Source of the DNA: an uncultured Acidobacteriota bacterium | GTDB taxonomy: Bacteria; Acidobacteriota; Vicinamibacteria; Fen-336 | Direction: 5' to 3' | Assembly: GCA_963831755.1 (NCBI GenBank) | Contig: CAWHRC010000006.1 | Span: 1,832 to 65,831, forward strand | DNA length: 64,000 nt | In this document: positions 1 to 64,000 of the stretch, one piece after another | Numbering within the stretch: the stretch's first letter is position 1 | Layout: each line of letters starts with the position of its first letter | Made by a program: the position numbers and the translations under genes | The notes under the pieces: model-generated | What the model saw: only the letters and a program-made list of their open reading frames with translations | Database searches by the model: none | What the model was told of the DNA's origin: nothing

Positions 1-351
1 TCGAATCCTCTCCACGATAATCGGGGTGTGTCGGCTGGCTGAACGTCGAAGGAACCGTGCGCTTACGTCGAACCTCTTCAGGTCCTCGAGGATGTGATCT
101 CCCGCTGCATCTTCGCCAAGTGTGGCTGCTGGATATGCCCGCCACCCCAAGTACGCTAGGACCGCGAGGACGTTGCCACACGTTCCACCTGCCCAGCAGC
201 GCGGACCCACTCCGGCCCGATCAGTCACGACGATGTCGAGTGCAATTAGCCCTGTGCCCAAGGCGACCGGTCGTCCTGTTGACAGGAACAGACTGTCGGC
301 GCGCGGGCGAAGGGACTGGACCGTGGGATGTCGCATCGAGTCATTCTTCAT
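1..351 (-). CDS. PfkB/ribokinase-like sugar kinase, N-terminal part only (gene runs off the window edge, so it is absent from the ORF track)
   Basis: Own reverse-complement translation from ATG 351..349: MKNDSMRHPTVQSLRPRADSLFLSTGRPVALGTGLIALDIVVTDRAGVGPRCWAGGTCGNVLAVLAYLGWRAYPAATLGEDAAGDHILEDLKRFDVSARFL... The stretch GLIALD...AGGTCGNVLAVLAYLG resembles the N-terminal PfkB signature (GG-x-x-N-x-A...LG). The ATG overlaps the TGA of the upstream gene (ATGA, 351..348). Confidence 0.5.
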   Translation of the reverse strand, partial: MKNDSMRHPTVQSLRPRADSLFLSTGRPVALGTGLIALDIVVTDRAGVGPRCWAGGTCGNVLAVLAYLGWRAYPAATLGEDAAGDHILEDLKRFDVSARFLRRSASRHTPIIVERIR

Positions 352-1445
352 GGAAGGTAGGGTTCTCCTGCGAGCCAGATCTCAGTGGGGCCGCGGCCCG
401 AACCGACTTCAAGCCTCCCTTGCCCATCGAGGAGGACTTGGTAAGTCCCCGCTTCGACATGGCAGACCGGCAACGAACGCTCGATCGCCGCTAGTAGCAT
501 GCCGAGGGACAAGGTCTTGCTCGAGAGAGGCGAAACAACAGTGGTGACTTTCCCGATTGACGGCACGGCACCAAGACGAGTGCGGTAATACTCCTCCACC
601 TCAAGTATCTTCCGGTACACATCGAAGGGGCTGCGCTCATCGCAAAGAAGGAGATTCTCGGGCGAGACCAAGAGTCCCTCGAACAAGAGCTCACCGTGCC
701 TAACGGCAATGTCGTCCACGCGTCGCAGCGAGACGGCGGGAAACGGGAGAATCGGGCAAATCTCGACACACGAGCCCTTGATCTTGTTGTGGAGCTTTTC
801 GAGGCGTACCGCTTCGCTCGTACCCACGAGCGGCAGCCAGACGAGCCTGTCGTCGCCCTGATGTCGAAACGTGTGGAGGTAGTCCGCCTGGCCATACTCG
901 CGCCCCGAAATGCGCGAATCCAAGATGGGATCCTCAACCACCGTGACGTGTAGATTTCGGAAGACGTCCTTCTCCACGAGCCGTAGGAGATAGGCCAGCA
1001 AGGGAAAGAAGACGCCCCGGGGCATGCCGCTGATATCGACCACGACGTCCGAATACTTGCGCAGGACTTCCGTTGCTTGAGTGCCCAATGCGGCCAATGT
1101 CTTCCTGCCGGCGACGTTGTGACCTTCAGGATCATGAGTCTCAACGTCATAAAGAGCCTCATGCCGGCAGCCAGTGATGGTCGGGAGTTCGTCGAGATTT
1201 GCCTTCGTTAGCCTCTCCATGACGACACCGGCCTCGCCCAGTGCCGGGGGCCCCTTAAGCTTCAGAGCGAGATAGCCGAGTCGTTCATCGAGGCCGAGGG
1301 CCGCCAGCGCCTTGAGCGCGAGGAGCGAGCGAGGGTCAAATCCTAGGCCGAGGACCATGAGGATGCGGACTCTGCTATCGCTTGCGCGGTCGGCCCAGAA
1401 GCCAGTGAAGTCCTCGGTGAGGTAGTAGTCCTTCCAGCGCGCCAT
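348..1445 (-). CDS. Hypothetical protein, Rossmann-like, family not recognised (possible ligand-binding/CARF-like fold)
   Basis: 365-aa ORF. Its ATG lies 5 nt after the stop of the upstream NTPase gene and its TGA overlaps the next ATG. It has strand-loop elements RILMVLGLGFDPRS and DVVVDISGMPRG. The latter fits the CARF-type [DN]-x-[ST]-x3-[RK] signature, by pattern only. Confidence 0.6.
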   Translation of the reverse strand: MARWKDYYLTEDFTGFWADRASDSRVRILMVLGLGFDPRSLLALKALAALGLDERLGYLALKLKGPPALGEAGVVMERLTKANLDELPTITGCRHEALYDVETHDPEGHNVAGRKTLAALGTQATEVLRKYSDVVVDISGMPRGVFFPLLAYLLRLVEKDVFRNLHVTVVEDPILDSRISGREYGQADYLHTFRHQGDDRLVWLPLVGTSEAVRLEKLHNKIKGSCVEICPILPFPAVSLRRVDDIAVRHGELLFEGLLVSPENLLLCDERSPFDVYRKILEVEEYYRTRLGAVPSIGKVTTVVSPLSSKTLSLGMLLAAIERSLPVCHVEAGTYQVLLDGQGRLEVGSGRGPTEIWLAGEPYLP

Positions 1446-1450
1446 CCCAG

Positions 1451-3406
1451 TTATCCTTCTCCCGACCAGAGAAGCGTGCCGGAAAGGGCGCTTCGGCGAG
1501 TCATATCGCGTGTCGGCACCGGCTCCTGCATCATCCTGACGAGTAGCTGAACGGGTAGGTGCTGCCAGCCACCGTAGTTCAGGGGAAGGCGGAACTTCAG
1601 ACAGAGCAGTCGGTTGAGATAGAAGACGATCTTTTCACTGCCGGCCTGGCCTTGTTTCGTTATGCGAATCGAGAGGACGTTCCCAGCGACAGCGCTCGTC
1701 AAGACCTCTCGAAAGACGAGGGCTTCAGGCCCTTTGTTCTGGCCTGACACGGCTTGCACTATCTCTTGGCGAGTCAGGCTGAACCCGTTCACTCCAGGCG
1801 CGATTGGAGCGTTGGGCCGATAGGTCACGTCCTCGCAGAATAGGCCCAGATTGTCCACGAACTGTCGGATCGAGGAACCACGGCGGTGCTTCTGCTCCAG
1901 AGCGCCGTAGTAGTCCTCGGCGGATCGCCTGAGAAGCGCCTCCTGTTCCTTGGCTGACATCGCCAGCTCGCGGTCCAGTTCGGCTCTATAGATCATGCGA
2001 TCGACAATTGCAGCAGCAGTCGATAGCAGCTGCTCCACATTGCCGCTTGCCACGCTCGTGAGCGCATCGAATCCGCTGTAGTACGGGAGTCGGAGCCGCC
2101 GACTCAGAAAGAGCGTCGCCGCTTCGGCTGTCTTCGCGTCGGCCGTCTCCGGAATCTCCATTTCTGGGAGGAGCGACGCCTGGCTGCGGTTCGCCTGCCT
2201 TTCCAGAAGAATCAGGGTCTTCTCGAAGTCTGCCAGTTGGGCGACGCTTGGCACAGTCTCGTGTGCACGCGCGCCCGCGGCGGTTAGCTTCTCCGCGAAG
2301 GTGTCGCCACTCCTAAGCTCGGATGAACGCTTGCGCATCCCCTCGAGGGCCTTGACCGCTAGCTCCGCCGCTACGGTTTCGTCAGGGGCTCGGAGTAGTT
2401 CCTTGAAGTCGCTTCCCGTTACCTGCTGGAGCGACTCCGTTGCCATGAGGCGCCGGTGCACAACGTTGGCCGAGAACTTCGCGAACACGCCCGCTCTCTC
2501 TTGAAAGATCTCATCCAGTGGTATCTCCCTATACTCCCGACCCTGCTCGGCTCCCTCAACTGAGATGAGTTCCTCAAGGCCAAAGACGTGTGTCCGTACG
2601 GCAAGCCAGCGCGGTATCGCCGTCCGCCGAATCAGTTCGTTCTTTAGGTGTTGCCGTTGATCAGGATAGAGTTCCTGAACATCGTCAAGCATGACGACCG
2701 GAATCAGCTCAGACAGCGCTGGAATCCTTTGGACCTGCAACGCCAAAAACGCGAGCGCGTAGACGCGCGCGTGGGGCTGTATCGAAGACGGGAGGGGATC
2801 GCCTGGAAAACTGTTGAGCAGCGTCCCGAAGTCTCGTTCAATCTGGGCACAAAGGTCCTCTAGTTGGTCGATCGTTCGGGATTCCCCAAACATGATCGGG
2901 GGGGCGTCTCCCGACGGGAGGGGTTCTAGGCGGCAGTCGGGTGGGAGCTGGACCGCCTCACTCGCTGCGAGGCGGCGAATCGCACGCAAGAAAGACATGA
3001 CAAGCCGCGTGTCGAGAAGCGCGTTGAAGAGGCGAAGCGTGCCCTCCTCAGGTGGGAGGTTCGCGATGTCTCGGAGGCTGCTATCACATTGGATGTAGAT
3101 TCCGATCGCCCTGGGCCCATGGTCGGTGAGGATTCCCAGCTCAGCGAGCCGGTCCACCAGGTCCTGGTCGCTCGGCTGGGATCTCCTAGCGTGGAGTGCG
3201 AGGAGAGTATCCGTCTCGAAAAGGCGCAGGAGACTCGACTTGCCGGACCCGGGACTCCCGCGAACGACTATCAGCTTTGGTACGAAGAGATCGTCGCGTT
3301 GGAGCTGGTCCAACAGCAGAGGGCAGTAGAGCTGGAGAAACTGAGAGGTCTCGATTATGGGCGCGTCTGCGGCGCGGATCTTGAACGCGTTGCGAACCCG
3401 CGGCAC
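1451..3406 (-). CDS. P-loop NTPase (AAA/STAND-like ATP-binding protein) with a long helical C-terminal region
   Basis: 651-aa ORF. Walker A is VVRGSPGSGKSSLL and Walker B-like is IPVVMLDDVQEL. The GTG start lies 2 nt after the stop of the upstream gene. Confidence 0.75.
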   Translation of the reverse strand: MPRVRNAFKIRAADAPIIETSQFLQLYCPLLLDQLQRDDLFVPKLIVVRGSPGSGKSSLLRLFETDTLLALHARRSQPSDQDLVDRLAELGILTDHGPRAIGIYIQCDSSLRDIANLPPEEGTLRLFNALLDTRLVMSFLRAIRRLAASEAVQLPPDCRLEPLPSGDAPPIMFGESRTIDQLEDLCAQIERDFGTLLNSFPGDPLPSSIQPHARVYALAFLALQVQRIPALSELIPVVMLDDVQELYPDQRQHLKNELIRRTAIPRWLAVRTHVFGLEELISVEGAEQGREYREIPLDEIFQERAGVFAKFSANVVHRRLMATESLQQVTGSDFKELLRAPDETVAAELAVKALEGMRKRSSELRSGDTFAEKLTAAGARAHETVPSVAQLADFEKTLILLERQANRSQASLLPEMEIPETADAKTAEAATLFLSRRLRLPYYSGFDALTSVASGNVEQLLSTAAAIVDRMIYRAELDRELAMSAKEQEALLRRSAEDYYGALEQKHRRGSSIRQFVDNLGLFCEDVTYRPNAPIAPGVNGFSLTRQEIVQAVSGQNKGPEALVFREVLTSAVAGNVLSIRITKQGQAGSEKIVFYLNRLLCLKFRLPLNYGGWQHLPVQLLVRMMQEPVPTRDMTRRSALSGTLLWSGEG

Positions 3407-3408
3407 CG

Positions 3409-4671
3409 CTACGCCCCCTCGCGGCCGTGGCGCTCATAGCGCACAAAGAGTGGATTGAAGTACTCCCTCCTGCGGGCCCACAGCACGTAGAGGGAGTTAT
3501 TGGGTGTGTTGTGGTGCAGCACGAGCGGCAGGCCGCATCTGTCGAAGCCAAACTTGACGCAGCCCGTGTGGTGATCCCCGAAGTCATCGGAGTAGTACTT
3601 CTCGCAGAGTGCACCGATGGGTGTGGCCGACGAGGTGACCTGAGTGTGGGAGCCCAAAACTGCGGCGGGCAGGATCTGCGTTCGCGCGAACGGCCCAGGG
3701 AGCCGAGGCAAGAGGGGTCGCAAGCGATTCAGAGCATGTTCCGTCGTGAGAAGCGGGCAGAAGAAGACGGCAGCAGTCGGGTCAAGAGCGTCCGCGAGGG
3801 CGCGGCCCGCCTTGCACAGCGCTCCCTTGAGAACGGTATCGGCCATCCTGCTCTTGTTCACGAGGGAGTTGACTGCAGCAATGTAGTCCTCATCGGTTCC
3901 CATTCGTAGCATGGATTCTTGGTCCGCGGCCGAAACGTCGCCTTCGTACAGAAGCTCGAGCTCGTGCGTCTCCTGGTGGTAGCGGAATCGCGACTGCCAG
4001 AGCTGGGGAATCGTCGGTGGAGTGGCGTGAGGACTCAATCCACCTACGACAACCTCACGGAGAAGGGTCCGGCCAGACCCCGTGAAGTCGTCAAGAAGAA
4101 AGAGACAGCGGAAGGCGGCAGCCGGAGCGCCGGAGGCCGCGCGAAGATCCTTGAGGATGTCCTTGACCTTCTCCGGCGAGGTCTCGTAGTAGGGAATCAC
4201 CTGCTCGTTGCTGATATCGAGATTGTGGCGACGGATGTAGTCGATCCTTGCTCCGTCGCTCATGCCAACGTAGAGGGATGCCCGAGCAACGGACTTGAAG
4301 TCGGCAGACTCATGAATGGCACGGACTCGATGGGGCGGGTGCCCGGAAGCAGCCGCCGCGATCTCGATCTGCCGCCTCCTGATCACGTCGTGGTACAGAA
4401 CGGCAGCGAGTTGTTGGAACTCCTGCCTCGAGATGAAGATCAAGTCACGCCGGACGAAGTCCAGAGCGGCTTGCCGTTCGCCCTCATCGAACTGCTGGAG
4501 CCAGAGGTAGAGATTCTCCAAGAACAGACGGCCTGGATGATACATCTCGTACTTGTTGTACTTGTAGTCGGCGAGGAATTGCAGCTCGCGAAAGAGGTTG
4601 GCGGCAGCCGCCTCGTCTGTGAGGCCAGGGAGCGTGGTCTGGAGAAGGCGAAGCGCGAGCTCCCTCTTCAA
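3409..4671 (-). CDS. Phosphoribosyltransferase-like (PRTase-fold) protein
   Basis: 420-aa ORF. A PRPP-loop-like motif CLFLLDDFTGSGRTLL sits mid-protein and the flanking regions are not recognised. The TTG start overlaps the upstream TGA (TTGA, 4671..4668). Confidence 0.55.
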   Translation of the reverse strand: MKRELALRLLQTTLPGLTDEAAAANLFRELQFLADYKYNKYEMYHPGRLFLENLYLWLQQFDEGERQAALDFVRRDLIFISRQEFQQLAAVLYHDVIRRRQIEIAAAASGHPPHRVRAIHESADFKSVARASLYVGMSDGARIDYIRRHNLDISNEQVIPYYETSPEKVKDILKDLRAASGAPAAAFRCLFLLDDFTGSGRTLLREVVVGGLSPHATPPTIPQLWQSRFRYHQETHELELLYEGDVSAADQESMLRMGTDEDYIAAVNSLVNKSRMADTVLKGALCKAGRALADALDPTAAVFFCPLLTTEHALNRLRPLLPRLPGPFARTQILPAAVLGSHTQVTSSATPIGALCEKYYSDDFGDHHTGCVKFGFDRCGLPLVLHHNTPNNSLYVLWARRREYFNPLFVRYERHGREGA

Positions 4672-6626
4672 GAGTGAAACCTCCTGGCTGACGTCGGCGA
4701 CAGAAGCCGTGGCACTGCAAGTCTGAAGGTGCCCTTGGAGATCTGAATGGCGTTAAGGTAGACGAGGGTTGCCTGAACGCCGCGGTACCCGGGCGGGGCC
4801 AGATTCCAGCAGGTGTTCGGATCGGCAGAGACCTCATCGACGCTCAACGAGAGCGGGGCCCTGAGCAGGTCGAAGTCATTCCCCGGCCACCGACCCTTGT
4901 CTCCAATGAGGAGCACTCGTGTGCCGTCTCGAAGGCCGCTCTCCAGTAGGGTGAGTAGCGAGCGTTTGGAAACTTGCCGCGTCACTAGATCCACGGAATG
5001 ACTGGACGTGATCGCTCGCAGGTCGTGGACCTGTGCCACCTCCTCTACAACGCGCCAAGTCAGATCTCTCCAGGCTGGCACCGTGGGTTGGACGGAGACT
5101 TGCGCCGACCTTGGCTCGCAAACGGCCGCTGCAGAGATCGCCGGGTGCCGTACTAGTAGGTCCGCGGCATAATCGAGAGATTCAGAACGTGGCAAAGAGG
5201 GGTTCGGATGGCCGTCCTCGCTGAGAGAGCCGATATCGGCTGCGTTGTAGTATCCGACATACACGTTCCTCCACAGCCGCTTGGGTAGTGCCTTCCTGAA
5301 GTCCTCCCTGACAGACCTTCCGCGACCGGTCGCCACCCCAACGGGAATGCCTGCCATCAGGAGGCGGCTCAGGTGGCCTACGACGTCCGGCCGAACACCG
5401 GTGAATCGATCCCGTTCGTCACACAAGGTGCCGTCGTAGTCGAGGACGATGGCGCCGAACACAGCTCGAGCGAGATCTGCGAGAAACCGCCGCTGAGCAT
5501 CCTGCCAAGGAGCGAGGTCTGTACGATCTGATAGTGCTTGAACGTCGCAGCCGAGTTTTCGTGCGATTGGGGCTGCGTCGGTTGAAGACAAAACCTTGAT
5601 CCGGGTCCGCGGAGTTCGGAGGCGATAGATCCGCCGCCCGAAGGCCGGGACTCCCGGTCGGCCCGGATCTATGCCGCGCACTTGCCCGGCAAACCCTACG
5701 AGATGGAGCACAGCAACGAGTCCCGCGACAGCGGCCGTGGACCCAGTGTGCGGCAGGCAGATTCGGACAACAGGAGTGGTGCGGGGAATGAGTGCCAGTG
5801 TCTTGTCGGCGAGGTCTTGTTCGTCAGAGGAGAACATTGCGACCACTGCCGTGGTCGAAGCGTGCTTGGCGAGCCAATGGTGTCGCCCGTGAGCGAAGTT
5901 TCGGAAGTCGGCAAGCTGAGTATTACCGAGTGCAGCCTCGGAGAACTTGGATTCCAGATCTACAGCAGCGGAGGATACGTTTGGTCCGTACAACATCACC
6001 AGGGTGTTCCGTTCCCAGAGAGCCTGGGACCTCGCGCGGAGCGCCCCTATTCCGTCACTACCGAAACCAGCGTAGGCAAGCAAGGCGTCGAACGAACGGG
6101 GAAGTTGCTCGCTCGAACCCGATACGGTGTTGTAGGCGCGCACCAGTAGAACGGCAAAGGCCAGAAGGGAATTCGTGGCCAGAAAGCCATCCTTGCCCCA
6201 CGGGGCTGCCAGTTCAACGAGGTCCACGAACCGGTACGACTGCGCGAGGCGAGAGAGAGAGCTTCGCTCCCGGAGGCAGAAGGCCGCGCACCGGCGTGGT
6301 TCTCTGCACGCGGCGCTCTCGAGCGCCGAGAGGATATCCGCGTTGGAACCACCGGCACTCAGGACCATCACGGCTAAAGAGCGGAGGTTGATGGGAGACG
6401 AGAGGAGCTCGAGCGGCGTAGTCGGCCGCGCCAGCTTGCCGGCATGGCGCTGATGGAGGAGGCACGCAAGGTGCGCGGCAGAGAACGAACCTCCGGACCC
6501 CACTGCGAGCAGGGGGAACGACGCACATGCAGAGACTGCTGCAGCCAGCGCGTCGATCGGCACCCCCAGCGCCCAGACATAGGTCTCGCTCAGTCGAGAC
6601 AGTTCACTGACGTAGGGTCTGCCCAT
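4668..6626 (-). CDS. SIS-SIS-HAD fusion protein (double sugar-isomerase/phosphosugar-binding domain plus HAD-IIB-like phosphatase)
   Basis: 652-aa ORF. SIS motifs are PLLAVGSGGSFSAAHL and VMVLSAGGSNADIL, with a second SIS-like half DLESKFSEAALGNTQLADFRNFAHGRHHW. C-terminal HAD motifs are DYDGTL (I), VGVATGRG (II) and LLIGDKGRWPGNDFDLL (IV). Confidence 0.7.
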   Translation of the reverse strand: MGRPYVSELSRLSETYVWALGVPIDALAAAVSACASFPLLAVGSGGSFSAAHLACLLHQRHAGKLARPTTPLELLSSPINLRSLAVMVLSAGGSNADILSALESAACREPRRCAAFCLRERSSLSRLAQSYRFVDLVELAAPWGKDGFLATNSLLAFAVLLVRAYNTVSGSSEQLPRSFDALLAYAGFGSDGIGALRARSQALWERNTLVMLYGPNVSSAAVDLESKFSEAALGNTQLADFRNFAHGRHHWLAKHASTTAVVAMFSSDEQDLADKTLALIPRTTPVVRICLPHTGSTAAVAGLVAVLHLVGFAGQVRGIDPGRPGVPAFGRRIYRLRTPRTRIKVLSSTDAAPIARKLGCDVQALSDRTDLAPWQDAQRRFLADLARAVFGAIVLDYDGTLCDERDRFTGVRPDVVGHLSRLLMAGIPVGVATGRGRSVREDFRKALPKRLWRNVYVGYYNAADIGSLSEDGHPNPSLPRSESLDYAADLLVRHPAISAAAVCEPRSAQVSVQPTVPAWRDLTWRVVEEVAQVHDLRAITSSHSVDLVTRQVSKRSLLTLLESGLRDGTRVLLIGDKGRWPGNDFDLLRAPLSLSVDEVSADPNTCWNLAPPGYRGVQATLVYLNAIQISKGTFRLAVPRLLSPTSARRFHS

Positions 6627-6671
6627 TTGCTCGATGACGTTGGCCGGCCCGCGACAGCCGCGGCGGACGCG

Positions 6672-6869
6672 CTAGGGGGGAGGAGGCCCATCCACTGCCG
6701 CTCCGCCGCTACGCACCCACTCGTCGACCTCCTCTTTCTTGAACTTCCAGAGCTTTCCGATTTTGTGCGCGGGGAGCCGTCGACGCTCGATCCATCGGTA
6801 CACGGACGCCTTCACGACGCCTAGGTACTCAGCGATCTCGTCGACTGACAACCATCGATCGGCGGCCAT
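6672..6869 (-). CDS. Excisionase/MerR-type helix-turn-helix DNA-binding protein
   Basis: Sequence is MAADRWLSVDEIAEYLGVVKASVYRWIERRRLPAHKIGKLWKFKKEEVDEWV, the classic excisionase-family HTH. I prefer the internal ATG at 6869 (GGAG just upstream) over the track start at 6980. It lies 45 nt upstream of the SIS-HAD gene on the same strand. Confidence 0.75.
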   Translation of the reverse strand: MAADRWLSVDEIAEYLGVVKASVYRWIERRRLPAHKIGKLWKFKKEEVDEWVRSGGAAVDGPPPP

Positions 6870-6924
6870 ATCTCCGGACCCCGCGTCGACATCCCACCTC
6901 GAGCGCGTCACAACAGTATGCCAG

Positions 6925-6950
6925 AGTATACTAGGAGTTAACAAAGTCAA
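6925..6950 (-). promoter_or_regulatory. Promoter-like elements upstream of the HTH gene (TTGACT-N14-TATACT on the minus strand) with an AGTATACT palindrome
   Basis: Minus-strand TTGACT is at 6950..6945 and TATACT at 6930..6925, in a locally AT-richer patch. The spacer is only 14 nt, so this is suboptimal. AGTATACT (6925..6932 on the plus strand) is self-complementary and a related CAGTATGC sits just beside it. Confidence 0.3.
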
Positions 6951-7274
6951 CTCTACACCGGCAGGGCCCTGGGGCCCCACGAGGTCCCCTCGTTACGAAC
7001 CTGAAGCACGTCAGCGCGACCTACGAGTCGCTGGATCTCCTCGCCAAGCGCTGCAGCCTGATATCCAGCGCTGGGTGTCCGGGGAGCCGGCTGCGCGGCA
7101 GCTGCTCAGGAGGGCGACGGACTCAGGCTAGGACCCACGCGACGTGCTCCGGAAGCTAGAGCAGGTCCTGAAGGAGGACGGGCGAGGGGAATGAGACCTT
7201 CGCGCGACCTCCAAGGCTCCTGGGGCCAGAGGCTGTGGACCGATAGGATGAGTTTGACGCGGCGGTGAACGACC

Positions 7275-7674
7275 TTGCCGCGGGGCGTCCAAGGCCGCAC
7301 GACCTTCTATACGGACGGGAAGCTCAAAGTCGAGATCAGGAGCGAGCTGTCCGACGAGGCCAATCACTCGATCGTCGCGCGTCGCAGCCTCCGCGACACG
7401 GTCGCTCACGAGTGCGGACACATCGGCTTCCACTGTCACCTGCGCGCGCTGAACGACGGGCCCAGGCTCCTCCCCGAAATACGCTCGCGAGCCATCGGTG
7501 CTTCGCCACACGCCGACGAGCGACAACCCTCAGGAACGGGCATCGGACTGGTGGGAGTATCAGGCAAACCGCGGAATGGCGGCGCTCCTCCTCCGGAAGG
7601 CGCCCTTCATGGAACACGCACGCCGGCGATCCAGGGCACGGAGCGATCTCAGGTTCAGTCGCAGCGCCCACTAT
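7275..7674 (+). pseudogene. ImmA/IrrE-family (COG2856-like) zinc metallopeptidase, frameshifted
   Basis: The HEXXH motif (VAHECGHIGFH) is in the frame of the ORF at 7275. The downstream family motif WEYQANRGMAALLL is in a different frame (from 7552, stop at 7674). At least one frameshift lies between them. A possible decayed HTH remnant lies upstream, around 6990-7130. Confidence 0.6.
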
Positions 7675-8157
7675 TAGGGAAAGACTACGGGTCTAACATC
7701 TCGCTGTCGTCGAGCCGCCACCTCGGCCCGGTGGCATCGTAGTTGTAGGACACGCGCCAGTTCCGGAAGTCGTCCTTGGTGAACCGGGCCTCCTCCACGA
7801 AGTCCACCGACGTCGCTGGCGCCTTCCGACGTCGGCTGGGAGCCCGAGCTGGAAGAGGTTCGTCAGCTTGATCTTCACGTTGCGCCCTTGACGCGGACGC
7901 GTACGGGCCAGTAGTGGCCGTCCCCGTTGTACCGCCCGCGCTCCTGGATTTGGACTGAGTCGACGACCGCCAGGTAGGTAGGGCCAGCCGTTGGCGGCGA
8001 GGGCGGCGATTTCCTGACCGCAGCGGTCACCTCTCCGTCGCTGGGCCCCGACTCCAGAAGGCGACACCCCAGGCCGCTCGTCAGCAAGAGTCCGCCTGCT
8101 ACCACTGCACGAGATTCGCCACGCGGACACGGTTCCTCCTCGGAGGCGTCCGTAGCC

Positions 8158-8857
8158 TCAGTCCGACGGGCTGCCACGCCTGCCTTGCGTCCTGCGGAGC
8201 GTCGTCCAGAACCCGAGCATCACCAGGCCGAGGCTCGCCGCTGCAACGCGCCACGGGCTCACCGACACGTTGACCCTCGGGGCGTGCCGACCCGCGGCGG
8301 CCACCAAGCGTGCCTGAGCCCGCTCCAGCGCGAGGACGACCCTCCGCACCGCTGGCCGCTCCGTCGGATCCGGCGCCAGCGCCTGCATCAGAACGCGCTC
8401 CAAGCCCGCGGTCCACCGCTGGCGCCAGCACACGAAGCGGCTTGGGCCGGTCCGCGAGTTGGAGCCTTCGGAGTGATGTGACGGACGCTCCTGGCGCCAC
8501 CTCGTAGGGGAGGCGGCCCCCCGCGAAGAGAGCGTAGAGCGTGGCGCCGAGCCCGTAGACGTCGTGGTGTGGGCCGACAGGCTCGCCCGCCAGCGCTTCC
8601 GGGGATGCGAACCGCGGCGTGCCGGTGATGCTGCCGGGAGGTGTCGACGCCGCCACCTCGGCCAGCCGCGCGATGCCAAAGTCGCTGACTTTGGCGGCTG
8701 GCCGTCCGGAGGTCGGAAGGAGCACGTTCGCCGGCTTGATGTCGCGGTGCAGCACGCCGTGGCGGTGCGCATGCCACACGCATCGGCTCACGGCCAGGGC
8801 GATCTCGTAGGCGCGGACCAGAGGGAGGCGTTCGCCGGCAGTGGCCAGCCGGTCCAG
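8158..8857 (-). pseudogene. Hanks-type Ser/Thr protein kinase, C-lobe plus C-terminal TM tail; N-terminus missing, one frameshift
   Basis: Sequence reads LDRLATAGERLPLVRAYEIALAVSRCVWHAHRHGVLHRDIKPANVLL...KVSDFGIARL...GTPRFASPE...DVYGLGATLYALFAG. It then changes frame near 8405-8412 to continue ERVLMQALAPDPTERPAVRRVVLALE...AAASLGLVMLGFW. No Gly-loop or VAIK region lies upstream on this strand. Confidence 0.8.
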
Positions 8858-8868
8858 CTCCTCCTGCA

Positions 8869-9017
8869 CCTGAGCTGCTGGAGCGAGTCCGGCAGGAGGT
8901 CCGCGCGGTACAGGCGCTCGCGACCCCTTACCTCGTCCACACCTACAGCCTCTTCGACCGCGGGACGATCGCCTGGTTCGAGATGGAGCTGGTGGATGGA
9001 CCGACGCATGAGCCGCC
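8869..9017 (+). pseudogene. Inverted fragment of the same or a related kinase (alpha-C helix to hinge)
   Basis: Plus-strand translation gives PELLERVRQEVRAVQALATPYLVHTYSLFDRGTIAWFEMELVDGPT(HEPP*), which is kinase subdomains III-V. It abuts the minus-strand C-lobe head to head at about 8868/8869. Un-inverting it would give ...MELVDGPT / LDRLATAGERLPL... Confidence 0.65.
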
Positions 9018-10954
9018 GTGAGTGGGTAGCCTGCCTCGGCGCGAGTCTGGGACTCCTGGCTGCCCACCGAGCTCCGGCCTGGCTTGCCTCGTCGAGTGGC
9101 TGGCCTGCTCTCGCGGCCGGCGAGCCTGCGACCGCGAACTACGTCACCTGGCTTCTCGTGCTTCCGCTGCCCGTCGTCGGCTCCATCCTCGCCTGCGGCC
9201 TGCTGACCTTCGCAGAGGTCCACGGCGTGGCCGGCCCGCAGCGGCGCCGGCGCCGACCGTTGCCGAGGTACCCGTTCGACTCCAGCACGACCCAGCTCGT
9301 CATCGGCGAGACTCACCTCCAGGACGGCTCGCGGTCGGAGCAGCCGGGCTGGCTCGTCCTGCCCGAGAAGGGCATGTACACGGGCATCCTCATCACCGGT
9401 GCCACCGGCTCCGCCAAGACCTCGGCGGCGCAGTACCCGTTCACAGCGCAGCTCATTCACCAGCACGCTCGAGACCCGGCCCGGAAGATGGGCGGACTCG
9501 TCATCGACGCCAAGGGCAACTACGCCGACTTCGCGCGCGAGCAGTGCGCCCTGGCCGGCCGGCTGGCCGACTACTACGAGGTCAGCCTCACGAGCGGCGT
9601 CCGCTGGAACATCATCGGCCGGCCGGACCTGAACGCGGCCGCCCTCGGCGGCCATATCGCGGACATGATCGAGAACGTCCAGGGGACCTCCCTGGCCGAC
9701 CCCTTCTGGCACCAGGAGGCGAAGGACCTGGCCTCTCAGGTGATCCGGGTTCTCCGGCTCGCCGAGGGGCGAGAGCCCACGATGGCCTCGCTCTACCGGG
9801 CAGCCACGTCCTACGAGGCCTTCGAGGAGTACGTGAAGCTGGCCGAGAAGCGCATCAACACCGCCGAGCAGCAGGAGGAGCTCGCCTCGATCAAGTTCTG
9901 GCTCGAGGCCAAGGCCGCGAAGCTGGACGCCAAGCTCAGGGCCTCCATCGCCGCCGGCCTGAATGGCGTGTGCTCCCTCTTCGACGATCCGAAGATCCGC
10001 GAGGTGTTCGCCCCGGACCCGCTTTGGGAGAACTTCAAGGGCTTCGACCGCCTCATCGAGGAAGGCCAGATCGTTGCCCTCCGCGTGCCGAAGTCCCAGC
10101 TCAAGACCGTTTCGACGATCGTCGGGACAATGACCAAGCTGAACTTCTTCGACGCGGTCCTCAACCGCCTGGCCCGAGCCGAGCACGCCTTCGGCGACGT
10201 CGGCCGCGGCGTCTTCTTCGTCGCGGACGAGTACGACGGGTACACCACGCAGCCCGGCGACGGAGACTTCTTCTCCAAGTGCCGTGAGGCTCAATGCTGT
10301 GCGGTGATCGCGACGCAGACCTACGAGAGCTTCGTGGCGAAGCTCAAGAACGAGCATGTGGCGGCGCAGCTCATCGCCAACCTCCGGACGAAGATCTGGC
10401 TCTGCGCCGAAGACAACTACACCGCGAGGCAGGCAGCAGACCTTTGTGGCGAAATCGAGCGGAAGAAAGTCAGTCGCTCCCGGAACGAGAGTGCACGGCA
10501 CTCGTCGTTCTCGTTCCTCGACGGCGACGTGATCGCCGCGGACCCAGGCTCCGTGGGCGAGGGCATCACGATCAGCCTTCGGCGAGAGCATCTCTTCACG
10601 CCCCGGGCCTTCACCAGCCTCAAGGTCAACCAGGCCATCGTCAAACTGTTCGACGGCGTGCGCGTCCTCGAGCCCTGGGTCGTCTACCTCAAGCCCATGC
10701 ACGAGAACCCGGAGGTGTCGTGGTTCGACACCACGGGACGCGCGCCGGAGGAGCCCGCCTCCGAACGGCCGTGCTCCCAGCTCAGGGCGTTGCGCGTCTT
10801 GACGCCCCTCCTCACGAGAGGCCTGAGGCTCTTGCGACTCCGGCCCTGGGCCTCGGTGCGTCCGTCTGCGGCGAGCCCACAGTCGCAGACTCCCCCCGCA
10901 GCACAGGAGACGGGCCAGACCAACCAGGACGGAATCCAAGCCTCTCACCCCTGA
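8996..10954 (+). CDS. Type IV coupling protein (TraD/TraG/VirD4-like conjugative ATPase)
   Basis: N-terminal TM helices (YVTWLLVLPLPVVGSILACGLLTF), Walker A ITGATGSAKTS, VIDAKGNY, Walker B FFVADEYD, and AVIATQTYESF. The start is taken at MDRRMSRREW (8996; alternative 9008) inside the 796-aa track ORF. Confidence 0.8.
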   Translation: MDRRMSRREWVACLGASLGLLAAHRAPAWLASSSGWPALAAGEPATANYVTWLLVLPLPVVGSILACGLLTFAEVHGVAGPQRRRRRPLPRYPFDSSTTQLVIGETHLQDGSRSEQPGWLVLPEKGMYTGILITGATGSAKTSAAQYPFTAQLIHQHARDPARKMGGLVIDAKGNYADFAREQCALAGRLADYYEVSLTSGVRWNIIGRPDLNAAALGGHIADMIENVQGTSLADPFWHQEAKDLASQVIRVLRLAEGREPTMASLYRAATSYEAFEEYVKLAEKRINTAEQQEELASIKFWLEAKAAKLDAKLRASIAAGLNGVCSLFDDPKIREVFAPDPLWENFKGFDRLIEEGQIVALRVPKSQLKTVSTIVGTMTKLNFFDAVLNRLARAEHAFGDVGRGVFFVADEYDGYTTQPGDGDFFSKCREAQCCAVIATQTYESFVAKLKNEHVAAQLIANLRTKIWLCAEDNYTARQAADLCGEIERKKVSRSRNESARHSSFSFLDGDVIAADPGSVGEGITISLRREHLFTPRAFTSLKVNQAIVKLFDGVRVLEPWVVYLKPMHENPEVSWFDTTGRAPEEPASERPCSQLRALRVLTPLLTRGLRLLRLRPWASVRPSAASPQSQTPPAAQETGQTNQDGIQASHP

Positions 10955-11208
10955 GAGGCGGTTCGCCGAGCGAGGCCCAGCGTGGTTCGCCTTGCCCGCC
11001 CCGCGGCGGCCGGCACCGCTTCCGTCTCCCACGGGAGTCCCGGAGCCCGCGACTTCATCCAGGCCTCGACGTTGTCTAGCACGAAGCCGCAGTTGCGTTC
11101 GGTGATGCGCACCGGCCGCGGGAACGCCCCGGCCTGGACCATCCGCCATAGCGTCGTTCGGGAAACGCCGATCATCTCGAGCACCTGCCGAGGTCTTATG
11201 AACTGCAC
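10945..11208 (-). CDS. AlpA-family phage/ICE transcriptional regulator (HTH)
   Basis: Sequence is MQFIRPRQVLEMIGVSRTTLWRMVQAGAFPRPVRITERNCGFVLDNVEAWM, a typical AlpA/Phage_AlpA pattern. It is convergent with the T4CP gene and overlaps it by 10 nt. Confidence 0.8.
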   Translation of the reverse strand: MQFIRPRQVLEMIGVSRTTLWRMVQAGAFPRPVRITERNCGFVLDNVEAWMKSRAPGLPWETEAVPAAAGRARRTTLGLARRTASQG

Positions 11209-11586
11209 CGTCCACCTCCGATTCGCTGCCCACGGCCACTAGGCCACACACGGTGCAAGTCGGAGACCACGACGCCAGACGATCAGTCGCGTCGTAAGTC
11301 CTTGTCCTTCAGCAGCCCACCTTCACGCGGCTGTCTCGCAAGTGAGAAGAGAGTCCACGGCGATTTCAGCCGAGAGATGACGGCGGAAGTCGTTCGTCGG
11401 ATGTCGTGCGAACTGCCGGCCTGCCCTGCTGGAACGCCCAGCACACTACGAACGAGGCTCGCTTTTCGCCTTGACTGAGGAGTCCAGATTCCCTTGTTCG
11501 GCGACGCGGTCCAACCCCCCGTGCCAATAATCCGTGAGACACCGAGCCGTCCGAGATTAGTGTAGGGGGCGGGGAGGCTGAGATGG

Positions 11587-12063
11587 ATGGATCGAGAGGC
11601 TGCTGGATCTGGTTCTGAGATGAAGCATGCGGCGGAAACGGAGGGAGCCCGTAGGGCGACCGGAGTTTCCGCCGACGCCGGCGGGGCCCCCGACCCCGAG
11701 GTGGTGGCGAAGCCGAAGCGTCGCCGCTTTACCGCCGAGTACCGGCTGAAGATCTTGAAGCAGGCGGACGCCTGCAAGGCGCCCGGCGAGCTGGGCGCTC
11801 TGCTGCGGCGTGAGGGTCTGTACTCGTCGCTGCTGTCGACCTGGCGCCGCCAGCGGGAGCAAGGGGCCCTGGCCGCGCTGCGAGGGCGCAAGCGCGGCCC
11901 GAAGCCCAAGGCCGTAGATCCGCGAGTGAAGGAGCAGGAGAAGCAGATCGCGCGCCTGCAGCGGAAGCTGAAGCAGGCCGAGATGATCATCGAAGTCCAA
12001 AAAAAAGTGCACGAGATCCTGGGGATCCCCCTGAGAACCCTCGCCGACGAAGAGGACGACTGA
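11587..12063 (+). CDS. IS3-family transposase OrfA (HTH/leucine-zipper part)
   Basis: Sequence is RRRFTAEYRLKILKQADACKAPGELGALLRREGLYSSLLSTWRRQREQGAL...EKQIARLQRKLKQAEMIIEVQKK. The stop overlaps the orfB ATG (TGATG). Confidence 0.85.
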   Translation: MDREAAGSGSEMKHAAETEGARRATGVSADAGGAPDPEVVAKPKRRRFTAEYRLKILKQADACKAPGELGALLRREGLYSSLLSTWRRQREQGALAALRGRKRGPKPKAVDPRVKEQEKQIARLQRKLKQAEMIIEVQKKVHEILGIPLRTLADEEDD

Positions 12064-13190
12064 TGTCGGCGATCGCCGAGGTCGGTGCCGAAGTCCCAAC
12101 CGCCCCGCTGTGCGAGAGCCTGGGCGTCTCACGGGCCGCACTCTACCGCTGGCGTCAGCCGAAGCTCGACATCGAACCCAAGCCGGCGCGGGCGAGGCAT
12201 CCCCGCTCGCTTGGACCGGACGAGCGCCAAGCGATCCTCGATACGCTGAACTCCGAGCGCTTCTGCGATGCCTCCCCAGCCGAGGTCCACGCCACCCTGC
12301 TCGAGGAAGAGACCTACCTCGGCTCGCCGAGGACGATGTACCGAGTGCTGGCCGAGGCACACGAGGTCCGCGAACGGCGCGACCAGCTGCGGCATCCGCC
12401 CTACGCCAAGCCCGAGCTCCTGGCCACCCAGCCGAACCAGGTCTGGTCCTGGGACATCACCAAGCTCAAGGGCCCGGTCAAGTGGACGTACTTCTACCTG
12501 TTCGTCATCCTCGACATCTTCAGCCGCTACGTGGTCGGCTGGATGGTCGCCCACGGCGAGGGCGCCCGGCTGGCCGAACGGCTGATCGAGGAGACCTGCA
12601 CCAAGCAGAACATCTCGCCGGGCCAGCTCACCATCCACGCCGATCGCGGACCGGCCATGACCAGCAAGACCGTCGCGCTGCTCTTCTCGGACCTCGACAT
12701 CCTGCGTAGCCACTCGAGGCCCTACGTCAGCGACGACAATCCCTTCTCGGAGTCCCACTTCAGGACCCTCAAGTACCGGCCCGACTTCCCTGATCGTTTC
12801 GGCTCGGTCGAGCACGCGCGTCAGGCATGCCGCCCGCTGTTCGCCTGGTACAACGCCGAGCATCACCACAGCGCTCTGGCCTTCCTCACGCCGGCCACCG
12901 TGCACCACGGCCGCGCCGACGAGGCCCTCGATGCTCGTCACCGCGTCCGCCTCGCCGCCTACGCCGCCCACCCCGAGCGCTTCGTCAACGGGCCGCCGCG
13001 GCGCCAGAACCTACCGAACGCTGTTTGGATCAACCCACCCGAGGAAACGACGCACCAGGATGCCCCAGGATCAACGCAGCGAAATCCGGACGACCCTGAG
13101 GTCGTCCCCGTTTGCCGCACTTACGTGCCGTACCGTCGACCGCAGGCGGGCCAGCTCGACTCCGTCAGCATCGTGCAGCCCGCTCACTAA
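12063..13190 (+). CDS. IS3-family transposase OrfB (DDE integrase core, rve)
   Basis: Sequence is WSWDITKLKGPVKWTYFYLFVILDIFSRYVVGW...IHADRGPAMTSK...SHSRPYVSDDNPFSESHFRTLKY, the D, D, E catalytic-core pattern. Confidence 0.9.
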   Translation: MSAIAEVGAEVPTAPLCESLGVSRAALYRWRQPKLDIEPKPARARHPRSLGPDERQAILDTLNSERFCDASPAEVHATLLEEETYLGSPRTMYRVLAEAHEVRERRDQLRHPPYAKPELLATQPNQVWSWDITKLKGPVKWTYFYLFVILDIFSRYVVGWMVAHGEGARLAERLIEETCTKQNISPGQLTIHADRGPAMTSKTVALLFSDLDILRSHSRPYVSDDNPFSESHFRTLKYRPDFPDRFGSVEHARQACRPLFAWYNAEHHHSALAFLTPATVHHGRADEALDARHRVRLAAYAAHPERFVNGPPRRQNLPNAVWINPPEETTHQDAPGSTQRNPDDPEVVPVCRTYVPYRRPQAGQLDSVSIVQPAH

Positions 13191-13397
13191 ATGCAGAACC
13201 CGGCTGTCTCACGGAGATTGACACGGCCCGGGCCGCCTCGGCCCGTCTCTCCCGCGCGCTCCAGGTCTCCCAGTGCGCCATATCGCCGAGGCTGTACCCT
13301 GGCAGGAACGACCGACCGCCCCTCTGCCTCGATTCGTAGGTCAGGCCCCAGGAGCGCCGGCAGGCAACGGGTCCGGCGGCAGGCGACGGCCACCCAC

Positions 13398-14093
13398 GAG
13401 CGGGCGGGGCCGGAGGCGTTTCTGACGCCCTTCCGGGGCTACCTGCAGGCCGACGCCTACAAGGGCTACGATGCGCTGTACTCGAGCGGGCGCATCGTCG
13501 AGGTCGCGTGCTGGGCGCACGGCCGGCGCCGCTTCAAGGAGGCGCTCGATACCGAGCCGCGGGCCGCCGAGGTGCTGCTTCTGGTCCAGCAGCTCTACGC
13601 GATCGAGGATGAGGCGAAGGAGCTTTCGCCGCAGGCTCGCCTGAGGCTGCGGCAGGGGCGGTCGGTCCCGGTGCTCGCAAAGATCGACGAGGTGCGGCGC
13701 AGGCTCCAGGCGGACGTGCTGCCGAAGTCGCCGCTGGGTGATGCGCTGCGCTATCTCGACAATCAGTGGGCGCCGCTGCAGCGCTTTGTCGAGGACGGCC
13801 GTCTGGCCATCGACAACAACCGCGCGGAGAATCAGCTGCGCATCGTGGCGGTGGGTCGGAAGAACTGGCTCTTCGCGGGCAGCCTCGAGGGGGCACGCTG
13901 GGCAGCGATCCTCTACTCGCTCATCCAGGGCTGCCGCCTCGTCGGCGTCGACCCGTTCCTCTACTTCCGAGACGTCCTGCGGCGGCTCCCGACGCACCCG
14001 CAGAGGCTCATCGGCCAGCTCACGTCGCGCGGCTGGGCCGAGACCTTCGCCACCGCCGCCCTTCACGCCAAGTCCGGCGCCGCGAATCCGTAG
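13398..14093 (+). pseudogene. IS66-family transposase, C-terminal remnant (5' part missing or degraded, adjacent to the IS3 element)
   Basis: Sequence is FLTPFRGYLQADAYKGYDALY...VACWAHGRRRF...LAIDNNRAENQLRIVAVGRKNWLFAGS...DPFLYFRDVLRRL. Only about the last 230 aa of a normally about 500-aa protein are recognisable. Upstream sequence to 13224 is uninterpretable. Confidence 0.8.
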
Positions 14094-14109
14094 TTCACCG
14101 GACGCTTAC
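14094..14109. repeat. Probable right terminal inverted repeat of the IS66-family remnant
   Basis: TTCACCGGACGCTTAC reads inward as GTAAGCGTCCGGTGAA. From memory, GTAAGCG is the usual IS66-family terminus. It lies directly after the transposase stop. Confidence 0.5.
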
Positions 14110-14147
14110 GGCGCAGCCGAGTAGGCGCTATCGCACCACTCGCGAGA

Positions 14148-14678
<531 letters not shown>

Positions 14679-14792
14679 ACCACTTCCTTTCCTCAGGCGG
14701 CACATCCGCGCGGTTCTGATTGCGTCATGCAGTCGGTTGTCTACCACGCGCCAGGACACCAGCTAGCGTGCCTCGGGCGGCGAGGCAGCAGA

Positions 14793-15140
14793 TCACGCCG
14801 AGACGCTGAGCGACGCCAGGCGCTCGAGAGTATCCGGGTACTTGCGCACGAGCCAGATCAACGCCGCCGCCTGCTCGTTGGGTTTGCTGCGGCCCTGCTC
14901 CCAGCGTTCGAGGGTTCGTGGGTTCACGCCGAGCTTGAAGGCAAACACCTGGCGGGACATGTAGAGCGACTCGCGCGTCTCGCGAACGACGCGAGGTTCG
15001 AGTTCCGGCAGCGAGATCGGCTCGACGTGGTGCGTGCGCAGCGTCAGCCGGCTTTCGCGGTGCTCCCGCATCGCGCCGACACCGGCCATGAGTTCACGGA
15101 AGAGGCTGCCCTTGCCCGCCGGCTTCTTCGTCTTCGGCAT
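14793..15140 (-). CDS. XRE-family HTH protein of the COG2944/YiaG antitoxin type
   Basis: Sequence is LFRELMAGVGAMREHRESR...VRETRESLYMSRQVFAFKLGVNPRTLERWEQGRSKPNEQAAALIWL. No intact partner toxin gene lies upstream. Confidence 0.6.
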   Translation of the reverse strand: MPKTKKPAGKGSLFRELMAGVGAMREHRESRLTLRTHHVEPISLPELEPRVVRETRESLYMSRQVFAFKLGVNPRTLERWEQGRSKPNEQAAALIWLVRKYPDTLERLASLSVSA

Positions 15141-15456
15141 CGCTCTACTTCCTCCGCGGAACCGGGCGTGGTTTGGCCTCCACGCTCAAGCCATCGTACG
15201 CAACTTGCGTATGGTCGTCAAAAACATGGGCATGGGAGCCCTCCTGCGAATCAGGCCGGGATGCGCTCACGCTCGCGAGCGGCAGCCGCCACGCGCCGGC
15301 GGACGGCGACCTTGTGCGCTTCCGCGTGGGGGCCGGGCTTCATGTTCTGCTGCATGGCCTCCTCGGACTCCTTCTTGCCGTCCACGGCCGGGCGGGTGTG
15401 AGGTTTGAGCTTCCCCTTGGGACTGGAGGGCAGGGGTGAGGGCCTGCTCGTGGGAC

Positions 15457-15487
15457 TTGACAACATATTCAATTGAGTAGTTGAATA
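15457..15487 (+). promoter_or_regulatory. Promoter -35 box plus ArsR-type operator-like inverted repeat
   Basis: TTGACA is at 15457..15462. A perfect 7-bp inverted repeat TATTCAA-N8-TTGAATA spans 15466..15487. TTGAAT (15481..15486, 18-nt spacer) could serve as the -10 for a leaderless GTG at 15493. Confidence 0.4.
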
Positions 15488-16185
15488 CATTCGTGGAAGA
15501 GCGCCGGTTCAAGGAGCAGGTCTACGAGCTCGTCGCGCGGATCGCCAAGGCGGCCGACAGCCCTCGGAGGCTCGAGATCCTGGAGGTCTTGGCACAGGGA
15601 CCTCGGACCGTGGAGGCGTTGGCCCACGAGACGGCTCTTTCTGTGGCGAACGCATCCCGCCACTTGCAGGTCCTGCGGCAGGCGGGACTCGTCGAAGGCC
15701 GGAAGCAGGGGCTCTTCGTCCAGTATCGGCTGTCCGAGCCCGGGGTGGTCGACCTCCTGGGGACGCTCCGGGGCATCGCCGAGCGCCGCCTCGGAGACGT
15801 GGACCGCCTGGTCCGCGGCTTTCTCGGCGGCCGAGACGATCTCGAGCCGGTGGGCCGCGAAGATCTCCTCAAGAGGGTGCGCTCGGGATCTGTCGTGGTG
15901 CTGGACGTCCGCCCTTCCGAGGAGTACCAGGCGGGCCACATTCCCGGGGCCGTCTCCGTGCCCGTCAAGGATCTGCCCCGGCGTTTGCGCGAGCTGCCGG
16001 CGCGAAAGGAGATCGTGGCCTATTGCCGTGGCCCTTACTGCCTGATGGCATTCGACGCGGTCAAGGCGCTTCGGAAGCGCGGGCGTCGCGCCCGCCGGCT
16101 CGTCGAGGGATTCCCCGAGTGGCGTGCCGCCGGACTCCCGGTGGAGGTCGGGGAGGCAAGCCCCGAACACACTGGCAACGGGTGA
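15481..16185 (+). CDS. ArsR/SmtB-family regulator fused to a rhodanese domain (BigR-like architecture)
   Basis: The wHTH is RRLEILEVLAQGPRTVEALAHETALSVANASRHLQVLRQAGLV. The rhodanese part is VVLDVRPSEEYQAGHIPGAVSVP...IVAYCRGPYC. The true start may be GTG 15493 rather than TTG 15481. Confidence 0.8.
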   Translation: MNTFVEERRFKEQVYELVARIAKAADSPRRLEILEVLAQGPRTVEALAHETALSVANASRHLQVLRQAGLVEGRKQGLFVQYRLSEPGVVDLLGTLRGIAERRLGDVDRLVRGFLGGRDDLEPVGREDLLKRVRSGSVVVLDVRPSEEYQAGHIPGAVSVPVKDLPRRLRELPARKEIVAYCRGPYCLMAFDAVKALRKRGRRARRLVEGFPEWRAAGLPVEVGEASPEHTGNG

Positions 16186-16188
16186 TCC

Positions 16189-16539
16189 ATGAGACTGCTC
16201 TTTGTTCTTGACGACGCTCCGTACGGCAGCGAGCGCACATACAACGCCCTCCGACTCGCAGGTTCCGCCGCACGCAAGGACGACGTCGAAACCAAGCTCT
16301 TCCTGATCGGCGACGCAGTGGCGGCCGCCAAGGGCGGCCAGAAGGTCCCCTCCGGCTACTACAACGTCGCCACCATGCTCTGTGCTGTGGTCAAGCATGG
16401 AGGCGTCGTCGGTGTCTGCGGCTCGTGCATCGACGCGCGGGGGATCGGCGAGAGCGAGCTCGTCGCGGGTGCTCGTCGCAGCTCGATGGACGAGCTGACA
16501 GCCTGGACGCTCGAAGCGGACAAGGTGCTGGTGTTCTGA
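16189..16539 (+). CDS. DsrE/DsrF-like sulfur-relay family protein
   Basis: Sequence is MRLLFVLDDAPYGSERTYNALRLA...VGVCGSCIDARG; 116 aa. Confidence 0.75.
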   Translation: MRLLFVLDDAPYGSERTYNALRLAGSAARKDDVETKLFLIGDAVAAAKGGQKVPSGYYNVATMLCAVVKHGGVVGVCGSCIDARGIGESELVAGARRSSMDELTAWTLEADKVLVF

Positions 16540-16541
16540 GC

Positions 16542-17786
16542 ATGACATCGCAGACGGTCGTGATCCTGGGCGGGGGCGTTGGCGGGCTGATCGCCGCCAA
16601 CGAGCTGGCGCGCCGTCTGCGGGGGCCTCACCGTGTCGTCCTCGTCGAGAGGTCCGCCCGCCACGCCTTCGCGCCGTCCTTCCTCTGGCTGATGACCGGC
16701 GACCGGAGGCCGGCGCAGGTCACGCGCGATCTGCCCACGCTCGTCCGACCCCGCGTGGAGATCGTGCAGGCCGAGGCCCGCTCGATCGACTGGGGGGGCC
16801 GCCGGGTCGAGGCCGACGGCCAGGCGATTCCCTTCGACTACCTCGTGATCGCGCTCGGCGCGGAGCTGGCGCCGGAGGCGATCCCGGGCCTCGCGGAGGC
16901 GGCTCACACGTTCTACACGCTCGAGGGAGCGGAGAGGCTGCGTGTCGCCCTCGACGACTTCACCGGTGGATCCGTTGCGGTCGTCGTGAGCGCCCTGCCC
17001 TACAAGTGCCCGGGCGCCCCACACGAGGGCGCTATGCTCCTGGGCGACTACTTCCGGCGGCCGGGGCCTGCGGGAGAAGGTCGAGCTCCACCTCTTCACA
17101 CCGGAAGGCGCAGGCCATGCCGGTGGCAGGGCCGGAACTCGGAGCGGCGGTCAGCGAAGGATGCTTCAGGGCCGGGGCATCGCGTTTCACCCGCTCGCAC
17201 AAGCTCGCGGCCGTCCGGCCGGAGGCTCGCGAGCTCGTCTTCGACGGGAAGCCCGCCGTCGACTACGACCTGCTCGTGGCGATTCCGCCGCATCGCGGCC
17301 CGCGTCTCGTCCGCGAGGCCGGGCTCGCGAACGAGGCAGGCTGGGTGCCCGTCGACCGCAGCACACTCGCCACCGGCGCGAGCGCGTCTACGCCATCGGG
17401 GACGTGACCGCGATCCCGATCCCGGGTCGATGGAAGCCTGACGTACCGCTGATGCTCCCGAAGGCGGGCGTCTTCGCGCATGACCAGGCCCGCATCGTCG
17501 CGCGCGGATCGCTGCGGAGATCGGGGGGACGCCGGCCGAGGAGAGCTTCTGCGGTGACGGGTACTGCATGCTCGAGGCCGGCGAGGAACTGGCCGGGTTC
17601 GCGTTCGGCAACTTCTTCGCCGAGCCCTCGCCCGAGATTCGGCTCCGGCGCGTCGGGAAGCCGTGGCACCTCGGGAAGGTGCTCTTCGAGCAGTGGTGGC
17701 TCATGCCGTTCGGGCTGCGCCGGCGGGCGTTGGAGCTCGCGCTCAAGTCCGGGGCCAGGGCCTACGGCGTGCGCCTGGCGCTGTGA
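16542..17786 (+). pseudogene. Sulfide:quinone oxidoreductase-like FAD oxidoreductase, readable only with at least 6 frame changes
   Basis: The N-terminus is VVILGGGVGGLIAANEL...PYKCPGAPHEGAMLLGDYFRR. Continuation pieces lie in alternating frames: RGLREKVELHLFTPEGA, PMPVAGPELGAAVSE, MLQGRGIAFHPL, HKLAAVRPEARELVFDG...VPVDRSTLATG, ERVYAIGDVTAIPIPGRWKPDVPLMLPKAGVFAH and IAAEIGGTPAEESFCGDGYCMLEAGEE...KVLFEQWW. Confidence 0.75.
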
Positions 17787-18947
17787 CGAAGACCGACGAC
17801 GGGCGAAGTCACCGATTTACCTCGACTACAACGCGACGACGCCCCTGCTTCCCGAGGTGGTCGACGCGATGCTGCCGTACCTTCGGGAGCACTTCGGCAA
17901 CCCCTCGAGCGGGCACGCGTTCGGCCACGCGGCCCGCGTCGCGGTGGACCGGGCGCGCGGAGAGGTCGCTGGCCTTCTCGGCCTGCGACGCCGACGAGAT
18001 CGTCTTCACCTCAGGAGGGACCGAGTCCAACAACCTCGCCATCCGGGGCGTGACCGAGGCCCGCCCCGAGCGGCGGCACGTGGTCACCTCGGTCGATCGA
18101 GCATCCCGCGGTCGCCGCCCCTTGCGCGTGGCTGGAACGTCACGGCTGGCGCGTGACGCGTGCAGGGGTGGACGCGGAGGGCCGAGCCCGGCTCGACGAG
18201 ATCGTCGCCGCCATGGGCGAGGACACGGCGCTCGTGTCGATCATGCACGCCAACAACGAGACGGGCGTCCTTCAGCCCGTCGAGGCCGTCGCGAAGGCGG
18301 CTCGGGACCGCGGGGCTATCGTGCACTCGGACGCCGCACAGTCGGTCGGGAAGGTCCCCGTCTCCGTGCGCTCGCTGGGCGTTGACCTGCTCTCGATCGT
18401 CGGCCACAAGGTCTATGCGCCCAAGGGCGTCGGCGCCCTCTACGTCCGTCGGGGAACGCCGCTTGTGCCTCTCGCGCTCGGGGCGGGCCACGAACGGGGG
18501 CTGCGGCCGGGCACGGAGAACGTGGCCTCGGTCGTCGGCCTTGGTGCGGCGTGCGAACGCGCGCGGCGTGATCTCGAGGTCGAGGGCGCTCGTGTCCAGG
18601 TGTTGCGAGAGCAGCTCTGGCAGAGCCTGCGGGCAGAGGTTCCTGGTATCGCCATCAACGGCCATCCGACGGAGCGACTCCCCAATACGCTCAACGTACG
18701 GTTCCCAGGGGTGTCGGGAATGACCCTGCTGGCTGCTGCTCCAGGCGTGGCGGCATCGACGGGCTCGGCGTGTCACGAGGGCCACGAAGAGCCGCCGGCA
18801 GTGATCGTGGCGATGGGCGTGTCGCCTGGGGAAGCCCTCGGGAGCGTGCGCCTCACGCTGGGCCGCCGGACGAGAGACGAGGATATCGCGCGGGCCGCCA
18901 CAGCGCTCGCAGAGGCGTGGCGGTCCTTGGACGGGAGGACGTCATGA
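17783..18947 (+). pseudogene. Cysteine desulfurase (NifS/IscS class V aminotransferase), at least 3 frame changes
   Basis: SPIYLDYNATTPLLPEVVDAMLPYLREHFGNPSS is in one frame and DEIVFTSGGTESNNLAIRG in another. The long 3' part from 18153 carries SIVGHKVYAPKGVGALY (PLP lysine) and ASTGSACH (catalytic Cys). The GTG start probably overlaps the SQR stop (GTGA). Confidence 0.75.
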
Positions 18948-19146
18948 CGAGACGGAACGGCGTGCTGCGGCGGTCGTCGCGGCTTGCCCGGGCATCGTGG
19001 TGCACCGAATGACGGCGCTGCGCCATGCGCTTCACTCTACAGGTCCCGTGACCGGCCCACCCGGCCAGACGCCGACTGCGGGGCGGCTCACGGTGCGGTC
19101 GGCCGACGCGAGATGACGAGGTGCTTCCTGCCGTAAGCTGTTCCGA

Positions 19147-21754
19147 ATGAGCCTCGAGTGACTACCGGAGAAAGCGCGACTTCTCCCGTACCCCCGAGCC
19201 ACCTGGTGAGGAGCAGCCCTCCGGCGGGTACTCGTACTGCATTCAGAAGCACGCGGCTTCACGACTCCACTACGATTTCCGCCTCGAGCTGGACGGCGTC
19301 CTCCTGAGCTGGGCCGTCCCGAAGGGACCGTCCTTCGATCCGCGGGAGAAGAGGCTCGCGATGCGGGTCGAGGACCATCCGGTGGCCTATGGCTCGTTCG
19401 AAGGCGTGATCCCGGAGGGGGAGTATGGCGCCGGGGCGGTGGTGCTCTGGGACCGCGGGACGTGGACGCCGCTCGTCGACCCGAGCCTGGCACTCAAGAA
19501 GGGCGAGCTGAAGTTCCAGCTGCACGGCAAGAAGCTCGCCGGCAAGTGGGCGCTCGTGAAGATCAAGGGGGACGACCCCAAGGCCTGGCTGCTCGTGAAG
19601 GACAGGGACGAGCACGCGCGCACGGCGTCGGAGCTGGACATAGTGAGCGCGCGGCCGGAGAGCGTCGTGAGCGGGCGCGGGCTCGCCGAGGTGGCCGCCG
19701 AGCGGGACCGCCTGTGGCACTCGCGGGTGGTCCGCCCCGGAGGCGAGGTCGATCCTGGCGGACCAGCGGAGGGAGACGGCGGCGCGCGCCTGCGCCTCTC
19801 CGACCTCGAAGGCGCGGTGCGCGGCAACCTGCCTCGCACGCAGCCGCTGGCGCTGGCGACGGTGGTCGAGACGCCGCCTTCGGGCGACGAGTGGCTCCAC
19901 GAGATCAAGCACGACGGGTACCGGATCGTGGCCCGGATCGACGAGGGCGAGGTGCAGCTCGTCTCGCGCAACGGCAAGGACTGGACGAAGGAGTTCCCTC
20001 AGGTGGCCCGTGCCGTCGGCCGGCTGCGTGCGGGAACGGCGCTGCTCGACGGCGAGGTCGCCGCGGTGCTGCCGAACGGGCACACGAGCTTCCAGGCGCT
20101 CCAGCGGCGATCGGACGGAGCGACGCCGCTCGTCTACTTCGCGTTCGACCTCCTGCATCTCGACGGCTGGGACCTGCGGCCGGTGAGGCTCGACGAGCGC
20201 AAGCAGGTGCTGCGGCGGCTGCTCGACGGCGGGCCCGAGGCCCTTCGCTTCAGCGACCACGTGCGCGGCCACGGCCCCGAGTTCTTCGCGAAGGCGAAGC
20301 AGGCAGGGGTCGAAGGCGTCGTCAGCAAGCGCGCCGACGCTCCGTACCGCGAGGGGCGCGGCGGAGACTGGCGGAAGGCGAAGTGCCGGCTGACCCAGGA
20401 GGTGGTGATCGGCGGCTGGACGCTGCCGTCCGACGGACGCGCGTCGATCGGAGCGCTGCACGTGGGTTTCTACGAACAGGAGACCCTCGTGTACGCGGGC
20501 AAGGTGGGCTCCGGCTTCAGCGAGCGTCTGCTCGAGGACCTGCTTCACCGGCTCGAGGCTCGCCGGCGGGAGACGTCCCCCTTCGCTTCCGTGCCCCCGG
20601 AGATGCAGCGCGGTGCGCGCTGGGTCGAGCCGGACCTGGTGGCCCAGGTCGAGTTCGCGGAGTGGACGGACGAGGGCCGGATGCGGCAGCCGGTCTTCCT
20701 CGGGATTCGGGAAGACCGCGAGGCTCGTCACGTCGCGCGTGAGCGGCCCGGCATCGTCGAGGGCGGCGGCATCGACAGCGTCGCCGCGGGCCGGCCGTGG
20801 GAGTCCCTGCGCCAGCATGCGCCGCCGCGTACGCGGACCGTGACCGGCGACGAGGTCGTCGACCTCCTGGGAGTGCGCCTGACGCATCCCGATCGGGTCT
20901 ACTACCCCGACCTGGGCTTCACGAAGCTGGACCTCGCGCTCTACTACGTCGCGATCGCCGACTCTCGTGCTGCCGTATCTCGAGGGCCGCCCGCTCACCC
21001 TCGTGCGCTGCCCGGACGGGCTCGGCGGCGAGACGTTCTTTCAGAAGAAGGCCGGCTTCTGGACGCCGCCGCAGCTGCGGCGCATCGCCGTTCCGGAGAA
21101 GGGCGAGGAGCATCTCATCGTCGACTCGGTGCCCGGCCTGGTCGCTCTCGCGCAGGCCGGCATCCTCGAGGTCCACCCCTGGAACTCGCGAACCAGCGCG
21201 GCTCGAGCAGCCGGACCAGGTCATCTTCGACCTCGATCCTGACGAGGCGCTCCCGTTCTCACGCGTCACGGCTGCGGCCCGGCGCGTGCGGGCCCTGCTC
21301 GGCGAGAAGGGCCTGCGAGAGCTTCGTGAAGACGACGGGTGGCAAGGGCCTGCACGTGTGCCTGCCACTGGAGCCGGAGCAGGGGTGGGAGGCGCTCGAG
21401 GAGTTCACGCGCGCCGTGGCACTTCGGCTCGCACGCGAGGAGCCGGAGACGTTCACGGCGAACATGGCCAAGGCGCAGCGCAAGGGCAAGATCTACGTGG
21501 ACTACCTCCGGAACGTCCGGGGTGCGAACGCCGTGGGCGTCTTCTCGACGCGTGCTCACGCCGGCGCGCCCGTCTCGGTGCCGGTGGATTGGAACGAGCT
21601 CGACCGGCTCTCGGGTGCGGCCGACTTCACCGTCGCGGAGGTGCCCCTGCGGGTGGTTGGCTTCGCGTCCGGCCAGGCCGTCGATCCCTGGGCGAAGTAC
21701 CGGCAGGTGAAGCAACGGGTGCCCGAATCGCTCACGCGCGACCTCGCGGGTTGA
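19147..21754 (+). pseudogene. ligD: Multidomain ATP-dependent DNA ligase LigD (phosphoesterase - ligase - polymerase), at least 4 frame changes
   Basis: MSLE then, after a frameshift, DYRRKRDFSRTPEP...YCIQKHAASRLHYDFRLE (PE domain). The ligase part has WLHEIKHDGYR and EGVVSKR. The Pol domain is split over three frames: YYVAIADS / VLPYLEGRPLTLVRCPDG...FFQKK / PDQVIFDLDPDE / SFVKTTGGKGLHVCLPLE. The track ORF start at 19361 is internal. Confidence 0.85.
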
Positions 21755-21989
21755 GTTGCCCAGGCGGGCGCTTCTTAGAAGCGACGTCAACTTCGGCGGC
21801 GCCGGCCTGGTGTCCTCCGGCGGTCCGGCGACCGCAGGCGCCAAGGCTGCCGCCCCGCTGGCCCCACTGGCCGGAGCCGATGGCTTGCTGATGAGCGGCG
21901 AAGGCCGGCCCCTGGGTTGGTAGTCGTCACCAAGCGTCCACAGCGTCGGGTCAGGGTCACCGCGGACTGGACGCCCGCCCCTCGGAGCG

Positions 21990-22508
21990 TCAGCTCGTCG
22001 AATCGGCTTCGATCTGACGGGCGATTCGCTCGCGTGAGGTCGGATCGACGGGTGTTTGCCCGAGTCGCTCGATCAGGGTGGAGGGTGCGACCAGGCGGTG
22101 GTTGATGGCCGCCCGCACGTACTCCCGATCCTTTTCCCGGCCCGCGACGTACTTCGAGACCACGAGATCGTGGGGCTCGAGGCACAGCCCTCGCCCCGCG
22201 GACGTCGGTACGGTGATGAGGCGTGCTTGCCAGCCGTCGGGCAAGACCGCCGTGCGCTCGCCGACGGCCTGCGCGTAGTAGCCGTACGTTTCGTGAAAGG
22301 GCGACAGCTCGCCGATGGAGCCCTCGATGAGGTCGGCGCGCTCGGGGTGGTTCCGCGGGTACAAATCCACGTCCGCGGACACGAGCAACTCAGCCGGGGC
22401 CTCGGGGTAGCGGCCGAGAATCGCCTGGCTGCCGATGACGACGATGTCCGTGTCGCCGGCGATCGCCGCCGCTGCCCGGATGACGTGCTCCAGCTGGCTG
22501 CGGTTCAC
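21990..22508 (-). CDS. Minimal nucleotidyltransferase-fold protein (MNT/DUF6036-like)
   Basis: Read from GTG 22508: MNRSQLEHVIRAAAAIAGDTDIVVIGSQAILGRYPEAPAELLVSADVDLYP (the GS...DxD NTase motif). The GTG overlaps the upstream TGA (GTGA, 22508..22505). Confidence 0.65.
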   Translation of the reverse strand: MNRSQLEHVIRAAAAIAGDTDIVVIGSQAILGRYPEAPAELLVSADVDLYPRNHPERADLIEGSIGELSPFHETYGYYAQAVGERTAVLPDGWQARLITVPTSAGRGLCLEPHDLVVSKYVAGREKDREYVRAAINHRLVAPSTLIERLGQTPVDPTSRERIARQIEADSTS

Positions 22509-22834
22509 CCGCGCGCCGTTCTCCCATGGGTGCGGCGCCAAATGGACCAGCGCGTTCTGGGCTCGAGGAAGCCGGCGAAGGGGGAGTTCTGACGGAGTTG
22601 CCGCGCTCGTTCTCCTGGGTCCGTGAGCACGCGCGCGACGTCCTCGACCGGTGCGGCCAGGACGGAGTGCCAGGCCTCGGCATAGGCCCCTGCAACAGAC
22701 CCGTCGCGGAGCCAGTCGCTCACTCGTCGGCGCGCGCGCTCGATGAGGGCCGGCTCCTCGAGAAGCCGCTGCGCCACGGCCCGATGGAGCTCCAGGCTCG
22801 CGTCTTCTGTGAGGGTATGCAGTCCGTCCGTCAC
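22505..22834 (-). CDS. Small helical protein, partner of the downstream nucleotidyltransferase
   Basis: 109-aa ORF ending ...ARQLRQNSPFAGFLEPRTRWSIW. It is translationally coupled to the NTase gene. The family is not recognised and no clear Rx4-6H HEPN motif is present. Confidence 0.55.
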   Translation of the reverse strand: MTDGLHTLTEDASLELHRAVAQRLLEEPALIERARRRVSDWLRDGSVAGAYAEAWHSVLAAPVEDVARVLTDPGERARQLRQNSPFAGFLEPRTRWSIWRRTHGRTARG

Positions 22835-23138
22835 GGAGGCAGTCTAGCATCCGCGCTCGACGTCATGGCCGCGCCAGTGACGAGGCTGGCCGTGGCCGCG
22901 CTCGATCGGCGAACCCGTGACTGGGTGCAGAATGCGGTCCAGACGCTCGTCGAACGCGCCGGCTCTCCTACGGAGGGGCGCGAGACCGGCAACGGCGCGT
23001 TCTCGGGGCGTGAAGTGGTCCCATTCGCGACTGGGAAGTGTGGGCTGAGTCAGACGGCAACAACGCGGCCAAGGACCACGACAAGACGTGCGAGCTGGCC
23101 GTCCGAGGATGGCTCGGCCGAATGGGAGCGGAGCAGGT

Positions 23139-23606
23139 ATGAGGGGAGTGGTCGCGTGGACGGCAGCCGGGCTGCTCGCTGCATCGTTCGCAGCAGGCCA
23201 GCTGGTCGACATCAGCTACGATCAGAAGAACCCGCAACGGCGGCAGTCCATTCGCTTCCGGGCGATGGACGTGATCCTGATCGAGGCGGCTACGGGGCAG
23301 CGCGCAGTCGTCCAGTTCACCGTGCTGGGCTCACGGCATGGCACCTATCGCTGGCGCTACCGACGATCCGGGTCGAGCGAGGTGCTGTCGGGTGTCGGAA
23401 CCGTCCAGGAGAAGTACGAGGAAGTGCCGGACGGCCCGGGACGAGGGCACGTGCTGCCGCTTCCTGGCCACGACACGATAGTCCGGATGGGTGAGCTGCG
23501 GGCCGCGTGGTCGTGGGCGGACGAACGGTCGGCCTATCTGTACTACCACCCACGGCGGGCCAAGGTGACGCTGCTTCCGGCGGGGTCTTTCGAGAAAGGG
23601 CCGTGA
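23139..23606 (+). CDS. Secreted hypothetical protein
   Basis: Signal-peptide-like MRGVVAWTAAGLLAASFAAGQ after a GGAGCAGG RBS. The family is not recognised. Confidence 0.5.
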   Translation: MRGVVAWTAAGLLAASFAAGQLVDISYDQKNPQRRQSIRFRAMDVILIEAATGQRAVVQFTVLGSRHGTYRWRYRRSGSSEVLSGVGTVQEKYEEVPDGPGRGHVLPLPGHDTIVRMGELRAAWSWADERSAYLYYHPRRAKVTLLPAGSFEKGP

Positions 23607-23813
23607 AGGCGCCGGCGACGCCGGTTCATTACCTCGCCAGCCCGGCGTTCTGGCTCGGGCTGGCGGTGTGCGCGGCGTTCCACGCTGCGGCGGTGCGGTC
23701 AAGGACGAGACGCCGTTCGTTGACGCTGGCTGCCGTGCAGGTCGACATCCCGCGCGTAGAATGGCGCGTCCGACCGAAGCCCGCCGCGCCGGCGGTCACC
23801 AGGGGGTGAATGA

Positions 23814-25511
23814 ATGCGCATCGCGCTGCTCTCGAGCCTGCTCCTCGTGGCGGCCGTCGGCCCCACCTGGCCCGCCGTGGCCGTGGACACGAATCCGGCT
23901 GCGCCGCCAGTCGCCGTCGGGCTGCGCGATCGGGAAACGATCGTGTTCTACGGCGACTCGATCACAGAGCAGAACCTCTACACGGCGTACCTCGAGACCT
24001 TCCTGCTCTCGCGTTTCCCGAAGAAGCAGCTCGCCGTCTTCAACTTCGGCTGGAGTGGCGATACCGCATCGGGCGGCAACAAGCGCTTCGCGCGAGACGT
24101 CGTGCCCGTGCAGCCGTCACTCGTCTTCGTGAACTTCGGCATGAACGACGGCGGCTACAAGGCGTACGACGAGGCGACGTTCCGCAACTACGTGGCCGCG
24201 CAGAGCGCCCTGGCGGACGCGATCCGGGCGGCCGGGGCACGACAGGTGCTCTTCACGCCTTCTCCGGTCGACGACGTCGTGCGCAAGGACCGGGGCGTGT
24301 ACAACGACACGCTCTCACGCATGGCGCTCGGCCTCGGCCAGCTCGCCGCCGAACGGGGGCTGCCGCTGATCGACCTGCTCCACCCGATGCTGGAGGTGCA
24401 GCGCCGCGCCAAGGAGAGGGACCCGGGCTTCACGATGATCCCCGACAGCGTCCATCCCGACGCCGTGGGTCACCTGGTGATGGCGTATCTCGCCATCCGC
24501 CAGATCGACGCGCCCCGCGTGGTCGGGGAGATCGTCGTCGATGGAGCTGCCGTGACCGCCCACGGCGCCACGGCAGGAAACGCCGCCAGCCGGGACGGGG
24601 GAGTCGAGTTCGACCTGACGCTGCCCTTCCTGCCGTTCTACGTCCCGAAGGAGGCGCGCCACGCGCTCGAGCTCGTCCCGCTGCAGGAAGAGCTGAACCG
24701 CTTTCGCCTGCAGGCGAGGCCGGGTCAGGGAAGCGAGCCTCTCGTGCTCTCGGTCGACGGGAAGACGGCCGGCGTCTTCACGAAGGACGAGCTCGGCCGC
24801 GGCGTCGACCTGGCGCTGCTCGACGACGCGCCGTGGGCCGCCGCGGGACGCACGCTGTGGGAAGCGGCGCAGTACCGCTGGCGGAAGCACTTCGAGGCCT
24901 GGCGCGTGATGGGGCTGCAGAAGCCGGCCTGGATGATGCCGGACCTCGCCAGCTTCGAGCCGCACGCTCGGGCGCAGCGAGCCTACGCGGACGAGCTCGG
25001 CCGCTCACTGGGGGCCCTCGCTCGACCTGGAACCTACCACCTCGCCTTGCGGCCGCAGGGCGAGGTCGTGGCGATCCGCTCGCTCGAGCTGTCGCCGACC
25101 TACCCGCTGGTGACCTTCGACGCCGTGCAGCCGCCCGAGAAGAGCACGGCCGGCGTGACCTGGACGCCCGCCCCGTTCGTGGACGGGCGGATCGACCTCG
25201 GCGCGCGCTACTCGGGGGCCTACGACGTCGTCGCCTACGCCCGCCTCGTGCTCCAGGCGGACCGGGCAACGACGCTCCATCTGGCCATGGGCAGTGACGA
25301 CGGGCTGGCCGTGTTCCTGGGCGGTCGCCGCGTCTTCGCTCACGACGTCCTGCGTGGGCTGAAGCGGGGCGAGGACGAAGTCGAGCTGCCTCTCGTCGCC
25401 GGTCGCAACGAGCTGCTCTTCAAGGTGACCCAGGCCGGGGGGGATTTCGGTCTCGCAGTCGATGCGCGTGTGCGGGGCCTGGGCAGGGTCGAGCAGGTCG
25501 CTCCTCAGTGA
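23814..25511 (+). CDS. Secreted SGNH/GDSL-family hydrolase with a C-terminal beta-sandwich-like domain
   Basis: It has a signal peptide MRIALLSSLLLVAAVG and blocks FYGDSITEQ (I), GWSGD (II), GMNDG (III) and DSVHP (V). The ORF is an intact 565 aa. Confidence 0.8.
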   Translation: MRIALLSSLLLVAAVGPTWPAVAVDTNPAAPPVAVGLRDRETIVFYGDSITEQNLYTAYLETFLLSRFPKKQLAVFNFGWSGDTASGGNKRFARDVVPVQPSLVFVNFGMNDGGYKAYDEATFRNYVAAQSALADAIRAAGARQVLFTPSPVDDVVRKDRGVYNDTLSRMALGLGQLAAERGLPLIDLLHPMLEVQRRAKERDPGFTMIPDSVHPDAVGHLVMAYLAIRQIDAPRVVGEIVVDGAAVTAHGATAGNAASRDGGVEFDLTLPFLPFYVPKEARHALELVPLQEELNRFRLQARPGQGSEPLVLSVDGKTAGVFTKDELGRGVDLALLDDAPWAAAGRTLWEAAQYRWRKHFEAWRVMGLQKPAWMMPDLASFEPHARAQRAYADELGRSLGALARPGTYHLALRPQGEVVAIRSLELSPTYPLVTFDAVQPPEKSTAGVTWTPAPFVDGRIDLGARYSGAYDVVAYARLVLQADRATTLHLAMGSDDGLAVFLGGRRVFAHDVLRGLKRGEDEVELPLVAGRNELLFKVTQAGGDFGLAVDARVRGLGRVEQVAPQ

Positions 25512-25639
25512 GGCCGGCGCGTCGTGCTCGTGGGGTCGTCGATGGATCCCGGAATCGCCCTGCGAGTAGCCGTCCGGACAGCGCCAAGGAATCACGAGAA
25601 CGAACGGTGTCGCTCTCGCTCTACCCGAGGCGAGACCTG

Positions 25640-25952
25640 AACGATATCAGTAGATCGGCGATTCCGTGGCGACCTGAAGATCCGGGTGGTCAACGTCGTC
25701 GACCTCATGAAGCTGCAGCCGTAAAGCGGCACCCGCATGGCTTGAGCGACATCGAGTTCGACGAGCTCTTCGCCAAGGACAAGCCGGTCATCTTCGCCTT
25801 CCACCGTCGACCGCCTGCCACAGACGGGAGAGGAGGGCATCTACCTGAAGCTGCAGCTCAAGGGCAGGCTAATCGAGCACCGGCAATACATCGACAAGCA
25901 CGGCGAAGACATGCCGGAAGTCCGGAACTGGAAGTGGGGCAACGGCGAATGA
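25640..25952 (+). pseudogene. Phosphoketolase (XFP) 3'-terminal remnant with a stop, a frameshift and an internal deletion
   Basis: LKIRVVNVVDLMKLQP* is followed in another frame by HPHGLSDIEFDELFAKDKPVIFAFH. A third frame then gives VDRLPQTGEEGIYLKLQLKGRLIEHRQYIDKHGEDMPEVRNWKW. About 60 aa expected between the last two pieces are absent. Confidence 0.7.
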
Positions 25953-26174
25953 ACGTGCCGGATCGCCGACCACGGCTGGACGGCCGGCGCGTTGTGGGAG
26001 GACACGAAGTTCGCGATGCGCCACTTCCGCGACATCGACCGCCTGGCGGTGGTCGGCGAGAAGAAGTGGCAGGAAGGGATGGCGACGTTCTGCAAACCGT
26101 TCACCCAGGCGACCGTCCGATACTTCGATCACGCCGACGCCGCCGAGGCGCGAGAGTGGTTAGGCGAGGCGTAG
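25953..26174 (+). pseudogene. STAS/SpoIIAA-like (DUF3478-type) protein, 5'-truncated remnant
   Basis: Sequence is ...HGWTAGALWEDTKFAMRHFRDIDRLAVVGEKKWQEGMATFCKPFTQATVRYFDHADAAEAREWLGEA. It starts directly after the phosphoketolase-remnant stop with no N-terminal half. Confidence 0.55.
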
Positions 26175-26396
26175 CGGCCCGACCGCGCGACCGACGCGAG
26201 TGGGCGCTGCTTCCGAAGATCGCCGACAGGCGCCGCCCAAAGCTGAGCGCGCGTCAGCGAACGCGGGAGTGGTCGTCTCGGCGCGTGGTAGCGTCGTGGA
26301 CGCCCGGTTCGAGGAACATCTGCCGCTGGTCTATTCGCTGCTGCGCGCTGGAGACGACGGCTCGCGGCGTCGCGGGACTCGAGTGACGGGGAGTCG

Positions 26397-26990
26397 TCAC
26401 CCGTCCAGCAGCCGCTCGGCCGCGTAGCGCGCCGCCGCGACGGCTCGCGGGTCCTCGTCCAGCACGGCCGAAGCGACGGCGCCGTCGTACAGCACGACGA
26501 GCGCCCGCGCCACACGGTCCGGCTGGCGGACGCCCGCGGAGCTCACGAGGCCGCGGAAGAGCTCGTGGATCCAGGCGCGGTGGCGGCGGGTCACGAGACG
26601 CGCCGGGTGGGAGGGATCGGGCAGCTCGCTGGCGGCGTTCAGGAAGGGACAGCCACGAAAGTCCGCGCTCTTCGCCCAGGTTTCCAGCAGGCCGAACAGC
26701 TTCAGGAGGCCCGCGCGGCCGTCGCTCGGCCGCACCTGGCTGGCGACGCGCGCTCGCCAGTCCTCGGCCCGACGCTCGAGGTAGGCAGCCACGAGGTCGT
26801 CCTTCGACGGATAGTGGGCGTAGAGAGAGGCCTTGGCGGCGCCGGCCTCCGCCAGCACCCGGTCGATGCCGACGGCGTGCAGCCCCTGGGCGTAGAAGAG
26901 CTGGCAGGCCGAGTCCAGGATCCTCCGCTCGGCCTTCTGCTCGACCGCCCCGTCCCGGCGTGGGCGACCACGCCGTTTCACGTCCCCCAC
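26397..26990 (-). CDS. TetR-family transcriptional regulator
   Basis: Sequence is RILDSACQLFYAQGLHAVGIDRVLAEAGAAKASLYAHYPSKDDLV. The start is GTG at 26990. Confidence 0.9.
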   Translation of the reverse strand: MGDVKRRGRPRRDGAVEQKAERRILDSACQLFYAQGLHAVGIDRVLAEAGAAKASLYAHYPSKDDLVAAYLERRAEDWRARVASQVRPSDGRAGLLKLFGLLETWAKSADFRGCPFLNAASELPDPSHPARLVTRRHRAWIHELFRGLVSSAGVRQPDRVARALVVLYDGAVASAVLDEDPRAVAAARYAAERLLDG

Positions 26991-26992
26991 GC

Positions 26993-27050
26993 TTGACAGT
27001 ATAGACCACTCGGTCTATTTTGTCTCTAAATAGACAGAACGGTCTGTCTG
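26993..27050. promoter_or_regulatory. Divergent overlapping promoters with TetR-operator-like palindromes
   Basis: Plus strand has TTGACA (26993..26998) -N17- TATTTT (27016..27021). Minus strand has GAGACA (27026..27021) -N17- TATACT (27003..26998), ending 7 nt before the tetR GTG. A perfect palindrome ATAGACC-ACTC-GGTCTAT spans 27001..27018. An imperfect palindrome TAGACAGAAC/GGTCTGTCTG spans 27031..27050. Confidence 0.6.
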
Positions 27051-27067
27051 AGACTGGAGGGCGGCGC

Positions 27068-27814
27068 ATGACTTTCGAGGTTGCAGGCAGGACGGCGTTG
27101 GTGACGGGGGCGAACCGCGGCATCGGCAGGGCGATCGTGGAAGCGCTGCTCGAGCGCGGCGCATCGAAGGTGTGGGCCGGCACGCGGCGTGCCGACGCCC
27201 TGGCCGACCTCGTCGCGTCGCACGGCCGCCGCGTCGAGGCGCTGGCGCTCGACGTGACGCGCGAGGCCGACGTCGCCGCGGCCGCGCGGAAAGCGACCGA
27301 CGTCGCGCTGGTCGTGAACAACGCGGGCGTGGCCCTGCGCGCGAATGCGCCTGCCACGGACGCCGAGTGGCTGAGGGTCGGCCGCCAGGAGCTGGAGGTC
27401 AACCTGTTCGGCACGTTCGCCGTCAGCCAGGCGTTCGCGCCCGTGCTGGCCGGCCAGGGCGGCGGGGCGATCGTGAACGTGATCTCGGTGGCCGGGCTCG
27501 TCAACTTCCCGGTGCTCCTGTCCTACAGCGCCTCGAAGGCGGCGCTCCACTCGCTCACCCAGGGTCTGCGAGTCGCGCTCCGGGGACAGGGCACGCAGGT
27601 CTTCGGCGTCTATCCCGGCCCCGTCGACACCGACATGGCCGCCGGCCTGCCCGTGCAGAAGACCCCGCCCGCCGACGTGGCGCGCGCGATCCTCGACGGG
27701 CTCGCGGCCGGCACTCCGGACATCTTCCCGGATCCCATGTCGCGCCAGTTCGGCGACGCCTTCCTGAAGGGCCCCAAGGCGCTCGAGGAGCAGCTCGCCG
27801 CGTCCGCGGCCTGA
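27068..27814 (+). CDS. SDR-family oxidoreductase
   Basis: Sequence is ALVTGANRGIGRAIV...NNAG...YSASKAA. The start is the internal ATG at 27068. Confidence 0.85.
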   Translation: MTFEVAGRTALVTGANRGIGRAIVEALLERGASKVWAGTRRADALADLVASHGRRVEALALDVTREADVAAAARKATDVALVVNNAGVALRANAPATDAEWLRVGRQELEVNLFGTFAVSQAFAPVLAGQGGGAIVNVISVAGLVNFPVLLSYSASKAALHSLTQGLRVALRGQGTQVFGVYPGPVDTDMAAGLPVQKTPPADVARAILDGLAAGTPDIFPDPMSRQFGDAFLKGPKALEEQLAASAA

Positions 27815-27903
27815 ACGGCTCCAGGAGCCACACCGTTCGGCGGGTCGCGAAGGACCGCGGCCCGCTACACTTGCCGGGTGCAACCCCGCCGAGCCCCACA
27901 CCC

Positions 27904-29679
27904 GTGACCGGACAGCGCGGCTCGATTCCCTCGCGGCCGGTCGTCTTCGCGCTGGCGGTCAGCCGGCCGCACGCACGCTGGGCGATGGCCGCCGTGGCCG
28001 CGGTGCTGGTGGCTACGGCCGCGTCGCGCGTCATGACCTACACGCTGAAGCTGCTGACCGACGCCGCCATCGCGTTCGGCGAGGGACGCGGCGATCTCGC
28101 CGAGATCTGGAGGTGGGCCCTCGTCTTCCCCGGCGTGTACCTGGTCAACGAGATCGTCTGGCGGACGAGCGGCTTCTGTGGGATGCGCTGGATCACCGGG
28201 GCGGTGGCCGAGGCCAGCGAGCGTCTCTTCGGCTACCTGTCGGAGCATTCGGCGACGTACTTCGCCGACCGCTTCGCGGGCGCGCTGGTCAACAAGATCG
28301 CCAACGCCGCGTCGGGCACCGAGCGCCTGCTCACGCAGGGGCTCTGGCAGTTCCTTCCGTGGATCGTCGGCCTGCGTGGCCGACCTCTGGCTCACGTACC
28401 TCGCCCATCCCTACTTCGCGCTCGCCCTGGCGGCCTGGATGGTCGTCTACATCCCGGTCAACGTCTTCTGCGTGTCCAGGCTGCACAGGCTGAGCTTCGC
28501 CTACGCCGAGGCGTCGTCGCAGCTGCGCGGCAAGATGGTCGACACCACCGCCAACATCGACATCGTCCAGCACACCGGCGAGGGCGCCTTCGAACGGCAG
28601 CACGTCGGCGAGTCGATCGGCTTCCAGCGCGTCTCCCACCTGCGGGAGTGGTGGTGGTCGGAGTGGCTGCTGGTGGCGAACGGGTTGCTGCTCGCCGCCT
28701 TCATGGTGGCGATGTTCGGCATCGGCATGTGGCTGATCACGCGGGGGCGGATCAGCGTCGGCTCGCTGGTCATGGTGGTGACGGTGGTGATCGCCCTCGA
28801 GCAGCGCATGTTCTTCCTGGGGCAGAGCCTGACGCAGGCGGTCAGCTACCACGGGCAGGTGAGCGAGGGCCTGGCGGAGCTGCTGCCGCCGCACGAGATC
28901 ACCGACCGGCCGAACGCCACGCCGCTCGTCGTGCGGACCGCGCGGATCCGCTTCGAGGCGCTCGACTTCTCGTACAAGAACGCGCGCGTCTTCGCCGGGG
29001 ACTTCGAGCTCGACGATCCCGGGCGGGGAGAAGGTGGGGCTGGTCGGGCACAGCGGCGCCGGCAAGTCGACGCTGGTCTCGCTGCTGCTGCGTCAGTTCG
29101 AGCTCGACGGCGGCAGGATCCTGATCGACGGCCAGTCGGTCTCGGACATCACGCTCGAGTCGCTTGCGCCGCGCGGTGGCGCTGGTGCCGCAGAGCACGT
29201 CGCTCTTCCATCGGTCGATCGTCGAGAACATCCGCTACGGCCGGCTCACGGCCAGCGACGAAGAGGTCAGGGAGGCGGCGCGGCTGGCGGAGGCGGACGC
29301 CTTCATCCGGCAGCTGCCGCAGGGTTACGAGACGAAGGTCGGCGAACGTGGCGTCAAGCTGTCCGGTGGTCAGCGGCAGCGGATCGCGATCGCCCGCGCG
29401 CTCCTGCGCAAGGCGCCGATCCTGCTGCTCGACGAGGCGACGAGCGCGCTCGACAGCGAGAGCGAGGCGGCGATCCAGCATGCGCTCGTAGACCTGATGC
29501 GCGGCAAGACCGTGGTCGCGATCGCCCATCGCCTGTCCACGCTGCGCGCGATGGACCGCATCGTCGTGATCGAGCAGGGCCGGATCGTCGAGGACGGCGG
29601 CCACGAGACGCTGGTCCGGCAGGGGGGCGTCTACGCCAGCCTCTGGAACAGCCAGGTGTCCGGCTTCATCCCCGACTGA
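27904..29679 (+). pseudogene. ABC transporter, fused permease/ATPase (MsbA-like exporter), at least 3 frame changes
   Basis: The TMD is split between the frames of ORFs 27172 and 28178. The NBD is split between 29034 (GLVGHSGAGKSTL) and 29164 ([16 protein letters not shown]...[12 protein letters not shown]). Confidence 0.8.
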
Positions 29680-29931
29680 CGGGAAGCTCGCTCGGAGGGC
29701 CCGGCCCGCCCGAGGCGCCGTCGTGCAGGTGTCCGCCGGTGCAGGCCTGATACGGAGGTCGAACGCGCCCTGGAGAGCGATCCAACGGCCAGCCGAACAG
29801 AGTCGTGCGCGAATGGACCAACGACGGTCGCACTGATACTGTTTTGACCGGGGTTGGGACGGCCTGGTTTTGCAGCCTTCCTCGACCCTGCGAAGCCCCA
29901 CGCACGATGGTTGGTGCCCAGGAGGACGGAG

Positions 29932-30999
29932 ATGAGATCTCAGGGACGAGTGATCCTGCTGCCGGTGGTCGTGGCCTTGACCTTGGGCGGCGCGCCGAGC
30001 CGCACGCAGGCTGAGACCCCGGCGGCTGCGCCCGCTCAATTCAGCGTGCGCCCGCTGGCGTTGCCCGGAGCTCCCGCCACGGGGGCCGTGTTCATGGACT
30101 ACATCGCCTACGATCGGACCCAGCACCGCGTCTGGGTTCCGGCGGGCAACACGGGCAGCGTCGATGTCATCGAGACGAAGAGCGAGAAGATCACGCGGCT
30201 CGACGGCTTCCCGACGGCCGAGTTCGAACGCGCGGGCACCAAGCGTACCGTCGGGCCGAGCTCCGCAACGGTCGGGGAAGGTGTCGTCTACGTGGGCAAT
30301 CGCGGTGACTCGAGCGTGTGTATCGTGGATGCATCGGTGCTCAAGAAGGGCGCCTGTCTCAAGCTCGAGTCCTCACCCGACGGCCTGGCTTACGTAGGGG
30401 CCACGAAGGAAGTCTGGGTGACCACGCCGCGCGACAAGTCGATCACGATCCTCGACGCCTCGAAGGCCGGCGTCCTGACGGCAAAGGCCCGGATCCCCCT
30501 GGAGGGTTCGCCCGAAGGATTCGCTGTGGATGGCGGGCGGGGCGTCTTCTACACCAATCTCGAGGACAAGGATCGCACGCTCTCGATCGACGTCCGCAGC
30601 CGTGCCGTCAGCAAGACATGGCTGCCCAAGTGCGGCGATGCCGGGCCAAGAGGCCTGGCGATCGACACCCAGCTGAACTTCCTGCTCGTGGCCTGCACGG
30701 ACCACGTCAACGTGCTGGACGCCGGGCACGATGGGCAGCTCTTGTCGAGCATCGACACCGGCGCAGGGATCGACAACATCGACTACGTGGCGTCTCGGCA
30801 CGAGCTCTACGCTGCGGCCGGACGCGCGGCCAAGCTCACGGTGGCGCGGCTCGACGCGCAGGGCAAGCTGACGCTCGTTGCGAGCGTCTCCACGGCCACC
30901 GGTGCCCGGAACGCGGTAGCAACCGAAGAAGGTGTGGCCTACCTGACGGATGCGCCCGAGGGAAAGGTGCTCGTCGTTTCGCCCGCCGCCACGAAATGA
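29932..30999 (+). CDS. Secreted beta-propeller repeat protein (YncE-like)
   Basis: The signal peptide is MRSQGRVILLPVVVALTLGG. Repeated ...P.G.A.D... strands are present (SPDGLAYV, SPEGFAVD, GPRGLAID). Confidence 0.65.
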   Translation: MRSQGRVILLPVVVALTLGGAPSRTQAETPAAAPAQFSVRPLALPGAPATGAVFMDYIAYDRTQHRVWVPAGNTGSVDVIETKSEKITRLDGFPTAEFERAGTKRTVGPSSATVGEGVVYVGNRGDSSVCIVDASVLKKGACLKLESSPDGLAYVGATKEVWVTTPRDKSITILDASKAGVLTAKARIPLEGSPEGFAVDGGRGVFYTNLEDKDRTLSIDVRSRAVSKTWLPKCGDAGPRGLAIDTQLNFLLVACTDHVNVLDAGHDGQLLSSIDTGAGIDNIDYVASRHELYAAAGRAAKLTVARLDAQGKLTLVASVSTATGARNAVATEEGVAYLTDAPEGKVLVVSPAATK

Positions 31000-31232
31000 G
31001 CTTCGGGTCGTACGTGCTGGCCTGCGTGGAGTCGCCGTCTTGAGTTGACTGCACGCACTCAGGGCGGAGGATCAGCCAGTCTCGGCTCAATAGCGTGCGA
31101 CAGGGGTGCTTTCCAACTATTGTTCCGCATCGCACTTCCATGCGCTGGGACACGGGACGCGGCGCCCGCTCACCGAGAGCGCCCTTAGAGGAGGTGAGTT
31201 GAGTCTCTCCCTCGCGCGCTTCGCGGATCCTG

Positions 31233-32694
31233 ATGGCCGCACAGGGGCACCACGGCGGGTCAGATCGCCTGGCTCACGGGCCCGGTGGTGCGCCACGCAC
31301 CTCGTCGGTTCGGCGCTCGTTCTCATCGTGGGAGGCTGCGCCAGCTACCAGCCGAGGCCTCTCTGCGCCGGAGCGCTCTGCAGCAGCCTTCGCCGCGCGC
31401 TCGTTGAGCGACCCGGGGCTGAGGCGCTTCGTCGAGACGGGACTCGCGCGGCGGTTCGACGCCTGGCCACCGGCACGCTGGGACTTCTCGACGCTGACGC
31501 TCGTCGCCTTCTACGAGCACCCCGACCTCGACGTCGGCGCGAGCACGCTGGGCCACGGCTCAGGCGGGCCAGCTCACCGCACGGCAGCGACCGAATCCGA
31601 CGATCGGTTTCCAGCCAGCGTACGACACCACGACGCGTCCGCCCTGGATCCTCGGGCTGGCGTTCGACATCCCGATCGAGATCGCCGGCAAGCGCGGCTA
31701 TCGGATCGCCGAGGCGAAGCAGCTTTCCGAGGCCGCGCGGCTGTCCATCGCCGCCGCGGCATGGCAGGTCCGCCGCCGCCTGCGCGACGAGTTGCTGGCC
31801 TGGCGCGCAGCGAGCCAGTCATCTGCGGTTCTCCAGCAGCAGGAGGCAAGCCAGGCCGAGGTGGTTCGCCTGCTCGAGGGCCAGCTCCAGCTCGGCGGCG
31901 TGTCCGGTTTCGTGCTGACCCAGGCACGGCTTGCGCTCCGTCAGACGCGGCTCGCGCTGCAGGACGCGGCGCAGCGCCGGGACGTGACGTTCGCGCGCGT
32001 GGCGTCGGCCGTTGGGTTGCCCGTTGCTGCGCTCGAGGGGGCCAGCTTCGACCTCGAGGAGCTGGAGGCCCTGCCGCCCGACCCGGCGGATGCCGACGCC
32101 CGCCGCCAGGCCCTGGTCAACCGCGCCGACATCCGGGCCGCGCTCGCCGACTACGCCGCCGCGGACGCGGCTTTGCGACTCGAGATCGCCCGGCAGTACC
32201 CCGACCTGCGCCTGGGCCCGGGCTACCAGCGCGACCAGACCGACAACAAGTGGTCGCTCGGCCTGACCCTCGAACTGCCGGTATTCAGCCGCAATCGAGG
32301 GCCGATCGCCGAGGCCGAGGCGAGGCGCGAGGAGCTCGCCGCCGCCTTTGGCGCGCTCCAGGCCGGCGTCCTCTCGCAGATCGAGCAGGCGCTCGCCGGC
32401 TACCGTGTCGCGCGCGACAAGGCCGACACCGCCCGGCAACTCCAGGGCGACTCGCGCCGGCAGGAAGAGGCTTCGCGCCAGATGCTCCGCGTGGGCGAGA
32501 TCACACCGCTGGAACTGGCGCAGCGTCAGGTCGAGCTCGGCGCTGCCTCGCTCGCCGTGATCGACGCCAGCGCTGCCGCTCAGCAGGCGCTGGGCACGCT
32601 CGAAGACGCCCTGCAGAGCCCGCTCGGGCTTCCTGACTCCCTCTGGGAGAAGGCGCCCCGTCCGGCCAGCATCGGGAGGGAACAGGCACAATGA
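31233..32694 (+). pseudogene. Outer-membrane efflux protein (TolC/OMF family lipoprotein), at least 3 frame changes; start approximate
   Basis: The lipobox LVLIVGGCASYQ is in one frame and SAPERSAAAFAARSLSDPGLRRFVE...FYEHPDLDV in another. PWILGLAFDIPIEIAGKRGYRIAEAK is in a third frame. The intact 3' part runs from 31792 (LELPVFSRNRGPIAEAEA). Confidence 0.75.
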
Positions 32695-33795
32695 GATCAA
32701 CACTCGCGACTGCGGGTCGCGTCTTGAGCGGCCTCGTCCTGCCGATGCTGCTTGGATGCGGCAACCGCGGTGAACCGCAGCCACCGGCGACGGAGGTGAG
32801 CGTCGAGACGGGTCTCGTGGCCAGGGCCACGCTGCACGCCTGGGTGGATGCGTACGGCACGGTGGAGCCCGCGCCGGCGGCGGGAGGGAAGCCCGCCGGC
32901 GGCGCTCGGCTCGCGGCCCCGGTGGCTGGGCTCGTACGCTCGGTGCCGGTCAGCGAGGGGCGGACGGTGCGCGCGGGCGATGTCGTCGTGCGGCTCGACG
33001 ACCGGGCGGCGCAGGCTGCCGTCGACAAGGCGAGTGAGACGCTGAAGCGGGCCGAGCTGACCCTGGCACGCGAGCGGGCGCTGCTGGAGCAGCGCAATAC
33101 GTCGCAGAAGCAGGTCGAGCTGGCGGAGGAGGAGGCGGCGTCCGCGCGCGCGGACCTGGCCGCCGCCCAGGCCCAGCTGGCCGTCGTCGACCTGGCCTCG
33201 CCGCTCGCCGGCGTCGTGACCCGCATCCAGGTGCAACCCGGCCAGGCCGTGGACCTGAACTCGGTCGTCGCCGAGATCGTGGACCTCCATCGGCTGGTCG
33301 TATCGGTCCCGGTGCCGGCGTCCGAGGCCGCGCTCCTCAGAGCCGCTCGTCCCGTCGAGATTCGCCTCGACGACAACACAGGCGAACCTGCGGCCCGGGG
33401 AGAGGTGACGTTCGTGAGCCCCTCGGTGGATCAGAAGACCGGCACCGCTCTGGTTCGGGTGGCGCTCCCGGCGGACTCGGCGTCTGTGGCCAGGTCAGTT
33501 GGTCCACGCTCGGATCCTGCGCGAAGAGCACGCGGACCGTCTCGCGGTGCCCTCGGCCAGCGTCTACACGGACCACGACGGGCGCAGCACACTCTCGGTG
33601 GTCGAAGGCGACACGGCGATCCGCAGGGAAGTGAACGTGGGGCTGCGCGAGGGAGACCTGGTGGAGGTCTCCGGCGGGGGACTGAAGGCGGGGGACCGGG
33701 TGGTGACGGTCGGCTCCTACGGGCTGCCTGAGAAGACCAAGGTGAGGATCGCCAAGACCGGGCCGCCGGCCTCCGAAGGCTCGCCGTCCCGATGA
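32691..33795 (+). pseudogene. Efflux RND periplasmic adaptor (MFP/HlyD family), one frame change near 33485
   Basis: It has the lipobox LPMLLGCG and the stretch LAAPVAGLVRSVPVSEGRTVRAGDVVVRLDD. The C-terminus continues in the frame of ORF 33499 (LAVPSASVY...GDRVVTVGSYGL). Confidence 0.8.
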
Positions 33796-36700
33796 CGGGC
33801 CGCTCCGCCGTCGGCGCGTTCGCGCTGCACCACCGTCTCGCCGATCGCCTTCATCGCGGCAGCGCTTGTGCGTGGCCGGGATCTACTCGGCCTACCAGAT
33901 GCCGTCCTCCGTCTTCCCGCAGACGGACTTCCCGCGGTGCGTCGTGCTGGTCGACAACGGCGTCATGCCCGGCGACGAGATGATGGCCACCATCACCCGG
34001 CCGATCGAAGAAGCGATGAAAGACATCCCGGGTGTCGTGCAGGTGCGTTCGGCGACCGGGCGCGGCTCCGCGGAGGTGAACGTCTTCTTCGACTGGAAAG
34101 TCGACATGAAGCAGTCGGAGCTCTACGTGCTGAGCCGCCTCGGCCAGATCCGCGGCGAGCTGCCTCCGACGGCGACGACGACGGTCTGGCGGCTCACCTT
34201 CTCGGCCTTTCCCATCCTCGGCATCAGCCTGACCAGCCCGCAGCGCGACATCACGAGTCTCTGGGAGACCGCGCGCTACGAGCTGAAGCCGCGCTTCCTG
34301 CGCATCCCCGGCGTCGCGCGGGTCGACCTCGTGGGCGGCCGCGCGCCGGAGTACCACGTGGTGGTGGACCCGATGAGGCTGCACGCCGCGGGCCTGGCCC
34401 TGAGCGACGTCACGAGCGCCCTCGAGCGGAACAACCTGATCGCCCCGACCGGCGTGCACGAGGAGAACTACACCCTCTACCTCACCGTCGTGGACGGCCG
34501 GCTGCGGACGCCCGCCGAGATCGAGAACCTGAGCGTCGTCGTGCGTGGCTCCCAGGTGGTGCGCGTGCGCGACTTCGCCCGGGTGGAGCGCGGACCGGAG
34601 CCGGTCTTCAACGTCGTCACCGCCGACGGGAGTGAACGCCGTGCTGCTCAACGTGCGGAGCCAGCCCGACGGCTCGACGCTCGGCATCGCGAGCGCGCTC
34701 GAGGCGCAGCTCAGCGAGCTGCGGCGCACGCTGCCCCCCGACGTGAAGCTGGCGTTCTTCTACGACCAGTCTCTGCTGGTGCGCGAGTCCGTGCGCAGCG
34801 TCTGGGAGGCGATCCTCTTCGGCCTCGTCCTCTCGGTCGTCATCATCTACGTCTTCCTCAAGGACTGGGGCACGACCCTCACCGCCATCGTCGTGATCCC
34901 GCTGTCCGTGCTCGTCACCCTGCTGGCCATGCACCTCGCAGGGATGAGCTTCAATCTGATGACGCTGGGCGGCATCGCCGCGGCCATCGGCCTCATCATC
35001 GACGACGCCATCGTCGTCGTGGAAGCGATCCACGCCAAGCTCGCCGCCGGCCAGTCGCGGCTCGATGCGATTCGGGACGGGATCGGGGAGATCCTTCGCC
35101 CGCTCGTCGCATCGACGCTCACGCCCGTCGTCGTGTTCCTGCCGCTGGCGTTCCTGATCGGCATTGCCGGGGTCTTCTTTCGTGCCCTGGCGCTGACCAT
35201 GGTCGTCTCGCTGCTGACGTCCCTCGTCCTGGCGATCACGCTCACCCCGTCGATCGCCGGCTGGCTGCTCGGTGAGCGCCGGACGGGCTCGGGCGGCGAG
35301 ACGGCGCCGGGCGAAGGAGGCGGGAGGCTGCTGCGGCGGGTGAACCGGGTCTACGAGGCGGCGGTGCGGGCGGCCCTGGGGCGCGCCTGGCTGGCGCTCG
35401 CAGCCTGCATACTGGTTGGCGGTCTCGCCGTCGTCGTTTACCAGCAGCTTTCGAGCGATTTCCTGCCCGAGCTCGACGAGGGCGCCTTCGTCCTCGACTA
35501 CATCGCCCCGTGGGGCACGAGCCTCACGGAGACCGATCGGATGCTGCGCGGCGTGGAAGACGTCCTGCGCGCCACGCCGGAGGTCGAAAGCTACTCGCGG
35601 CGGACAGGCGCACGGCTCGCGCTCGCGATAGCCGAGCCGAACACCGGCGACTTCCTCGTCAAGCTGCGTCCCGCGCGCAAGCGCAGCACGGAGGAGGTCA
35701 AGAGCGCGCTCCGCCGCCAGTTGAACTCCGCCTACCCCGCGATCGAGTGGGACTTCCCGGGCATCCTGAGCGACCTCATCGGCGACCTGACCTGGTCGCC
35801 GAAGCCGATCGAGATCAAGCTCTTCTCCACCGACACCGCCTGGCTGATGAAGAAGGCCCCCGAGGTCGCCGAGAAGATCGGGAAGATCCCAGGTGTCGTC
35901 GACGTGAACGACGGCCTCACCATGACCGGGCCGACGCTCAGCCTGCGCGCGCGTCCGGCCGTGCTCGAGCGCTTCGGCCTCGGCGTCGACGACCTCGGGC
36001 GGGCCGTCGGCGCGGCCATGCTGGGCCAGGTCGCTTCGAGCGTGCTGGAGGGCGACCGTGTCGTGCCCTGTTCGCGTGACGGTCGACCCCCGGCAGACCG
36101 CTCGTCTCGCGACCCTGCGCGAGCAACCCCTGCGGGCGCCCGACGGCACCCTGCTGAAGCTGTCCCAGGTCGCGGCCGTGGCCGAGGAGCCAGGCCAGCT
36201 CGAGCTGCAGCGGGAGGACCTGCGCCAGCTCGTGTCCGTGACCGCGAGGCTCGAGGGGCGGGACCTCGGCAGCGGGATGGAGGACATCAAGAGGCTCCTC
36301 TCTCAGGACCGCACGATCCCCTCCGACGTGATCGAGTTCGGCGGCCTCTACCAGCAGCAGCAGGAGTCGTTCCGCAACCTGCTGCTCACTCTGCTCGGCG
36401 CGATCTTCCTGGTGTTCACCGTGCTGCTCGTCGAGTTCCGTTCCTTCGCCGAGCCGACGGCGATCGTGTTCGGCGCGGTGCTGGCGCTCTTCGGCACTGT
36501 GCTCGCGCTCTGGCTCACCGGCACCTCGCTCAACATCGTCTCGTTCCTGGGCGCCATCATCGGGGTCGGCATCGTGGCCAAGAACGGCATCCTGATGCTC
36601 GACCGCGTCGATCACCTGCGGGCCGAAGGTATGTCACTCCAGGACGCCCTGGTGCGCTCCGGCCACCGCCGTCTGCGCCCGGTGCTCATGACGTCGCTGG

Positions 36701-36909
36701 CGGCGGGCCTCGGCATGCTGCCGCTCGCCTACGGCATCGGGGCCGGTGCCGACATGCTGCGGCCGCTGGCGATCGCGGTGATCGGCGCGCTGTGCATCTC
36801 GGTGCTGCTCTCGCTCGTCGCGACACCGGTGGCGTACTCACTGATGGCCCCACGAGACGTCGTTCGCCCGCCCGGCCCGGAGGCTGGAACGTCCGAGGGG
36901 CAAGGATGA
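33792..36909 (+). pseudogene. RND efflux permease (AcrB/HAE-type), at least 3 frame changes
   Basis: The pieces lie in frames 33792, 33866, 34545 and 36058. Motifs include MPSSVFPQTDFPR, GIAAAIGLIIDDAIVVVE and SFLGAIIGVGIVAKNGILM. The gene order OMF-MFP-RND has 4-nt overlaps. Confidence 0.85.
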
Positions 36910-37155
36910 CGGTCGGGGCCCGCGCATCGTCCTTTGCGCGAGGACGGGTTCGAGAGGGTCACACGGCGATCTGGGAGAAGCGCGGCGCCAGCTGGCTGAT
37001 CGTGCGCGAGCACGCGCCCTGCGATTCGGCGCCTTCGCGCCCCGGTGTGGCGTTCGTGTCGAGCGGACGGCCGCACCGTCTCCCGTCAATCCGGCGAAAT
37101 GACGGCCTTTACGCCCCAGCCGGCTCGGGCACGCTTCTTGAGAAGGGGGGAGCAA

Positions 37156-38340
37156 ATGGCTTCGGTCCCTTCGCTCGACGAGTTCACGACAGCCGGCTCG
37201 GCCCCGGTATTCGGCGAGCTGGCCGCCGCCCGCTCTCCGCGGAAGCTCTTGCGCCGGGGCGATGCCCGCCAGCTGCTCGAGGAGATCGACGCGGCGCTCT
37301 CCCGGGTCGAGCACGTCCCGGCGCCGGGCCCCCCGCCTGGACCCGCCCCCTTCTACCGTGTGGCCGCCTGGAACGTGTGCCGCGGCATCCACTTCGACGG
37401 TGTGCTCCACCACGTCCGCCACGACCCGGTGCTGTCACGCGCCGATGTGCTGCTGCTCACCGAGCTCGACAAAGGCATGGCACGCTCCGCCAACCGCGAC
37501 GTGGCGCGGGAGCTGGGCCGCGAGCTCGGCATGAACGCGGCCTTCATCCCCTGCTACTTGAACCTGACCAAGGGCAACGGCGCCGAGCGATCGTCGACGG
37601 GACGCAACGCGCTCGGGCTGCACGGCAACGCGATCCTCTCGCGCTATCCGCTCGCCGGGCTGCGCGTCCACTCGCTTGCGAACGGCCGTGACAAGCTGTC
37701 CGGGCCCGAGAAGCGCATCGGGCGCCAGCGCGGGCTGACCGCCGAGGTCGCGCTGCCCGGCCTGCCGCTCGCCGTCACCTGCCTGCACCTCGACGCCCAC
37801 GCCAGCCGCGCCCACCGGCGCCGGCAGATGCAGCAGGTGCTCGCGGAAACCGCCGACCTCGAGGGGCCACACCTGATCGGCGGCGACTGGAACACCACCA
37901 CCTTCGACTGCCAGAGCGGCAGGGCCGCGGTGGCGGACTTCGCCGCGCGCCTGCTGCAGGGCCTCGAGCGCTTCCTGCGGGACGATCCGCTCCATCCGGA
38001 GCGAAGGCGCGAGCGGCCGCTCTTCGAGGCCCTGCGGCGCTCCGGGTTCGAGTGGGATTCCTGCAACCTCGCGGGGGCGGCGACCTGGCACTTCGACCTG
38101 GGCGACGGCGACGGCGCGCTCCGGGACTGGCTGCCGCGCTGGGCGCCGAGGGTCGTGGAGTGGGCTCTGCGCCGCAGCGGCGGCCGCTGCGTCTTCAAGA
38201 TCGACTGGCTCGCGGCGCGCGGCCTCGCCTGCTCGGCGCCGCGCGTGCTCGCGGGCCTGCGCCACGCCGGCGCGAGAGTGTCCGACCACGACCCGATCGT
38301 GGTCGACCTGCTTCCGCGACGGGCCCCCTCGCAGCCCTGA
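37156..38340 (+). CDS. Endonuclease/exonuclease/phosphatase (EEP) family protein
   Basis: Sequence is RVAAWNVCRG...LLLTELD...GGDWNTT...VSDHDPIVVDL. A GAAGGGGGGA RBS precedes the ATG at 37156. Confidence 0.75.
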   Translation: MASVPSLDEFTTAGSAPVFGELAAARSPRKLLRRGDARQLLEEIDAALSRVEHVPAPGPPPGPAPFYRVAAWNVCRGIHFDGVLHHVRHDPVLSRADVLLLTELDKGMARSANRDVARELGRELGMNAAFIPCYLNLTKGNGAERSSTGRNALGLHGNAILSRYPLAGLRVHSLANGRDKLSGPEKRIGRQRGLTAEVALPGLPLAVTCLHLDAHASRAHRRRQMQQVLAETADLEGPHLIGGDWNTTTFDCQSGRAAVADFAARLLQGLERFLRDDPLHPERRRERPLFEALRRSGFEWDSCNLAGAATWHFDLGDGDGALRDWLPRWAPRVVEWALRRSGGRCVFKIDWLAARGLACSAPRVLAGLRHAGARVSDHDPIVVDLLPRRAPSQP

Positions 38341-38355
38341 TGTCGAGCCGCTCAG

Positions 38356-38375
38356 GCGGAGTAGGAAGCCTCCGC
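38356..38375. terminator. Weak hairpin in the 34-nt gap between convergent genes
   Basis: GCGGAG (38356..38361) pairs with CTCCGC (38370..38375) around an 8-nt loop. There is no U-tract. Confidence 0.25.
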
Positions 38376-38842
38376 TATTCGGCAGGGTTGAGCGTGAAGT
38401 TCAGCGTGATGGCGCAGCCCGGCTGGTCCCAGGTGCACGCAGGATCGGGCAACTGGACCTCCCGCCACTCGATTCCGTAGCCCCTCGCGGTCGCGTTCAA
38501 CAGGAACGCACCCTCACCCGAGCGGCTCACCTTCAGCTGGTAATAGCCATTGGCGTTCGTCCTGACACCCTGGTCGGCGCCGTCCTGTGCGGACACGTCG
38601 CTGAAGAGCGTGCACTGAGCGTTGCTCGCACACTCGATGTTGGCGTTGGCCACCGGTCGGTTCGCCGGGTCCACGACGATGCCGCGGACGATGCCGGACG
38701 CCGACGCCACTTGCTCCGTCGTCTTCGTGGCTGTCACCGCCTCGGCAGTCGTTGGCGCAGGCGTGGTGCCACAAGCCGCAAGCATCAGCATCGCCGATCC
38801 GACCGGCAGCGTGCGCCCGAGCGCCCGAAATACCATTCGCAT
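38375..38842 (-). CDS. Lipoprotein with a carboxypeptidase-regulatory-like (CarboxypepD_reg) domain
   Basis: The lipobox is MLMLAACG. The stretch GIVRGIVVDPANRPVANANIE...TNANGYYQL is typical of this domain. Confidence 0.65.
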   Translation of the reverse strand: MRMVFRALGRTLPVGSAMLMLAACGTTPAPTTAEAVTATKTTEQVASASGIVRGIVVDPANRPVANANIECASNAQCTLFSDVSAQDGADQGVRTNANGYYQLKVSRSGEGAFLLNATARGYGIEWREVQLPDPACTWDQPGCAITLNFTLNPAE

Positions 38843-39248
38843 GCGTCCCCCTTGGCCGTACGCCTCTCGGAACTGACGCGGGCAACTACGCTCCGCCGAA
38901 TTGCGGAAGTGCATGTTGTCGCCCGACAGCGCCTAGAAGAGATGTACTAGTACAAACAGTCTAGGCCCGAGGTAGCGTCAGCGCAAGCGTTTATTCATGA
39001 ATGGTTTATACGATGCGGCCCGTTCGATCGCAACGATCGTTTCGACCCGCGTACGCGGAGGCTCAGTGCCCTTCCACCCTGGAGCCGCAGCCGATCGATC
39101 GTTCGAAGAGACTCGACCGCCAGAAGCTCGCTCGAGACGAGGGTGTCCGCAGACAGCAGCTCGCGCGTCGACCGCCGGACCTCGAGCGGGGTCTTCGCCT
39201 CAGATCGTCGAGACGGAGGGACCGACCGTCGACGTCGATTGTCCTTCG

Positions 39249-39947
39249 CTATCGCCCGCCGGCCGGCCGCGCGGTCGCTCGAACGAACGGCGCCATCGGG
39301 CTCCACATGAGCCAGCGCGGCAGCGCTCGCACCAGGGTTCGCGGTCCTTCGACGACGAGCCGCCCGCAGCGAACCGCCGCCGCGTAGTCCAGCTCGCCCA
39401 GCCACACCTGGTACAAGAGCCGGACGCCCGCGCGCACGACCAGGTCCGGATCGTATCCCGGCGGCTTCAGGCACACCGACACCTCGTCCGGTTGCAGCAC
39501 GAGCCAGAGCCGCCGCCCTCTCGGTCCGCTGAGATCGAACTCCACCACGGTTCGCGCCGGCGGCAGGAGGTGTCGACGGATGCGCTGGTGGATCTTCCAC
39601 AGTAGGAGCGCAGGATCCAGCTCCTGGGCCGTCGGCTCCCCGAACGCCCAGCGCGCGCCCCACGCTCCCAGGCGTTCGAGCACGGGCTTCAGGTCCCTGC
39701 CCGCCTCGGTCAGCTCGTACTCGGTGGCATTGGCGCGCGTCCCCGTGCGACGCTCGACCACGCCGCTCTCTTCGAGGTGACGCAGGCGGGAAGCGAGCAG
39801 CGACCGCGAGATGCCGGGCAACCCGCGATGGATGGAGTTGAAATGGCGACTGCCGGCCAGCAGCTCGCGAAGGATCAGCGGGGTCCAGCGGTCGGCCACG
39901 ATCTGCGTCGCCCTGGCGACCGGACAGTACTGCCTGTAACCAGCCAT
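39249..39947 (-). CDS. HxlR-family winged-helix regulator with a C-terminal extension
   Basis: Sequence is YCPVARATQIVADRWTPLILRELLAGSRHFNSIHRGLPGISRSLLASRLRHLEESGVV. Confidence 0.85.
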   Translation of the reverse strand: MAGYRQYCPVARATQIVADRWTPLILRELLAGSRHFNSIHRGLPGISRSLLASRLRHLEESGVVERRTGTRANATEYELTEAGRDLKPVLERLGAWGARWAFGEPTAQELDPALLLWKIHQRIRRHLLPPARTVVEFDLSGPRGRRLWLVLQPDEVSVCLKPPGYDPDLVVRAGVRLLYQVWLGELDYAAAVRCGRLVVEGPRTLVRALPRWLMWSPMAPFVRATARPAGGR

Positions 39948-40091
39948 GGCGCATGCTGCCACGCGGACGACGGCCCATCCAGTCCGAAACTCGAACTACG
40001 ACGGTCCGATTTCAGAACTATCGGGCCGGGCGCGCTTCCGCCTATCGTGGTGGCACCACCGCAAAGCCGGGTGGGTCCGAGGAGGTGGCCG

Positions 40092-41792
40092 ATGGACCAG
40101 CCGAGGTCGAGCCTGCGGCGCTTGTCAGCGCCGGCCCTCGTCGCTCTCGGTCTCGCGGGCGGACCGGTCTTCGGCGGCGTCACGCCCGAAGCCGCCGGCA
40201 ACCGCAGCCCTGCAGGCGCTGTGAGCGGCCAGGCCGGGCAGCACGCCGGCCACCACCTGGGCACGGTCGACTTTCCCATCAGCTGCTCCGAGGGAGCCCG
40301 CGTGGAGTTCGATCGAGCGGTGGCCCTCCTGCATCACATGACGTATCCACAGGCGCGAGAGGCGTTCGAGCGAGTCGCCGCGACGGATCCTCGGTGCGCG
40401 ATGGCGCACTGGGGCATCGCCATGACCCTGTTTCAGCCGCTGTGGCCGACGCGTCCGCGGCCCGAAGAGCTCCAGCGGGGGTGGGAGGCGGTGCAGCAGG
40501 CCAAGGCCCTGCAGCCGCCGACAGAACGGGAACGGCTGTTCGTGGCCGCGGCGGAGGCGTTCTTCCTCGAGCCCGCGTCATCGGACTACTGGCTCCGCAT
40601 CCGCCGCTGGGAGCAGGCCATGGCGAAGGTCCATGCCTCCTTTCCCGATGACCCGGAAGCGGCAGCGTTCTACGCCCTGGCGCTCCTGGCCACCGCCCCT
40701 TCCGACACCGTCTCCCGCGCGCATTCCGACCGGGCCGCCGAGATCCTCCTGCGCGTCTACGAGCAGAACCCGGACCACCCGGGCGCCATGCACTACCTGA
40801 TCCACGCCAACGACGTGCCGGGACGCGAGCGGGAATCGCTGGAGATCACGCGCAAGTACGAGGCGGTCGCACCGGACAATCCCCACGCGCTCCACATGCC
40901 GACCCACATCTACACCCGCCTCGGAGACTGGGACGGGGTGATCCGAGGGAACCTGCGGGCGGCGGAGGCGGCCCTGAAGTATCCCGCGGGTGACCACGGC
41001 GAATTCGTGTGGGACGAGTTCCCCCACGCGATCGAGTACCTCGTCTATGCGTACCTCCAGAAGGGCGCGGACGACCAGGCCGCGGCGCAGGTGAAGCGGC
41101 TGCGCGCGACGGCCTCGCTGGAACCCAGCTTCAAGACGGCCTTTCACCTGGCGTCCACGCAGGCCCGCTATGCCCTGGAGCGGCGCGCCTGGAACGAGGC
41201 GGCGGCGCTCGTTCCCCGCGAGCCCGCGAGCCTCGACTGGGACCGTTTCACCTGGCCGGAGGCGATCTCACGATTCGCGCGCGGCCTGGGCGCCGCGCAC
41301 CTGGGAGACGTCGTCGAGGCCAGGGCGGCGGTCGCACGGCTCGGCGATCTCGAAGCGGCGACGAGCAAGGCGGGGGAGGACCTGTTCGCGCGGAACATCC
41401 GGGTGCTCCGTCTCGAGCTGAGCGCCTGGCTCGCCCACGTGGAGCGACGACGAGAGGCGAGCGTCGTGCTCATGCGAGAGGCCGCCGAGCTCGAGGCATC
41501 GACGCCGAAGCACGCCGTCACGCCCGGACCCACCCTCCCTGCTGGCGAGCTCCTGGGAGACCTGCTCATGGAGCAGCAGCAGCCGGCGGCAGCGCTCGCG
41601 GCCTACGAGCGCTCGCTGGAGCTCCACCCGAAGCGCTTCAACGGCCTGCTCGGCGCCGCCAGGGCCGCGCGTGCGCACGGCGATGCCGCCCTAGCGCGCA
41701 GCTTCTATCGGGAGCTTCTCGAAGCTGGAGACGGAGGGGCCCGACTGGCCGCCCTGCAGGAGGCACGGGACTACACGGCTCAGCCGCGGTGA
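40092..41792 (+). CDS. Secreted TPR-like/helical-repeat protein, conserved hypothetical
   Basis: A GGAGG RBS precedes the signal-like LSAPALVALGLAGG. The all-helical repeat content is long. The ORF is intact at about 566 aa from ATG 40092. Confidence 0.6.
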   Translation: MDQPRSSLRRLSAPALVALGLAGGPVFGGVTPEAAGNRSPAGAVSGQAGQHAGHHLGTVDFPISCSEGARVEFDRAVALLHHMTYPQAREAFERVAATDPRCAMAHWGIAMTLFQPLWPTRPRPEELQRGWEAVQQAKALQPPTERERLFVAAAEAFFLEPASSDYWLRIRRWEQAMAKVHASFPDDPEAAAFYALALLATAPSDTVSRAHSDRAAEILLRVYEQNPDHPGAMHYLIHANDVPGRERESLEITRKYEAVAPDNPHALHMPTHIYTRLGDWDGVIRGNLRAAEAALKYPAGDHGEFVWDEFPHAIEYLVYAYLQKGADDQAAAQVKRLRATASLEPSFKTAFHLASTQARYALERRAWNEAAALVPREPASLDWDRFTWPEAISRFARGLGAAHLGDVVEARAAVARLGDLEAATSKAGEDLFARNIRVLRLELSAWLAHVERRREASVVLMREAAELEASTPKHAVTPGPTLPAGELLGDLLMEQQQPAAALAAYERSLELHPKRFNGLLGAARAARAHGDAALARSFYRELLEAGDGGARLAALQEARDYTAQPR

Positions 41793-41846
41793 TCGAGGTG
41801 CGCCTTCCCTCCCGAGACCCCAGCGGTCGCGGCCATCGTTGGTACG

Positions 41847-42642
41847 TCACGGAGCGTCGGTGGCCGCCGACCGCGTCGCCGCGCGAGCGCCCTGGTCGGC
41901 GGCAACGCGGGCCCGAGGCGGCAGCGGCAGGAGCATCGACACCCGTTTCCGGTAGTCCGCGTAAAGGTGCCCGTGGACCCGGAGCAGGTCCCGTTCCTCG
42001 AACTGGATCGCGAGCACGATGTAGGCGGTGGTCGCCAACGCGAACAGCAGGTGCGAGAACGTCATCCGTGGCGTCGCCCAGAAGGCCAGCAGGAACCCGA
42101 GGTAGAGGGGGTGGCGGACCAGCCGGTACGGGCCCGGCGTGACGAAGCGTGGCGGCACGTGGGGCCGGCCGACGAAGTGATTCCACACCTGGCGCAGCCC
42201 GAACAGCTCCAGGTGGTCGATCAGCAGGGTGCAGGCGAGCACCAGCGTCCAGCCCAGCCCAAACAGCGTCCACAGTGTCGCCCGTCCGGCGGGATCGTCC
42301 ACCTGCCAGACGCTGCCGCCGAGCGGCCGCCACTGCCATAGCAGCAGAGCCAGCGCCAGGCTGGCGCAGAGCACGAAGGTAGAACGCTCGACCGGCTCGG
42401 GCACGACCCTGGTCCAGCGCTGCTTGAACCAGCGCCGCGCCATCACGCTGTGCTGCACCGCGAACAGGCCCAGGAGCGCCGTGTCGATGCCGACGGCCGC
42501 GAGCAAGGGCCCCGAGGCCGGGCCGTCGAGCGCGCGCGCCACGCCGATCCCGCCGACGAAGGCGATGGCGTAGAGGAACGTGGCGAGAAAGGCGAGGTAG
42601 CGAGACGAGTCCGTACGTGACGAACGCGAGGCGTCCGAGCAT
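41847..42642 (-). pseudogene. ICMT/PEMT-family membrane methyltransferase, MddA-like (methanethiol S-methyltransferase type), one frame change near 42590
   Basis: MLGRLAFVTYGLVS (from ATG 42642, GGAGGG RBS) is in one frame. The rest is in another: YLAFLATFLYAIAFVGG...FGLRQVW...FVTPGPYRLVRHPLYLGFLLAFWATPRMTFSHLLFA...EERDL. Confidence 0.65.
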
Positions 42643-42765
42643 TCTTCCCTCCGTTTCTTTCGTGTCCGGGGACCGAGTGCCCTGAAGATGGGTGCCGCGA
42701 CAGGCGCCGCGCCATGGGCGGAACGTCCCGAAACCGCTAGAATCGGCCTCAACGTGCCAGGACGA

Positions 42766-43857
42766 ATGTCCCAGCAGCGCATCCGCTACGTCCACGCGCG
42801 GGACGGCGTGCGCGTGGCGTGGGCCGAGGCCGGATCGGGCCCTGTCCTGGTCAAGGCCTCCAACTGGCTCACCCATCTCGAGTACGACTGGCGAAGCCCG
42901 ATCTGGAGGCACTGGATGGGCTTTCTCTCAGGCCACTTCCGGTTCGTCCGCTACGACGAGCGCGGCTGCGGCATGACCGATCGCGAGGTCAGAGACGTCT
43001 CGTTCGAGCGCTCGGTCGAGGACCTCGAGAGCGTCGTCGAGGCGGCGGCGCCGGCTGCGCCCTTTGCGCTGCTCGGGATCTCGCAAGGTGCTGCGGTCTG
43101 CGTGGCCTACGCCGTCCGTCATCCCGAGCGCGTCTCCCGCCTCGTCCTCTACGGGGGCTACGCGCGGGGCTGGTTCCACCGCCCGAACGCCGGCGGTCGG
43201 CGCGAGTACGAGGCCATCATCGAGCTGACGCGCAGCGGATGGGGACGCGACAACCCCGCCTTCCGCCAGGTCTTCACCTCGCGCTTCGTCCCCGAAGGCA
43301 CGCACGAACAGCTCGAGTGGTGGAACGATCTCTGCCGCAAGACCGCCACGCCGGAGATGGCGGCGGCCCTGCTCGGGGCGCGGGGCGAGATCGAGGTGTC
43401 GGGGATGCTGCGGCACGTCCGCACGCCCACGCTGGTCGCCCACGCCCGCGAGGACGCGATCGTGCCGATCGCCGAAGGCCAGCTGCTGGCGGCGGAGATA
43501 CCGGGCGCCGAGTTCGTCGAGCTGGACTCGCGCAACCACGTGCTCCTCGAGCACGAGCCGGCGTGGCAGCGCTTCTGCGAGGTGGTGGCCGCGTTCCTGG
43601 GCGTCTCGGCTGCGACCCCCGCCGAGGACCCGGCGTTCGGGGGGCTCTCGTCCCGCGAGCGCGCGATCCTCGCGCTCATGGCGAACGGCCTCGGCAACGC
43701 CCAGATCGGCGAGCAGCTCGGGATCAGCGAGAAGACGGTCCGCAACCACGTCTCCCACGTCTTCGACAAGCTCGGCGTCTGGACGCGCGCGCAGGCGATC
43801 GTCTTCGCACGCGACCGAGGCTTCAGGCCGGCGGCCGGCGCGCCCGTCCGCCAGTAG
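42766..43857 (+). CDS. Alpha/beta-hydrolase domain fused to a LuxR-type HTH
   Basis: The nucleophile elbow is LLGISQGAA. The C-terminus is LSSRERAILALMANGLGNAQIGEQLGISEKTVRNHVSHVFDKLGV. Confidence 0.8.
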   Translation: MSQQRIRYVHARDGVRVAWAEAGSGPVLVKASNWLTHLEYDWRSPIWRHWMGFLSGHFRFVRYDERGCGMTDREVRDVSFERSVEDLESVVEAAAPAAPFALLGISQGAAVCVAYAVRHPERVSRLVLYGGYARGWFHRPNAGGRREYEAIIELTRSGWGRDNPAFRQVFTSRFVPEGTHEQLEWWNDLCRKTATPEMAAALLGARGEIEVSGMLRHVRTPTLVAHAREDAIVPIAEGQLLAAEIPGAEFVELDSRNHVLLEHEPAWQRFCEVVAAFLGVSAATPAEDPAFGGLSSRERAILALMANGLGNAQIGEQLGISEKTVRNHVSHVFDKLGVWTRAQAIVFARDRGFRPAAGAPVRQ

Positions 43858-43872
43858 CTTCCCGGCCCGCCG

Positions 43873-45165
43873 TCACTCGCCCCTGCAGCGGGCGACGATC
43901 AGGGTGATGTCGTCGTGCTGTTCCCGGGGGCTGAACCTGCGCACCTCGTCCACGATCGATTCGAGCAAGGCCCGTGCCGGCAGCTCGCGACGTCGCCGCA
44001 AGGCCTCGACGAGCCGCTGCTCTCCGAACTCCTCGTCGCGCTCGTTGAACGACTCGGTCACTCCGTCGGTGTGCAGCACCAGCAGGTCGCCCGGGTAGAG
44101 CCGACGCTCCTCTATCGAGCAGTCCCAGTCTTCGAACAGGCCCAGCACCGAGCCCGTGGTGTCGAGCCGCTCCAGGGCGTCGTCGCCGCGGAAGAGCAGA
44201 CCGGACAGGTGGCCGCAGTTCGCGTAGCGCAGGCGCCGCTCGTGGTCGTCGTACTCGGCGAAGAACAGGGTGGCGTAGGCGCTGTCGGCCGTGTTCTCGT
44301 AGAAGAGCTGGTTCACCGATCGCAGGAACCGCTGCGGCTGGTCCAGTGCGATGGCGCACTGGCTGCGCAGGTTGGCCTGCAGGTTGGCCATCAGGAGAGC
44401 GGCCGCCATCCCCTTGCCCGCGATGTCGCCGATGACGAGCCCCAGGCGCTCTCGGCCCAGGTTCAGGAAGTCGTAGTAGTCGCCGCCGACCCGTCTCGCC
44501 TGCAGGCAGATGCCCTCGTACTCGAGCGTCCTGGACGCAGGCCGCCTCTGCGGGAACAGCCGCGCCTGCACCTGCGTGGCGATCTCCAGCTCGTGGGCGG
44601 CGCGGCGCTCGGCTTCCATCTTCTCGGCCAGGGCGCGCCGTTGTGCCTCGACGGCCCGGCTCTCCTCGTCGAAGCTGACGAGGGCGAAGGAGTTGCCGTC
44701 GACGTCCTCGAAGCGGGTGAACACCCCGCCCCAGATTGCGGGCTGGTCTCCGCGCTGCACAGCCGATGCAGCCGCGGGTCCGTCCCCCGGCTCGTACTTG
44801 ATCCGCCGCAGCCGCGGTGTCTGACGAAAGCGGACTCCGCGCTTCTGCCATTCGCGGAACTTGCCCAGGACGTCGTCGGTGACGAAGACGACCTGCGTCG
44901 AGCGGCCGATGAGCTTGTACTCTGGGGAGTTGGGCTTGGGCGCGATCAGCGAGAGCACCGCCGAGCCGTCGGGGGGCGCCACCGCGACCCAGCGCTGGCC
45001 CGACTGCACGCGAGCGTCGAAGGCCAGCTTGAAGCCGAGCTTGTCCAGGAAGAAGCGCAGGCTTCGGTCCTGGTCTCGAACGAACACCCTGACCGCGTGG
45101 AGCCGGAGGTGGGGTCCGGTGGGCGCGGACCAGGGCTCCGGCGAGGGGGAGGCGCGGTCGCTCAA
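43873..45165 (-). CDS. VOC (glyoxalase-like) domain fused to a PP2C/SpoIIE-type phosphatase
   Basis: The N-terminus is LHAVRVFVRDQDRSLRFFLDKLGF. The PP2C part is GGDYYDF...VIGDIAGKGMAAALLMA...LVLHTDGVTE. Confidence 0.85.
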   Translation of the reverse strand: MSDRASPSPEPWSAPTGPHLRLHAVRVFVRDQDRSLRFFLDKLGFKLAFDARVQSGQRWVAVAPPDGSAVLSLIAPKPNSPEYKLIGRSTQVVFVTDDVLGKFREWQKRGVRFRQTPRLRRIKYEPGDGPAAASAVQRGDQPAIWGGVFTRFEDVDGNSFALVSFDEESRAVEAQRRALAEKMEAERRAAHELEIATQVQARLFPQRRPASRTLEYEGICLQARRVGGDYYDFLNLGRERLGLVIGDIAGKGMAAALLMANLQANLRSQCAIALDQPQRFLRSVNQLFYENTADSAYATLFFAEYDDHERRLRYANCGHLSGLLFRGDDALERLDTTGSVLGLFEDWDCSIEERRLYPGDLLVLHTDGVTESFNERDEEFGEQRLVEALRRRRELPARALLESIVDEVRRFSPREQHDDITLIVARCRGE

Positions 45166-45513
45166 GGCTGGCTCATGTAATCACAGAACCGGGCAGCCGC
45201 TCCACGGTCGTTCGAGCTCGTTCCCGCGCGCACGAGCCCGGAAGCGGCAGCTGAGGACTCGAAGGAGCCACCGGACCTCACGCGGACCGCGCACGCCGCG
45301 CCGCGGTCCGGCTTGACAATCAACAATATAGTAGCTGGACGATTTCGCCCCAGTGCGACCTGTCCCGTCCGCCCGAGAAGGTGTGGCGCGCGCCCCCATG
45401 GGGGCAGCGCGTCGAATGCGTTTCCGGCAAGGCGCCCAGCGGCCGTGTCGGAGCCTCGAGGCGATTCGAGATCGCACCGCGGAATCGCCTCGTGGAAGGA
45501 GAGAGGAGCCCGG

Positions 45514-45933
45514 ATGAAACGTGGACGAGGCGCTCGGCTGCGCCCGATCGGTGTGATCCGGTCCACCCTCAAGACGCGCCGTGATGCGCCCAAGCTCGGC
45601 CAAGAGGGTGCGCCCGACGCCTGGCTCGAGGTCGGTCCGTCCGCAAGGGAGGGTCTCGACGGGCTGGTGGCTGGAAGCGAAGTCGTTCTCGTGACCTGGC
45701 TGCACCGGGCCCGCCGCGACGTGCTGAGGGTCCATCCGCGCTCGGACCGGCGCCGCCCGCTGACGGGCGTGTTCGCGACACGATCTCCTGACCGGCCGAA
45801 TCCCCTGGGCCTCCACCGGGTCACCGTGCGGAGGATCGGCAAGGGCCGCCTGCGGATCGGCCCCATCGAGGCGATCGACGGTACGCCGGTCATCGACATC
45901 AAACCGGTGCTCAGCGGGTCGAAGGACTACTAG
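45514..45933 (+). CDS. trmO: tRNA (t6A37) methyltransferase TrmO/YaeB family
   Basis: Sequence is RPIGVIRSTL...GVFATRSPDRPNPLGLHRVTV...IEAIDGTPVIDIKPV. The RBS is GGAAGGAGAGAGGAG. Confidence 0.75.
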   Translation: MKRGRGARLRPIGVIRSTLKTRRDAPKLGQEGAPDAWLEVGPSAREGLDGLVAGSEVVLVTWLHRARRDVLRVHPRSDRRRPLTGVFATRSPDRPNPLGLHRVTVRRIGKGRLRIGPIEAIDGTPVIDIKPVLSGSKDY

Positions 45934-46046
45934 AGGGCCGCGACAAGCGCCGCCGGTTGCCCCGTCGGATGTCGAAATGGTCGAACGCCGTTCGTATAGG
46001 AGATGGAGAAGGCTGTGATGGCGCCGGCGGCGACCTGGAGGAACCG

Positions 46047-46400
46047 ATGAAACGATACCTGCTGAGCGTGATTCAACCCGACGGGGGACCCGCCCCGCCC
46101 GAGGTCCTGGAGCAGGTGATGCGCGACGTCCACGCGCTGCGCCAGGAGATGAAGGCGGCCGGAGCGTGGGTCTTCGCCGGGGGCCTGCACGCCCCGAGCA
46201 CGGCCACGGTGGTGAAGTTCCAGGAAGGCGACTTCCTGATGACCGACGGTCCGTTCGCCGAGGGCAAGGAGCACGTCGGCGGTCTCGTGATCGTCGAGGC
46301 GCCCGACCTCGACGCGGCGCTCGAATGGGGGCGCAAGGCCGCGCGGGCCACGACGCTCCCGATCGAGGTGCGGCCGTTCCAGGACGAGCCCGAGGGCTGA
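46047..46400 (+). CDS. YciI-family (DGPF-domain) protein
   Basis: Sequence is [14 protein letters not shown]...[31 protein letters not shown]. Confidence 0.8.
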
Positions 46401-46407
46401 TACCGGC

Positions 46408-47631
46408 GTGCCGGGCGTGGCCTCCTCGGAGATCGAGCGCCTGTTCCGCCGGGAGTACGGTCGCGCGGTGGCCGTGCTGATCCGCCGCTTCGGGGACATC
46501 GACACGGCCGAGGAGGCGGTGCAGGAGGCGTTCGCCGCGGCCGTCGAGCGGTGGCCGTCCAGCGGAGTGCCCCCGAGCCCGGCCGGATGGATCATCACCA
46601 CGGCACGCAACCGGGCGATCGACCGCCTCCGCCGGGAAGCGTCCCGTGAGAGCAGGCAGGCCCAGGCCGCTCTGCTTCGCGATCAGGGCGAGCCGAGCGA
46701 GGAAGGCGCCGTGCGTGACGACCGACTGCGTCTCGTCTTCACCTGCTGCCACCCCGCGCTGGCGACCGCCGCGCAGGTCGCGCTGACGCTCCGGCTCCTG
46801 GGAGGGCTCACCACTGCCGAGATCGCGCGCGCCTTCCTGACCTCGGAGTCCACCATGGCCCAGCGGCTGGTCCGGGCGAAGGGCAAGATCCGCGACGCCC
46901 GGATCCCGTACCGTGTCCCCGACGAAGCGGAGCTCCCGCGCCGCCTGCGCGCCGTGCTGGCCGTCGTGTACCTGATCTTCAACGAGGGCTACACGGCCAC
47001 CTCGGGCGAGCTGTTCCGCCGCGAGGACCTCTGCGTGGAGGCGATCCGCCTCGGCCGCCTGCTGGCCGAGATCATGCCCGACGAGCCGGAGGTCATGGGG
47101 CTGCTCGCGCTCATGCTGCTCGTCGAGTCGCGGCGGGCCACGCGCACGACGCCGGCCGGCGACCTGGTGCTGCTGGCGGACCAGGACCGAGGCGCGTGGG
47201 ATCGCGTCCTGATCGCCGAAGGCCAGGCCATCGTCCGGCAGTGCCTGCGACGCAACCGGCCCGGTCCTTACCAGATTCAAGCGGCGATCCAGGCGGTGCA
47301 CGGCGACGCGCCCACGGCGGCGGCCACCGACTGGCGGCAGGTCCTGCAGCTCTACGATCTGCTCCGGGCCATCGCCCCCAGCCCCGTGGTCGCCCTCAAC
47401 CGTGCGGTTGCGGTGGCCGAGGTCGAGGGACCGGAGGCGGCGCTCGCCCTCGTCGACGGCCTGGACCTCGGGGGCTACCACCTGCACCAGGCCGTCCGTG
47501 CCGACCTGCTCCGGCGCCTGGGCCGAAGGAGCGAGGCGGCGCTGGCGTACGAGGCGGCGATCGGCCGCTGCGAGAACGCCACCGAACGCGAGTTCCTGCG
47601 GCGGAGGCTCGGGGCGCTGGTCCTGGATTGA
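46408..47631 (+). CDS. RNA polymerase sigma-70/ECF-type factor with a long C-terminal extension (the type that pairs with YciI)
   Basis: Region 2 is [16 protein letters not shown]. Region 4 is [30 protein letters not shown]. About 220 aa of C-terminal helical extension follow. Confidence 0.8.
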
Positions 47632-47839
47632 GTTGCCTTTCGCAGGCCGGGCGAGTTATGGTGTGGGCAGTCGCGCGCTTTCTTTGAGCCGCTGTCACCG
47701 CTCGGTCGGCTCTACCCCCTGGACAGCTCCTCTCAAAGCAGAATCGTCAGCTGGGAAGGGAGGGGTCCATGGCCGTGGTGTTCGCCAGCCGCGGGTTCGC
47801 GGCGATGCAGGTGCGCCAGGCGCAAGGGGCGGCCGCCTG

Positions 47840-49450
47840 ATGCGGCGCCTGCGCGTCGCCATCGTCGACCTGCTCGAGAAGGGCCCGAGCGGCTCCCTGT
47901 GGGCGAGGGCGATGCAGCCCAACTTCGCGAGCATCATGCCCCAGGTGATCGGGGTGTGGTGCGAGCAGGCGGGACACGAGGTCACCCTCGTCTGCTACAC
48001 CGGCCGCGAGGACCTGACCAGGGAGCTGCCCGACCACCCCGACGTCGTCTTCGTCGCCTCCTACACCCAGACCGCGCACCTGGCGTACGCTCTCAGCCAC
48101 ATCTACCGCCAGCTCGGCGCCGTGACCGTGCTCGGCGGCTCGCACGCGCGCTGCTATCCACACGACGCGGCCGCGTACTTCGACTTCGTCCTGGGCTTCA
48201 CCGATCGAGCGATCGTGGGCGAGGTGCTGCGCGACTGTGCGCAGCACCGGCCCGCCGGGGTGAGGCTCTCCGCCGCGCGGCAGCCGGCCCGGCTGCCCGG
48301 CGTCCGCGAGCGCTGGAAGTTCATCGAGCCGACCATCGCCAAGGCCTCCGCCATCAAGATCGTGCCCATGATCGGCAGCCTGGGCTGCCCCTACACGTGC
48401 AGCTTCTGCATCGACGCCGCGGTGGAGTACCAGCCGCTCGACCGCGGCGAGATCCGCGACGACCTGCGCTTCCTGCTCGGCAAGCTGAAGCGGCCCATGG
48501 TCGGCTGGCACGACCCCAACTTCGGCGTGCGCTTCGACGAGATCATGGCCACGATCGAGGAGGCGGTGCCTCCCGGCCGCATCGACTTCCTGGCCGAGAG
48601 CAGCCTCTCGCTGCTGTCGGAGCCGCACCTGCGGCGTCTCCAGCACAACGGCTTCAAGGCCCTGCTTCCGGGCATCGAGTCCTGGTACTCGCTCGGCGGC
48701 AAGGCGAAGACGGGCAGCCTCACCGGCCGCGAGAAGGTTCGCCAGGTCTCCAGCCACCTGAACATGGTCCTGCGCTACGTGCCCTACGTGCAGGCCAACT
48801 TCGTGCTCGGCCTGGACGACGACGCGGGCGAGGAGCCTTTCGAGCTGACCAAGAGGTTCGTGGACATGACGCCCGGGGTGTTCCCGGCGTACTCGCTGCT
48901 CTCCGCCTTCGGAGAGGCGGCGCCGCTCAACCTCGACCTGCAGCGCGCGCGGCGCGTGCTGCCCACCCCCTTCCACTTCCTCGACAACAACCAGGCGACC
49001 AACGTGCGGCCGAAGAACTACACCTGGCCCGCCCTCTACGACAACATCATCGGTCTGCGCCGGCATTCGTTCTCCTGGCGCGCCATCGGGCGACGGCTGC
49101 GCGCCAACCGTGTCCCCACCGCACGCTGGTTGAACCTCGTGCGAGCCGTCTCCGCGGAGGGCTTCGGACGTATCCGCCACGACTCGACGGTGCGCCGCCT
49201 GCTCGACCACGATCGGCCCGTGCGGGACTTCTTCGAAGGCGAGAGCGAGGTGCTGCCCGCCTTCTACACGGACAAGGTGCGCAAGGACCTCGGCCCGTGG
49301 TGGGATGCCCTTCCGGAGGGTGGGCTTCGCCACGACCAGAACGCGTACCTGAAGGCGCACGATGCGGCCGCCGCCGGCCGGTCGCCGGCCGACGTGCAGG
49401 TGCGCCCGCGCGCGGGCGCCGTGCAGGCTCCCGCTCCGACCCCTTCGTGA
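47840..49450 (+). CDS. Radical SAM protein with a B12-binding-like N-terminal domain
   Basis: The CxxxCxxC cluster is SLGCPYTCSFCID. The N-terminal Rossmann-like VAIVDL...VVFVASYT is present. The ORF is intact at 536 aa from ATG 47840. Confidence 0.75.
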   Translation: MRRLRVAIVDLLEKGPSGSLWARAMQPNFASIMPQVIGVWCEQAGHEVTLVCYTGREDLTRELPDHPDVVFVASYTQTAHLAYALSHIYRQLGAVTVLGGSHARCYPHDAAAYFDFVLGFTDRAIVGEVLRDCAQHRPAGVRLSAARQPARLPGVRERWKFIEPTIAKASAIKIVPMIGSLGCPYTCSFCIDAAVEYQPLDRGEIRDDLRFLLGKLKRPMVGWHDPNFGVRFDEIMATIEEAVPPGRIDFLAESSLSLLSEPHLRRLQHNGFKALLPGIESWYSLGGKAKTGSLTGREKVRQVSSHLNMVLRYVPYVQANFVLGLDDDAGEEPFELTKRFVDMTPGVFPAYSLLSAFGEAAPLNLDLQRARRVLPTPFHFLDNNQATNVRPKNYTWPALYDNIIGLRRHSFSWRAIGRRLRANRVPTARWLNLVRAVSAEGFGRIRHDSTVRRLLDHDRPVRDFFEGESEVLPAFYTDKVRKDLGPWWDALPEGGLRHDQNAYLKAHDAAAAGRSPADVQVRPRAGAVQAPAPTPS

Positions 49451-49460
49451 CGGCATCCGG

Positions 49461-50228
49461 ATGATCCCGCATCCGATTGCACGCTACATGCCGCTGCTCA
49501 TCGCGGGTGACGAGCAGGGGCTGCGCGACCTGTTCACGGGAGTTCCGCATGTCAACGACCCACGTTTGGGCTGGGTGGAGGACTCGCGGTTCGCCGAGTT
49601 CGTGTCCAACAGCCACCGCGGCCTGATCGAGCGGAGGGCGAGCGTCGAGCACGTCACCACCACGGCCGCCGGCTCGGGCGCGACGGAGGAGTGCATCCTC
49701 ACCCTCGTCCGATCGGGCTGTGCAGTGGCACTGCCGGTGGCGATCGCGAGCGACACGTCGCCCGACGCGCTCCTGGTGTCGGTGCGGATCTACCACAGCA
49801 TGAGCCCGCTGCTCGGCGCCCACCTGGTGCGCGGCCCGGTCCTGCCCACCGTCGCCCTGGTGCTGCCCGACGTGGTCGGCCGCTACCTCGACTGCCTGGC
49901 TCGTGGTGATCTGTCGGGCATTCTCGAGCAGTTCTCGCCCGGGGGCGAGCTGCGCGAGGCGAGTGGCCCGGCGGCCCTGCATCGAGGCGTCGACGCCCTG
50001 TGCCGCTACTTCACCGTCCTCTTCTCGAACGGCGGCGGGCTCGGGCTCGAGCACTGCTCGATCAACGACGCGGGCGCCTCCTGCGCCCTCGAGTACGTGG
50101 TCACGGCGTGGGGTCGCTCGGCCCTTCCGCGCCAGGCCGCCGCGTCGGTGTTCGACCGCGCGGACACGGGGCTGCTGGCGGCGGTCCGGATGTACGACGA
50201 CCTCCGGCACCCGCTGGCGCACGCCTGA
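49461..50228 (+). CDS. Tandem NTF2/SnoaL-like domain protein
   Basis: There are two similar halves (…LIAGDEQGLRDLFTG… and …LARGDLSGILEQFSPGGEL…). It starts 11 nt after the radical SAM stop. Confidence 0.5.
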   Translation: MIPHPIARYMPLLIAGDEQGLRDLFTGVPHVNDPRLGWVEDSRFAEFVSNSHRGLIERRASVEHVTTTAAGSGATEECILTLVRSGCAVALPVAIASDTSPDALLVSVRIYHSMSPLLGAHLVRGPVLPTVALVLPDVVGRYLDCLARGDLSGILEQFSPGGELREASGPAALHRGVDALCRYFTVLFSNGGGLGLEHCSINDAGASCALEYVVTAWGRSALPRQAAASVFDRADTGLLAAVRMYDDLRHPLAHA

Positions 50229-50394
50229 CCGGCGCCTCCCCCGACTCGACGAAATCGACTCCCTCGTCTGGTCCGCTCCGGGACGACTAGTTCCACTCCC
50301 GGACGATTTGACACGGTCCGGTATACTTTCGAGATTCGTATGATATCCGTCTGACACAACCAGCGTTCTTGGATCTCGACTCGGGAGGGGAGCC

Positions 50395-50784
50395 ATGACA
50401 GGTCCGCAGGTGGTCGAGCAGGTGCATCCGCAGAAGCGCGAGCACCAACGCTACGAAGTCACGATCCCGGTCGACTGCTCGACCAAGCACCTGTTCGTCG
50501 CCAACCACGTGAGCAACATCAGCAGGGGCGGGCTGTTCCTGCGCTCGGACGATCCGCTCCCCCTCGAGACGGAGGTGGCGCTCGTGCTGCGTCTGCCCGA
50601 CGCCGGGCAGAGCATCCGAGCCACCGGCCGCGTCGTGTGGAACTACGACCTGCAGAAGGGAACGAGCCGGATCGTGCCCGGGTCGGGCATCCGCTTCGTG
50701 GACATGTCACCGGCGGACCGGGTGACGCTCGAACGCTACATCGACCGTCTGGCCCGGCGCGCCGGGTCGGCCCCTACAAGCTAG
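50395..50784 (+). CDS. PilZ-domain protein
   Basis: An RxxxR-like KREHQRY and the D/N-x-S-x-x-G motif NISRGGLFL are present; 129 aa. Confidence 0.8.
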   Translation: MTGPQVVEQVHPQKREHQRYEVTIPVDCSTKHLFVANHVSNISRGGLFLRSDDPLPLETEVALVLRLPDAGQSIRATGRVVWNYDLQKGTSRIVPGSGIRFVDMSPADRVTLERYIDRLARRAGSAPTS

Positions 50785-50942
50785 GGAGCCTGCGTCTTCG
50801 GCGTGGGCTTCGGCATGCCGCTGCCGTCGTCGCAGAGGCTGGGGGTCGGGATCACCGTCGGGGTGGCACGGCTCGCCTCGTAGACGTCGAGGCTCACGAG
50901 GATCAGGCCCGTCGCCAGAAGTGTCAGCCAGAATGCACGCAT
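50781..50942 (-). CDS. Small secreted/membrane peptide (53 aa), hypothetical
   Basis: Sequence is MRAFWLTLLATGLILVSL..., preceded by a GGAGG RBS. Evidence is ORF and RBS only. Confidence 0.35.
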   Translation of the reverse strand: MRAFWLTLLATGLILVSLDVYEASRATPTVIPTPSLCDDGSGMPKPTPKTQAP

Positions 50943-51066
50943 TTCGAACCTCCTCAAAGGGGGGCGGTCCCAGGTCCGCCCGTATAGCGCATGGATATCA
51001 CGTTCGCGCCCGACTGGAGCATCAATTCTCTGGATTTGCCTGGTCTCCTGGACTATATTCCAGGCC

Positions 51067-51663
51067 GTGAACACTCTCGACTCGATGTTGGCGCTCCTGG
51101 TCTCGGACGATCCGCGGCGTGCCGCGGACCGCATCCTCTCCCGCCTCATACAGATCCACCAGGCCCGTGGCGGGGCGATCCTGCGCCCGCGCCAGGGCCA
51201 GATGGAGGTGTGGCTCAGCTCCGGGCTGTCTCTGGCCGGCCTCGCCGAGCTGCCCGTGCGCTGGGCCGATCACAGCCACGCGCTGGCCGAGGGACGGGCC
51301 GTGGTCGAGCCCGGCTTCGCGCTCCTGCCCGCGATGCTCGAGTCCGAGATGGCGGCGGCGCTCTACCTGGCCCAGCCCGAGGGCCTCGCCGTCAGCGATG
51401 CCCGGGTCTTCGGCACCGCCATCGCGCAGGCCGTGCGGGCCGCCGAGAGCGGGCCGGCCGCGCCGCGCCCCCCGGACGTGAGCCCGACGGAAGAGGCCAA
51501 GTTGCAGCTGCTCTCGCTCCTCGAGCGGAACGAGTGGAACCTGGCGAAGGTCGCCCGCCTCATGGGAGTGACGCGCCGCACCGTCTACCTGCGGCTGCGC
51601 AGCTTCGGCATCGAGCGGCGCCACGTCCCCAAGCTGTACAAGAAGCTGCCCGCCGTCGGATGA
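51067..51663 (+). CDS. Fis-type HTH regulator with an uncharacterised N-terminal sensor-like domain
   Basis: The C-terminus is LLSLLERNEWNLAKVARLMGVTRRTVYLRLRSFGI. The start is GTG. Confidence 0.7.
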   Translation: MNTLDSMLALLVSDDPRRAADRILSRLIQIHQARGGAILRPRQGQMEVWLSSGLSLAGLAELPVRWADHSHALAEGRAVVEPGFALLPAMLESEMAAALYLAQPEGLAVSDARVFGTAIAQAVRAAESGPAAPRPPDVSPTEEAKLQLLSLLERNEWNLAKVARLMGVTRRTVYLRLRSFGIERRHVPKLYKKLPAVG

Positions 51664-52334
51664 TCGGGGCCCAGCTGGTCCTCGCTCATGCGAACAAGAT
51701 CTTCATGGTGGCGCTGCTCGCGGGTATGGTCTGGCGTGGGCGCCTCGGCCAGTGCTGGGCCTTCTCCGCTTACGTCGTGGCGGCCTTGCTCGGCAACGCG
51801 CTGGCCTCGTTCTGGCCCGAGCGGTTCTTCACGCCGTCCTTCTGGATGTTCAAGCAGGCGATCTACGACGGGCTGAAGATGGCGATCGGGCTCGAGCTCG
51901 CCTACCGTGCGTTCGCCGCGTTTCCCGGCGCCTGGCGCACCGCGCGTCTGGTCCTGCTCGCGATCCTTGCCGTCAGCACCTTGATCCTGGCCTTCTTCAC
52001 ACCGCGCGCCTCCTACGAGACGGTTTGGGACTGGCAGCCCAGCATCCTCACGGCGGCCGTGTGGCTGCTCACCGCCACCGCGCTGATCGTCACCTGGTAC
52101 CAGCTTCCGATCGGGTACTGGCCGCGCGTGATCATGCTCGGCCTCGCCCCTTACCTGTTGACCTTCGCGACGGTCCTGCGCCTGATCCAGCGGCGGGGCG
52201 GGTCCGTCGAGTGGGTGGGCCTGCTCGACTCCGTGGCCTGGCTGGCGCTGATGGGCTTCTGGGTCTACACTGCGTGGGGTCGTAACGGCGGTGGTGACGC
52301 CGCCCAGATCGGCCCGGTGACCGCCGATGTTTGA
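51660..52334 (+). CDS. Polytopic membrane protein, hypothetical
   Basis: The ATG overlaps the upstream TGA (ATGA). At least 6 hydrophobic helices are present (IFMVALLAGMVW, AFSAYVVAALLG, LVLLAILAVSTLILAFF, AAVWLLTATALIV...). Confidence 0.6.
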   Translation: MIGAQLVLAHANKIFMVALLAGMVWRGRLGQCWAFSAYVVAALLGNALASFWPERFFTPSFWMFKQAIYDGLKMAIGLELAYRAFAAFPGAWRTARLVLLAILAVSTLILAFFTPRASYETVWDWQPSILTAAVWLLTATALIVTWYQLPIGYWPRVIMLGLAPYLLTFATVLRLIQRRGGSVEWVGLLDSVAWLALMGFWVYTAWGRNGGGDAAQIGPVTADV

Positions 52335-53013
52335 AATTGCCGCCTGCGTCCTCGGCTGCGGTCTGCTGTGCTACTCGCTCGGCCGCTACGACCGCAAAGC
52401 CACGCTGCGCCGCTGGCACTTCGTGCTCAACCTCCCGGCGCGGCGGGCGGTCGCGGCCCTGCGCCAGCAGATGGAGCTCGAGCAGGCGCTCGCCCGTCAG
52501 GCGCTCGCGGCGGCGTCGCGGGCACGCGATGCCGGACGACTGGAGGACGCCGTCGCCGTGCTGCGGGCGGCGGTGGGTGTTCTCGAGGAGGCGGGCGCCG
52601 ACCGCCTGACGCGCCTGCGCGCGATGCGCGTCTACTCGCGGATGGTGCGCGCGATCCAGCCGCTGCCGTCGCCCTCGTCGCAGCCGTTCCGGGATCGCCA
52701 GCTCCGCCTGCTCGCCTCCGCCACCGCGCTCGGCCAGCGTTTCCTGGTGGGCGGCGTCGAGCGCTTCCGCCTGTTGCTGTTGATGCTGTGCTTCGGCGTG
52801 CGGATCGTCGTGCATTGCGCCCGGCGCTCGAGCGCCGAGCTCACGCGCACGCCCGAGCAAGCGCGGCCCTGGCGGCGATTCAGCGACGGGCTCGAGGACT
52901 TCGCCACCCTCGACGCGTCCCACCTGGCGGCGTTCGAGGCCCTGTCGGCCTCTCTCGCGGCGATCGAGACGGCCAGCCGCATCCGCCTCTGGGACACGAT
53001 CGTCAACCCCTAG
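52327..53013 (+). CDS. Hypothetical protein with an N-terminal anchor
   Basis: 228-aa ORF overlapping the previous gene by 8 nt. The N-terminus is MFEIAACVLGCGLLCYSL. The family is not recognised. Confidence 0.45.
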   Translation: MFEIAACVLGCGLLCYSLGRYDRKATLRRWHFVLNLPARRAVAALRQQMELEQALARQALAAASRARDAGRLEDAVAVLRAAVGVLEEAGADRLTRLRAMRVYSRMVRAIQPLPSPSSQPFRDRQLRLLASATALGQRFLVGGVERFRLLLLMLCFGVRIVVHCARRSSAELTRTPEQARPWRRFSDGLEDFATLDASHLAAFEALSASLAAIETASRIRLWDTIVNP

Positions 53014-53093
53014 AGTAGAGCGGCGCCGCATCGAGTAGAGCGGCGCCGCGCCCCGGTCGATTCCGGGTGCTCGTCGGGGTCCCGCGAGCCTCT

Positions 53094-54320
53094 CTAGTCG
53101 GAGTCCCGGTCGTGTTCGTGGTGATGCCGGCCGTGCCTGACGCGCGGCCAGACGAGTGCCCCCGAGTTGCCCGGCGTCGGGGTCGGCGTGGTGCCGACGA
53201 CCTGGCCCTTCTCCGAGATCTGCTCGGGGCTCGTGAAGTCGACGCCCGCGGGCTGTGCCAGCAGCGTCACGTTCCAGCGACCCCGCAAGAACTCCCACAG
53301 CACGCCCTGTGCGGAGATCGTCCGGTTGGCGGCGTCGCGAACGAGGGCCGTGCCCACCACCACACCGTGCGAGTTCACGTCACGGGCGTAGGCGTCCGTG
53401 AAGCCCACGGGGACCGGAAGCTCGAACGGCCTGCGGTACCACCAGCCGCGGCGCGCCCAGCCGAGCGGGCGGCTGATCGTGGGCTGGCCGGTCACGATCA
53501 GGTCGCCACGCGCCACGACGTCGCCGCGCTCGTTGATCGACGGGTTCTGCTTGAAGGGCAGGTCGTCGCGGCCGCCGAGGATGAGGGGCTCGGACTCGCA
53601 GGCCGAGGAGTGGCGGTGGGGCCGCCGCCAGACCACGACCTCGGAGCGCAGGCGCAACCCGCCGGCGCCGTCGCTCTCGGTGCGGTTCGCCGTGCCGACC
53701 ACGTCGCCGGCCTCGTTCACGTCGAAGGCCGTGCTGGTGTCGAAGCCCTCCGGGACGCCCAGGTCGCAGGTGTCGAGCCCGCCCCAGCCCAGCCTCCACG
53801 AGACCGCATGCCGCAGCGCGACGCCGTTCGTGACCTCCGACGGGTTGAGCGCCTCCCCGACGACCTGGCCGCGCAGGCTTGCGGAGAAGGCACGGGCGTC
53901 GGTGAAGCCTGGAGGCGGCTCGAGGTCCACCGGGACACGCTGCCCGGAGGGGTCGGGGCGCCAGATCACCGCGCGAAAGCGGGCAGCCCCCGGGATCGGT
54001 ATGTAGGAAAAGCCGATCGGGATCCGTCCGGCCGCGAAGTTCCGCGCGTCCGAGCGGTCGAAGCCCGGCAGGGGAGGCAGGGCCTCGATGGCGTAGTGGC
54101 CGCGGCCGTGCCGCCGCCACAGCACCGCTTCTTCAACCGGCTCGGCGCCGACCCGCGCCGCCTGGCCCACGACGTCGCCGCGCTCGTTGAGCCCCTTGGC
54201 GCGGCCGAACTGGTAGTCCGTCAGGGTCCCGAGATCGACGGGTTCCTGGGCCCCGGCGGCCCCGACTACAGTGGCGAGGGCAAACGAAACCCCCAGAATC
54301 CGGCCCACGGACAGCCTCAT
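53094..54320 (-). CDS. Secreted repeat protein (HAF-family-like extracellular repeats) with a His-rich C-terminus
   Basis: The signal peptide is MRLSVGRILGVSFALATVVGAAGA (GGAGG RBS). Six [IV]N-x-x-G-x-VVG repeats are present (LNERGDVVGQ, VNEAGDVVGT, INERGDVVAR, VNSHGVVVGT, ISEKGQVVGT, SLRGQVVGE). The tail is RHGRHHHEHDRDSD. Confidence 0.65.
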   Translation of the reverse strand: MRLSVGRILGVSFALATVVGAAGAQEPVDLGTLTDYQFGRAKGLNERGDVVGQAARVGAEPVEEAVLWRRHGRGHYAIEALPPLPGFDRSDARNFAAGRIPIGFSYIPIPGAARFRAVIWRPDPSGQRVPVDLEPPPGFTDARAFSASLRGQVVGEALNPSEVTNGVALRHAVSWRLGWGGLDTCDLGVPEGFDTSTAFDVNEAGDVVGTANRTESDGAGGLRLRSEVVVWRRPHRHSSACESEPLILGGRDDLPFKQNPSINERGDVVARGDLIVTGQPTISRPLGWARRGWWYRRPFELPVPVGFTDAYARDVNSHGVVVGTALVRDAANRTISAQGVLWEFLRGRWNVTLLAQPAGVDFTSPEQISEKGQVVGTTPTPTPGNSGALVWPRVRHGRHHHEHDRDSD

Positions 54321-54508
54321 CGGCTCCTCCTGGCCAAAACCGTTGCGAACCGCAGGACGGTCCCGGTCCGGGGAGGGCCGGATTCCGGCACCGATACCAC
54401 GAACGTCCGCCAATTGTACCCCCTCGGGCAAGGGCCGCCAGGACTTGCGTCACAGCCGCCCCGGGATCCTTGCGGGACCGAGGCGCTTGTACTAGGGTTC
54501 TGGGCCGC

Positions 54509-55273
54509 ATGAGCCCGATCCCGGACATCCTCTCGCTGGCGGGCCGCGTCGCGGTGGTGACGGGGGCCGGCCGGGGCGTCGGCGCGGCCACGGCGCGCGC
54601 GCTCGCGCGAGAGGGCGCGTGCGTGGCCCTCGTCGACTGCGATGCCGCGGGTGTCACCCAGACGGCCGAGCAGATCGGCCTCTCGGGCGGCGAGGCGCTG
54701 CCGTTCACGACCGACGTGACCGACGCCTTCGCGGTCGAGCGCACGTTCGACCGGGTTGCGGAGGAGTGGGGCCGGCTGGACATCCTGGTCAACAACGCAG
54801 GCGTCCTCCGGGAGGCGCCGCTCGAGGAGCTCACGGAAGAGGACCTGCATGAGGTGCTGGACGTCAACCTGCGCGGGGCGATGGTGTGCGCGCGCGCGGC
54901 GGTCCCGCATATGTCGCGCCGGCGGCACGGCCGCATCCTCTGCGCGGCCTCCGTCTCGACGCGCCTCGGCGCGCACGGCCTGACCGCGTACTCCGCGGCG
55001 AAGGCGGGCATCGTCGGCATGACCCGCACCTGGGCGCGCGAGCTCGGCCCGCTCGGGATCACCGCCAACTGCGTCGCGCCCGGCCTGATCGACACGGACA
55101 CGGTGCGCGCCGTGCCCGCCGCCGAGCTCGAGGCGACGCTGGCCCGGATCCCGGCGGGCCGGCTGGGCACGCCGGACGAGGTGGCGAACGTGTACCTGTT
55201 CTTGGCGGGCGACCTCGCAGCGTTCGTGAACGGCGCCGTCGTCGGCGTCGACGGCGGGCTGCTCCTCTACTGA
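54509..55273 (+). CDS. SDR-family oxidoreductase (FabG-like)
   Basis: Sequence is VAVVTGAGRGVGAA...NNAG...YSAAKAG...PGLIDTD. Confidence 0.85.
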   Translation: MSPIPDILSLAGRVAVVTGAGRGVGAATARALAREGACVALVDCDAAGVTQTAEQIGLSGGEALPFTTDVTDAFAVERTFDRVAEEWGRLDILVNNAGVLREAPLEELTEEDLHEVLDVNLRGAMVCARAAVPHMSRRRHGRILCAASVSTRLGAHGLTAYSAAKAGIVGMTRTWARELGPLGITANCVAPGLIDTDTVRAVPAAELEATLARIPAGRLGTPDEVANVYLFLAGDLAAFVNGAVVGVDGGLLLY

Positions 55274-55752
55274 CGGCCGGCGGCGCCGCGCAGCTCGCGG
55301 CGCGTCTCGCGCTCCTCGTCGCGCCTGCGGATCGCCTCCCGCTTGTCGTGCGCGTGCTTGCCGCGGGCGAGGCCGATCTCCAGCTTGACGCGGCCGTTCT
55401 TCAGGTAGGCGCGCAGCGGGACGAGCGTCAGCCCGCGCTCGCTGACACGCCCGCCGAGCCTGCGGATCTCGCTGCGGTGCAGCAGCAGCTTGCGCTCGCG
55501 GTCGGGGCGGTGGTTCATCAGGTTGCCGTGGCTGTAGGGCGCGACGCGGCAGCCCACCAGCACCATCTCGCCCGAGCGCAGCTCCACCCACGAGTCGCTG
55601 AAGTTCAGCCCTCCGTCGCGGATCGACTTCACCTCGGTGCCGACGAGGGCGATCCCGGCCTCGGCCCGCTCGAGCACCTCGTAGTGGAACAGCGCCTTGC
55701 GGTTCGTCGCCAGGACCTGCTCGCCGGCTGCCGCCTTGGCCATGGCGTCCAT
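55267..55752 (-). CDS. smpB: SsrA-binding protein SmpB
   Basis: Sequence is ATNRKALFHYEVLERAEAGIALVGTEVKSIR...LLLHRSEI...GLTLVPLRAYLKNGRVKLEIGLARGKHAHDKRE. Confidence 0.9.
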   Translation of the reverse strand: MDAMAKAAAGEQVLATNRKALFHYEVLERAEAGIALVGTEVKSIRDGGLNFSDSWVELRSGEMVLVGCRVAPYSHGNLMNHRPDRERKLLLHRSEIRRLGGRVSERGLTLVPLRAYLKNGRVKLEIGLARGKHAHDKREAIRRRDEERETRRELRGAAGRQ

Positions 55753-55835
55753 GTTACCCGAGGCCGTGGCGACACAACGTTTTACCGGACGCGGCCCGAG
55801 CCGCGCCCTCGGCGCAATGCTACAGTTTCGCCAGC

Positions 55836-57506
55836 ATGTCGGACCTGCAGAACCGGCTGGCGGGCGTGTCGGACTCGCGCGGCCGCATCATCTCGATCTT
55901 CCTGGGCGCGGTCCTGCTGCCCTCGATCGCGCTGTCCGTGATGTCGTTCAACGCGGTGCCGAAGCACAGCGAGTACCTCAGGATGAGCCTGCTGCAGCAG
56001 GCCGACCAGCTGCTCTACTACGTCGAGCAGAACCTCGAGGCAGCGACCCGGCGCAAGGCCCTGCAGGCCGCGCGCGCGGTGGGTCCCGAGCGCCTGCTCG
56101 AGGGCCGGCCGGCCGAGATCCGCGCGGCGCTGCGCGAGGCCGGCCTGGCCGACGTGAGGTTCGACACCTTCCGGCTCGAGGCCTGGTCGAAGGCGCGCCT
56201 CGGCGAGACGCAGCCCTCGCCCGGCCGCGCCGAGATGCGGGCGCTCAACGAGGCGCTGGGCGGCATCGAGCCGCGCACCGGCGCCGCCCGCGAGGGGGAG
56301 GACTCGGTGCCGCTGACGACGCCCGCCGGCGAGGAGCTCGGCGTCGTGCGCTTCCGCTTCTCCTGCGACTACGCCCACAAGCAGCTGGTGCGTGACTTCT
56401 TCGAGCACGAGTTCGTCAACCCGCAGCACGCGTGGGTGATCCGCGTCAGCGAGCCGGACGGCCGGGTGCTGTACGAGAACGGGACCACCCGCAGCAGCGA
56501 GAACTTCGAGGTCAAGCGGGTGATGTCCTCGCCCTCCTTCGAGGGCATCAAGCTGGAGCTGCGCTACCGCGACCGCTCGATCGCGCAGGAGGTGCGGCGG
56601 CTGGCGCTGGCCAAGACGGCGCTGATCGGCTTCATCGACGTGATGCTGGCGGCCGGGCTGGCCCTGGTGTGGGCGAACGTGCGCCGCGAGCTGCGCTTGT
56701 CGCGGCTCAAGAGCGATTTCGTCGCCAACGTCAGCCACGAGCTGAAGACGCCGCTGGCCCTGATCCGGCTGTTCGCCGAGACCCTGGAGCTGGGGCGCGT
56801 GCCCAGCGAGGACAAGGCCCGCCAGTACCACCGGATCATCAACAAGGAGAGCCGGCGCCTGACGCAGCTGATCAACAACATCCTGGACTTCTCGCGGATC
56901 GAGGCGGGGCGCAAGGAGTACCGCTTCCAGCCGGGCGACGTGGGCGCGGTCGTGCGCGACGTGATCGACGCCTACCGCTTCCCGATCGAGCAGCAGGGCT
57001 TCGCGCTGGAGGTCGAGCTGGCCGACGACCTGCCCGAGCTGCAGATCGACGCCGAGGCGCTCTCGCAGGCCCTGATCAACCTGATCAACAACGCGATCAA
57101 GTACAGCCCCGAGAACCGGCAGCTGCTGGTGCGCGCGCGCCGCGAGGGCGAGCGGGTGCTGGTGTCGGTGTCCGACCGCGGGATCGGCATCCCGCGGGCG
57201 GAGCAGAAGAAGATCTTCGAGAAGTTCTACCGGGCGGAGAGCAGCCTGATCCACGCCACGAAGGGCAGCGGGCTCGGGCTCACGCTGGTGCGCCACATCA
57301 TGGAAGCGCACGGCGGCAGCGTGGAGCTCAACAGCACGCCGGGCGAGGGCAGCACGTTCACGCTGGTGCTGCCGGTCGGCCCCCAGGCGGCCGCGGGGCA
57401 ACCGCTGAGCGCGGCGCGCCGCGCTACGATCGCCCGGCGGGCGGCGGCGCCGCACACGGGTCAGGGACGTCCTCACGGGGAAGCGTCGACACAGGAACAC
57501 TCATGA
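55836..57506 (+). CDS. Membrane sensor histidine kinase (HisKA + HATPase_c)
   Basis: Two TM segments are present. The H-box is FVANVSHELKTPL, the N-box NLINNAIKYS, G1 DRGIGI and G2 GSGLGL. Confidence 0.9.
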   Translation: MSDLQNRLAGVSDSRGRIISIFLGAVLLPSIALSVMSFNAVPKHSEYLRMSLLQQADQLLYYVEQNLEAATRRKALQAARAVGPERLLEGRPAEIRAALREAGLADVRFDTFRLEAWSKARLGETQPSPGRAEMRALNEALGGIEPRTGAAREGEDSVPLTTPAGEELGVVRFRFSCDYAHKQLVRDFFEHEFVNPQHAWVIRVSEPDGRVLYENGTTRSSENFEVKRVMSSPSFEGIKLELRYRDRSIAQEVRRLALAKTALIGFIDVMLAAGLALVWANVRRELRLSRLKSDFVANVSHELKTPLALIRLFAETLELGRVPSEDKARQYHRIINKESRRLTQLINNILDFSRIEAGRKEYRFQPGDVGAVVRDVIDAYRFPIEQQGFALEVELADDLPELQIDAEALSQALINLINNAIKYSPENRQLLVRARREGERVLVSVSDRGIGIPRAEQKKIFEKFYRAESSLIHATKGSGLGLTLVRHIMEAHGGSVELNSTPGEGSTFTLVLPVGPQAAAGQPLSAARRATIARRAAAPHTGQGRPHGEASTQEHS

Positions 57507-58189
57507 GCAAGATCCTCATTGTGGAAGACGAGCCGGACATGGTGCTCGGGCTCAAGGACAACTTCGAGTTCGAGGGCTACGAGGTCACCACCGCGACCGA
57601 CGGCCAGTCGGGGCTCGAGCGGGCGCGGCAGCTGAAGCCCGACCTGATCGTGCTCGACGTGATGCTGCCGAAGCTGTCGGGCCTCGAGGTCTGCAAGACC
57701 CTGCGCGGCGAGGGCTGGGAAGGTCCGATCCTGATGCTCACCGCCCGCGGCCAGGAGATCGACAAGGTGGTCGGCCTCGAGCTGGGCGCCGACGACTACG
57801 TCACCAAGCCGTTCTCGATCCGCGAGCTGCTGGCCCGCGTGCGGGCGGTCCTGCGCCGCACCGCGGGCAAGAGCAAGCGCCTGGCGAAGTACCGCTTCGC
57901 CGACGTCGAGCTCGACTTCGAGGCCTACAAGGCGGCGAAGGGCGGCCAGGCGCTCGACCTGAGCCCGCGCGAGTTCGAGCTGCTGCGCTACCTGATCGAG
58001 CGCAAGGGCGACACCGTCACCCGCGACCAGCTGCTCGAGGACGTCTGGGGCTACGAGAGCTACCCCTCGACGCGCACCGTGGACACGCACATCGCCAAGC
58101 TGCGCGCGAAGATAGGCGACAGCGGGAGCGAGCCGCGGTGGATCCTGACCATCCACGGCATGGGCTACAAGTTCATCGATCCGGCGTGA
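57503..58189 (+). CDS. OmpR-family response regulator
   Basis: Sequence is ILIVEDEPDM...DLIVLDVMLP...wHTH TVDTHIAKLRAKI. The ATG overlaps the kinase TGA (ATGA). Confidence 0.9.
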   Translation: MSKILIVEDEPDMVLGLKDNFEFEGYEVTTATDGQSGLERARQLKPDLIVLDVMLPKLSGLEVCKTLRGEGWEGPILMLTARGQEIDKVVGLELGADDYVTKPFSIRELLARVRAVLRRTAGKSKRLAKYRFADVELDFEAYKAAKGGQALDLSPREFELLRYLIERKGDTVTRDQLLEDVWGYESYPSTRTVDTHIAKLRAKIGDSGSEPRWILTIHGMGYKFIDPA

Positions 58190-58362
58190 GCCTCTGCGAG
58201 CCGGCCGCCCCGGCTCACGCCGGCCAGCGGCCCCCCTGGCCCGCGGCCCCCGCTCCGCGGGACGAGCGGAGATTCGGGCGCGCCTGCGCCGACGGTGTAA
58301 GTCCCTCGTTGCTTGTAGGATAAGCGAGCCGCTGCTAGAGTCGATCGCGTCAGGCGATCGCG

Positions 58363-59571
58363 ATGGAGTACGTCTGCCGCGTCGGAACAGCCACGGGCGA
58401 GGTCGTCGAGCGCACCTTCCGCGCGCCCGACGAGCGCGCGCTGCGGGCCGACCTCGAGCAGCAGGGCCTGTACCTGCTCTCGGTCCGCCGCGGCCTGCGC
58501 TTCGCGTCGCTGCGCGTGCGCCCGCGGCGGATCAGCCCGCCGCTTCTGCTCGTGTTCTCCCAGGAGCTGGCGTCGCTGCTGAAGGCCGGCCTGCCGCTGT
58601 TCCAGTCGCTCGACGTGATGCTCGACCGGCAGCGGGACCCCCTGTTCCGCCAGTCGCTGGCGTCCGTGCGCGAGAAGGTCAAGTCCGGCGTGGCGCTCTC
58701 GGACGCCGTGCGGCAGGAGGGCGAGCTGTATCCGCCGATCTTCGCGGCCTCGCTGGTGGCGGGCGAGCGCTCGGGCAACCTCGACGCGGTGCTGCGGCGC
58801 TTCGCCGCGCACCTGCGGCTCAACCAGGCGCTGAAGAGGAAGGCGGTCTCCGCGTCGGTCTACCCGATCGTGCTGCTCGTGATGATGGCCACGCTGGTGG
58901 CGGTGATGCTGGTGTTCGTGATCCCGCAGTTCCGGAGCTTCTACCAGGGCCTCGACGTCGAGCTGCCGCTGCCCACGCGCGTGCTGCTGGCGACGGCGGG
59001 GGCGGCTCGCGCCTACCTGGGCTGGATCGTGCTGGCGCTGGTCCTCGGCGCCGCCTTTGTCCTGCAGTGGACGCGGCGGGAGGGAGCGGGCATAGCGCTC
59101 GACGCCGCGCTGCTGCGCCTGCCCTACTTCGGCGGCCTGATGCGCATGTACGCCACCAGCCAGCTGATGCGGACGCTGTCGACCCTGCTGGCCGGCGGCC
59201 TGCCGCTGCTGAACGCGCTCGAGGTGGCGGCGCAGTCGGTGGGCAACCGCGCCCTGGGGCAGGCGGTCGGCGCGGCCAGCGGGCGCATCCGCGAGGGCGC
59301 CAGCCTGACCAGCGCGCTCGAGTCGACGGGCATGCTCGAGGCGCTGCCGCTCGAGATGGTGAAGGTGGGGGAGCAGACGGGTGCCCTCGGCGAGATGCTG
59401 AACGCGATCGCGGAGTTCTACGACGAGGACCTCGAGACGAGGATGGCGACGGTGCTCTCGCTGGTCGAGCCGGTGCTGCTCGTGCTGATGGCGATCATCG
59501 TGGCCGGCATGCTGCTCGCCTTCTACCTGCCCATGTTCCAGGCGATCTCGGCCGTGCAGCGGGTGAGGTGA
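58363..59571 (+). CDS. Type II secretion/type IV pilus platform protein (GspF/PilC family)
   Basis: 402 aa with duplicated T2SSF-type halves (FSQELASLLKAGLPLFQSL... and MRTLSTLLAGGLPLLNAL...). Confidence 0.85.
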   Translation: MEYVCRVGTATGEVVERTFRAPDERALRADLEQQGLYLLSVRRGLRFASLRVRPRRISPPLLLVFSQELASLLKAGLPLFQSLDVMLDRQRDPLFRQSLASVREKVKSGVALSDAVRQEGELYPPIFAASLVAGERSGNLDAVLRRFAAHLRLNQALKRKAVSASVYPIVLLVMMATLVAVMLVFVIPQFRSFYQGLDVELPLPTRVLLATAGAARAYLGWIVLALVLGAAFVLQWTRREGAGIALDAALLRLPYFGGLMRMYATSQLMRTLSTLLAGGLPLLNALEVAAQSVGNRALGQAVGAASGRIREGASLTSALESTGMLEALPLEMVKVGEQTGALGEMLNAIAEFYDEDLETRMATVLSLVEPVLLVLMAIIVAGMLLAFYLPMFQAISAVQRVR

Positions 59572-59575
59572 CGCC

Positions 59576-61216
59576 GTGGCAGAGAGCGGGGCGATGACTA
59601 CCGCCGACGAGGCCGCCCGGGCCCTCAGCACGTCCTCGGAGGAGGAGGCGGCCCGCTCCCTGGCCGGGCGCTACGGCCTGCAGTACGTGGACGTGGCCTC
59701 CTTCGCCCCCGACCCCGAGATCCTCAAGTCGGTGCCGGTGGAGCTGATGTTCCGCTACACCTTCCTGCCCTACAGGCGCGAGGGAGGCCGGCTGGTGCTG
59801 GTCATGGCCGACCCGACCGACATCCCGGTGGTCGACGAGCTGAGCCTCGTGCTGCAGACGCCGATCCAGCCGGCGGTCGGCACCCCCTCGGCGATCCAGG
59901 AGGCGCTCAAGCGCAGCCAGGGCACGCAGCGCGTGCTGGAGCAGGCCTCGGAGTCCTTCAAGATCCAGATCGTCAGGGACGACGACAACGGCGACGAGGT
60001 GCTCTCGATCGACAAGATCCAGGCGGACCAGTCGCCGATCATCCGGCTGGTCGACTCGACCGTGTTCGACGCGCTCAACCGGCGTGCCTCCGACATCCAC
60101 ATCGAGACGCGCGACAACGAGGTCGTGATCAAGTACCGCATCGACGGCGTGCTGCAGCCGGCCATGAAGCCGATCGCCAAGGAGCACCACTCGACGATCA
60201 TCAGCCGCATCAAGGTCATGTCCGAGCTGGACATCGCCGAGAAGCGCGTGCCGCAGGACGGCCGCTTCCGCGTGAAGCTGGGCGGGCGGGCGATCGACTT
60301 CCGCGTCTCGATCATGCCCTCGGTCCACGGCGAGGACGCCGTGATCCGGATCCTGGACAAGGAGAGCCTGTCGAAGCAGTTCGCTTCGCTGCGGCTCGAC
60401 GTGCTGGGCTTCGACGAGCGGGAGCTGGCGCGGTTCCGGCGCTTCATCAGGGAGCCCTACGGCATGGTGCTCGTGACCGGCCCCACGGGCTCGGGCAAGA
60501 CGACGACGCTCTACGCGGCGCTCTCCGAGATCAAGACCGAGGAGGACAAGATCATCACGATCGAGGACCCGGTCGAGTACCAGCTGCGCGGCGTGACGCA
60601 GATCCCGGTCAACGAGAAGAAGGGGCTCACGTTCGCTCGCGGGCTGCGCTCGATCCTGCGCCACGACCCCGACAAGGTGATGGTGGGCGAGATCCGCGAC
60701 CCGGAGACGGCCGACATCGCGATCCAGTCGGCGCTCACCGGGCACCTGGTGTTCACCACGGTGCACGCCAACAACGTGATCGACGTGCTGGGCCGCTTCC
60801 TCAACATGAGGATCGAGCCCTACAACTTCGTGTCGGCGCTCAACTGCGTGCAGGCGCAGCGCCTGGTGCGCACCATCTGCGCGCACTGCAAGCGCGAGCT
60901 GCGCGCGTCGCGCGAGCTTCTGGTCGAGTCGGGGCTGGACCCGGCCGCGTACGCCGACGTGCCCTTCTACGAAGGCGCCGGCTGCATCGAGTGCGGGGGC
61001 ACGGGCTACACGGGGCGCACCGCGATCTGCGAGCTGCTCGACGTGACCGACAACATCCGGGAGCTGATCCTGGCGCGCCGCTCGAGCGCCGACATCAAGC
61101 GGGCGGCGCGCGAGGAGGGCATGGTGTTCCTGCGCGAGTCCGCGGTGAACAAGGCGCTCGCGGGCAGGACGACCCTGCAGGAAATCAACAAGGTCACCTT
61201 CGTGGAGGTGACGTGA
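59576..61216 (+). CDS. GspE/PilB-family secretion ATPase
   Basis: The N-terminal T2SSE_N is LAGRYGLQYVDV...FLPYRREGGRLVLVMADP. Walker A is VTGPTGSGKTTTL. A tetracysteine CAHCK...GCIECGGTG is present. An alternative start is ATG 59594. Confidence 0.9.
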   Translation: MAESGAMTTADEAARALSTSSEEEAARSLAGRYGLQYVDVASFAPDPEILKSVPVELMFRYTFLPYRREGGRLVLVMADPTDIPVVDELSLVLQTPIQPAVGTPSAIQEALKRSQGTQRVLEQASESFKIQIVRDDDNGDEVLSIDKIQADQSPIIRLVDSTVFDALNRRASDIHIETRDNEVVIKYRIDGVLQPAMKPIAKEHHSTIISRIKVMSELDIAEKRVPQDGRFRVKLGGRAIDFRVSIMPSVHGEDAVIRILDKESLSKQFASLRLDVLGFDERELARFRRFIREPYGMVLVTGPTGSGKTTTLYAALSEIKTEEDKIITIEDPVEYQLRGVTQIPVNEKKGLTFARGLRSILRHDPDKVMVGEIRDPETADIAIQSALTGHLVFTTVHANNVIDVLGRFLNMRIEPYNFVSALNCVQAQRLVRTICAHCKRELRASRELLVESGLDPAAYADVPFYEGAGCIECGGTGYTGRTAICELLDVTDNIRELILARRSSADIKRAAREEGMVFLRESAVNKALAGRTTLQEINKVTFVEVT

Positions 61217-62160
61217 GCAGCGCCGGGCCCTTCTCGACGCTGCGGCCGTTCGGCGACCGGCTGTCGCGCGCGTTCCTGCGTGCCCCGCTGCCGCTGGTGG
61301 CGGTCGAGGTCCGTCCGCGCGCCGTGTGCGCGGTGCGCTTGGCGCGGGACGGGGGCCGGCTCGCGCTGGGCGCCGCCGCCGCCAGCGAGCTGCCCGCGGG
61401 TGTGCTCGAGGTCTCGCTCACGAAGCCGAACCTGATCGAGCCGAGCTCGTTCCGGGCAGCGCTGCGCGCGACGCTCGAGCGGGTGGGGGCGCTCTCGGGC
61501 GGCGCCGTGTCGCTGGTGCTGCCCGATCCCTGCGTGCGCCTGGCGCTGGTGCCCGCGGCCGGCCTGCGTGGCCGGGACGCGTCGGAGATCCTGCGCTTCC
61601 AGCTGCACAAGGCGCTGCCGTTTGAGGTGCGCGGCGCGCGGCTGGCGTGGCGCATGCTGGGCGACCAGGCGCTAGTGGCGGTGGCCCCGGACGAGGTCGT
61701 CCTCGGCTACGAGCAGGCGCTCGAGGAGCTGGGCTTTCGGCCGGGCCTGGTCGAAGCCGCCGGCCTCGCGCTCGCGGACGCCACCGCCCCGGCCGAGGCG
61801 GGGGGCGACACGCTGCTCGTGAACTGGGACGCAGGCTACGTTTCCTTCATCCTGCTGCGCGCGGGCCAGCCGCTGCTGATCCGCACCCTGCCGGGGGAGT
61901 CGGGGCCGGATGCGGTGGCGCGGCAGGCGGTCGGGACGCTGCAGTTCCACCAGGACCGGCTCGGGGGGAACGGCGTCGCGGACGTGGTCGTGCGCTCGGC
62001 CGCCTGTCCGGGCGACGACGCGCTGGCCGTCCTCGGCCGGGCGCTCGGCCTGGCGCCGAGGCTGATCGCGCCTTGGGCGGCGCTCGGCCTGGCCGAGACC
62101 GGTGAGTCCGCACAGGCGGTCGCCGGCGCCGCCGCGTCGGTGCTGCGGAGGGCGGCGTGA
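61213..62160 (+). CDS. PilM/GspL-like assembly protein (actin-like fold)
   Basis: The GTG overlaps the upstream TGA. Its position and size match those of PilM/GspL genes. The call is weak and made by eye (LVAVEVRPRAVCAVRL...VSLVLPD...LLVNWDAGYVSFILLR). Confidence 0.55.
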   Translation: MSSAGPFSTLRPFGDRLSRAFLRAPLPLVAVEVRPRAVCAVRLARDGGRLALGAAAASELPAGVLEVSLTKPNLIEPSSFRAALRATLERVGALSGGAVSLVLPDPCVRLALVPAAGLRGRDASEILRFQLHKALPFEVRGARLAWRMLGDQALVAVAPDEVVLGYEQALEELGFRPGLVEAAGLALADATAPAEAGGDTLLVNWDAGYVSFILLRAGQPLLIRTLPGESGPDAVARQAVGTLQFHQDRLGGNGVADVVVRSAACPGDDALAVLGRALGLAPRLIAPWAALGLAETGESAQAVAGAAASVLRRAA

Positions 62161-62729
62161 GCGGTCCGCTCAACCTCGCCCGCCGTCCGCTGCGAAACGA
62201 GCGGCTGCCCACACTGCTGCTGGGTGTGGCTCTCGCCGTGCTCGTGCTCTTGACGGCGCGCCACGCCGTCCTCGCCAGCCAGCTGCGGCAGGGTGGAGCA
62301 CGCGACGTCGAGGGCGAGGTGGTGGCGCTGGACCGCGAGGTGGAGGGGCTGCGTGCCGAGTCGGCGGACCTCCAGCGGACGCCCGCGCCGCGCCCAAAGA
62401 TCGAGGAGTGGACCGCGGTCAAGGAGCTGGTGGACCGTCGGGTGTTCTCCTGGACGGGGCTCTTCGCGGCGCTCGAGGCGGCCCTCCCGCCCCGCGTGCG
62501 CCTGGTCTCCGTCGCCCCCGCGGCGGGCGAGGGGCCGATGCTGCTGTCGCTGGTCGCCGAGGGCCGCGACGTCGACGACGCGATCGCGCTGCTCAAGGCG
62601 CTGCAGGCGAGCGCGAGCTTCGAGGGGGCGTTCCTCGACGGGGTCGGCGACGGCGCCGACGGGGTGCGGATCGGCTGTACGGTCCGCTACCTGGGCGCGC
62701 AGCGCGCGCCGACGCGAGGCGCACCGTGA
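62157..62729 (+). CDS. PilN-like bitopic assembly protein
   Basis: The N-terminus LNLARRPLRNERL is followed by a TM segment (LLLGVALAVLVLL) and a coiled coil. The GTGA overlap links it to the upstream gene. Confidence 0.6.
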   Translation: MSGPLNLARRPLRNERLPTLLLGVALAVLVLLTARHAVLASQLRQGGARDVEGEVVALDREVEGLRAESADLQRTPAPRPKIEEWTAVKELVDRRVFSWTGLFAALEAALPPRVRLVSVAPAAGEGPMLLSLVAEGRDVDDAIALLKALQASASFEGAFLDGVGDGADGVRIGCTVRYLGAQRAPTRGAP

Positions 62730-63307
62730 GCTACGAGCGGCCGTTCTGGCGGCGCTGGCTGCTGCCCGCCTGCCTCGCGCTCCTGGGGCTGAACCTCGTC
62801 GCCGCGGTGGCCTGGACGCTGCCGCGCGGCTTGCGCCAGCGCAACGCTGGCGCTCGGGCGGAGGCGGCACGCGCCGAGGCCCGGCTGCAGCGGCAGGCGA
62901 CCGCGGCCCTGCGTGAGCGCGCCTCGGCGATCCGCGCGGACACGGCGGACGTCGAGCGCTTCTACGCGCGCTTCGCCGGCAGCGAGCGGAAGGACCTGAT
63001 CCCGACGCTCGAGGCCGTCGAGACGATGGCGCGCTCTCCCGGCCTCAGGCCCGGCACGCGCTCGTTCGCCCGCGAGCCGGTGAAGGGCACGCCCCTCGAA
63101 CGGGTCGCCATCACGCTGCCGCTCTCGGGCTCGTACGACCAGCTGATCGGCTTCCTGCGGGAGGTCGAGCGCTCGCCGCGCTTCCTGACGGTGGACGGCG
63201 TGTCGATGCACGGGGAGCCCGGCAGCGCGAAGCTGCAGGTGGAGCTGAGCACCTACCTGAAGCTGGCGCCGGGGGAGCTGGTGGCGAGGGGCGGCCGTGT
63301 CCGGTAG
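62726..63307 (+). CDS. PilO/GspM-like bitopic assembly protein
   Basis: It has a TM segment (WLLPACLALLGLNLVAAVAW), a coiled coil, and a ferredoxin-like C-terminus (ITLPLSGSYDQLIGFLREVE). The GTGA overlap links it to the upstream gene. Confidence 0.55.
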   Translation: MSYERPFWRRWLLPACLALLGLNLVAAVAWTLPRGLRQRNAGARAEAARAEARLQRQATAALRERASAIRADTADVERFYARFAGSERKDLIPTLEAVETMARSPGLRPGTRSFAREPVKGTPLERVAITLPLSGSYDQLIGFLREVERSPRFLTVDGVSMHGEPGSAKLQVELSTYLKLAPGELVARGGRVR

Positions 63308-63770
63308 GGGGGGCGAGCGCGGCGTCACCTACCTCGAGCTGGTGGCGACGGCCGCCATCCTGATGATCCTGGCATCGGCGATACTTCCGCTCGGCCGGGT
63401 CGCGCACCGGCGGGTGCAGGAGCTGGAGCTGCGGCGGGACCTGAGGACGATCCGGGAGGCCATCAATCGCTACAAGACGGCCGTGGACCAGGGGCAGATC
63501 GGCGGGACCGACGTCAGGCTCGGCAGCGAGGGCTACCCGCCCGACCTCGAGACGCTGGTCAAGGGCGTGAACCGGGTCGGCGCCGCGGACCGCAAGCTCA
63601 AGTTCCTGCGGCGCCTGCCGGTCGACCCGATGACCGGAACGGCCGAGTGGGGACAGCGCTGCTATCAGGACGACCCGGACAGCACGTCCTGGTGCGGCGA
63701 GAACGTCTGGGACGTCTACTCGAAGAGCTCGGCGAAGGCGCTCGATGGAACGACCTACGACACCTGGTGA
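63297..63770 (+). CDS. Pseudopilin with an atypical prepilin leader (G/VTYLELVATAAILMIL)
   Basis: A Gly lies before the hydrophobic helix and Glu is at +5. The start is GTG and it overlaps the previous gene by 11 nt. Confidence 0.6.
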   Translation: MSGRGGERGVTYLELVATAAILMILASAILPLGRVAHRRVQELELRRDLRTIREAINRYKTAVDQGQIGGTDVRLGSEGYPPDLETLVKGVNRVGAADRKLKFLRRLPVDPMTGTAEWGQRCYQDDPDSTSWCGENVWDVYSKSSAKALDGTTYDTW

Positions 63771-64000
63771 GCGCCGGCGCGGCACGCCGGGCTTCACGCT
63801 GATCGAGCTGATCGTCGTGGTGACGCTGATCTCGATCCTGGCCGCGATCGCGCTGCCGAACTTCAAGGTGGCGATCATCCAGGCGAAGGAGGCGACGCTG
63901 AAGGAGGACCTCTACCGCCTGCGCGACCTGATCGACCAGTACTACGTCGACAAGGGACAGTACCCCTCCTCGCTCGACGCGCTGGTGGAGGACGGCTACC
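63745..64000 (+). CDS. GspG-like major pseudopilin, 5' part (continues beyond the window; not in the ORF track)
   Basis: Own translation from ATG 63745: MERPTTPGERRRGTPGFTLIELIVVVTLISILAAIALPNFKVAIIQAKEATLKEDLYRLRDLIDQYYVDKGQYPSSLDALVEDGY. It has the canonical G/FTLIEL prepilin motif. Confidence 0.8.
   Translation, partial: MERPTTPGERRRGTPGFTLIELIVVVTLISILAAIALPNFKVAIIQAKEATLKEDLYRLRDLIDQYYVDKGQYPSSLDALVEDGY

Follow-up and report, generated by a model that had tools for sequence, protein, structure and literature searches.

A putative mobile conflict system of five translationally coupled genes in an uncultured Acidobacteriota bacterium

Layout and base composition of the locus

The window analyzed here, a stretch of 64,000 nucleotides from an uncultured Acidobacteriota bacterium, opens with a cassette of genes on the minus strand. 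Read in the direction of the genes, it encodes a fusion of a putative double-SIS protein (GlmS/FrlB-like phosphosugar isomerase or deglycase) to an HAD-IIB (Cof/PMM-type) phosphatase (4668..6626; 652 aa), a PRTase-CE phosphoribosyltransferase-fold protein (3409..4671; 420 aa), an ORC/Cdc6-like AAA+ ATPase (1451..3406; 651 aa), a CARF6-clade protein predicted to be a small-ligand sensor (348..1445; 365 aa), and a PfkB-family sugar kinase, whose first 117 codons (1..351) are present before the gene leaves the window edge. Upstream on the same strand lies the gene for a small HTH_17 (excisionase/MAD1-like) DNA-binding protein (6672..6869; 65 aa), for which a GTG at position 6980 provides an alternative start that would extend the product to 102 aa. 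These coordinates, with the kinase frame open from position 351 to the window edge, agree with those of an earlier note on this DNA, as do the junctions calculated from them (45 nt, a 4-nt overlap, 2 nt, 5 nt, and a 4-nt overlap). The complete kinase gene, of 384 aa, is present on an identical Logan contig, L001 (2098-3252).

A low-GC segment (1..7500; GC of 0.60 to 0.64 versus ∼0.70) spans the cassette and the HTH gene. The lower GC content previously estimated from spot counts was borne out, with values of 0.60 to 0.62 across positions 1 to 6000 and ∼0.70 elsewhere in the window. On L001, GC content returned to 0.71 at ∼400 to 750 bp past the kinase stop codon. The mobile-element debris reported next to the cassette could be confirmed by annotation for a T4CP gene (8564-10954), an rve-family (IS3-like) transposase gene (12063-13190), and an IS66 transposase gene (13191-14093), but not for the proposed ImmA/IrrE pseudogene, which had no Pfam match, although an HExxH motif is visible.

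Families and conserved residues of the encoded proteins

Searched as a single sequence, the 652-aa protein gave weak HAD-IIB matches only, and no SIS match was found in Pfam. A profile built from 11 orthologues matched the double-SIS protein 2aml (E value, 9.3e−5), GlmS-type isomerases and GlcN6P deaminases (4e−3), and also Cof/PMM-type HAD-IIB enzymes and PMM2. The HAD motifs (D396-x-D398-x-T400, K554, D576, and N583-D584) and SIS residues E225, E230, H246, and R248 were kept in 57/57 orthologues, and G43/G45/G46 of the SIS region in 56, the remaining one having a gap. The SIS domains are predicted from profile matches together with motifs.

The 420-aa protein scored above the Pfam threshold for PRTase-CE (PF24390; 7.3e−18) and matched the retron-type PRTase_III-A model of PADLOC (7e−14). 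The likeness to the retron protein consists of a PRPP-loop-like motif (D194-D195-F-x-x-S199-G200-x-T202) and a C-terminal motif (H-N-T-P-N-N...R411...R414-H), the latter nearly invariant across 58 orthologues. The protein also carries an N-terminal helical region and a variable insert (residues ∼215 to 300). A search of PDB chains with its profile gave no match at the sequence level, and Foldseek found no significant PDB fold match for its AF2 model (pLDDT, 72); the PRTase fold is a prediction from family profiles and motifs.

Pfam assigned the 651-aa ATPase to the ORC-CDC6-like family (PF24389; 4.7e−36) over residues 38 to 609. Among 67 aligned orthologues, Walker A (G53-x-G55-K56-S58) was present in 66, with a gap in the other, the Walker B residues D241 and D242 in 67 and 64, respectively, and W267, R271, R290, and R319 were invariant. 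The 365-aa protein matched the PADLOC CARF6 model over its full length (PDLC01910; 1.7e−74) and is formed by two tandem Rossmann-like domains with no fused effector domain. In its CARF signature (D137-x-S139-x-x-x-R143), the aspartate and serine were found in 96/96 homologues and the arginine in 86. Its AF2 model (pLDDT, 86.6; pTM, 0.89) resembled tandem USP-like domains in Foldseek searches, with cA6-bound Csm6 matched at 3e−4. A possible ligand-binding role had been guessed for this protein; membership in the CARF6 clade together with the CARF signature motif strengthens that guess.

The kinase fragment in the window was borderline for PfkB (25.7 versus 25.8 bits), and the kinase profile matched ribokinase, fructokinase, and ketohexokinase structures at ∼1e−14 (1.8e−14). 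Residues G55-G56, N60, and D267-x-x-G270-x-G272-D273 were kept in 82/82 sequences, and a four-cysteine site (C132/C135/C365/C368) in 74 to 79 of the 82. Ordinary ketosamine catabolism (FrlD/FrlB) is likewise marked by the pairing of a sugar kinase with a double-SIS protein, which counts against a conflict function. Catalytic motifs are intact in the ATPase and in all four enzyme domains of the cassette, and the conservation of every catalytic or signature residue indicates purifying selection.

The HTH protein scored well against HTH_17 in Pfam (5.5e−19) and TIGR01764 (3.2e−19) and, at 79.8 bits, fell just below the cutoff of 80 for the NCBIfam MAD1 model. Only the window and loci L002/L016 and L022/L023 had a homologue immediately ahead of the cassette, while an integrase gene, an IS element, an HTH_3 gene, or nothing occupied this position in the others. 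The HTH gene is an occasional companion outside the conserved core, and the six-gene cassette first described is reduced to five genes.

Distribution and genomic neighborhoods

Of the 98 loci retrieved, 58 had all five families in this gene order, and nearly all of those lacking the full set were cut by contig ends; the co-occurrence in other genomes that the earlier note had proposed to check was thereby found. The same-order cassette was present in eight intact genome loci and in further metagenome loci. A CARF6 subgroup (∼25 to 30% identity) served to anchor 80 loci, in which every contig of sufficient length carried the five families in that order. Rearrangement in the variants L065, L101, and L105 had still left the PRT-ORC-CARF6 genes side by side. 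A 4-nt overlap was the modal junction, and 81 to 94% of junctions were ≤10 nt. Dozens of independent loci with the same families in the same order are more than chance would produce; the five genes move together as one translationally coupled unit.

The hosts are spread sporadically over Planctomycetota, Acidobacteriota, Gemmatimonadota, Actinomycetota, and Alphaproteobacteria. Most copies lay on plasmids or in genomic islands, with known anti-phage genes nearby. Nineteen plasmids carried the cassette, nine of them conjugative, and the plasmid-borne copies include those of cultured Agrobacterium, Sinorhizobium, Sulfitobacter, and Paenarthrobacter. In Sulfitobacter, it sits between relaxase/T4CP genes and virB11, in L018 within a conjugative element, and in the window beside the T4CP gene. 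Integrases, transposases or IS elements, relaxase/T4CP/T4SS genes, and tRNAs adjoin it in various loci, and its GC content was below that of the flanks in 23 of 25 loci (median, −4.6 GC points). As a point against an immune role, no phage carrying the five-gene cassette was found. No sixth gene recurs, and the flanks differ in almost every locus. The variable flanks, plasmids, mobile genes, and lower GC content do not describe a core-genome locus beside carbohydrate genes, an arrangement that had been named as evidence against a defense role.

Defense-related neighbors included HEPN-DUF499/HmaC (Hma) with DUF1156, a helicase and MZB pair, SIR2_2, AbiEii (AbiE), GajA/GajB (Gabija), JetC (Wadjet), a type IIG restriction-modification system, PDC-S02, and PDC-M41B. 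Against a defense role, many immediate neighbors were housekeeping genes (such as MoeA, PGK, and PdxA), and some loci, namely L019 and the left side of L006, lie among metabolic genes.

Comparison with known systems and candidate functions

PADLOC matched single-domain CARF6 and retron-type PRTase models in the cassette and called no system, and no NCBIfam name, Rfam RNA, or publication among those consulted covered the cassette. RefSeq labels the middle three genes “hypothetical protein” and the end genes “HAD hydrolase” and “fructokinase.” Because the CARF6, PRTase-CE, and ORC-CDC6-like families are already catalogued, the statement that no named system could be assigned is true of the whole cassette but not of its parts. 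PF24390 reportedly stems from the conflict-system survey of Nicastro, Burroughs, Iyer, and Aravind (NAR, 2023). The Pfam names of the cassette families probably come from that computational survey, and the cassette may therefore already have been predicted.

Family membership of these three proteins, including the likeness of PRTase-CE to a retron effector PRTase, suggests a tie to conflict biology. With the CARF effectors of type III CRISPR systems (Csm6, Csx1, Can1/2, and others), the cassette shares a [DN]x[ST]xxx[RK] loop, a weak fold match of the modeled CARF6 protein to cA6-bound Csm6, and a presumed logic in which a small molecule made by the locus is read by a CARF domain. However, no Cas10/cyclase, cas genes, or CRISPR array were seen in the locus annotations or top neighbor families, and the CARF6 protein is a single chain of tandem domains without a fused nuclease or output domain. 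Since the partner enzymes are of predicted sugar-phosphate and PRPP types, a cyclic oligoadenylate is an improbable ligand. The type III-A retron differs in having a reverse transcriptase and retron RNA, both absent from the cassette. Compared with other PRTase-CE conflict systems, the cassette PRTase is always linked to ORC-CDC6-like, CARF6, SIS-SIS-HAD, and PfkB genes and has the N-terminal helical region and variable insert.

In FrlD/FrlB (ketosamine kinase and double-SIS deglycase) and in GmhA/HldE/GmhB (the ADP-heptose route), a PfkB kinase and an SIS isomerase, with or without an HAD phosphatase, act sequentially on one phosphosugar. The cassette is built with the same superfamilies, and its nearest relatives of solved structure are fructokinases and SIS proteins of the GlmS type. 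Those pathways, however, belong to core metabolism or catabolism and come with transporters and regulators, whereas the cassette enzymes are joined, by fusion or coupling, with PRTase-CE, a CARF protein, and an AAA+ ATPase and associate with mobile elements. BrxC, DUF499/HmaC, and Avs-like hubs likewise have a large ORC/Cdc6-type AAA+ ATPase with intact Walker motifs at the center of a multigene unit (PMC12839542); the cassette ATPase belongs instead to PF24389 and has no methyltransferase, PglZ, or nuclease partner. In PUA-Calcineurin-CE-HAD (bioRxiv 2026), a nucleotide sensor, a “CE” effector, and an HAD phosphatase deplete dNTPs (PMC12871103). The logic of a nucleotide-binding sensor, a nucleotide-targeting “CE” enzyme, and an HAD phosphatase sharing the chemistry is the same, but the folds differ throughout (CARF versus PUA and PRTase versus calcineurin), and the cassette consists of separate proteins and adds an AAA+ ATPase, a sugar kinase, and a double-SIS isomerase. 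ShosT, a noncanonical PRTase-fold protein, must bind PRPP to be toxic (PMC12961424) and is a precedent for a PRTase in the role of immune effector, although the cassette lacks the DprA-like antitoxin of ShosTA.

Also against a conflict function, neither a nuclease nor a pore or NADase is encoded as a classic toxic effector, and the lack of a dedicated cyclase leaves the source of the CARF ligand speculative. In the mechanism that we propose, the PfkB kinase and SIS-SIS-HAD protein would turn a sugar or sugar-amine substrate into a small molecule resembling a phosphosugar or nucleotide, to whose synthesis the PRTase may also contribute, and the pseudo-dimeric CARF6 protein would bind it. The ATPase could act as an NTP-dependent switch or scaffold, perhaps also sensing invader nucleic acid. 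PRTase-CE would be the output. Its attack on the ribose-base bond within the nucleotide/PRPP pool would halt replication of the invader and possibly also that of the cell. These roles could be permuted, for instance with the PRTase as a biosynthetic step and the ATPase as the effector hub.

An unlikely alternative makes all four enzyme domains the output: PRTase-CE would split nucleotides or PRPP, after which salvage of the pool would be blocked either by removal of the ribose-phosphate products through the phosphatase, isomerase, and kinase or by a kinase/phosphatase cycle that burns ATP, with CARF6 sensing an infection-derived nucleotide made elsewhere and the ATPase assembling the complex. 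The absence of a cyclase-like synthase and the equal conservation of every enzyme motif fit this arrangement, as does PUA-Calcineurin-CE-HAD, where an outside danger nucleotide, m6-dAMP, is sensed and the HAD enzyme shares in degradation (PMC12871103). However, GlmS/FrlB-type SIS proteins and fructokinase-like PfkB enzymes are not known for activity on ribose-5-phosphate, and a kinase and a phosphatase in a single degradative chain are awkward unless they form a futile cycle.

Improbable to a further degree is an operon of accessory genes for the catabolism or salvage of a rare sugar, a ketosamine (Amadori product), or a nucleoside, carried as mobile-element cargo, with the CARF-like protein and ATPase as regulators or chaperones. 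The FrlD/FrlB pattern of kinase and deglycase, the PDB profile matches to fructokinases and GlmS-type isomerases, the RefSeq labels of the end genes, and the metabolic surroundings of L019 and the left of L006 would suit it. Yet the cassette has no conserved companion gene for a transporter or dedicated transcription factor, nor any other sixth gene; known sugar catabolism has no role for a CARF protein, PRTase-CE, or an ORC/Cdc6-like ATPase of 650 aa, and sporadic occurrence over five phyla on low-GC plasmids and islands, with frequent defense-gene neighbors, argues against it. Very unlikely is a biosynthetic function, whether for a nucleoside-like secondary metabolite (such as a toxic nucleoside analogue that harms competitors) or for nucleic acid modification (such as altered sugars or bases in the DNA of the element itself), in which the ORC-like ATPase would work on DNA: resemblances to nucleoside-antibiotic pathways (PRTase, kinase, phosphatase, and isomerase) and Ter-associated “nucleoside-like metabolite” modules (PMC7824862), DNA binding by ORC/Cdc6-type ATPases in BREX-like systems (PMC12839542), and repeated carriage on conjugative elements speak for it, but no exporter, self-resistance gene, DNA glycosyl- or base-transferase, or restriction partner is conserved, and the CARF sensor would go unexplained.

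The earlier proposal of an uncharacterized conflict or defense system based on a small molecule is supported, and none of the findings named beforehand as counting against it was made. With roughly even confidence, we regard the five genes in the window as a copy of a conflict system that is self-contained and horizontally mobile and most likely acts against phages and/or plasmids. Judged by its genomic context, it is probably an uncharacterized immune system that works through sugar-phosphate and nucleotide chemistry.

The five-gene cassette in the window

ORF calling reproduced the genes that an earlier note had read by eye on the minus strand of positions 1 to 6980: a small HTH gene (6869..6672, or from a GTG at 6980), SISHAD, a SIS-SIS-HAD fusion of 652 aa (6626..4668), a PRTase-CE protein of 420 aa (4671..3409), an ORC-CDC6-like ATPase of 651 aa (3406..1451), a CARF6 protein of 365 aa (1445..348), and the start of a PfkB-like kinase, whose frame is open from 351 and runs off the window edge. 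Of the five junctions between them, the first, third, and fourth were recovered as gaps of 45, 2, and 5 nt and the second and fifth as 4-nt overlaps; a 4-nt overlap is typical of cassette junctions across the homologous loci. The low GC content suspected from spot counts was borne out, with the cassette at 0.60 to 0.62 versus ∼0.70 elsewhere in the window. A Logan contig identical to the window (L001) extended the sequence to the left, giving a complete kinase of 384 aa and a return to a GC content of 0.71 ∼400 to 750 bp past its stop codon. No promoter-like sites were identified in a promoter/terminator scan, and terminator-like sites were fewer than in shuffled sequence. Rfam returned no families in positions 1 to 8500 at E values of up to 1, and thus neither a riboswitch nor a retron RNA.

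To the right of the cassette, the mobile-element genes named in the earlier note were present: a type IV coupling protein (T4CP) gene (8564 to 10954), an rve-family (IS3-like) transposase, and an IS66 transposase. The proposed ImmA/IrrE-like fragment fared less well; its HECGH (HExxH) motif was located in a plus-strand ORF at 7275 to 7742, but this ORF had no Pfam match at an E value of ≤0.001. The catalytic core of a Ser/Thr protein kinase (HRDIKPANVLL...DFG...SPEAL) was seen at 8100 to 8800, within the minus-strand ORF 8099..11251, antisense to and overlapping the start of the T4CP ORF; it looks like a truncated kinase gene adjoining the conjugation gene. At 12063 to 14093, the IS3-like transposase is directly followed by an IS66 fragment whose match is confined to the C-terminal portion of the profile, an arrangement suggestive of insertions that are nested or truncated. 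Farther to the right (19361 to 21754) is a complete LigD gene encoding ligase, primase-polymerase, and phosphoesterase domains.

Conservation and mobility of the unit

Whether the five families keep company in other genomes was examined with two anchors. When one genome per species was scanned, 11 loci turned up, belonging to Planctomycetota, Gemmatimonadota, Acidobacteriota, and Acidimicrobiia, 8 of them intact, each in the order SISHAD-PRT-ORC-CARF6-PfkB (PRT and ORC being the PRTase-CE and ATPase genes). The second anchor was a CARF6 subgroup only ∼25 to 30% identical to the window protein, for which 368 metagenomic relatives were available; among the loci of the best 80, all sufficiently long contigs carried the same five genes. 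Overall, all five families were present in 58 of 98 loci, the remainder being cut by contig ends except for three or four decayed copies. The co-occurrence in fixed order that the earlier note had proposed as a check was therefore found outside this genome. Its count of six genes did not hold, as the core is five; the HTH gene, a member of the HTH_17/excisionase-like family scoring slightly below the NCBIfam MAD1 cutoff, has a counterpart immediately upstream of the cassette in just three independent loci and was rejected as a sixth core gene. No other recurrent gene was found in the flanks of the homologous loci.

Two variant layouts were observed. SISHAD lies between CARF6 and PfkB in L065, L101 (Paenarthrobacter aurescens TC1 pTC2), and L105; in L069, PfkB lies upstream in inverted orientation. 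PRT-ORC-CARF6 remains contiguous in all four. All five genes are kept in the rearranged orders of L065, L101, and L069, which argues that their linkage is functional and not just historical. The five proteins are inherited together, and their catalytic sites are under purifying selection. The cassette is a widespread, compact, and mobile five-gene unit, and the finding is real and robust.

Some loci depart from this pattern. L105 (Sinorhizobium meliloti pRRI128_5; NZ_CP088118.1, 8002 to 20179) carries a full variant cassette, PRT-ORC-CARF6-SISHAD-PfkB, after which come a NADAR gene and an HTH gene and then another PRT-ORC-CARF6 trio, its PRTase split into two ORFs. The trio behaves as a module, a possible hint that sharing or loss of the enzyme pair can occur. 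In L006 (9995 to 12209 and 12538 to 17123), only CARF6 and PfkB are found, in an island with an AbiEii toxin gene, an HTH_17-like gene, a tyrosine integrase gene, and tRNA-Ser; the opposite side holds carbohydrate genes. The pair was rejected as a minimal system, being a remnant at the island edge beside AbiEii, the integrase, and tRNA-Ser. L009 (7957 to 8794), on a contig binned as a Klebsiella pneumoniae metagenome-assembled genome, holds a decayed CARF6 piece (72% identity over residues 124 to 234) and the start of PfkB, and represents either a degraded copy or a misbinned contig.

Evidence of mobility came from composition, replicons, and neighbors. The GC content of the cassette, which ranged from 0.36 to 0.62, was below that of the flanks in 23 of 25 loci. 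In PLSDB, 19 plasmids carry the cassette, 9 of which are conjugative; cultured hosts include Rhizobium, Agrobacterium, Sinorhizobium, Bradyrhizobium, Sulfitobacter, Sphingomonas, Paenarthrobacter, and Rathayibacter, and RefSeq labels the middle genes of the cassette on these plasmids as hypothetical proteins. Cassette copies span 21513 to 28686 of NZ_CP116695.1 (A. tumefaciens pAtA74a_b), 278287 to 285358 of NZ_CP018081.1 (Sulfitobacter), and 265295 to 272444 of CP000476.1 (P. aurescens pTC2). No phage records with the cassette were found. Conjugation genes adjoin three independent copies: in L104, a Sulfitobacter plasmid, the cassette lies between relaxase/T4CP genes and virB11; in L018 it lies within a conjugative element; and in the window it is the T4CP gene that adjoins. 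This recurrent position by relaxase, T4CP, and type IV secretion genes may point to plasmid-plasmid or plasmid-phage competition, or to protection of the element during transfer. In further loci, tyrosine integrases, IS elements, or tRNAs border the cassette. In L102 (Agrobacterium tumefaciens pAtA74a_b), one flank holds a Tn7-like TniQ/TniB/transposase set and the other a DUF6602 gene, the sRNA Atu_At1, and, farther off, a nucleoside 2-deoxyribosyltransferase gene.

Immediate neighbors of defense type included HEPN-DUF499/HmaC with DUF1156, a helicase-MZB pair, SIR2_2, AbiEii, Gabija (GajA and GajB), Wadjet JetC, type IIG restriction-modification enzymes, and the PADLOC candidate families PDC-S02 and PDC-M41B. 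The neighbors included housekeeping genes as well. It is from this context that we infer a function in defense.

Predicted activities of the five proteins

The 365-aa protein matched the PADLOC model PDLC01910 (CARF6; E value, 1.7e−74) with residues 3 to 363 on positions 2 to 347 of 348, and a second CARF6 model at 1.7e−49; the Pfam CARF families gave no match. Going by these profiles, it is classed as a full-length member of the CARF6 clade of the CARF superfamily. Its AF2 model (pLDDT, 86.6; pTM, 0.89) consists of two tandem Rossmann-like domains, and the fourth strand of the first domain (residues 133 to 137) runs into D137-I-S139-G-M-P-R143. A loop motif [DN]x[ST]xxx[RK] after the fourth strand is reportedly characteristic of CARF domains, as described by Makarova et al. 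in 2014 and 2020. In the orthologue alignment, the Asp and Ser of this loop were conserved in 96 of 96 sequences and the Arg in 86, with Lys in 4 more. Foldseek returned mainly tandem USP-like domains with low TM-scores, because of the two-domain arrangement of the protein, and a weak match to cA6-bound Csm6 (E value, 3e−4; TM-score, 0.33). Members of the subfamily are rare and vary little in length: clustering at 90% identity gives 178 clusters, each of ∼365 aa. Searching 1.84 billion representatives with a profile brought up 676 related clusters, almost all of them stand-alone proteins of 350 to 390 aa. The PRTase subfamily is of similar size and is found on the same contigs.

The 420-aa protein matched Pfam PF24390 (PRTase-CE) with 65.8 bits (cutoff, 27; E value, 7.3e−18) and resembles the retron-type PRTase models of PADLOC. 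A PRPP-loop-like motif, DDFxxSGxT, is retained among orthologues: D194 is Asp in 50 of 58 and Asn in 7, D195 and S199 are each conserved in 57, G200 in 54, and T202 is Thr or Ser in 56. The C-terminal HNTPNN...R..RH motif is nearly invariant. The family is predicted to cleave or transfer at the ribose-base bond of free nucleotides. Its name is said to come from Nicastro et al. (NAR, 2023), whose abstract reportedly mentions effectors [quoted passage not shown] The structure model was of moderate quality and had no significant PDB neighbor by Foldseek (a UPRTase at an E value of 0.2 only). Residues ∼215 to 300 (window, ∼3770 to 4030) form a variable insert, predicted to be partly helical, that is missing from the PRTases of L005, L011, and L012, with the remainder of the protein conserved; possibly the insert serves as a module for accessory functions or interactions.

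The 651-aa protein matched PF24389 (ORC-CDC6-like) over residues 38 to 609 with 125.1 bits (cutoff, 27; E value, 4.7e−36). Its Walker A and B motifs are intact, with K56 conserved in 66 of 67 orthologues (one gap), D241 in 67, and D242 in 64. PDB sequence searches using the ATPase, PRTase, and CARF6 profiles returned nothing useful.

For the 652-aa protein, the Pfam SIS model did not match the single sequence; the orthologue profile matched 2aml (E value, 9.3e−5) and GlmS-type proteins (deaminases; 4e−3). Every one of the 57 orthologues keeps the SIS Glu/Glu/His/Arg positions, and E225, E230, and H246, invariant in the same set, were equated by eye with GlmS catalytic residues. The N-terminal module is a putative double SIS of GlmS/FrlB type. 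The C-terminal part matched TIGR00099 (5.8e−5) and TIGR01484 (6.3e−4) and, by PDB profile search, HAD-IIB/PMM2; HAD motifs I to IV (D396, D398, T400, K554, D576, N583, and D584) are invariant in all 57 sequences, in which T433 is Thr or Ser. This part is classed as an HAD-IIB (Cof/PMM-type) phosphatase, its activity being predicted.

The kinase fragment in the window scored 25.7 bits against a PfkB cutoff of 25.8, and full-length orthologues carry PF00294. The PfkB profile was nearest to fructokinases, ketohexokinases, and ribokinases in the PDB (E value, 1.8e−14). The GG switch and DxxGxGD motif are conserved in 82 of 82 sequences, and a four-cysteine site is also conserved.

Relation to known systems and possible mechanism

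The expectation that no named system would cover the cassette agreed with PADLOC-DB v2.0.0, in which only single-protein models matched (mad1 for the HTH protein, PRTase_III-A, and CARF6) and the SIS-HAD protein, ATPase, and kinase had no match. Pfam, PADLOC, and NCBIfam scans of the six proteins identified no signal synthase (Cas10, CD-NTase, pyrimidine cyclase, or TIR), and none was present among the top neighbor families. CBASS, Pycsar, Thoeris, and a type III accessory module were ruled out, there being no synthase or cas gene, and a type III-A retron was ruled out with no reverse transcriptase ORF in positions 1 to 7000 and no msr/msd RNA by Rfam. Because the defining synthase or reverse transcriptase is absent, the cassette stands outside type III CRISPR, CBASS, Pycsar, Thoeris, and retrons. 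An ADP-heptose pathway was likewise ruled out, the SIS and HAD subfamilies being wrong and the nucleotidyltransferase absent. Three of the cassette proteins belong to already catalogued families; the five-gene combination was undescribed in the literature searched, including papers from the Aravind and Koonin laboratories, and the same literature gave no sign of experimental work on it. The chance that others have already drawn the cassette in silico is roughly even.

In its working, the cassette most resembles CARF-based signaling and the recent nucleotide-pool-targeting “CE” systems. ShosT is a PRTase-domain toxin whose toxicity needs PRPP binding (PMC12961424), and in PUA-Calcineurin-CE-HAD a nucleotide sensor, a “CE” enzyme, and an HAD phosphatase jointly collapse dNTP pools (PMC12871103); both are precedents for the mechanism proposed here.

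The reading we prefer is a mobile conflict system with a small-molecule arm, a CARF sensor, an AAA+ switch, and a PRTase-CE effector. The kinase and the isomerase-phosphatase fusion would handle a phosphosugar or sugar-amine. CARF6 would bind a small ligand; with a cyclase absent, the simplest candidate is whatever these enzymes produce. The ORC/Cdc6-like ATPase would be an NTP-driven switch or scaffold, and the PRTase-CE protein would be the output, acting on nucleotides or PRPP. Our confidence in this reading as stated is evenly balanced; the wiring taken alone is its weakest part and is doubtful. The closest rival makes all the enzymes a degradative output cascade, similar in outline to the joint action in PUA-Calcineurin-CE-HAD, with CARF6 sensing an external danger nucleotide. 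Counting both, assignment to the class of mobile conflict systems is probable. Less probable is an accessory FrlD/FrlB-like catabolic operon, to which the putative GlmS/FrlB-type module and a kinase nearest to fructokinases could also belong, and which has to be set beside the conjugation and defense-type neighbors. Less probable still is biosynthesis of a nucleoside-like metabolite or modification.

A bolder reading, which we regard as unlikely, is that the cassette makes a new noncyclic second messenger, derived from PRPP or a phosphosugar, that is read by the pseudodimeric CARF protein and coupled by the ORC/Cdc6-like ATPase to a nucleotide-pool effector. Such a messenger would be built by the kinase, the GlmS/Amadori-type isomerase, the phosphatase, and possibly the PRTase itself, and would amount to immune signaling chemistry without a nucleotide cyclase or TIR enzyme.

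The chemistry of the cassette is unusual for an immune system. Known routes to immune signals run through Cas10, CD-NTase-type cyclases, and TIR enzymes. The unit is compact (∼6.5 to 7 kb) and self-contained, its invariant catalytic residues are easy to mutate, and tractable cultured carriers with conjugative plasmids are available in A. tumefaciens, S. meliloti, Rhizobium leguminosarum, and P. aurescens TC1. If it is a defense system, it would represent a fourth route to an immune signal or to nucleotide-pool attack, by way of sugar-phosphate and PRPP enzymes, and would assign a first function to the CARF6 clade, with a ligand that is probably not a cyclic oligoadenylate.

Follow-up and report, generated by a model that had tools for sequence, protein, structure and literature searches.

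The question raised by this locus is what role the product of gene D, a 365-aa open reading frame (positions 348..1445, reverse strand; ATG start, TGA stop), plays beside the sugar-phosphate and nucleotide enzymes encoded around it. The frame lies near one end of the 64-kb stretch of DNA that was analysed, here called the window. An earlier note, made from the letters alone, had called the protein unknown, had pointed to a CARF-type signature behind a hydrophobic strand, and had suggested that the protein could sense a small molecule made by the neighbouring SIS, HAD, phosphoribosyltransferase and kinase enzymes. The 365-aa frame was confirmed, but its product is not unknown at the level of family, which is already modelled as CARF6 in PADLOC-DB. 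As judged from the reading frame, the PADLOC matches and an AlphaFold2 model, gene D encodes a stand-alone, tandem CARF-like protein of the CARF6 clade.

Conserved residues behind strands 1 and 4

The CARF domain has been defined as a six-strand Rossmann-like core in which strands 5 and 6 form a hairpin, with its ligand pocket at the loops behind strands 1 and 4; a conserved basic residue lies just past strand 4, often within the signature [DN]x[ST]xxx[RK], and a polar S/T is 'often' present at the end of strand 1 (PMC4012209). In gene D the stretch D137-I-S139-G-M-P142-R143 (1017..1037, reverse strand; translation checked), which lies within SDVVVDISGMPRGVFFPLLAYLL (aa 132-154), conforms to this signature and directly follows strand 133-137 of the AlphaFold2 model, the fourth of domain 1. 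The match taken alone is weak and not significant, because at least one match occurs in 27% of shuffles of the gene D protein and because the PRPP loop of the neighbouring phosphoribosyltransferase (DFTGSGR) also conforms.

The gene D family matches 690 cluster representatives at E<=1e-3, and conservation was assessed in two sets: 81 non-identical homologues (27-79% identity, from bacteria and archaea) and 124 cluster representatives. Among the 81 homologues D137 is kept in 80, with a single N, S139 in 79, P142 in all 81 and R143 in 71 (88%), and the fit to the signature claimed in the earlier note is borne out by these counts. Among the 124 representatives D137 and S139, like S305 and K310 of domain 2, are each at least 90% kept, and R143 falls below 90%. 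The motifs are retained from Planctomycetota to archaea.

The N-terminal strand-loop that had been put forward as the strand-1 element, RILMVLGLGFDPRS (aa 27-40), contains the loop G35-F36-D37-P38-R39 (1329..1343, reverse strand), which in the model follows the first strand of domain 1 (aa 28-34). G35, F36, D37 and R39 are each kept in 79-80 of the 81 homologues, and D37 and R39 are invariant in the 124 representatives, where they make up two of the family's four invariant residues. The strand-1 end is therefore marked by a conserved G-F-D-x-R, followed by a variable position 40 (M, A, T, S or C in the 81 homologues), and the proposal holds as to position but without the canonical S/T, which is absent behind strand 1 in both domains in the alignment of the 81 homologues. 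Since the published definition says 'often', this S/T is typical of CARF domains and not obligatory. The basic residue after strand 4 is present in both domains, with the spacing S-x4-K in domain 2.

Assignment to the CARF6 clade

Two PADLOC models of CARF6 span the whole of the gene D protein: PDLC01910 'CARF6' (E=1.7e-74, profile positions 2-347 of 348) and a second CARF6 HMM (E=1.7e-49). The CARF6 models are matched by 124/124 of the family representatives, whose weak matches outside the family are almost only to CARF3, CARF1_HEPN, Csx1, CARF4_PDDEXK and CARF_m11. Each half of the gene D protein alone still yields weak CARF-type matches, and the weak cross-matches of the family and of the halves are CARF-specific (CARF1, CARF2, CARF3, CARF4, CARF8, CARF_m11 and Csx1); no SAVED or Cap4-type PADLOC model is among the matches listed for the gene D protein and its 124 relatives. 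The protein belongs to the family modelled as CARF6, of which it is a full-length member with no family-level difference from the models of PADLOC-DB v2. This family is already catalogued, and what we describe is an unexplored known family and not a new one. The CARF6 models (PDLC01910, PDLC01916 and related entries) presumably go back to the CARF census published by Makarova et al. 2020. No experimental characterisation of the clade was found in the literature searched and no solved structure in the PDB, and a limited literature search on CARF6, PRTase-CE or combinations of the partner domains gave nothing relevant.

Other libraries returned little. Pfam and NCBIfam gave zero matches with the gene D protein, to enzyme families or others; a PDB sequence-profile search with the gene D family gave none at E<=10. 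The only Pfam CARF family seen was Csa3_N, in 1/124 members at E=0.09, and Pfam Usp does not figure in the list of the 25 families matched by most of the 124 members. Comparison by hhalign of each half with single Thermus thermophilus Csm6 and Can1 sequences was negative. Against a shallow alignment of eight Csm6 CARF sequences domain 1 showed no similarity and domain 2 gave E=7.8e-4 with a probability of 25%, the aligned region spanning helix 3, strand 4, the motif and strand 5. When the two domains were compared with each other by hhalign, as a test of internal duplication, no similarity was detectable.

Predicted fold

A tandem Rossmann-like fold is confidently predicted by the AlphaFold2 model (pLDDT 91.8, pTM 0.92). 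Domain 1 (aa ~25-190; 876..1373, reverse strand), delimited from the model strands and from Foldseek, has strands at aa 28-34, 56-64, 94-102, 133-137, 164-169 and 179-184 with alternating helices; a short helix (173-177) intervenes between strands 5 and 6, and strand 6 is missing from a model of the domain alone. Domain 2 (aa ~198-360; 366..854, reverse strand), delimited from the model and the alignments, has a comparable layout of strands and helices. In the model, strands 1 and 4 of both domains carry conserved motifs of pocket type at their C-terminal ends, where they would line a predicted pocket.

When the whole chain was searched against the PDB with Foldseek, the top matches were C-terminal domains of KCC/NKCC and tandem USPs (E 1e-7 to 1e-5), together with KaiC. 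The KCC/NKCC and tandem-USP matches have TM-scores of only 0.2-0.3 with rmsd values of 18-20 Å; this result was judged an artefact of domain arrangement, and the domain-1 model was therefore searched separately. Its first-ranked match was the CARF domain of Csm6 with cA6 (9w3v_A, E=8.9e-4, TM 0.42), and further matches included 9w3u_A (TM 0.44) and Can2 with cA4 (8q44_B, TM 0.42). CARF domains gave the best TM-scores and a probability of 1.00 for domain 1, yet these TM-scores (0.42-0.44) lie below 0.5 and the matches are interleaved with LarE, DOT1L, FNR and the USP domain of KdpD. The LarE matches prompted consideration of a PP-loop ATPase, which was ruled out because no SGGxDS motif follows strand 1. 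The USP motif G-x2-G-x9-G-[ST], read for by eye, is absent from the gene D protein, and a Foldseek search of viral structures gave nothing below E=1e-3. The fold comparison is consequently mixed, with CARF domains of Csm6 and Can2 leading weakly for domain 1 and USP-like folds leading for the whole chain; the CARF assignment of the earlier note is supported by the two CARF6 HMM matches, the domain-1 neighbours and the conserved motif behind strand 4.

The second domain

A second element resembling the strand-4 signature had been noticed in the C-terminal half, and it proves to be real: S305-P-L-S-S309-K310 (516..533, reverse strand), within TTVVSPLSSKTLSLG (aa 301-315), comes behind strand 300-305, the fourth of domain 2, and S305 and K310 are kept in 81/81 homologues. 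Domain 2 yields more weak PADLOC cross-matches (Csx1, CARF1, CARF3 and CARF8) than domain 1, and it is the half that aligned with Csm6; by sequence it is the more canonical CARF-like half.

Domain 2 is also the more strongly conserved, with a mean column identity of 47% as against 38% in domain 1. The 81 homologues conserve W203-x-P205-x-x-G208, and the loop E228-I-C230-P-I-L-P234-F-P236 (738..764, reverse strand) is invariant or nearly so among them. Invariant polar residues gather at the strand ends (E228, C230, R241/R242, D244, E270, N272, Y277, S305, S309 and K310), and conservation as unusually high as this, in particular of E228, C230, D244, E270, Y277, S305 and K310, would be expected of an enzyme more than of a sensor.

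A five-gene cassette

Gene D is the fourth gene of a cassette, A to E, whose members all lie on the reverse strand. Gene A (4668..6626), assigned from PDB profile searches and invariant residues, encodes a 652-aa fusion of a double-SIS module with a HAD-IIB domain. The SIS module (aa ~23-323) is phosphosugar isomerase/deaminase-like (8eol and 3hba, E=1.3e-8), and the HAD domain (aa ~374-606) is sugar phosphatase/phosphomutase-like (HAD matches with E from 4e-7 to 1e-3), its motifs DxDGT, K554 and GD..ND being intact. Gene B (3409..4671) encodes a 420-aa phosphoribosyltransferase-like protein of the PRTase-CE family (Pfam PF24390, E=7.3e-18), which is also matched by PADLOC PRTase_III-A and conserves the PRPP-type loop LLDDFxxSGxT (D194, D195, S199, G200). 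Gene C (1451..3406) encodes a 651-aa ORC-CDC6-like AAA+ ATPase (Pfam PF24389, E=4.7e-36) with conserved Walker A (G53, G55, K56) and Walker B (D241) residues; it always stands immediately upstream of gene D, here with a 5-nt spacer. Gene E (1..351) is a PfkB-family sugar kinase of which the N-terminal 117 aa remain, since the window boundary falls inside the gene; its ATG, at 351, and the TGA of gene D overlap as ATGA. On a contig whose gene D product is identical, the full gene E encodes 384 aa, and its family profile matches fructokinase and ketohexokinase (E=1e-20). The SIS, HAD, phosphoribosyltransferase and kinase neighbours named in the earlier note are thus all confirmed, and the catalytic motifs of genes A, B, C and E are intact.

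All five genes are present in every one of about 84 loci with enough flanking sequence, so that the linkage of gene D to its four partners is obligatory. The order is A-B-C-D-E in 60 loci, A-E-..-B-C-D in 13 and B-C-D-A-E in two: across the ~84 loci the B-C-D block stays intact throughout, and A and E change position as a pair. The adjacent pair B and C (PF24390 and PF24389) recurs in loci L001-L004 and, as judged by jackhmmer, in all complete loci. An alphaproteobacterial variant carries a NADAR N-glycosidase-type gene inserted between the modules.

No cyclase or nucleotidyltransferase is encoded among the five genes, and a signal generated within the cassette could therefore have only A, E or B as its source. 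The cassette core also has no conserved transporter or DNA-binding regulator. Immediately upstream of it lies an Excisionase/MAD1-like HTH gene (6672..6980, reverse strand; Pfam HTH_17, 1.8e-18), which scores 78.2 bits against NCBIfam antiphage_MADS1 (cut-off 80) and may be a regulator of the cassette or part of a mobile element. RefSeq labels in the cassette are limited to 'HAD hydrolase' and 'carbohydrate kinase'. PADLOC v2 models neither gene A nor gene C and hence does not define the cassette as a system.

Distribution and genomic context

Relatives occur in 162 of 185,579 species genomes, in a patchy spread over many phyla, and the cassette occurs in archaea as well as in at least eight phyla of bacteria. 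It is located on mobile elements, namely conjugative plasmids and islands: 19 plasmids carry it, nine of them conjugative, and none was found on a phage. Its GC content here is 0.60, against about 0.70 for the host. The flanks are rich in integrases, T4SS genes, AbiEii, SoFic, SIR2/ThsA, AbiC and MADS genes. In the 64-kb window and 85 loci there are no CRISPR-like arrays, and tblastn with T. thermophilus Cas10, Csm, Cmr, Cas1 and Cas2 as queries, a search of limited sensitivity, gave no match. The five-gene cassette has the appearance of an anti-phage or anti-plasmid system that is unrelated to CRISPR and as yet uncharacterised.

Comparison with known systems

The gene D protein has its sensor fold, predicted to be Rossmann-like, in common with the type III effectors Csm6/Csx1 (CARF-HEPN) and Can2/Card1 (CARF-PD-D/ExK), and its D-I-S-G-M-P-R may be set beside the D-L-T-S-G-T-K that follows strand 4 in T. 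thermophilus Csm6. It differs from these effectors in having no fused effector domain, both of its domains (365 aa in all) being Rossmann-like; in having no Cas10 or CRISPR nearby and no cyclic-oligoadenylate synthase in its cassette; in having two unlike domains per chain where theirs form a homodimer; and in the replacement of the strand-1 S/T by G-F-D-x-R. Can1 and SAVED proteins likewise carry two CARF-like domains in one chain, which form a pseudo-dimeric ligand site, and the tandem arrangement predicted for gene D would similarly allow recognition of an asymmetric ligand. In contrast to them, gene D lacks a SAVED/Cap4-type match (among the matches listed) and a CD-NTase partner, and its halves are dissimilar in sequence.

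The partner enzymes also have parallels. In the GmhA/HldA(HldE)/GmhB heptose-phosphate pathway SIS, PfkB and HAD enzymes convert a ketose phosphate into a sugar 1-phosphate. The cassette shares these three enzyme superfamilies, an analogy that holds at superfamily level only, the families being different: its SIS protein is a double-SIS of the GlmS/NagB-II/FrlB type, against which GmhA scores only E=0.47, its kinase is fructokinase/ketohexokinase-like, and its HAD domain is of type IIB. Genes B and C match the two families of PRTase-CE/ORC-CDC6-like conflict systems, PF24390 and PF24389, which we take to stem from Nicastro et al. 2023. The PUA-Calcineurin-CE-HAD system (PMC12871103) follows a shared logic of small-molecule sensor, nucleotide-attacking conflict effector and HAD phosphatase, the last with nucleotides or sugar phosphates as substrates. 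Its sensor is a PUA domain and its effector calcineurin-like, where the cassette has a CARF sensor and a PRTase effector; it has no AAA+ ATPase, SIS or kinase, and it has been validated experimentally.

Proposed role of gene D and alternative explanations

On balance we favour the view that gene D encodes a stand-alone tandem CARF6 sensor with no effector domain of its own, which, as a regulatory subunit, binds a small molecule on behalf of a mobile, non-CRISPR conflict system. Its two unlike domains would together make up a pocket that is asymmetric and pseudo-dimeric, like that of Can1 or SAVED, and that might bind a phosphorylated sugar or nucleotide-like ligand and not a symmetric cyclic oligoadenylate. 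Such a ligand could be made or converted by the PfkB kinase (gene E) and the double-SIS isomerase-HAD phosphatase (gene A), and an origin in the neighbouring enzymes would fit the obligatory five-gene linkage. Binding would then be passed on to the ORC/Cdc6-like AAA+ switch, whose gene adjoins gene D in translational coupling and which may license the PRTase-CE to attack nucleotides and so bring about arrest of the cell or of the invader. It would be bolder, and in our estimate rather improbable, to see here a new form of immune signalling in which a phosphosugar or PRPP-like messenger, not a cyclic oligonucleotide or ADP-ribose derivative, is produced by the kinase, the double-SIS and the HAD (possibly with the PRTase), read by the asymmetric tandem-CARF protein, and passed through the ORC/Cdc6-like switch to a nucleotide-destroying PRTase.

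The sensor might instead recognise a nucleotide derived from an invader or from damage, with B, A and E acting as a nucleotide-depletion cascade in which the PRTase-CE removes the base and the SIS, HAD and PfkB enzymes process or futile-cycle the sugar phosphate. We regard this as possible though doubtful. The division of the loci into one invariant block (B-C-D) and a separate movable module (A and E) is in its favour, as is the Pfam name PRTase-CE, which marks B as a 'conflict effector', the meaning of 'CE' (PMC12871103). There is also a precedent, in that the sensor of PUA-Calcineurin-CE-HAD binds phage-generated m6-dAMP and its HAD and CE proteins act in a stepwise depletion cascade (PMC12871103), and the NADAR N-glycosidase-type gene of the alphaproteobacterial variant would suit such a scheme. 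However, it is hard to see what a sugar kinase would do in a degradative cascade, and the set of kinase, isomerase and phosphatase/mutase is more like a short biosynthetic route, with its parallel, at superfamily level, in GmhA/HldA/GmhB.

That gene D might itself be an enzyme, either a CARF-type, ring-nuclease-like phosphodiesterase that ends the signal or a step in a sugar-nucleotide pathway, we consider unlikely. Many CARF domains are ring nucleases, using Ser/Thr plus Lys, and the many invariant polar residues at the strand ends of domain 2 agree with this idea, as does a mean column identity there that is unusually high for a CARF domain across bacteria and archaea; but neither Pfam, NCBIfam nor PDB sequences offer an enzyme-family match, the cassette has no cyclic-oligonucleotide synthase to supply a substrate, and contacts with the C and E proteins could explain the conservation just as well. 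It is very unlikely that gene D is no CARF protein at all, but a tandem USP-like or other generic Rossmann nucleotide-binding protein in which DxSxxxR arose by coincidence. The whole-chain Foldseek ranking, the frequency of the motif in shuffles and CARF TM-scores below 0.5 all point that way, against which stand the poor superposition of those whole-chain matches, the absence of Usp from the 25 Pfam families listed for the 124 members and of the USP motif, the strength of the CARF6 match with its CARF-specific cross-matches, and the leading position of CARF domains when domain 1 is searched alone. Less likely still is a mobile salvage or catabolic operon for a sugar or nucleoside, with gene D as its metabolite-binding regulator: three of the five genes are of ordinary sugar-phosphate enzyme types and RefSeq offers only the two labels given above, but the core includes no conserved transporter or DNA-binding regulator, the ORC/Cdc6-like ATPase and the conflict-type PRTase are obligatory, and the distribution is rare, patchy and cross-domain, on conjugative elements and in defence islands.

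Significance

It is as receptors of the cyclic oligoadenylates made by type III CRISPR systems that CARF domains are mainly known, and to our knowledge few roles have been described for CARF proteins outside CRISPR loci. Novelty is limited here, because curated model libraries already cover the family as well as two of its partners. What the locus adds is a CARF-clade protein locked into a cyclase-free cassette with three sugar-phosphate activities, an AAA+ switch and a nucleotide-attacking enzyme. The gene D protein is small, soluble-looking and confidently modelled, with clear residues to mutate, and should the cassette prove to serve defence, it would offer a tractable route to a CARF ligand other than a cyclic oligoadenylate, and possibly to new messenger chemistry.

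Organisation of the cassette

The 365-aa protein singled out in the earlier note is the product of gene D (1445..348, ATG start), which stands fourth in a compact operon on the minus strand. Upstream lie gene A (6626..4668, 652 aa), encoding a double-SIS and HAD fusion; gene B (4671..3409, 420 aa), encoding a PRTase-CE protein; and gene C (3406..1451, 651 aa), encoding an ORC-CDC6-like ATPase. Downstream, the PfkB kinase gene E starts at position 351 and runs off the window edge; a second contig, encoding a product identical to D, gives its full length as 384 aa. The C/D spacer is 5 nt, with the Shine-Dalgarno-like GGAGAAGG within the 3' end of C, and at the D/E junction the ATG of E overlaps the TGA of D in an ATGA.

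In profile searches, residues 23-323 of A match double-SIS phosphosugar isomerase and GlcN6P-deaminase-type structures (E=1.3e-8) and residues 374-606 match HAD-IIB sugar phosphatases and phosphomannomutases; the SIS motif GSGGS and the HAD motifs DxDGT, K and GD..ND are invariant. For the product of E the matches are to fructokinase, ketohexokinase and ribokinase structures (E=1e-20), and the GG and DxxGAGD motifs are retained. That of B belongs to Pfam PRTase-CE (E=7.3e-18), where 'CE' stands for conflict effector (PMC12871103); it has an invariant PRPP-type loop, LLDDFxxSG, and no match at all among PDB sequences. C falls in Pfam ORC-CDC6-like (E=4.7e-36); both of its Walker motifs, A and B, are conserved. 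Since these motifs are kept, all four partners look catalytically competent; no cyclase or nucleotidyltransferase is found among them.

Two further features emerged from the alignments. The N-terminal 130 or so residues of B (3409-4671, minus strand), with K37, Y38, Y41, G47, F50 and W57 invariant or nearly so, are well conserved and lie outside the stretch best matched by Pfam (aa 298-411). The gene E family consensus (alignment A5; e.g. locus L002, 7507-8670) contains an internal CPxCG and a C-terminal CxxC, the cysteines not all being invariant, which suggests that the cassette kinases carry an inserted zinc-ribbon-like module, unusual for PfkB sugar kinases.

Assignment of D to the CARF superfamily

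Searches recovered 690 cluster representatives of the D family at E<=1e-3, 306 of them at E<=1e-30. Nearly all are about 355-385 aa long and match end to end, so that D is a stand-alone protein without fusions; every named source annotates them as hypothetical. The description of D as unknown holds for Pfam and NCBIfam, where it has no match, but not for PADLOC-DB, whose CARF6 models already cover the family: residues 3-363 align with positions 2-347 of the 348 in PDLC01910 ('CARF6--CARF_CARF_CARF'; E=1.7e-74), and another CARF6 model gives E=1.7e-49. Their source, we believe, is the 2020 CARF census by Makarova et al. As an independent check on the CARF6 label, 124 family representatives were scanned against 5,027 PADLOC models. 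All 124 matched CARF6 models, and their weak matches elsewhere were almost all to other CARF models: several CARF3 models (up to 7 members), CARF1_HEPN (5), Csx1 (2), CARF_m11 (2) and CARF4_PDDEXK (1), with only two non-CARF matches. Scanned alone, domain 1 (aa ~25-190) matched CARF3 and CARF2_HEPN amid some noise, and domain 2 (aa ~198-360) matched Csx1, CARF3, CARF1, CARF8 and CARF_HEPN with little. In profile-profile comparison with the Thermus thermophilus Csm6 CARF alignment, domain 2 aligned over helix 3, strand 4, the motif, helix 4 and strand 5 (E=7.8e-4, probability 25%) and domain 1 gave no signal; nor was similarity detectable between the two domains, or between the family profile and PDB sequences.

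The AlphaFold2 model, built from 39 homologues, is confident (pLDDT 91.8, pTM 0.92) and contains two tandem Rossmann-like alpha/beta domains. All three peptides quoted in the earlier note occur in the translation. In the model DISGMPR (aa 137-143; 1017-1037, minus strand) comes directly after strand 4 of domain 1 (aa 133-137), the putative strand-1 element GFDPR (aa 35-39) after the first strand (aa 28-34), and the second element, SPLSSK (aa 305-310), after strand 4 of domain 2 (aa 300-305). The conserved ligand-pocket motifs of CARF domains sit at exactly these strand-1 and strand-4 loop positions (PMC4012209, 2014). As a bare pattern, the CARF-type signature claimed for DISGMPR carries little weight: [DN]x[ST]xxx[RK] alone is not above chance, because 27% of shuffled versions of D contain it, and the PRPP loop of B matches it too. 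What stands is its position and its conservation. Among 81 non-identical bacterial and archaeal homologues (27-79% identity), D137 is kept in 80, S139 in 79, P142 in all and R143 in 71; G35, F36, D37 and R39 are each kept in 79-80, and S305 and K310 in every one. Among the 124 cluster representatives D37 and R39 are invariant and D137, S139, S305 and K310 are conserved in at least 90%, the canonical basic residue R143 being the least conserved position of the domain-1 motif.

Structural comparison gives weak support to a CARF fold for domain 1. Modelled alone (pLDDT 87), its best PDB match is Csm6 with cA6 (9w3v_A, E=8.9e-4, TM 0.42), followed by apo Csm6 (TM 0.44) and Can2 with cA4 (TM 0.42); these TM values are the best in the list, yet all lie below 0.5, and LarE, DOT1L, FNR and a c-di-AMP-binding USP domain rank in among the CARF matches. 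The whole chain retrieved, at the top of its Foldseek list, KCC/NKCC C-terminal domains and tandem universal stress proteins (TM 0.2-0.3, rmsd ~18 A); USP is absent from the 25 Pfam families matched by most members of the D family. D belongs to the CARF6 clade and consists of two Rossmann-like domains that carry conserved pocket-type motifs. Sequence profiles support the CARF assignment well, and the predicted structure is compatible with it. The most apt description is a tandem CARF-like protein in which, by sequence, the second half is the more canonical. Other PADLOC CARF6 models are labelled CARF_CARF_CARF_TM and CARF_STK_AAA. Read from the labels alone, these suggest fusion of relatives with membrane segments, or with a Ser/Thr kinase plus an AAA ATPase; the second kind of fusion would hint, in Rosetta-stone fashion, at the CARF6-ATPase partnership of the cassette.

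Gene linkage and mobile context

D occurs on mobile elements in obligatory linkage, and translational coupling, with an AAA+ ATPase, a PRTase-type effector and a sugar-phosphate enzyme module. Iterative searches over all fetched loci found the five genes in every locus with enough flank, L010 aside. The order is A-B-C-D-E in 60 loci, A-E-..-B-C-D in 13 (alphaproteobacteria) and B-C-D-A-E in two (Actinomycetota), the other nine reflecting a split gene B, truncation at contig ends or L010. The B-C-D block is unbroken wherever found, and A and E always move as a pair. In L010, from an Acidobacteriaceae MAG, D and E occur alone (9995-12212) with unrelated genes upstream within the 10-kb flank present; this may be what is left of a decayed cassette, or else a minimal pair of D and E. 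The A-E-..-B-C-D order has a gap of about 1 kb (about 5,940-6,860 in L026, L037, L052, L064 and L084) holding two conserved genes, one for a minus-strand NADAR-domain protein (PF08719, E=1.5e-26) and, immediately before B, one on the plus strand for an XRE-type HTH protein. The NADAR family is linked to ADP-ribose and N-glycoside processing, and this gene may hint at the chemistry of the system.

Relatives of D are encoded in 162 of 185,579 species-representative genomes, spanning Planctomycetota, Acidobacteriota, Gemmatimonadota, Bacteroidota, Bacillota, Actinomycetota and Alpha-, Gamma- and Deltaproteobacteria and, in archaea, Methanoregula, Methanotrichaceae and Nitrosopumilus. They occur on 19 plasmids, nine of them conjugative, and none was found on phage genomes; on a Sulfitobacter conjugative plasmid the cassette lies between relaxase/coupling-protein genes and the VirB operon. 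In the window, GC content steps from ~0.60 in the cassette to ~0.70 in the remainder around 7-8 kb (region 7000-13200), and there follow genes for a T4SS coupling protein (8564-10954, plus), an AlpA-like regulator (10945-11208, minus) and an IS3-family transposase (11587-13190, plus), which places the cassette on the border of an integrative or conjugative element. A 1050-aa ORF (8099-11251, minus), which lies antisense to the coupling-protein gene, is probably an artefact of high GC. Immediately upstream of gene A, a 102-aa excisionase/MAD1-like HTH protein (6672-6980, minus) scores 78.2 bits against NCBIfam 'antiphage_MADS1', narrowly below the 80-bit cut-off, and matches PADLOC mad1 (E=6.9e-14); MADS mad3 and mad8 models match flanking genes in other genomes. 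There, genes for integrases, conjugation, AbiEii, Fic/SoFic, SIR2/ThsA, AbiC and MADS components are abundant within 5 kb of the cassette. Neither the window nor the 85 loci searched yielded cas genes or CRISPR arrays.

Proposed mechanism and alternatives

D is probably the regulatory subunit that binds the ligand. With two unlike halves, it would have an asymmetric pocket, suited to a phosphosugar or mononucleotide-like ligand rather than to a cyclic oligoadenylate, which is symmetric. Such a ligand could be made or converted by the kinase, isomerase, and phosphatase or mutase of the A/E module; in the GmhA/HldA/GmhB pathway the same three enzyme superfamilies build a sugar 1-phosphate, the likeness being at superfamily level only. 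Ligand-bound D would signal to the ATPase C, which would then license B to attack nucleotides. We lean slightly towards this picture as a whole. Its parts differ in strength: a CARF-type sensor role for D is rather probable, and likelier than manufacture of the ligand by the neighbouring enzymes, which we put forward tentatively; that a phosphosugar or PRPP-derived immune messenger is read by a tandem CARF receptor is doubtful.

The main rival, serious though on balance unlikely, also treats D as a sensor, with the ligand derived from an invader or from damage and A, E and B forming a depletion cascade, by analogy with PUA-Calcineurin-CE-HAD. Domain 2 has unusually many invariant polar residues, as would suit a catalytic D, a reading we consider improbable. 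That D falls outside the CARF superfamily, given CARF6 matches in every representative scanned, is more improbable again, and a metabolic cassette, set among the conjugation and defence genes of its flanks, is the least credible of these readings.

D is of a known, computationally catalogued kind, since PADLOC-DB already models its family and Pfam two of the partner families; a literature search on the five-gene cassette found no experimental work, structure or paper. The cassette makes directly testable what a non-CRISPR CARF protein senses when sugar-phosphate enzymes are its only companions.

Follow-up and report, generated by a model that had tools for sequence, protein, structure and literature searches.

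A mobile five-gene cassette with PRTase-like, AAA+ and CARF-like members: a probable but uncharacterised anti-phage or anti-plasmid system

The genes at the locus

The window, i.e. the complete stretch of 64,000 nucleotides that was analysed, starts with five tightly packed genes on the minus strand (positions 1-6626), labelled A, B, C, D and E. These encode: A (4668..6626; 652 aa), a fusion of a double-SIS and a HAD-IIB domain (phosphatase or mutase); B (3409..4671), a PRTase-like protein (Pfam PRTase-CE, PF24390) with an N-terminal helical domain; C (1451..3406), an ORC/Cdc6-like AAA+ ATPase (Pfam PF24389); D (348..1445), a predicted tandem Rossmann-like, CARF-type ligand-binding protein (PADLOC CARF6); and E (1..351), by its translation a PfkB-family kinase that is cut by the start of the window after the N-terminal 117 codons. 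A further minus-strand gene, 45 nt upstream of A (6672..6980), encodes an excisionase/MerR-like HTH_17 protein (Pfam HTH_17, 1.8e-18; PADLOC mad1, 7e-14). Among 98 related loci a homologue precedes A only in the locus L003, and the gene may be a regulator or a part of a mobile element, outside the core of the cassette. The preliminary description of this DNA had assigned the SIS, HAD, PfkB and PRTase superfamilies, and Foldseek, NCBIfam and Pfam bear these assignments out; its gene set was incomplete in that C and D, half of the operon, were left out, and neither the mobile, defence-island surroundings nor the homology between the PRTase and a retron effector of validated anti-phage activity was taken into account.

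The N-terminal half of A (residues ~1-325, nt 5652-6626) is a double-SIS domain of the GlmS/NagB-II/FrlB ketosamine-isomerase class. In the AlphaFold model (mean pLDDT 86.7) it resembles the double-SIS proteins GlmS, NagB-II, GlmD and Lmo0035 (Foldseek E ~1e-12, target TM 0.64-0.74), and the best 50 Foldseek matches of the model were all two-domain SIS proteins of these types; GmhA was not among these 50, and the Pfam and NCBIfam models of GmhA were not matched either. The catalytic pattern K-x2-E-x15-H-G is kept, with K227, E230, H246 and G247 invariant among the homologues (K227/E230/H246 at nt 5886-5960) and with a profile alignment to 2aml that spans the E-x-K-F-S-E and H-G positions. We take K227/E230/H246 to be equivalent to K485/E488/H504 of GlmS. 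Homologues of similar length (about 650 aa) number more than 4253, and JGI labels several of them FrlB-like.

The C-terminal half of A (residues ~388-625, nt 4752-5465) is a HAD-IIB domain of the Cof type, with motifs I-IV and a C2 cap. It matches the NCBIfam models TIGR00099 (5.8e-5) and TIGR01484 (6e-4) as well as PDB entry 2pq0, and carries the motifs DYDGT (nt 5427-5441), ATGRG and GDKGRWPGND (nt 4875-4904), with D396, D398, T400, T433, K554, D576, N583 and D584 invariant; an inserted alpha/beta cap occupies residues ~460-540 of the model. Both the earlier reading of this domain as IIB-like rather than of the GmhB subtype and the DYDGT motif hold, while the second motif reads GD-x6-ND and not, as proposed, GD-x5-ND.

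That a PfkB gene closes the operon was also correctly described, with the qualification that only residues 1-117 of E lie within the window (nt 351-1), including the GG motif AGGTCGN (nt 172-192). The fragment matches Pfam PfkB at 8.5e-6 (25.7 bits, against a cut-off of 25.8) and is 65% identical to the N-terminus of the full-length PfkB protein at the same cassette position in L003. Full-length orthologues at this position combine the GG motif with a C-terminal DTxGAGD motif and a four-Cys zinc ribbon. The nearest relatives of the kinase are fructokinase, ketohexokinase and ribose-1-P kinase, and its score against the HldE kinase model (TIGR02198, rfaE_dom_I) is 18.3 bits versus a cut-off of 345. 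Judged by the motifs, the catalytic residues are kept in A and, as seen in the full-length orthologues, in E.

Gene B matches Pfam PRTase-CE (PF24390) at 7e-18 and PADLOC PRTase_III-A at 7e-14. It contains a PRPP loop (LFLLDDFTGSGRT, nt 4066-4104), which aligns with that of the OPRTase 3mjd, and the retron-type Gx14PNN motif (nt 3496-3549; G375-x14-P390-N391-N392). The PRPP motif xDDFxGSG and Gx14PNN are conserved in the homologues, with D194, D195, G375, P390 and N391 invariant, and the last P of the retron motif Gx14PNNxP is replaced. By its sequence, B is thus homologous to the PRTase effectors of type III-A retrons and has an intact PRPP loop. A loop lost among the homologues, which the preliminary description had named as an argument against its own pathway, is not what was found, since D194 and D195 are invariant. 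The two motifs have been defined for Retron-Eco11, where defence is lost when the PRPP motif is mutated and the PRPP level falls on activation (PMC12746101); the chemistry of that system is known only as a PRPP drop of roughly 50%. Among the cassette members the PRTase is the only one with a toxicity precedent.

The product of C matches Pfam PF24389 over residues 38-609 (4.7e-36). Walker A (GSPGSGKS, nt 3236-3259) and Walker B (VVMLDDV, nt 2678-2698) are present and G53, G55, K56, D241 and D242 are conserved, which marks C as an AAA+ ATPase whose Walker motifs are intact; it is also the fastest-evolving member of the cassette. For D, the PADLOC CARF6 model matches over the full length (1.7e-74) and no similarity to kinases was found. 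CARF domains typically bind nucleotide-derived messengers and carry the signature [DN]X[ST]XXX[RK] after strand 4 (PMC4012209). The model of D (pLDDT 91.2) presents a six-stranded domain with a beta5-beta6 hairpin (strands 164-169 and 179-184), in which strand 133-137 is followed by the signature DISGMPR (nt 1017-1037; D137-I-S139-G-M-P-R143), and its Foldseek matches include the Csm6 CARF domain of 9w3v and tandem USP folds. By its model and its matches, D has a CARF-type ligand-binding fold; the basic signature residue R143 is missing in one subfamily.

No system defined in PADLOC v2 was matched by all five genes: B and D alone match models (retron PRTase and CARF6, respectively), and neither A nor C matches any. 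An obvious nuclease, pore or NADase was not seen among the cassette genes.

The preliminary description had likened the locus to ADP/GDP-heptose synthesis. A housekeeping or secondary-metabolite pathway of that kind, with an unusual nucleotide-like product for the own cell, would fit the presence of four enzyme superfamilies with intact catalytic motifs and the proposal that Ter-linked PRTases make a nucleotide-like metabolite (PMC5512222). The analogy fails at the level of the subfamilies, however, because the SIS domain, the HAD domain and the kinase are all unlike GmhA, GmhB and HldA and a nucleotidyltransferase is absent. The AAA+ and CARF-like genes, moreover, take up about half of the operon. 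Horizontal transfer has given the cassette a patchy distribution, with copies next to defence genes on plasmids and islands, and no glycosyltransferase, exporter or biosynthetic gene recurs in the neighbourhood. We consider such a pathway improbable; what remains plausible is a nucleotide-like or N-ribosyl small-molecule chemistry.

Conservation, variants and genomic setting

All five genes were recovered in 78 of the 98 related loci, nearly always in the order A-B-C-D-E, and the remainder were mostly truncated contigs, so that their co-occurrence is not a matter of chance. When the window is counted along with the 98 loci, 71 are of the type ABCDE and seven of the type ABCDE plus NADAR. The cassette is a conserved, translationally coupled operon that is found in bacteria, archaea and on plasmids: the hosts comprise Acidobacteriota, Cyanobacteria, Alpha-, Beta-, Gamma- and Delta-proteobacteria, Planctomycetota, Chloroflexota, Bacillota, Actinomycetota and methanogenic archaea. 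Gene A occurs on 20 plasmids, 10 of them conjugative, and all 19 plasmids with C also have A. Many copies reside on rhizobial and Agrobacterium plasmids, and four are held by viral contigs of IMG/VR.

The members differ in their rate of evolution. Conservation is highest in A and E, whereas B co-varies with C and D; despite equal length A is much better conserved than C (in one locus, L015, 2e-171 for A and 3e-27 for C). Plasmids of Sinorhizobium and R. tumorigenes contain two B-C-D trios and a single A-E pair. A dedicated NADAR gene (PF08719), which frequently comes first, is linked to divergent variants of the cassette in at least 10 loci; three loci read NADAR-A-B-C-D, without E, and the clade of the window cassette lacks the NADAR gene. 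NADAR domains are ribosyl N-glycosidases that act as the antitoxin in DarT-like systems (PMC9503650).

In the window the cassette has a GC content of 61%, versus 70% for the rest and the host, and it adjoins TraD-like, AlpA and IS3 genes. Across the cassette loci compared, no flanking family recurred in more than six, and conserved neighbours of the following kinds were absent: glycosyltransferase, exporter, biosynthetic gene, transporter, catabolic regulator, nuclease and restriction partner. The flanks are unrelated otherwise, and BREX, DISARM, MADS and restriction-modification genes, integrases and transposons abound in them. Immediately next to the cassette lie, among others, an MmeI/Eco57I-type enzyme with SNF2, AIPR, a TIR gene, HsdM, DISARM-like PLD/MZB/helicase genes and DUF1156/DUF499/HEPN/SMODS genes. 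In total, 62 large flanking ORFs match 116 PADLOC families (E<=1e-10), against two families for 36 ORFs of the window itself, which served as a single-genome control. The cassette has thus spread horizontally and sits in varied mobile and defence-island settings.

These data bear on two further explanations. An operon for the breakdown of amino sugars or Amadori compounds (fructosamines, opines), comparable to FrlB/FrlD or AgaS/NagB-II, could account for the pairing of a GlmS/NagB-II/FrlB-class double-SIS protein with a PfkB kinase, which mirrors FrlB and FrlD, for the FrlB-like annotation at JGI and for the many copies on rhizobial and Agrobacterium plasmids. Clustering with catabolic enzymes, which the preliminary description had foreseen as an outcome against its pathway, is nearly what the SIS class amounts to, yet A shares only 13-20% identity with SIS enzymes that have been characterised. 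With no conserved transporter or catabolic regulator alongside, an obligate linkage to the PRTase-like, AAA+ and CARF-like genes and copies in methanogens and cyanobacteria, we regard a catabolic role as highly improbable.

ORC/Cdc6-type ATPases usually bind DNA, and membership of C in this type suggests a second explanation, namely that B phosphoribosylates bases of DNA or RNA under the direction of the ORC-like ATPase, while A, E and NADAR alter or remove this mark, in a form of nucleic-acid modification or competition between mobile elements. The mobile element would then be the one to benefit, e.g. via exclusion, addiction or anti-defence. Such a scheme agrees with the removal of ADP-ribose from macromolecular conjugates by NADAR in DarT-like systems and with the frequency of the cassette on conjugative plasmids and integrative elements, next to the four viral copies. 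On the other hand, no conserved nuclease or restriction partner was found, nothing indicates that B acts on polymers and many copies are chromosomal, inside defence islands, and we hold this explanation to be unlikely.

A possible mode of action

The AAA+ and CARF-like genes, the mobile defence-island setting and the homology of the PRTase to retron effectors argue for a conflict system and not for sugar-nucleotide biosynthesis. The region is therefore probably a single copy of a five-gene conflict system that is widespread and horizontally mobile and whose most likely function is anti-phage or anti-plasmid; the defence role is inferred from the context and from the homology of one component. 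The full-text literature contained no experimental description of the cassette or its members that we could find, the 2020 CARF classification (PMC7498327) lying outside the scope of that search.

As to the mechanism, the fast-evolving B-C-D trio would be the sensor-effector module, in which C senses a cue of the invader, D binds a nucleotide-like ligand and both together release B, a putative PRPP user. B could then drain PRPP or N-phosphoribosylate an amine (e.g. on a nucleobase), which would lead to growth arrest. The slow-evolving A and E, and NADAR in the variants, may take the N-(phospho)ribosyl or ketoamine compound thus formed as their substrate: A by an Amadori-type isomerisation or deglycation and by dephosphorylation, E by re-phosphorylation and NADAR by cleavage of the N-glycosidic bond. 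Most likely they would thereby convert the product further or undo its formation, as self-protection or to reset the system. Immunity by PRPP-dependent N-phosphoribosylation, with B writing an adduct that A, E and NADAR process or erase and with the AAA+ sensor and the CARF-like receptor as the gate, is put forward tentatively, as one possibility. The target could be a nucleobase or another amine, in a nucleotide, DNA, RNA or protein. If correct, this would be a phosphoribosyl counterpart of the logic of ADP-ribosylation toxin-antitoxin pairs, and D would be the receptor of a new ligand.

An unlikely variant of such a defence system places the signal first: A, E and B would build a nucleotide-like messenger from sugar phosphate and PRPP, D would sense it and C would execute. 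The chemistry is essentially that of the preliminary description. The typical CARF ligands fit a messenger, the single A-E pair for two B-C-D trios fits one generator with several receivers, and strong conservation of A and E is expected of enzymes that make a fixed molecule. Against this, C has no recognisable toxic domain, the closest characterised relatives of B are effectors, and B co-varies with C and D and not with A and E; the NADAR hydrolase that replaces the kinase in some systems is awkward for a synthetic route, and no part of the A-E module resembles a sensor of infection.

Comparison with known systems

The conflict-system reading finds a close parallel in Retron-Eco11 (type III-A3), whose PRTase is a validated abortive-infection effector tied to PRPP depletion. 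B shares with it the PRPP motif (TDTIGSG in Eco11, DDFTGSG in B) and the retron-specific Gx14PNN. In contrast to Eco11, the cassette has neither a reverse transcriptase nor msDNA. The N-terminal ~130 aa of B form a distinct domain, B lacks the final P of Gx14PNNxP, and it is accompanied by the AAA+ ATPase, the CARF-like protein and enzymes of sugar-phosphate type.

With the ADP/GDP-heptose pathway (GmhA, HldA/HldE, GmhB, HldC) the cassette shares the joint presence of the SIS, PfkB and HAD superfamilies. Its SIS protein is of the two-domain GlmS/FrlB class, whereas GmhA has a single domain, its HAD domain has a IIB cap and GmhB is capless, and the E kinase is not HldA-like; a nucleotidyltransferase (HldC/HldE-C) was part of the cassette in none of the 98 loci, and the AAA+ and CARF-like genes and the mobile defence context come in addition. 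The double-SIS fold, the K-x2-E-x15-H-G pattern and the PfkB partner are held in common with FrlB/FrlD and GlmS/NagB-II/AgaS, but in A the SIS domain is fused to HAD-IIB and always linked to B, C and D, and transport and regulatory genes are absent from the cassette.

D recalls the CARF signalling of type III CRISPR-Cas by its CARF6 match, the signature after strand 4, the hairpin and the Csm6 CARF match; it differs in that neither Cas10 nor another cyclase is encoded nearby, that no effector domain is fused to it and that two Rossmann-like domains stand in tandem in one chain. The variant cassettes resemble DarT-NADAR/DarTG in their dedicated NADAR, often the first gene, which is placed like an antidote-type partner. 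There, however, the modifier is an NAD-dependent ADP-ribosyltransferase, whereas the putative modifier here is a PRPP-dependent PRTase, and the clade of the window cassette has no NADAR. ShosTA, finally, is a defence system with a non-canonical PRTase as the toxin, for which PRPP binding is required (PMC12961424). Both have a PRTase, but the antitoxin of ShosTA is DprA-like, while the partners in the cassette are AAA+, CARF, SIS-HAD and PfkB proteins, and B matches no ShosT model in PADLOC.

Layout and setting of the cassette

Genes A to E lie in one direction on the minus strand (1-6626), with stop and start codons that overlap or almost abut. They encode a double-SIS/HAD fusion (A, 4668-6626), a PRTase-CE protein (B, 3409-4671, 4-nt overlap with A), an ORC/Cdc6-like AAA+ ATPase (C, 1451-3406, PF24389), a protein matching CARF6 (D, 348-1445) and a PfkB kinase (E, 4-nt overlap with D), which starts at 351 and runs off the start of the window, so that only 117 codons are visible. 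The G+C content of the block is 61%, against 70% for 12-64 kb of the window. Beyond it follow a TraD/TrwB-like coupling-protein ORF (8564-10954, plus strand), an adjacent AlpA gene (10945-11208) and an IS3-type transposase (from 11587), and the window between 14000 and 64000 is ordinary chromosome of 70% G+C (T2SS/T4P ATPase, AcrB/HlyD efflux, SpoIIE phosphatase, LigD, response regulators). The low G+C content, the mobile-element neighbours and the ordinary remainder together place the cassette in a mobile island.

The coupling-protein ORF overlaps a long minus-strand ORF (region 8099-11251), whose low-coordinate end (~8100-8900) holds a Ser/Thr kinase catalytic core (HRDIKPANVLL, DFGIA) and is probably a kinase fragment adjoining a conjugative-element remnant. 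An HTH_17 gene similar to PADLOC mad1 (6672-6980, minus strand) ends 45 nt upstream of A; among the 98 homologous loci that we compared only L003 shares one, between a DUF1156/DUF499/HEPN (MADS/BREX-like) cluster and its cassette. No Rfam RNA or riboswitch and no promoter-like signals were found in positions 1-9000, the 3 terminator-like sites there are no more than in shuffled sequence, and no tRNA gene marks an integration site within the window.

Predicted functions of the encoded proteins

The AlphaFold model of A (mean pLDDT 86.7, alignment of 28 homologues) resembles over residues ~1-325 the two-domain SIS isomerases NagB-II, the GlmS isomerase domain, archaeal GlmD and Lmo0035 (Foldseek E ~1e-12, target TM 0.64-0.74). 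On this predicted structure the SIS part is a member of the GlmS/NagB-II/FrlB class. The C-terminal part, with DYDGT and GDKGRWPGND, matches Cof-type and HAD-IIB models as well as Cof-type proteins in the PDB and contains a cap insertion. The fusion and its IIB-like rather than GmhB-like phosphatase had thus been read correctly in the preliminary description. Within the 28-sequence alignment K227, E230 and H246-G247 are invariant, with a spacing that we take to be that of K485/E488/H504 in GlmS, and so are all four HAD motifs; both halves of A therefore look catalytically competent as judged from their residues. More than 4253 database relatives were found, all of ~650 aa.

The preliminary description had likened the enzymes to those of ADP/GDP-heptose synthesis, an analogy that breaks down for each subfamily: i) the SIS enzyme of that pathway is GmhA, whereas that of A is of the two-domain GlmS/FrlB class; ii) GmhB is capless, whereas the HAD part of A is a capped IIB type; iii) the closest relatives of E-type kinases are fructokinase, ketohexokinase and ribose-1-P kinase, and their score on the HldE kinase model is 18 bits against a cut-off of 345; and iv) the cassette contains no nucleotidyltransferase as in the heptose pathway. 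A grouping with amino-sugar or fructosamine enzymes, which had been named as evidence against the analogy, is seen at the level of the fold, with an identity to characterised SIS enzymes of only 13-20%. The enzymes listed at that stage all stand; genes C and D had been omitted.

As had been proposed, B is PRTase-like (Pfam PRTase-CE, 7e-18). Its PRPP loop is LFLLDDFTGSGRT, the two aspartates of which are invariant in 25 homologues, and the loss of the loop that had been considered is not observed. Retron type III-A PRTase models in PADLOC match B both at the PRPP loop and in its C-terminal region. The Retron-Eco11 effector is marked by the PRPP motif TDTIGSG, mutation of which abolishes defence, and by the retron-specific Gx14PNNxP; on its activation PRPP falls by about half, with abortive infection as the outcome (PMC12746101). 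Both motifs are present in B, as DDFTGSG and G375-x14-P390-N391-N392, and are kept in all subfamilies, with only the last proline of the second missing. A second PRTase toxin that requires PRPP binding is ShosT (PMC12961424). This precedent, the homology to the retron proteins and the shared motifs make B the best candidate for the effector of the cassette.

In the subclade of the window (with L001, L003 and L004) B carries an insertion of ~60-80 residues right after the PRPP loop (window 3800-4050, residues ~207-290), which is missing from the other subfamilies. On two plasmids, genes resembling those for nucleoside 2-deoxyribosyltransferases occur within a few kb of the cassette (L084, 18980-19540; L097, 6110-6985); such proteins constitute another nucleotide-targeting effector family of retrons.

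The ATPase C matches PF24389 at 4.7e-36 and has intact Walker A and B motifs. D shows no similarity to kinases and matches the PADLOC CARF6 models over its full length (1.7e-74). Its model (pLDDT 91.2) consists of two tandem Rossmann-like domains, the first with a beta5-beta6 hairpin and, right behind strand 4, the residues D137-I-S-G-M-P-R143, which fit the CARF signature [DN]X[ST]XXX[RK] (PMC4012209). Foldseek aligns D with tandem USP folds and with the CARF domain of a Csm6 bound to cA6; sequence-profile searches of the PDB with C and D returned nothing useful. That a PfkB-like kinase closes the operon is supported by the 117-codon fragment of E, which scores 25.7 bits on Pfam PfkB (cut-off 25.8) and shares 65% identity with the start of full-length PfkB genes in the same position at other loci. 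Four cysteines are conserved in full-length E (e.g. L003, 14278-15405), two of them in a CPxCG within a lid insertion and two in a C-terminal CPxC. They suggest a zinc ribbon, a feature unusual among PfkB kinases; the divergent clade (L085) has a shorter E that has lost the motif.

Distribution, modularity and neighbours

A search of species-representative genomes with gene A gave at least 533 matches; relatives also make up more than 4000 protein clusters, and occur in both bacteria and archaea and on conjugative plasmids. Full cassettes are carried, for example, by Agrobacterium tumefaciens pAtA74a_b (21513-28686), Geobacter hydrogenophilus DSM 13691 and Azospirillum oryzae A2P. The hosts comprise Acidobacteriota, Cyanobacteria, several proteobacterial classes, Planctomycetota, Chloroflexota, Bacillota, Actinomycetota and methanogenic archaea. 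Over this range, from bacterial phyla to methanogens, A retains 40-60% identity, which implies horizontal spread. Within the 98 fetched loci and the window, A-B-C-D-E is found in 71 loci and is accompanied by a gene for the ribosyl N-glycosidase NADAR in 7 more; loci short of five genes are mostly cut contigs. Clustering of 3087 flanking ORFs recovered no family present in more than 6 loci, and the flanks in the clade of the window hold no conserved sixth gene, so that the five genes form the whole conserved unit. A occurs on 20 plasmids (10 of them conjugative), and all 19 plasmids with C also carry A. A phage origin was considered and rejected, as no INPHARED phage and only 4 IMG/VR contigs contain gene A.

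Distant cassettes (A ~28-36% identical) on rhizobial, Burkholderia, Sphingomonas, Bosea and Paenarthrobacter plasmids hold the same five families in permuted order, e.g. B-C-D-A-E or A-E followed by B-C-D. Two plasmids combine a second B-C-D trio with a single A-E pair: Sinorhizobium pRRI128_5 (L085, 4650-16908) and R. tumorigenes pRt1078 (L094, 9393-21857). In at least 10 loci the cassette is joined by a dedicated NADAR gene (PF08719), which is ~70% identical from host to host, and three of these loci (L093, L095, L102) read NADAR-A-B-C-D without PfkB. Despite equal length, A is conserved far better than C, the most divergent member (e.g. 2e-171 against 3e-27 for L015). From the permuted orders, the doubled trio, the attachment of NADAR and this gap in conservation we read two modules: B, C and D as a fast-evolving sensor-effector trio, and A and E, joined in some loci by NADAR, as a small-molecule module that evolves slowly. 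Divergent permuted cassettes carry an Xre-type HTH gene in addition to the dedicated NADAR gene. NADAR domains are ribosyl N-glycosidases that act on phosphoribosylamino-pyrimidines and ADP-ribose conjugates, and replace Macro domains as antitoxin of DarT-like toxins (PMC9503650).

Among the direct neighbours of the cassettes are AIPR, HsdM, an MmeI/Eco57I-type enzyme accompanied by an SNF2 helicase, a TIR protein in a prophage-like region, a PLD/MZB/helicase (DISARM-like) set and DUF1156/DUF499/HEPN with SMODS, as well as mobile-type genes (Tn7-like TniQ/TniB, integrases, IS elements). The cassette of L089 (5494-20247) is embedded in a prophage-like region: a large terminase gene stands on one side and a detached C-terminal fragment of a terminase on the other, and a CAP12/TIR-domain gene and an integrase follow downstream. 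The 62 large flanking ORFs (~55 loci) matched 116 PADLOC families at E≤1e-10, including BrxH, DrmD, mad2, Hma, PbeA, DpdE and DrmA, against 2 families, both generic cysteine desulfurase, for 36 control ORFs from 14-64 kb of the window, an indicative comparison with a single control genome and no statistical test.

A possible N-ribosyl theme and comparison with known systems

PRTases attach C1 of ribose-5-P to a nitrogen, and Amadori-type isomerases naturally act on N-ribosylamines, examples being HisG/HisA and TrpD/TrpF. The GlmS/NagB-II/FrlB class performs aldosamine/ketosamine chemistry, and FrlB is partnered by the PfkB kinase FrlD. From N-ribosylation by PRTases, the ketosamine class of A, the FrlB/FrlD pairing and the N-ribosyl cleavage by NADAR we infer, as the simplest common theme, an N-(phospho)ribosyl compound that would be produced by B from PRPP and processed or removed by A, E and NADAR. 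In the model that we favour, the ATPase C and the putative ligand sensor D would gate B, growth arrest would result from its use of PRPP or from its adduct, and A, E and NADAR would form a processing or reset arm. In support of this, the first gene of the operon is usually A or NADAR, and a hydrolase can replace the kinase. Alternatively, A and E could together with B build a messenger for D, which is nearer to the preliminary description.

The full-text literature that we searched contains no description of, or experiment on, the cassette, and it is unmentioned in the eLife 2020 conflict-systems paper and in the CoCoNuT paper; the 2020 CARF classification (PMC7498327), outside that search, may mention the neighbourhood. 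Components have been noticed computationally, as Pfam models for B and C and as the CARF6 family in PADLOC. Neither A nor C belongs to any system defined in PADLOC v2. In our view the cassette is a so far uncharacterised variant of PRTase- and CARF-based defence whose module of sugar-phosphate enzymes is unprecedented. Should it indeed serve in defence, the system would be a common one, with relatives in at least 533 species-representative genomes. To our knowledge, PRTase effectors had been seen before only in retrons and ShosTA, and sugar-phosphate enzymes are without precedent in immunity; here a PRTase effector would be tied both to an AAA+/CARF-type control layer and to such enzymes. The conserved A-E (and NADAR) module would then offer a biochemical handle on what retron-type PRTase effectors do with PRPP, and likewise on the ligand of a CARF domain without a link to CRISPR.
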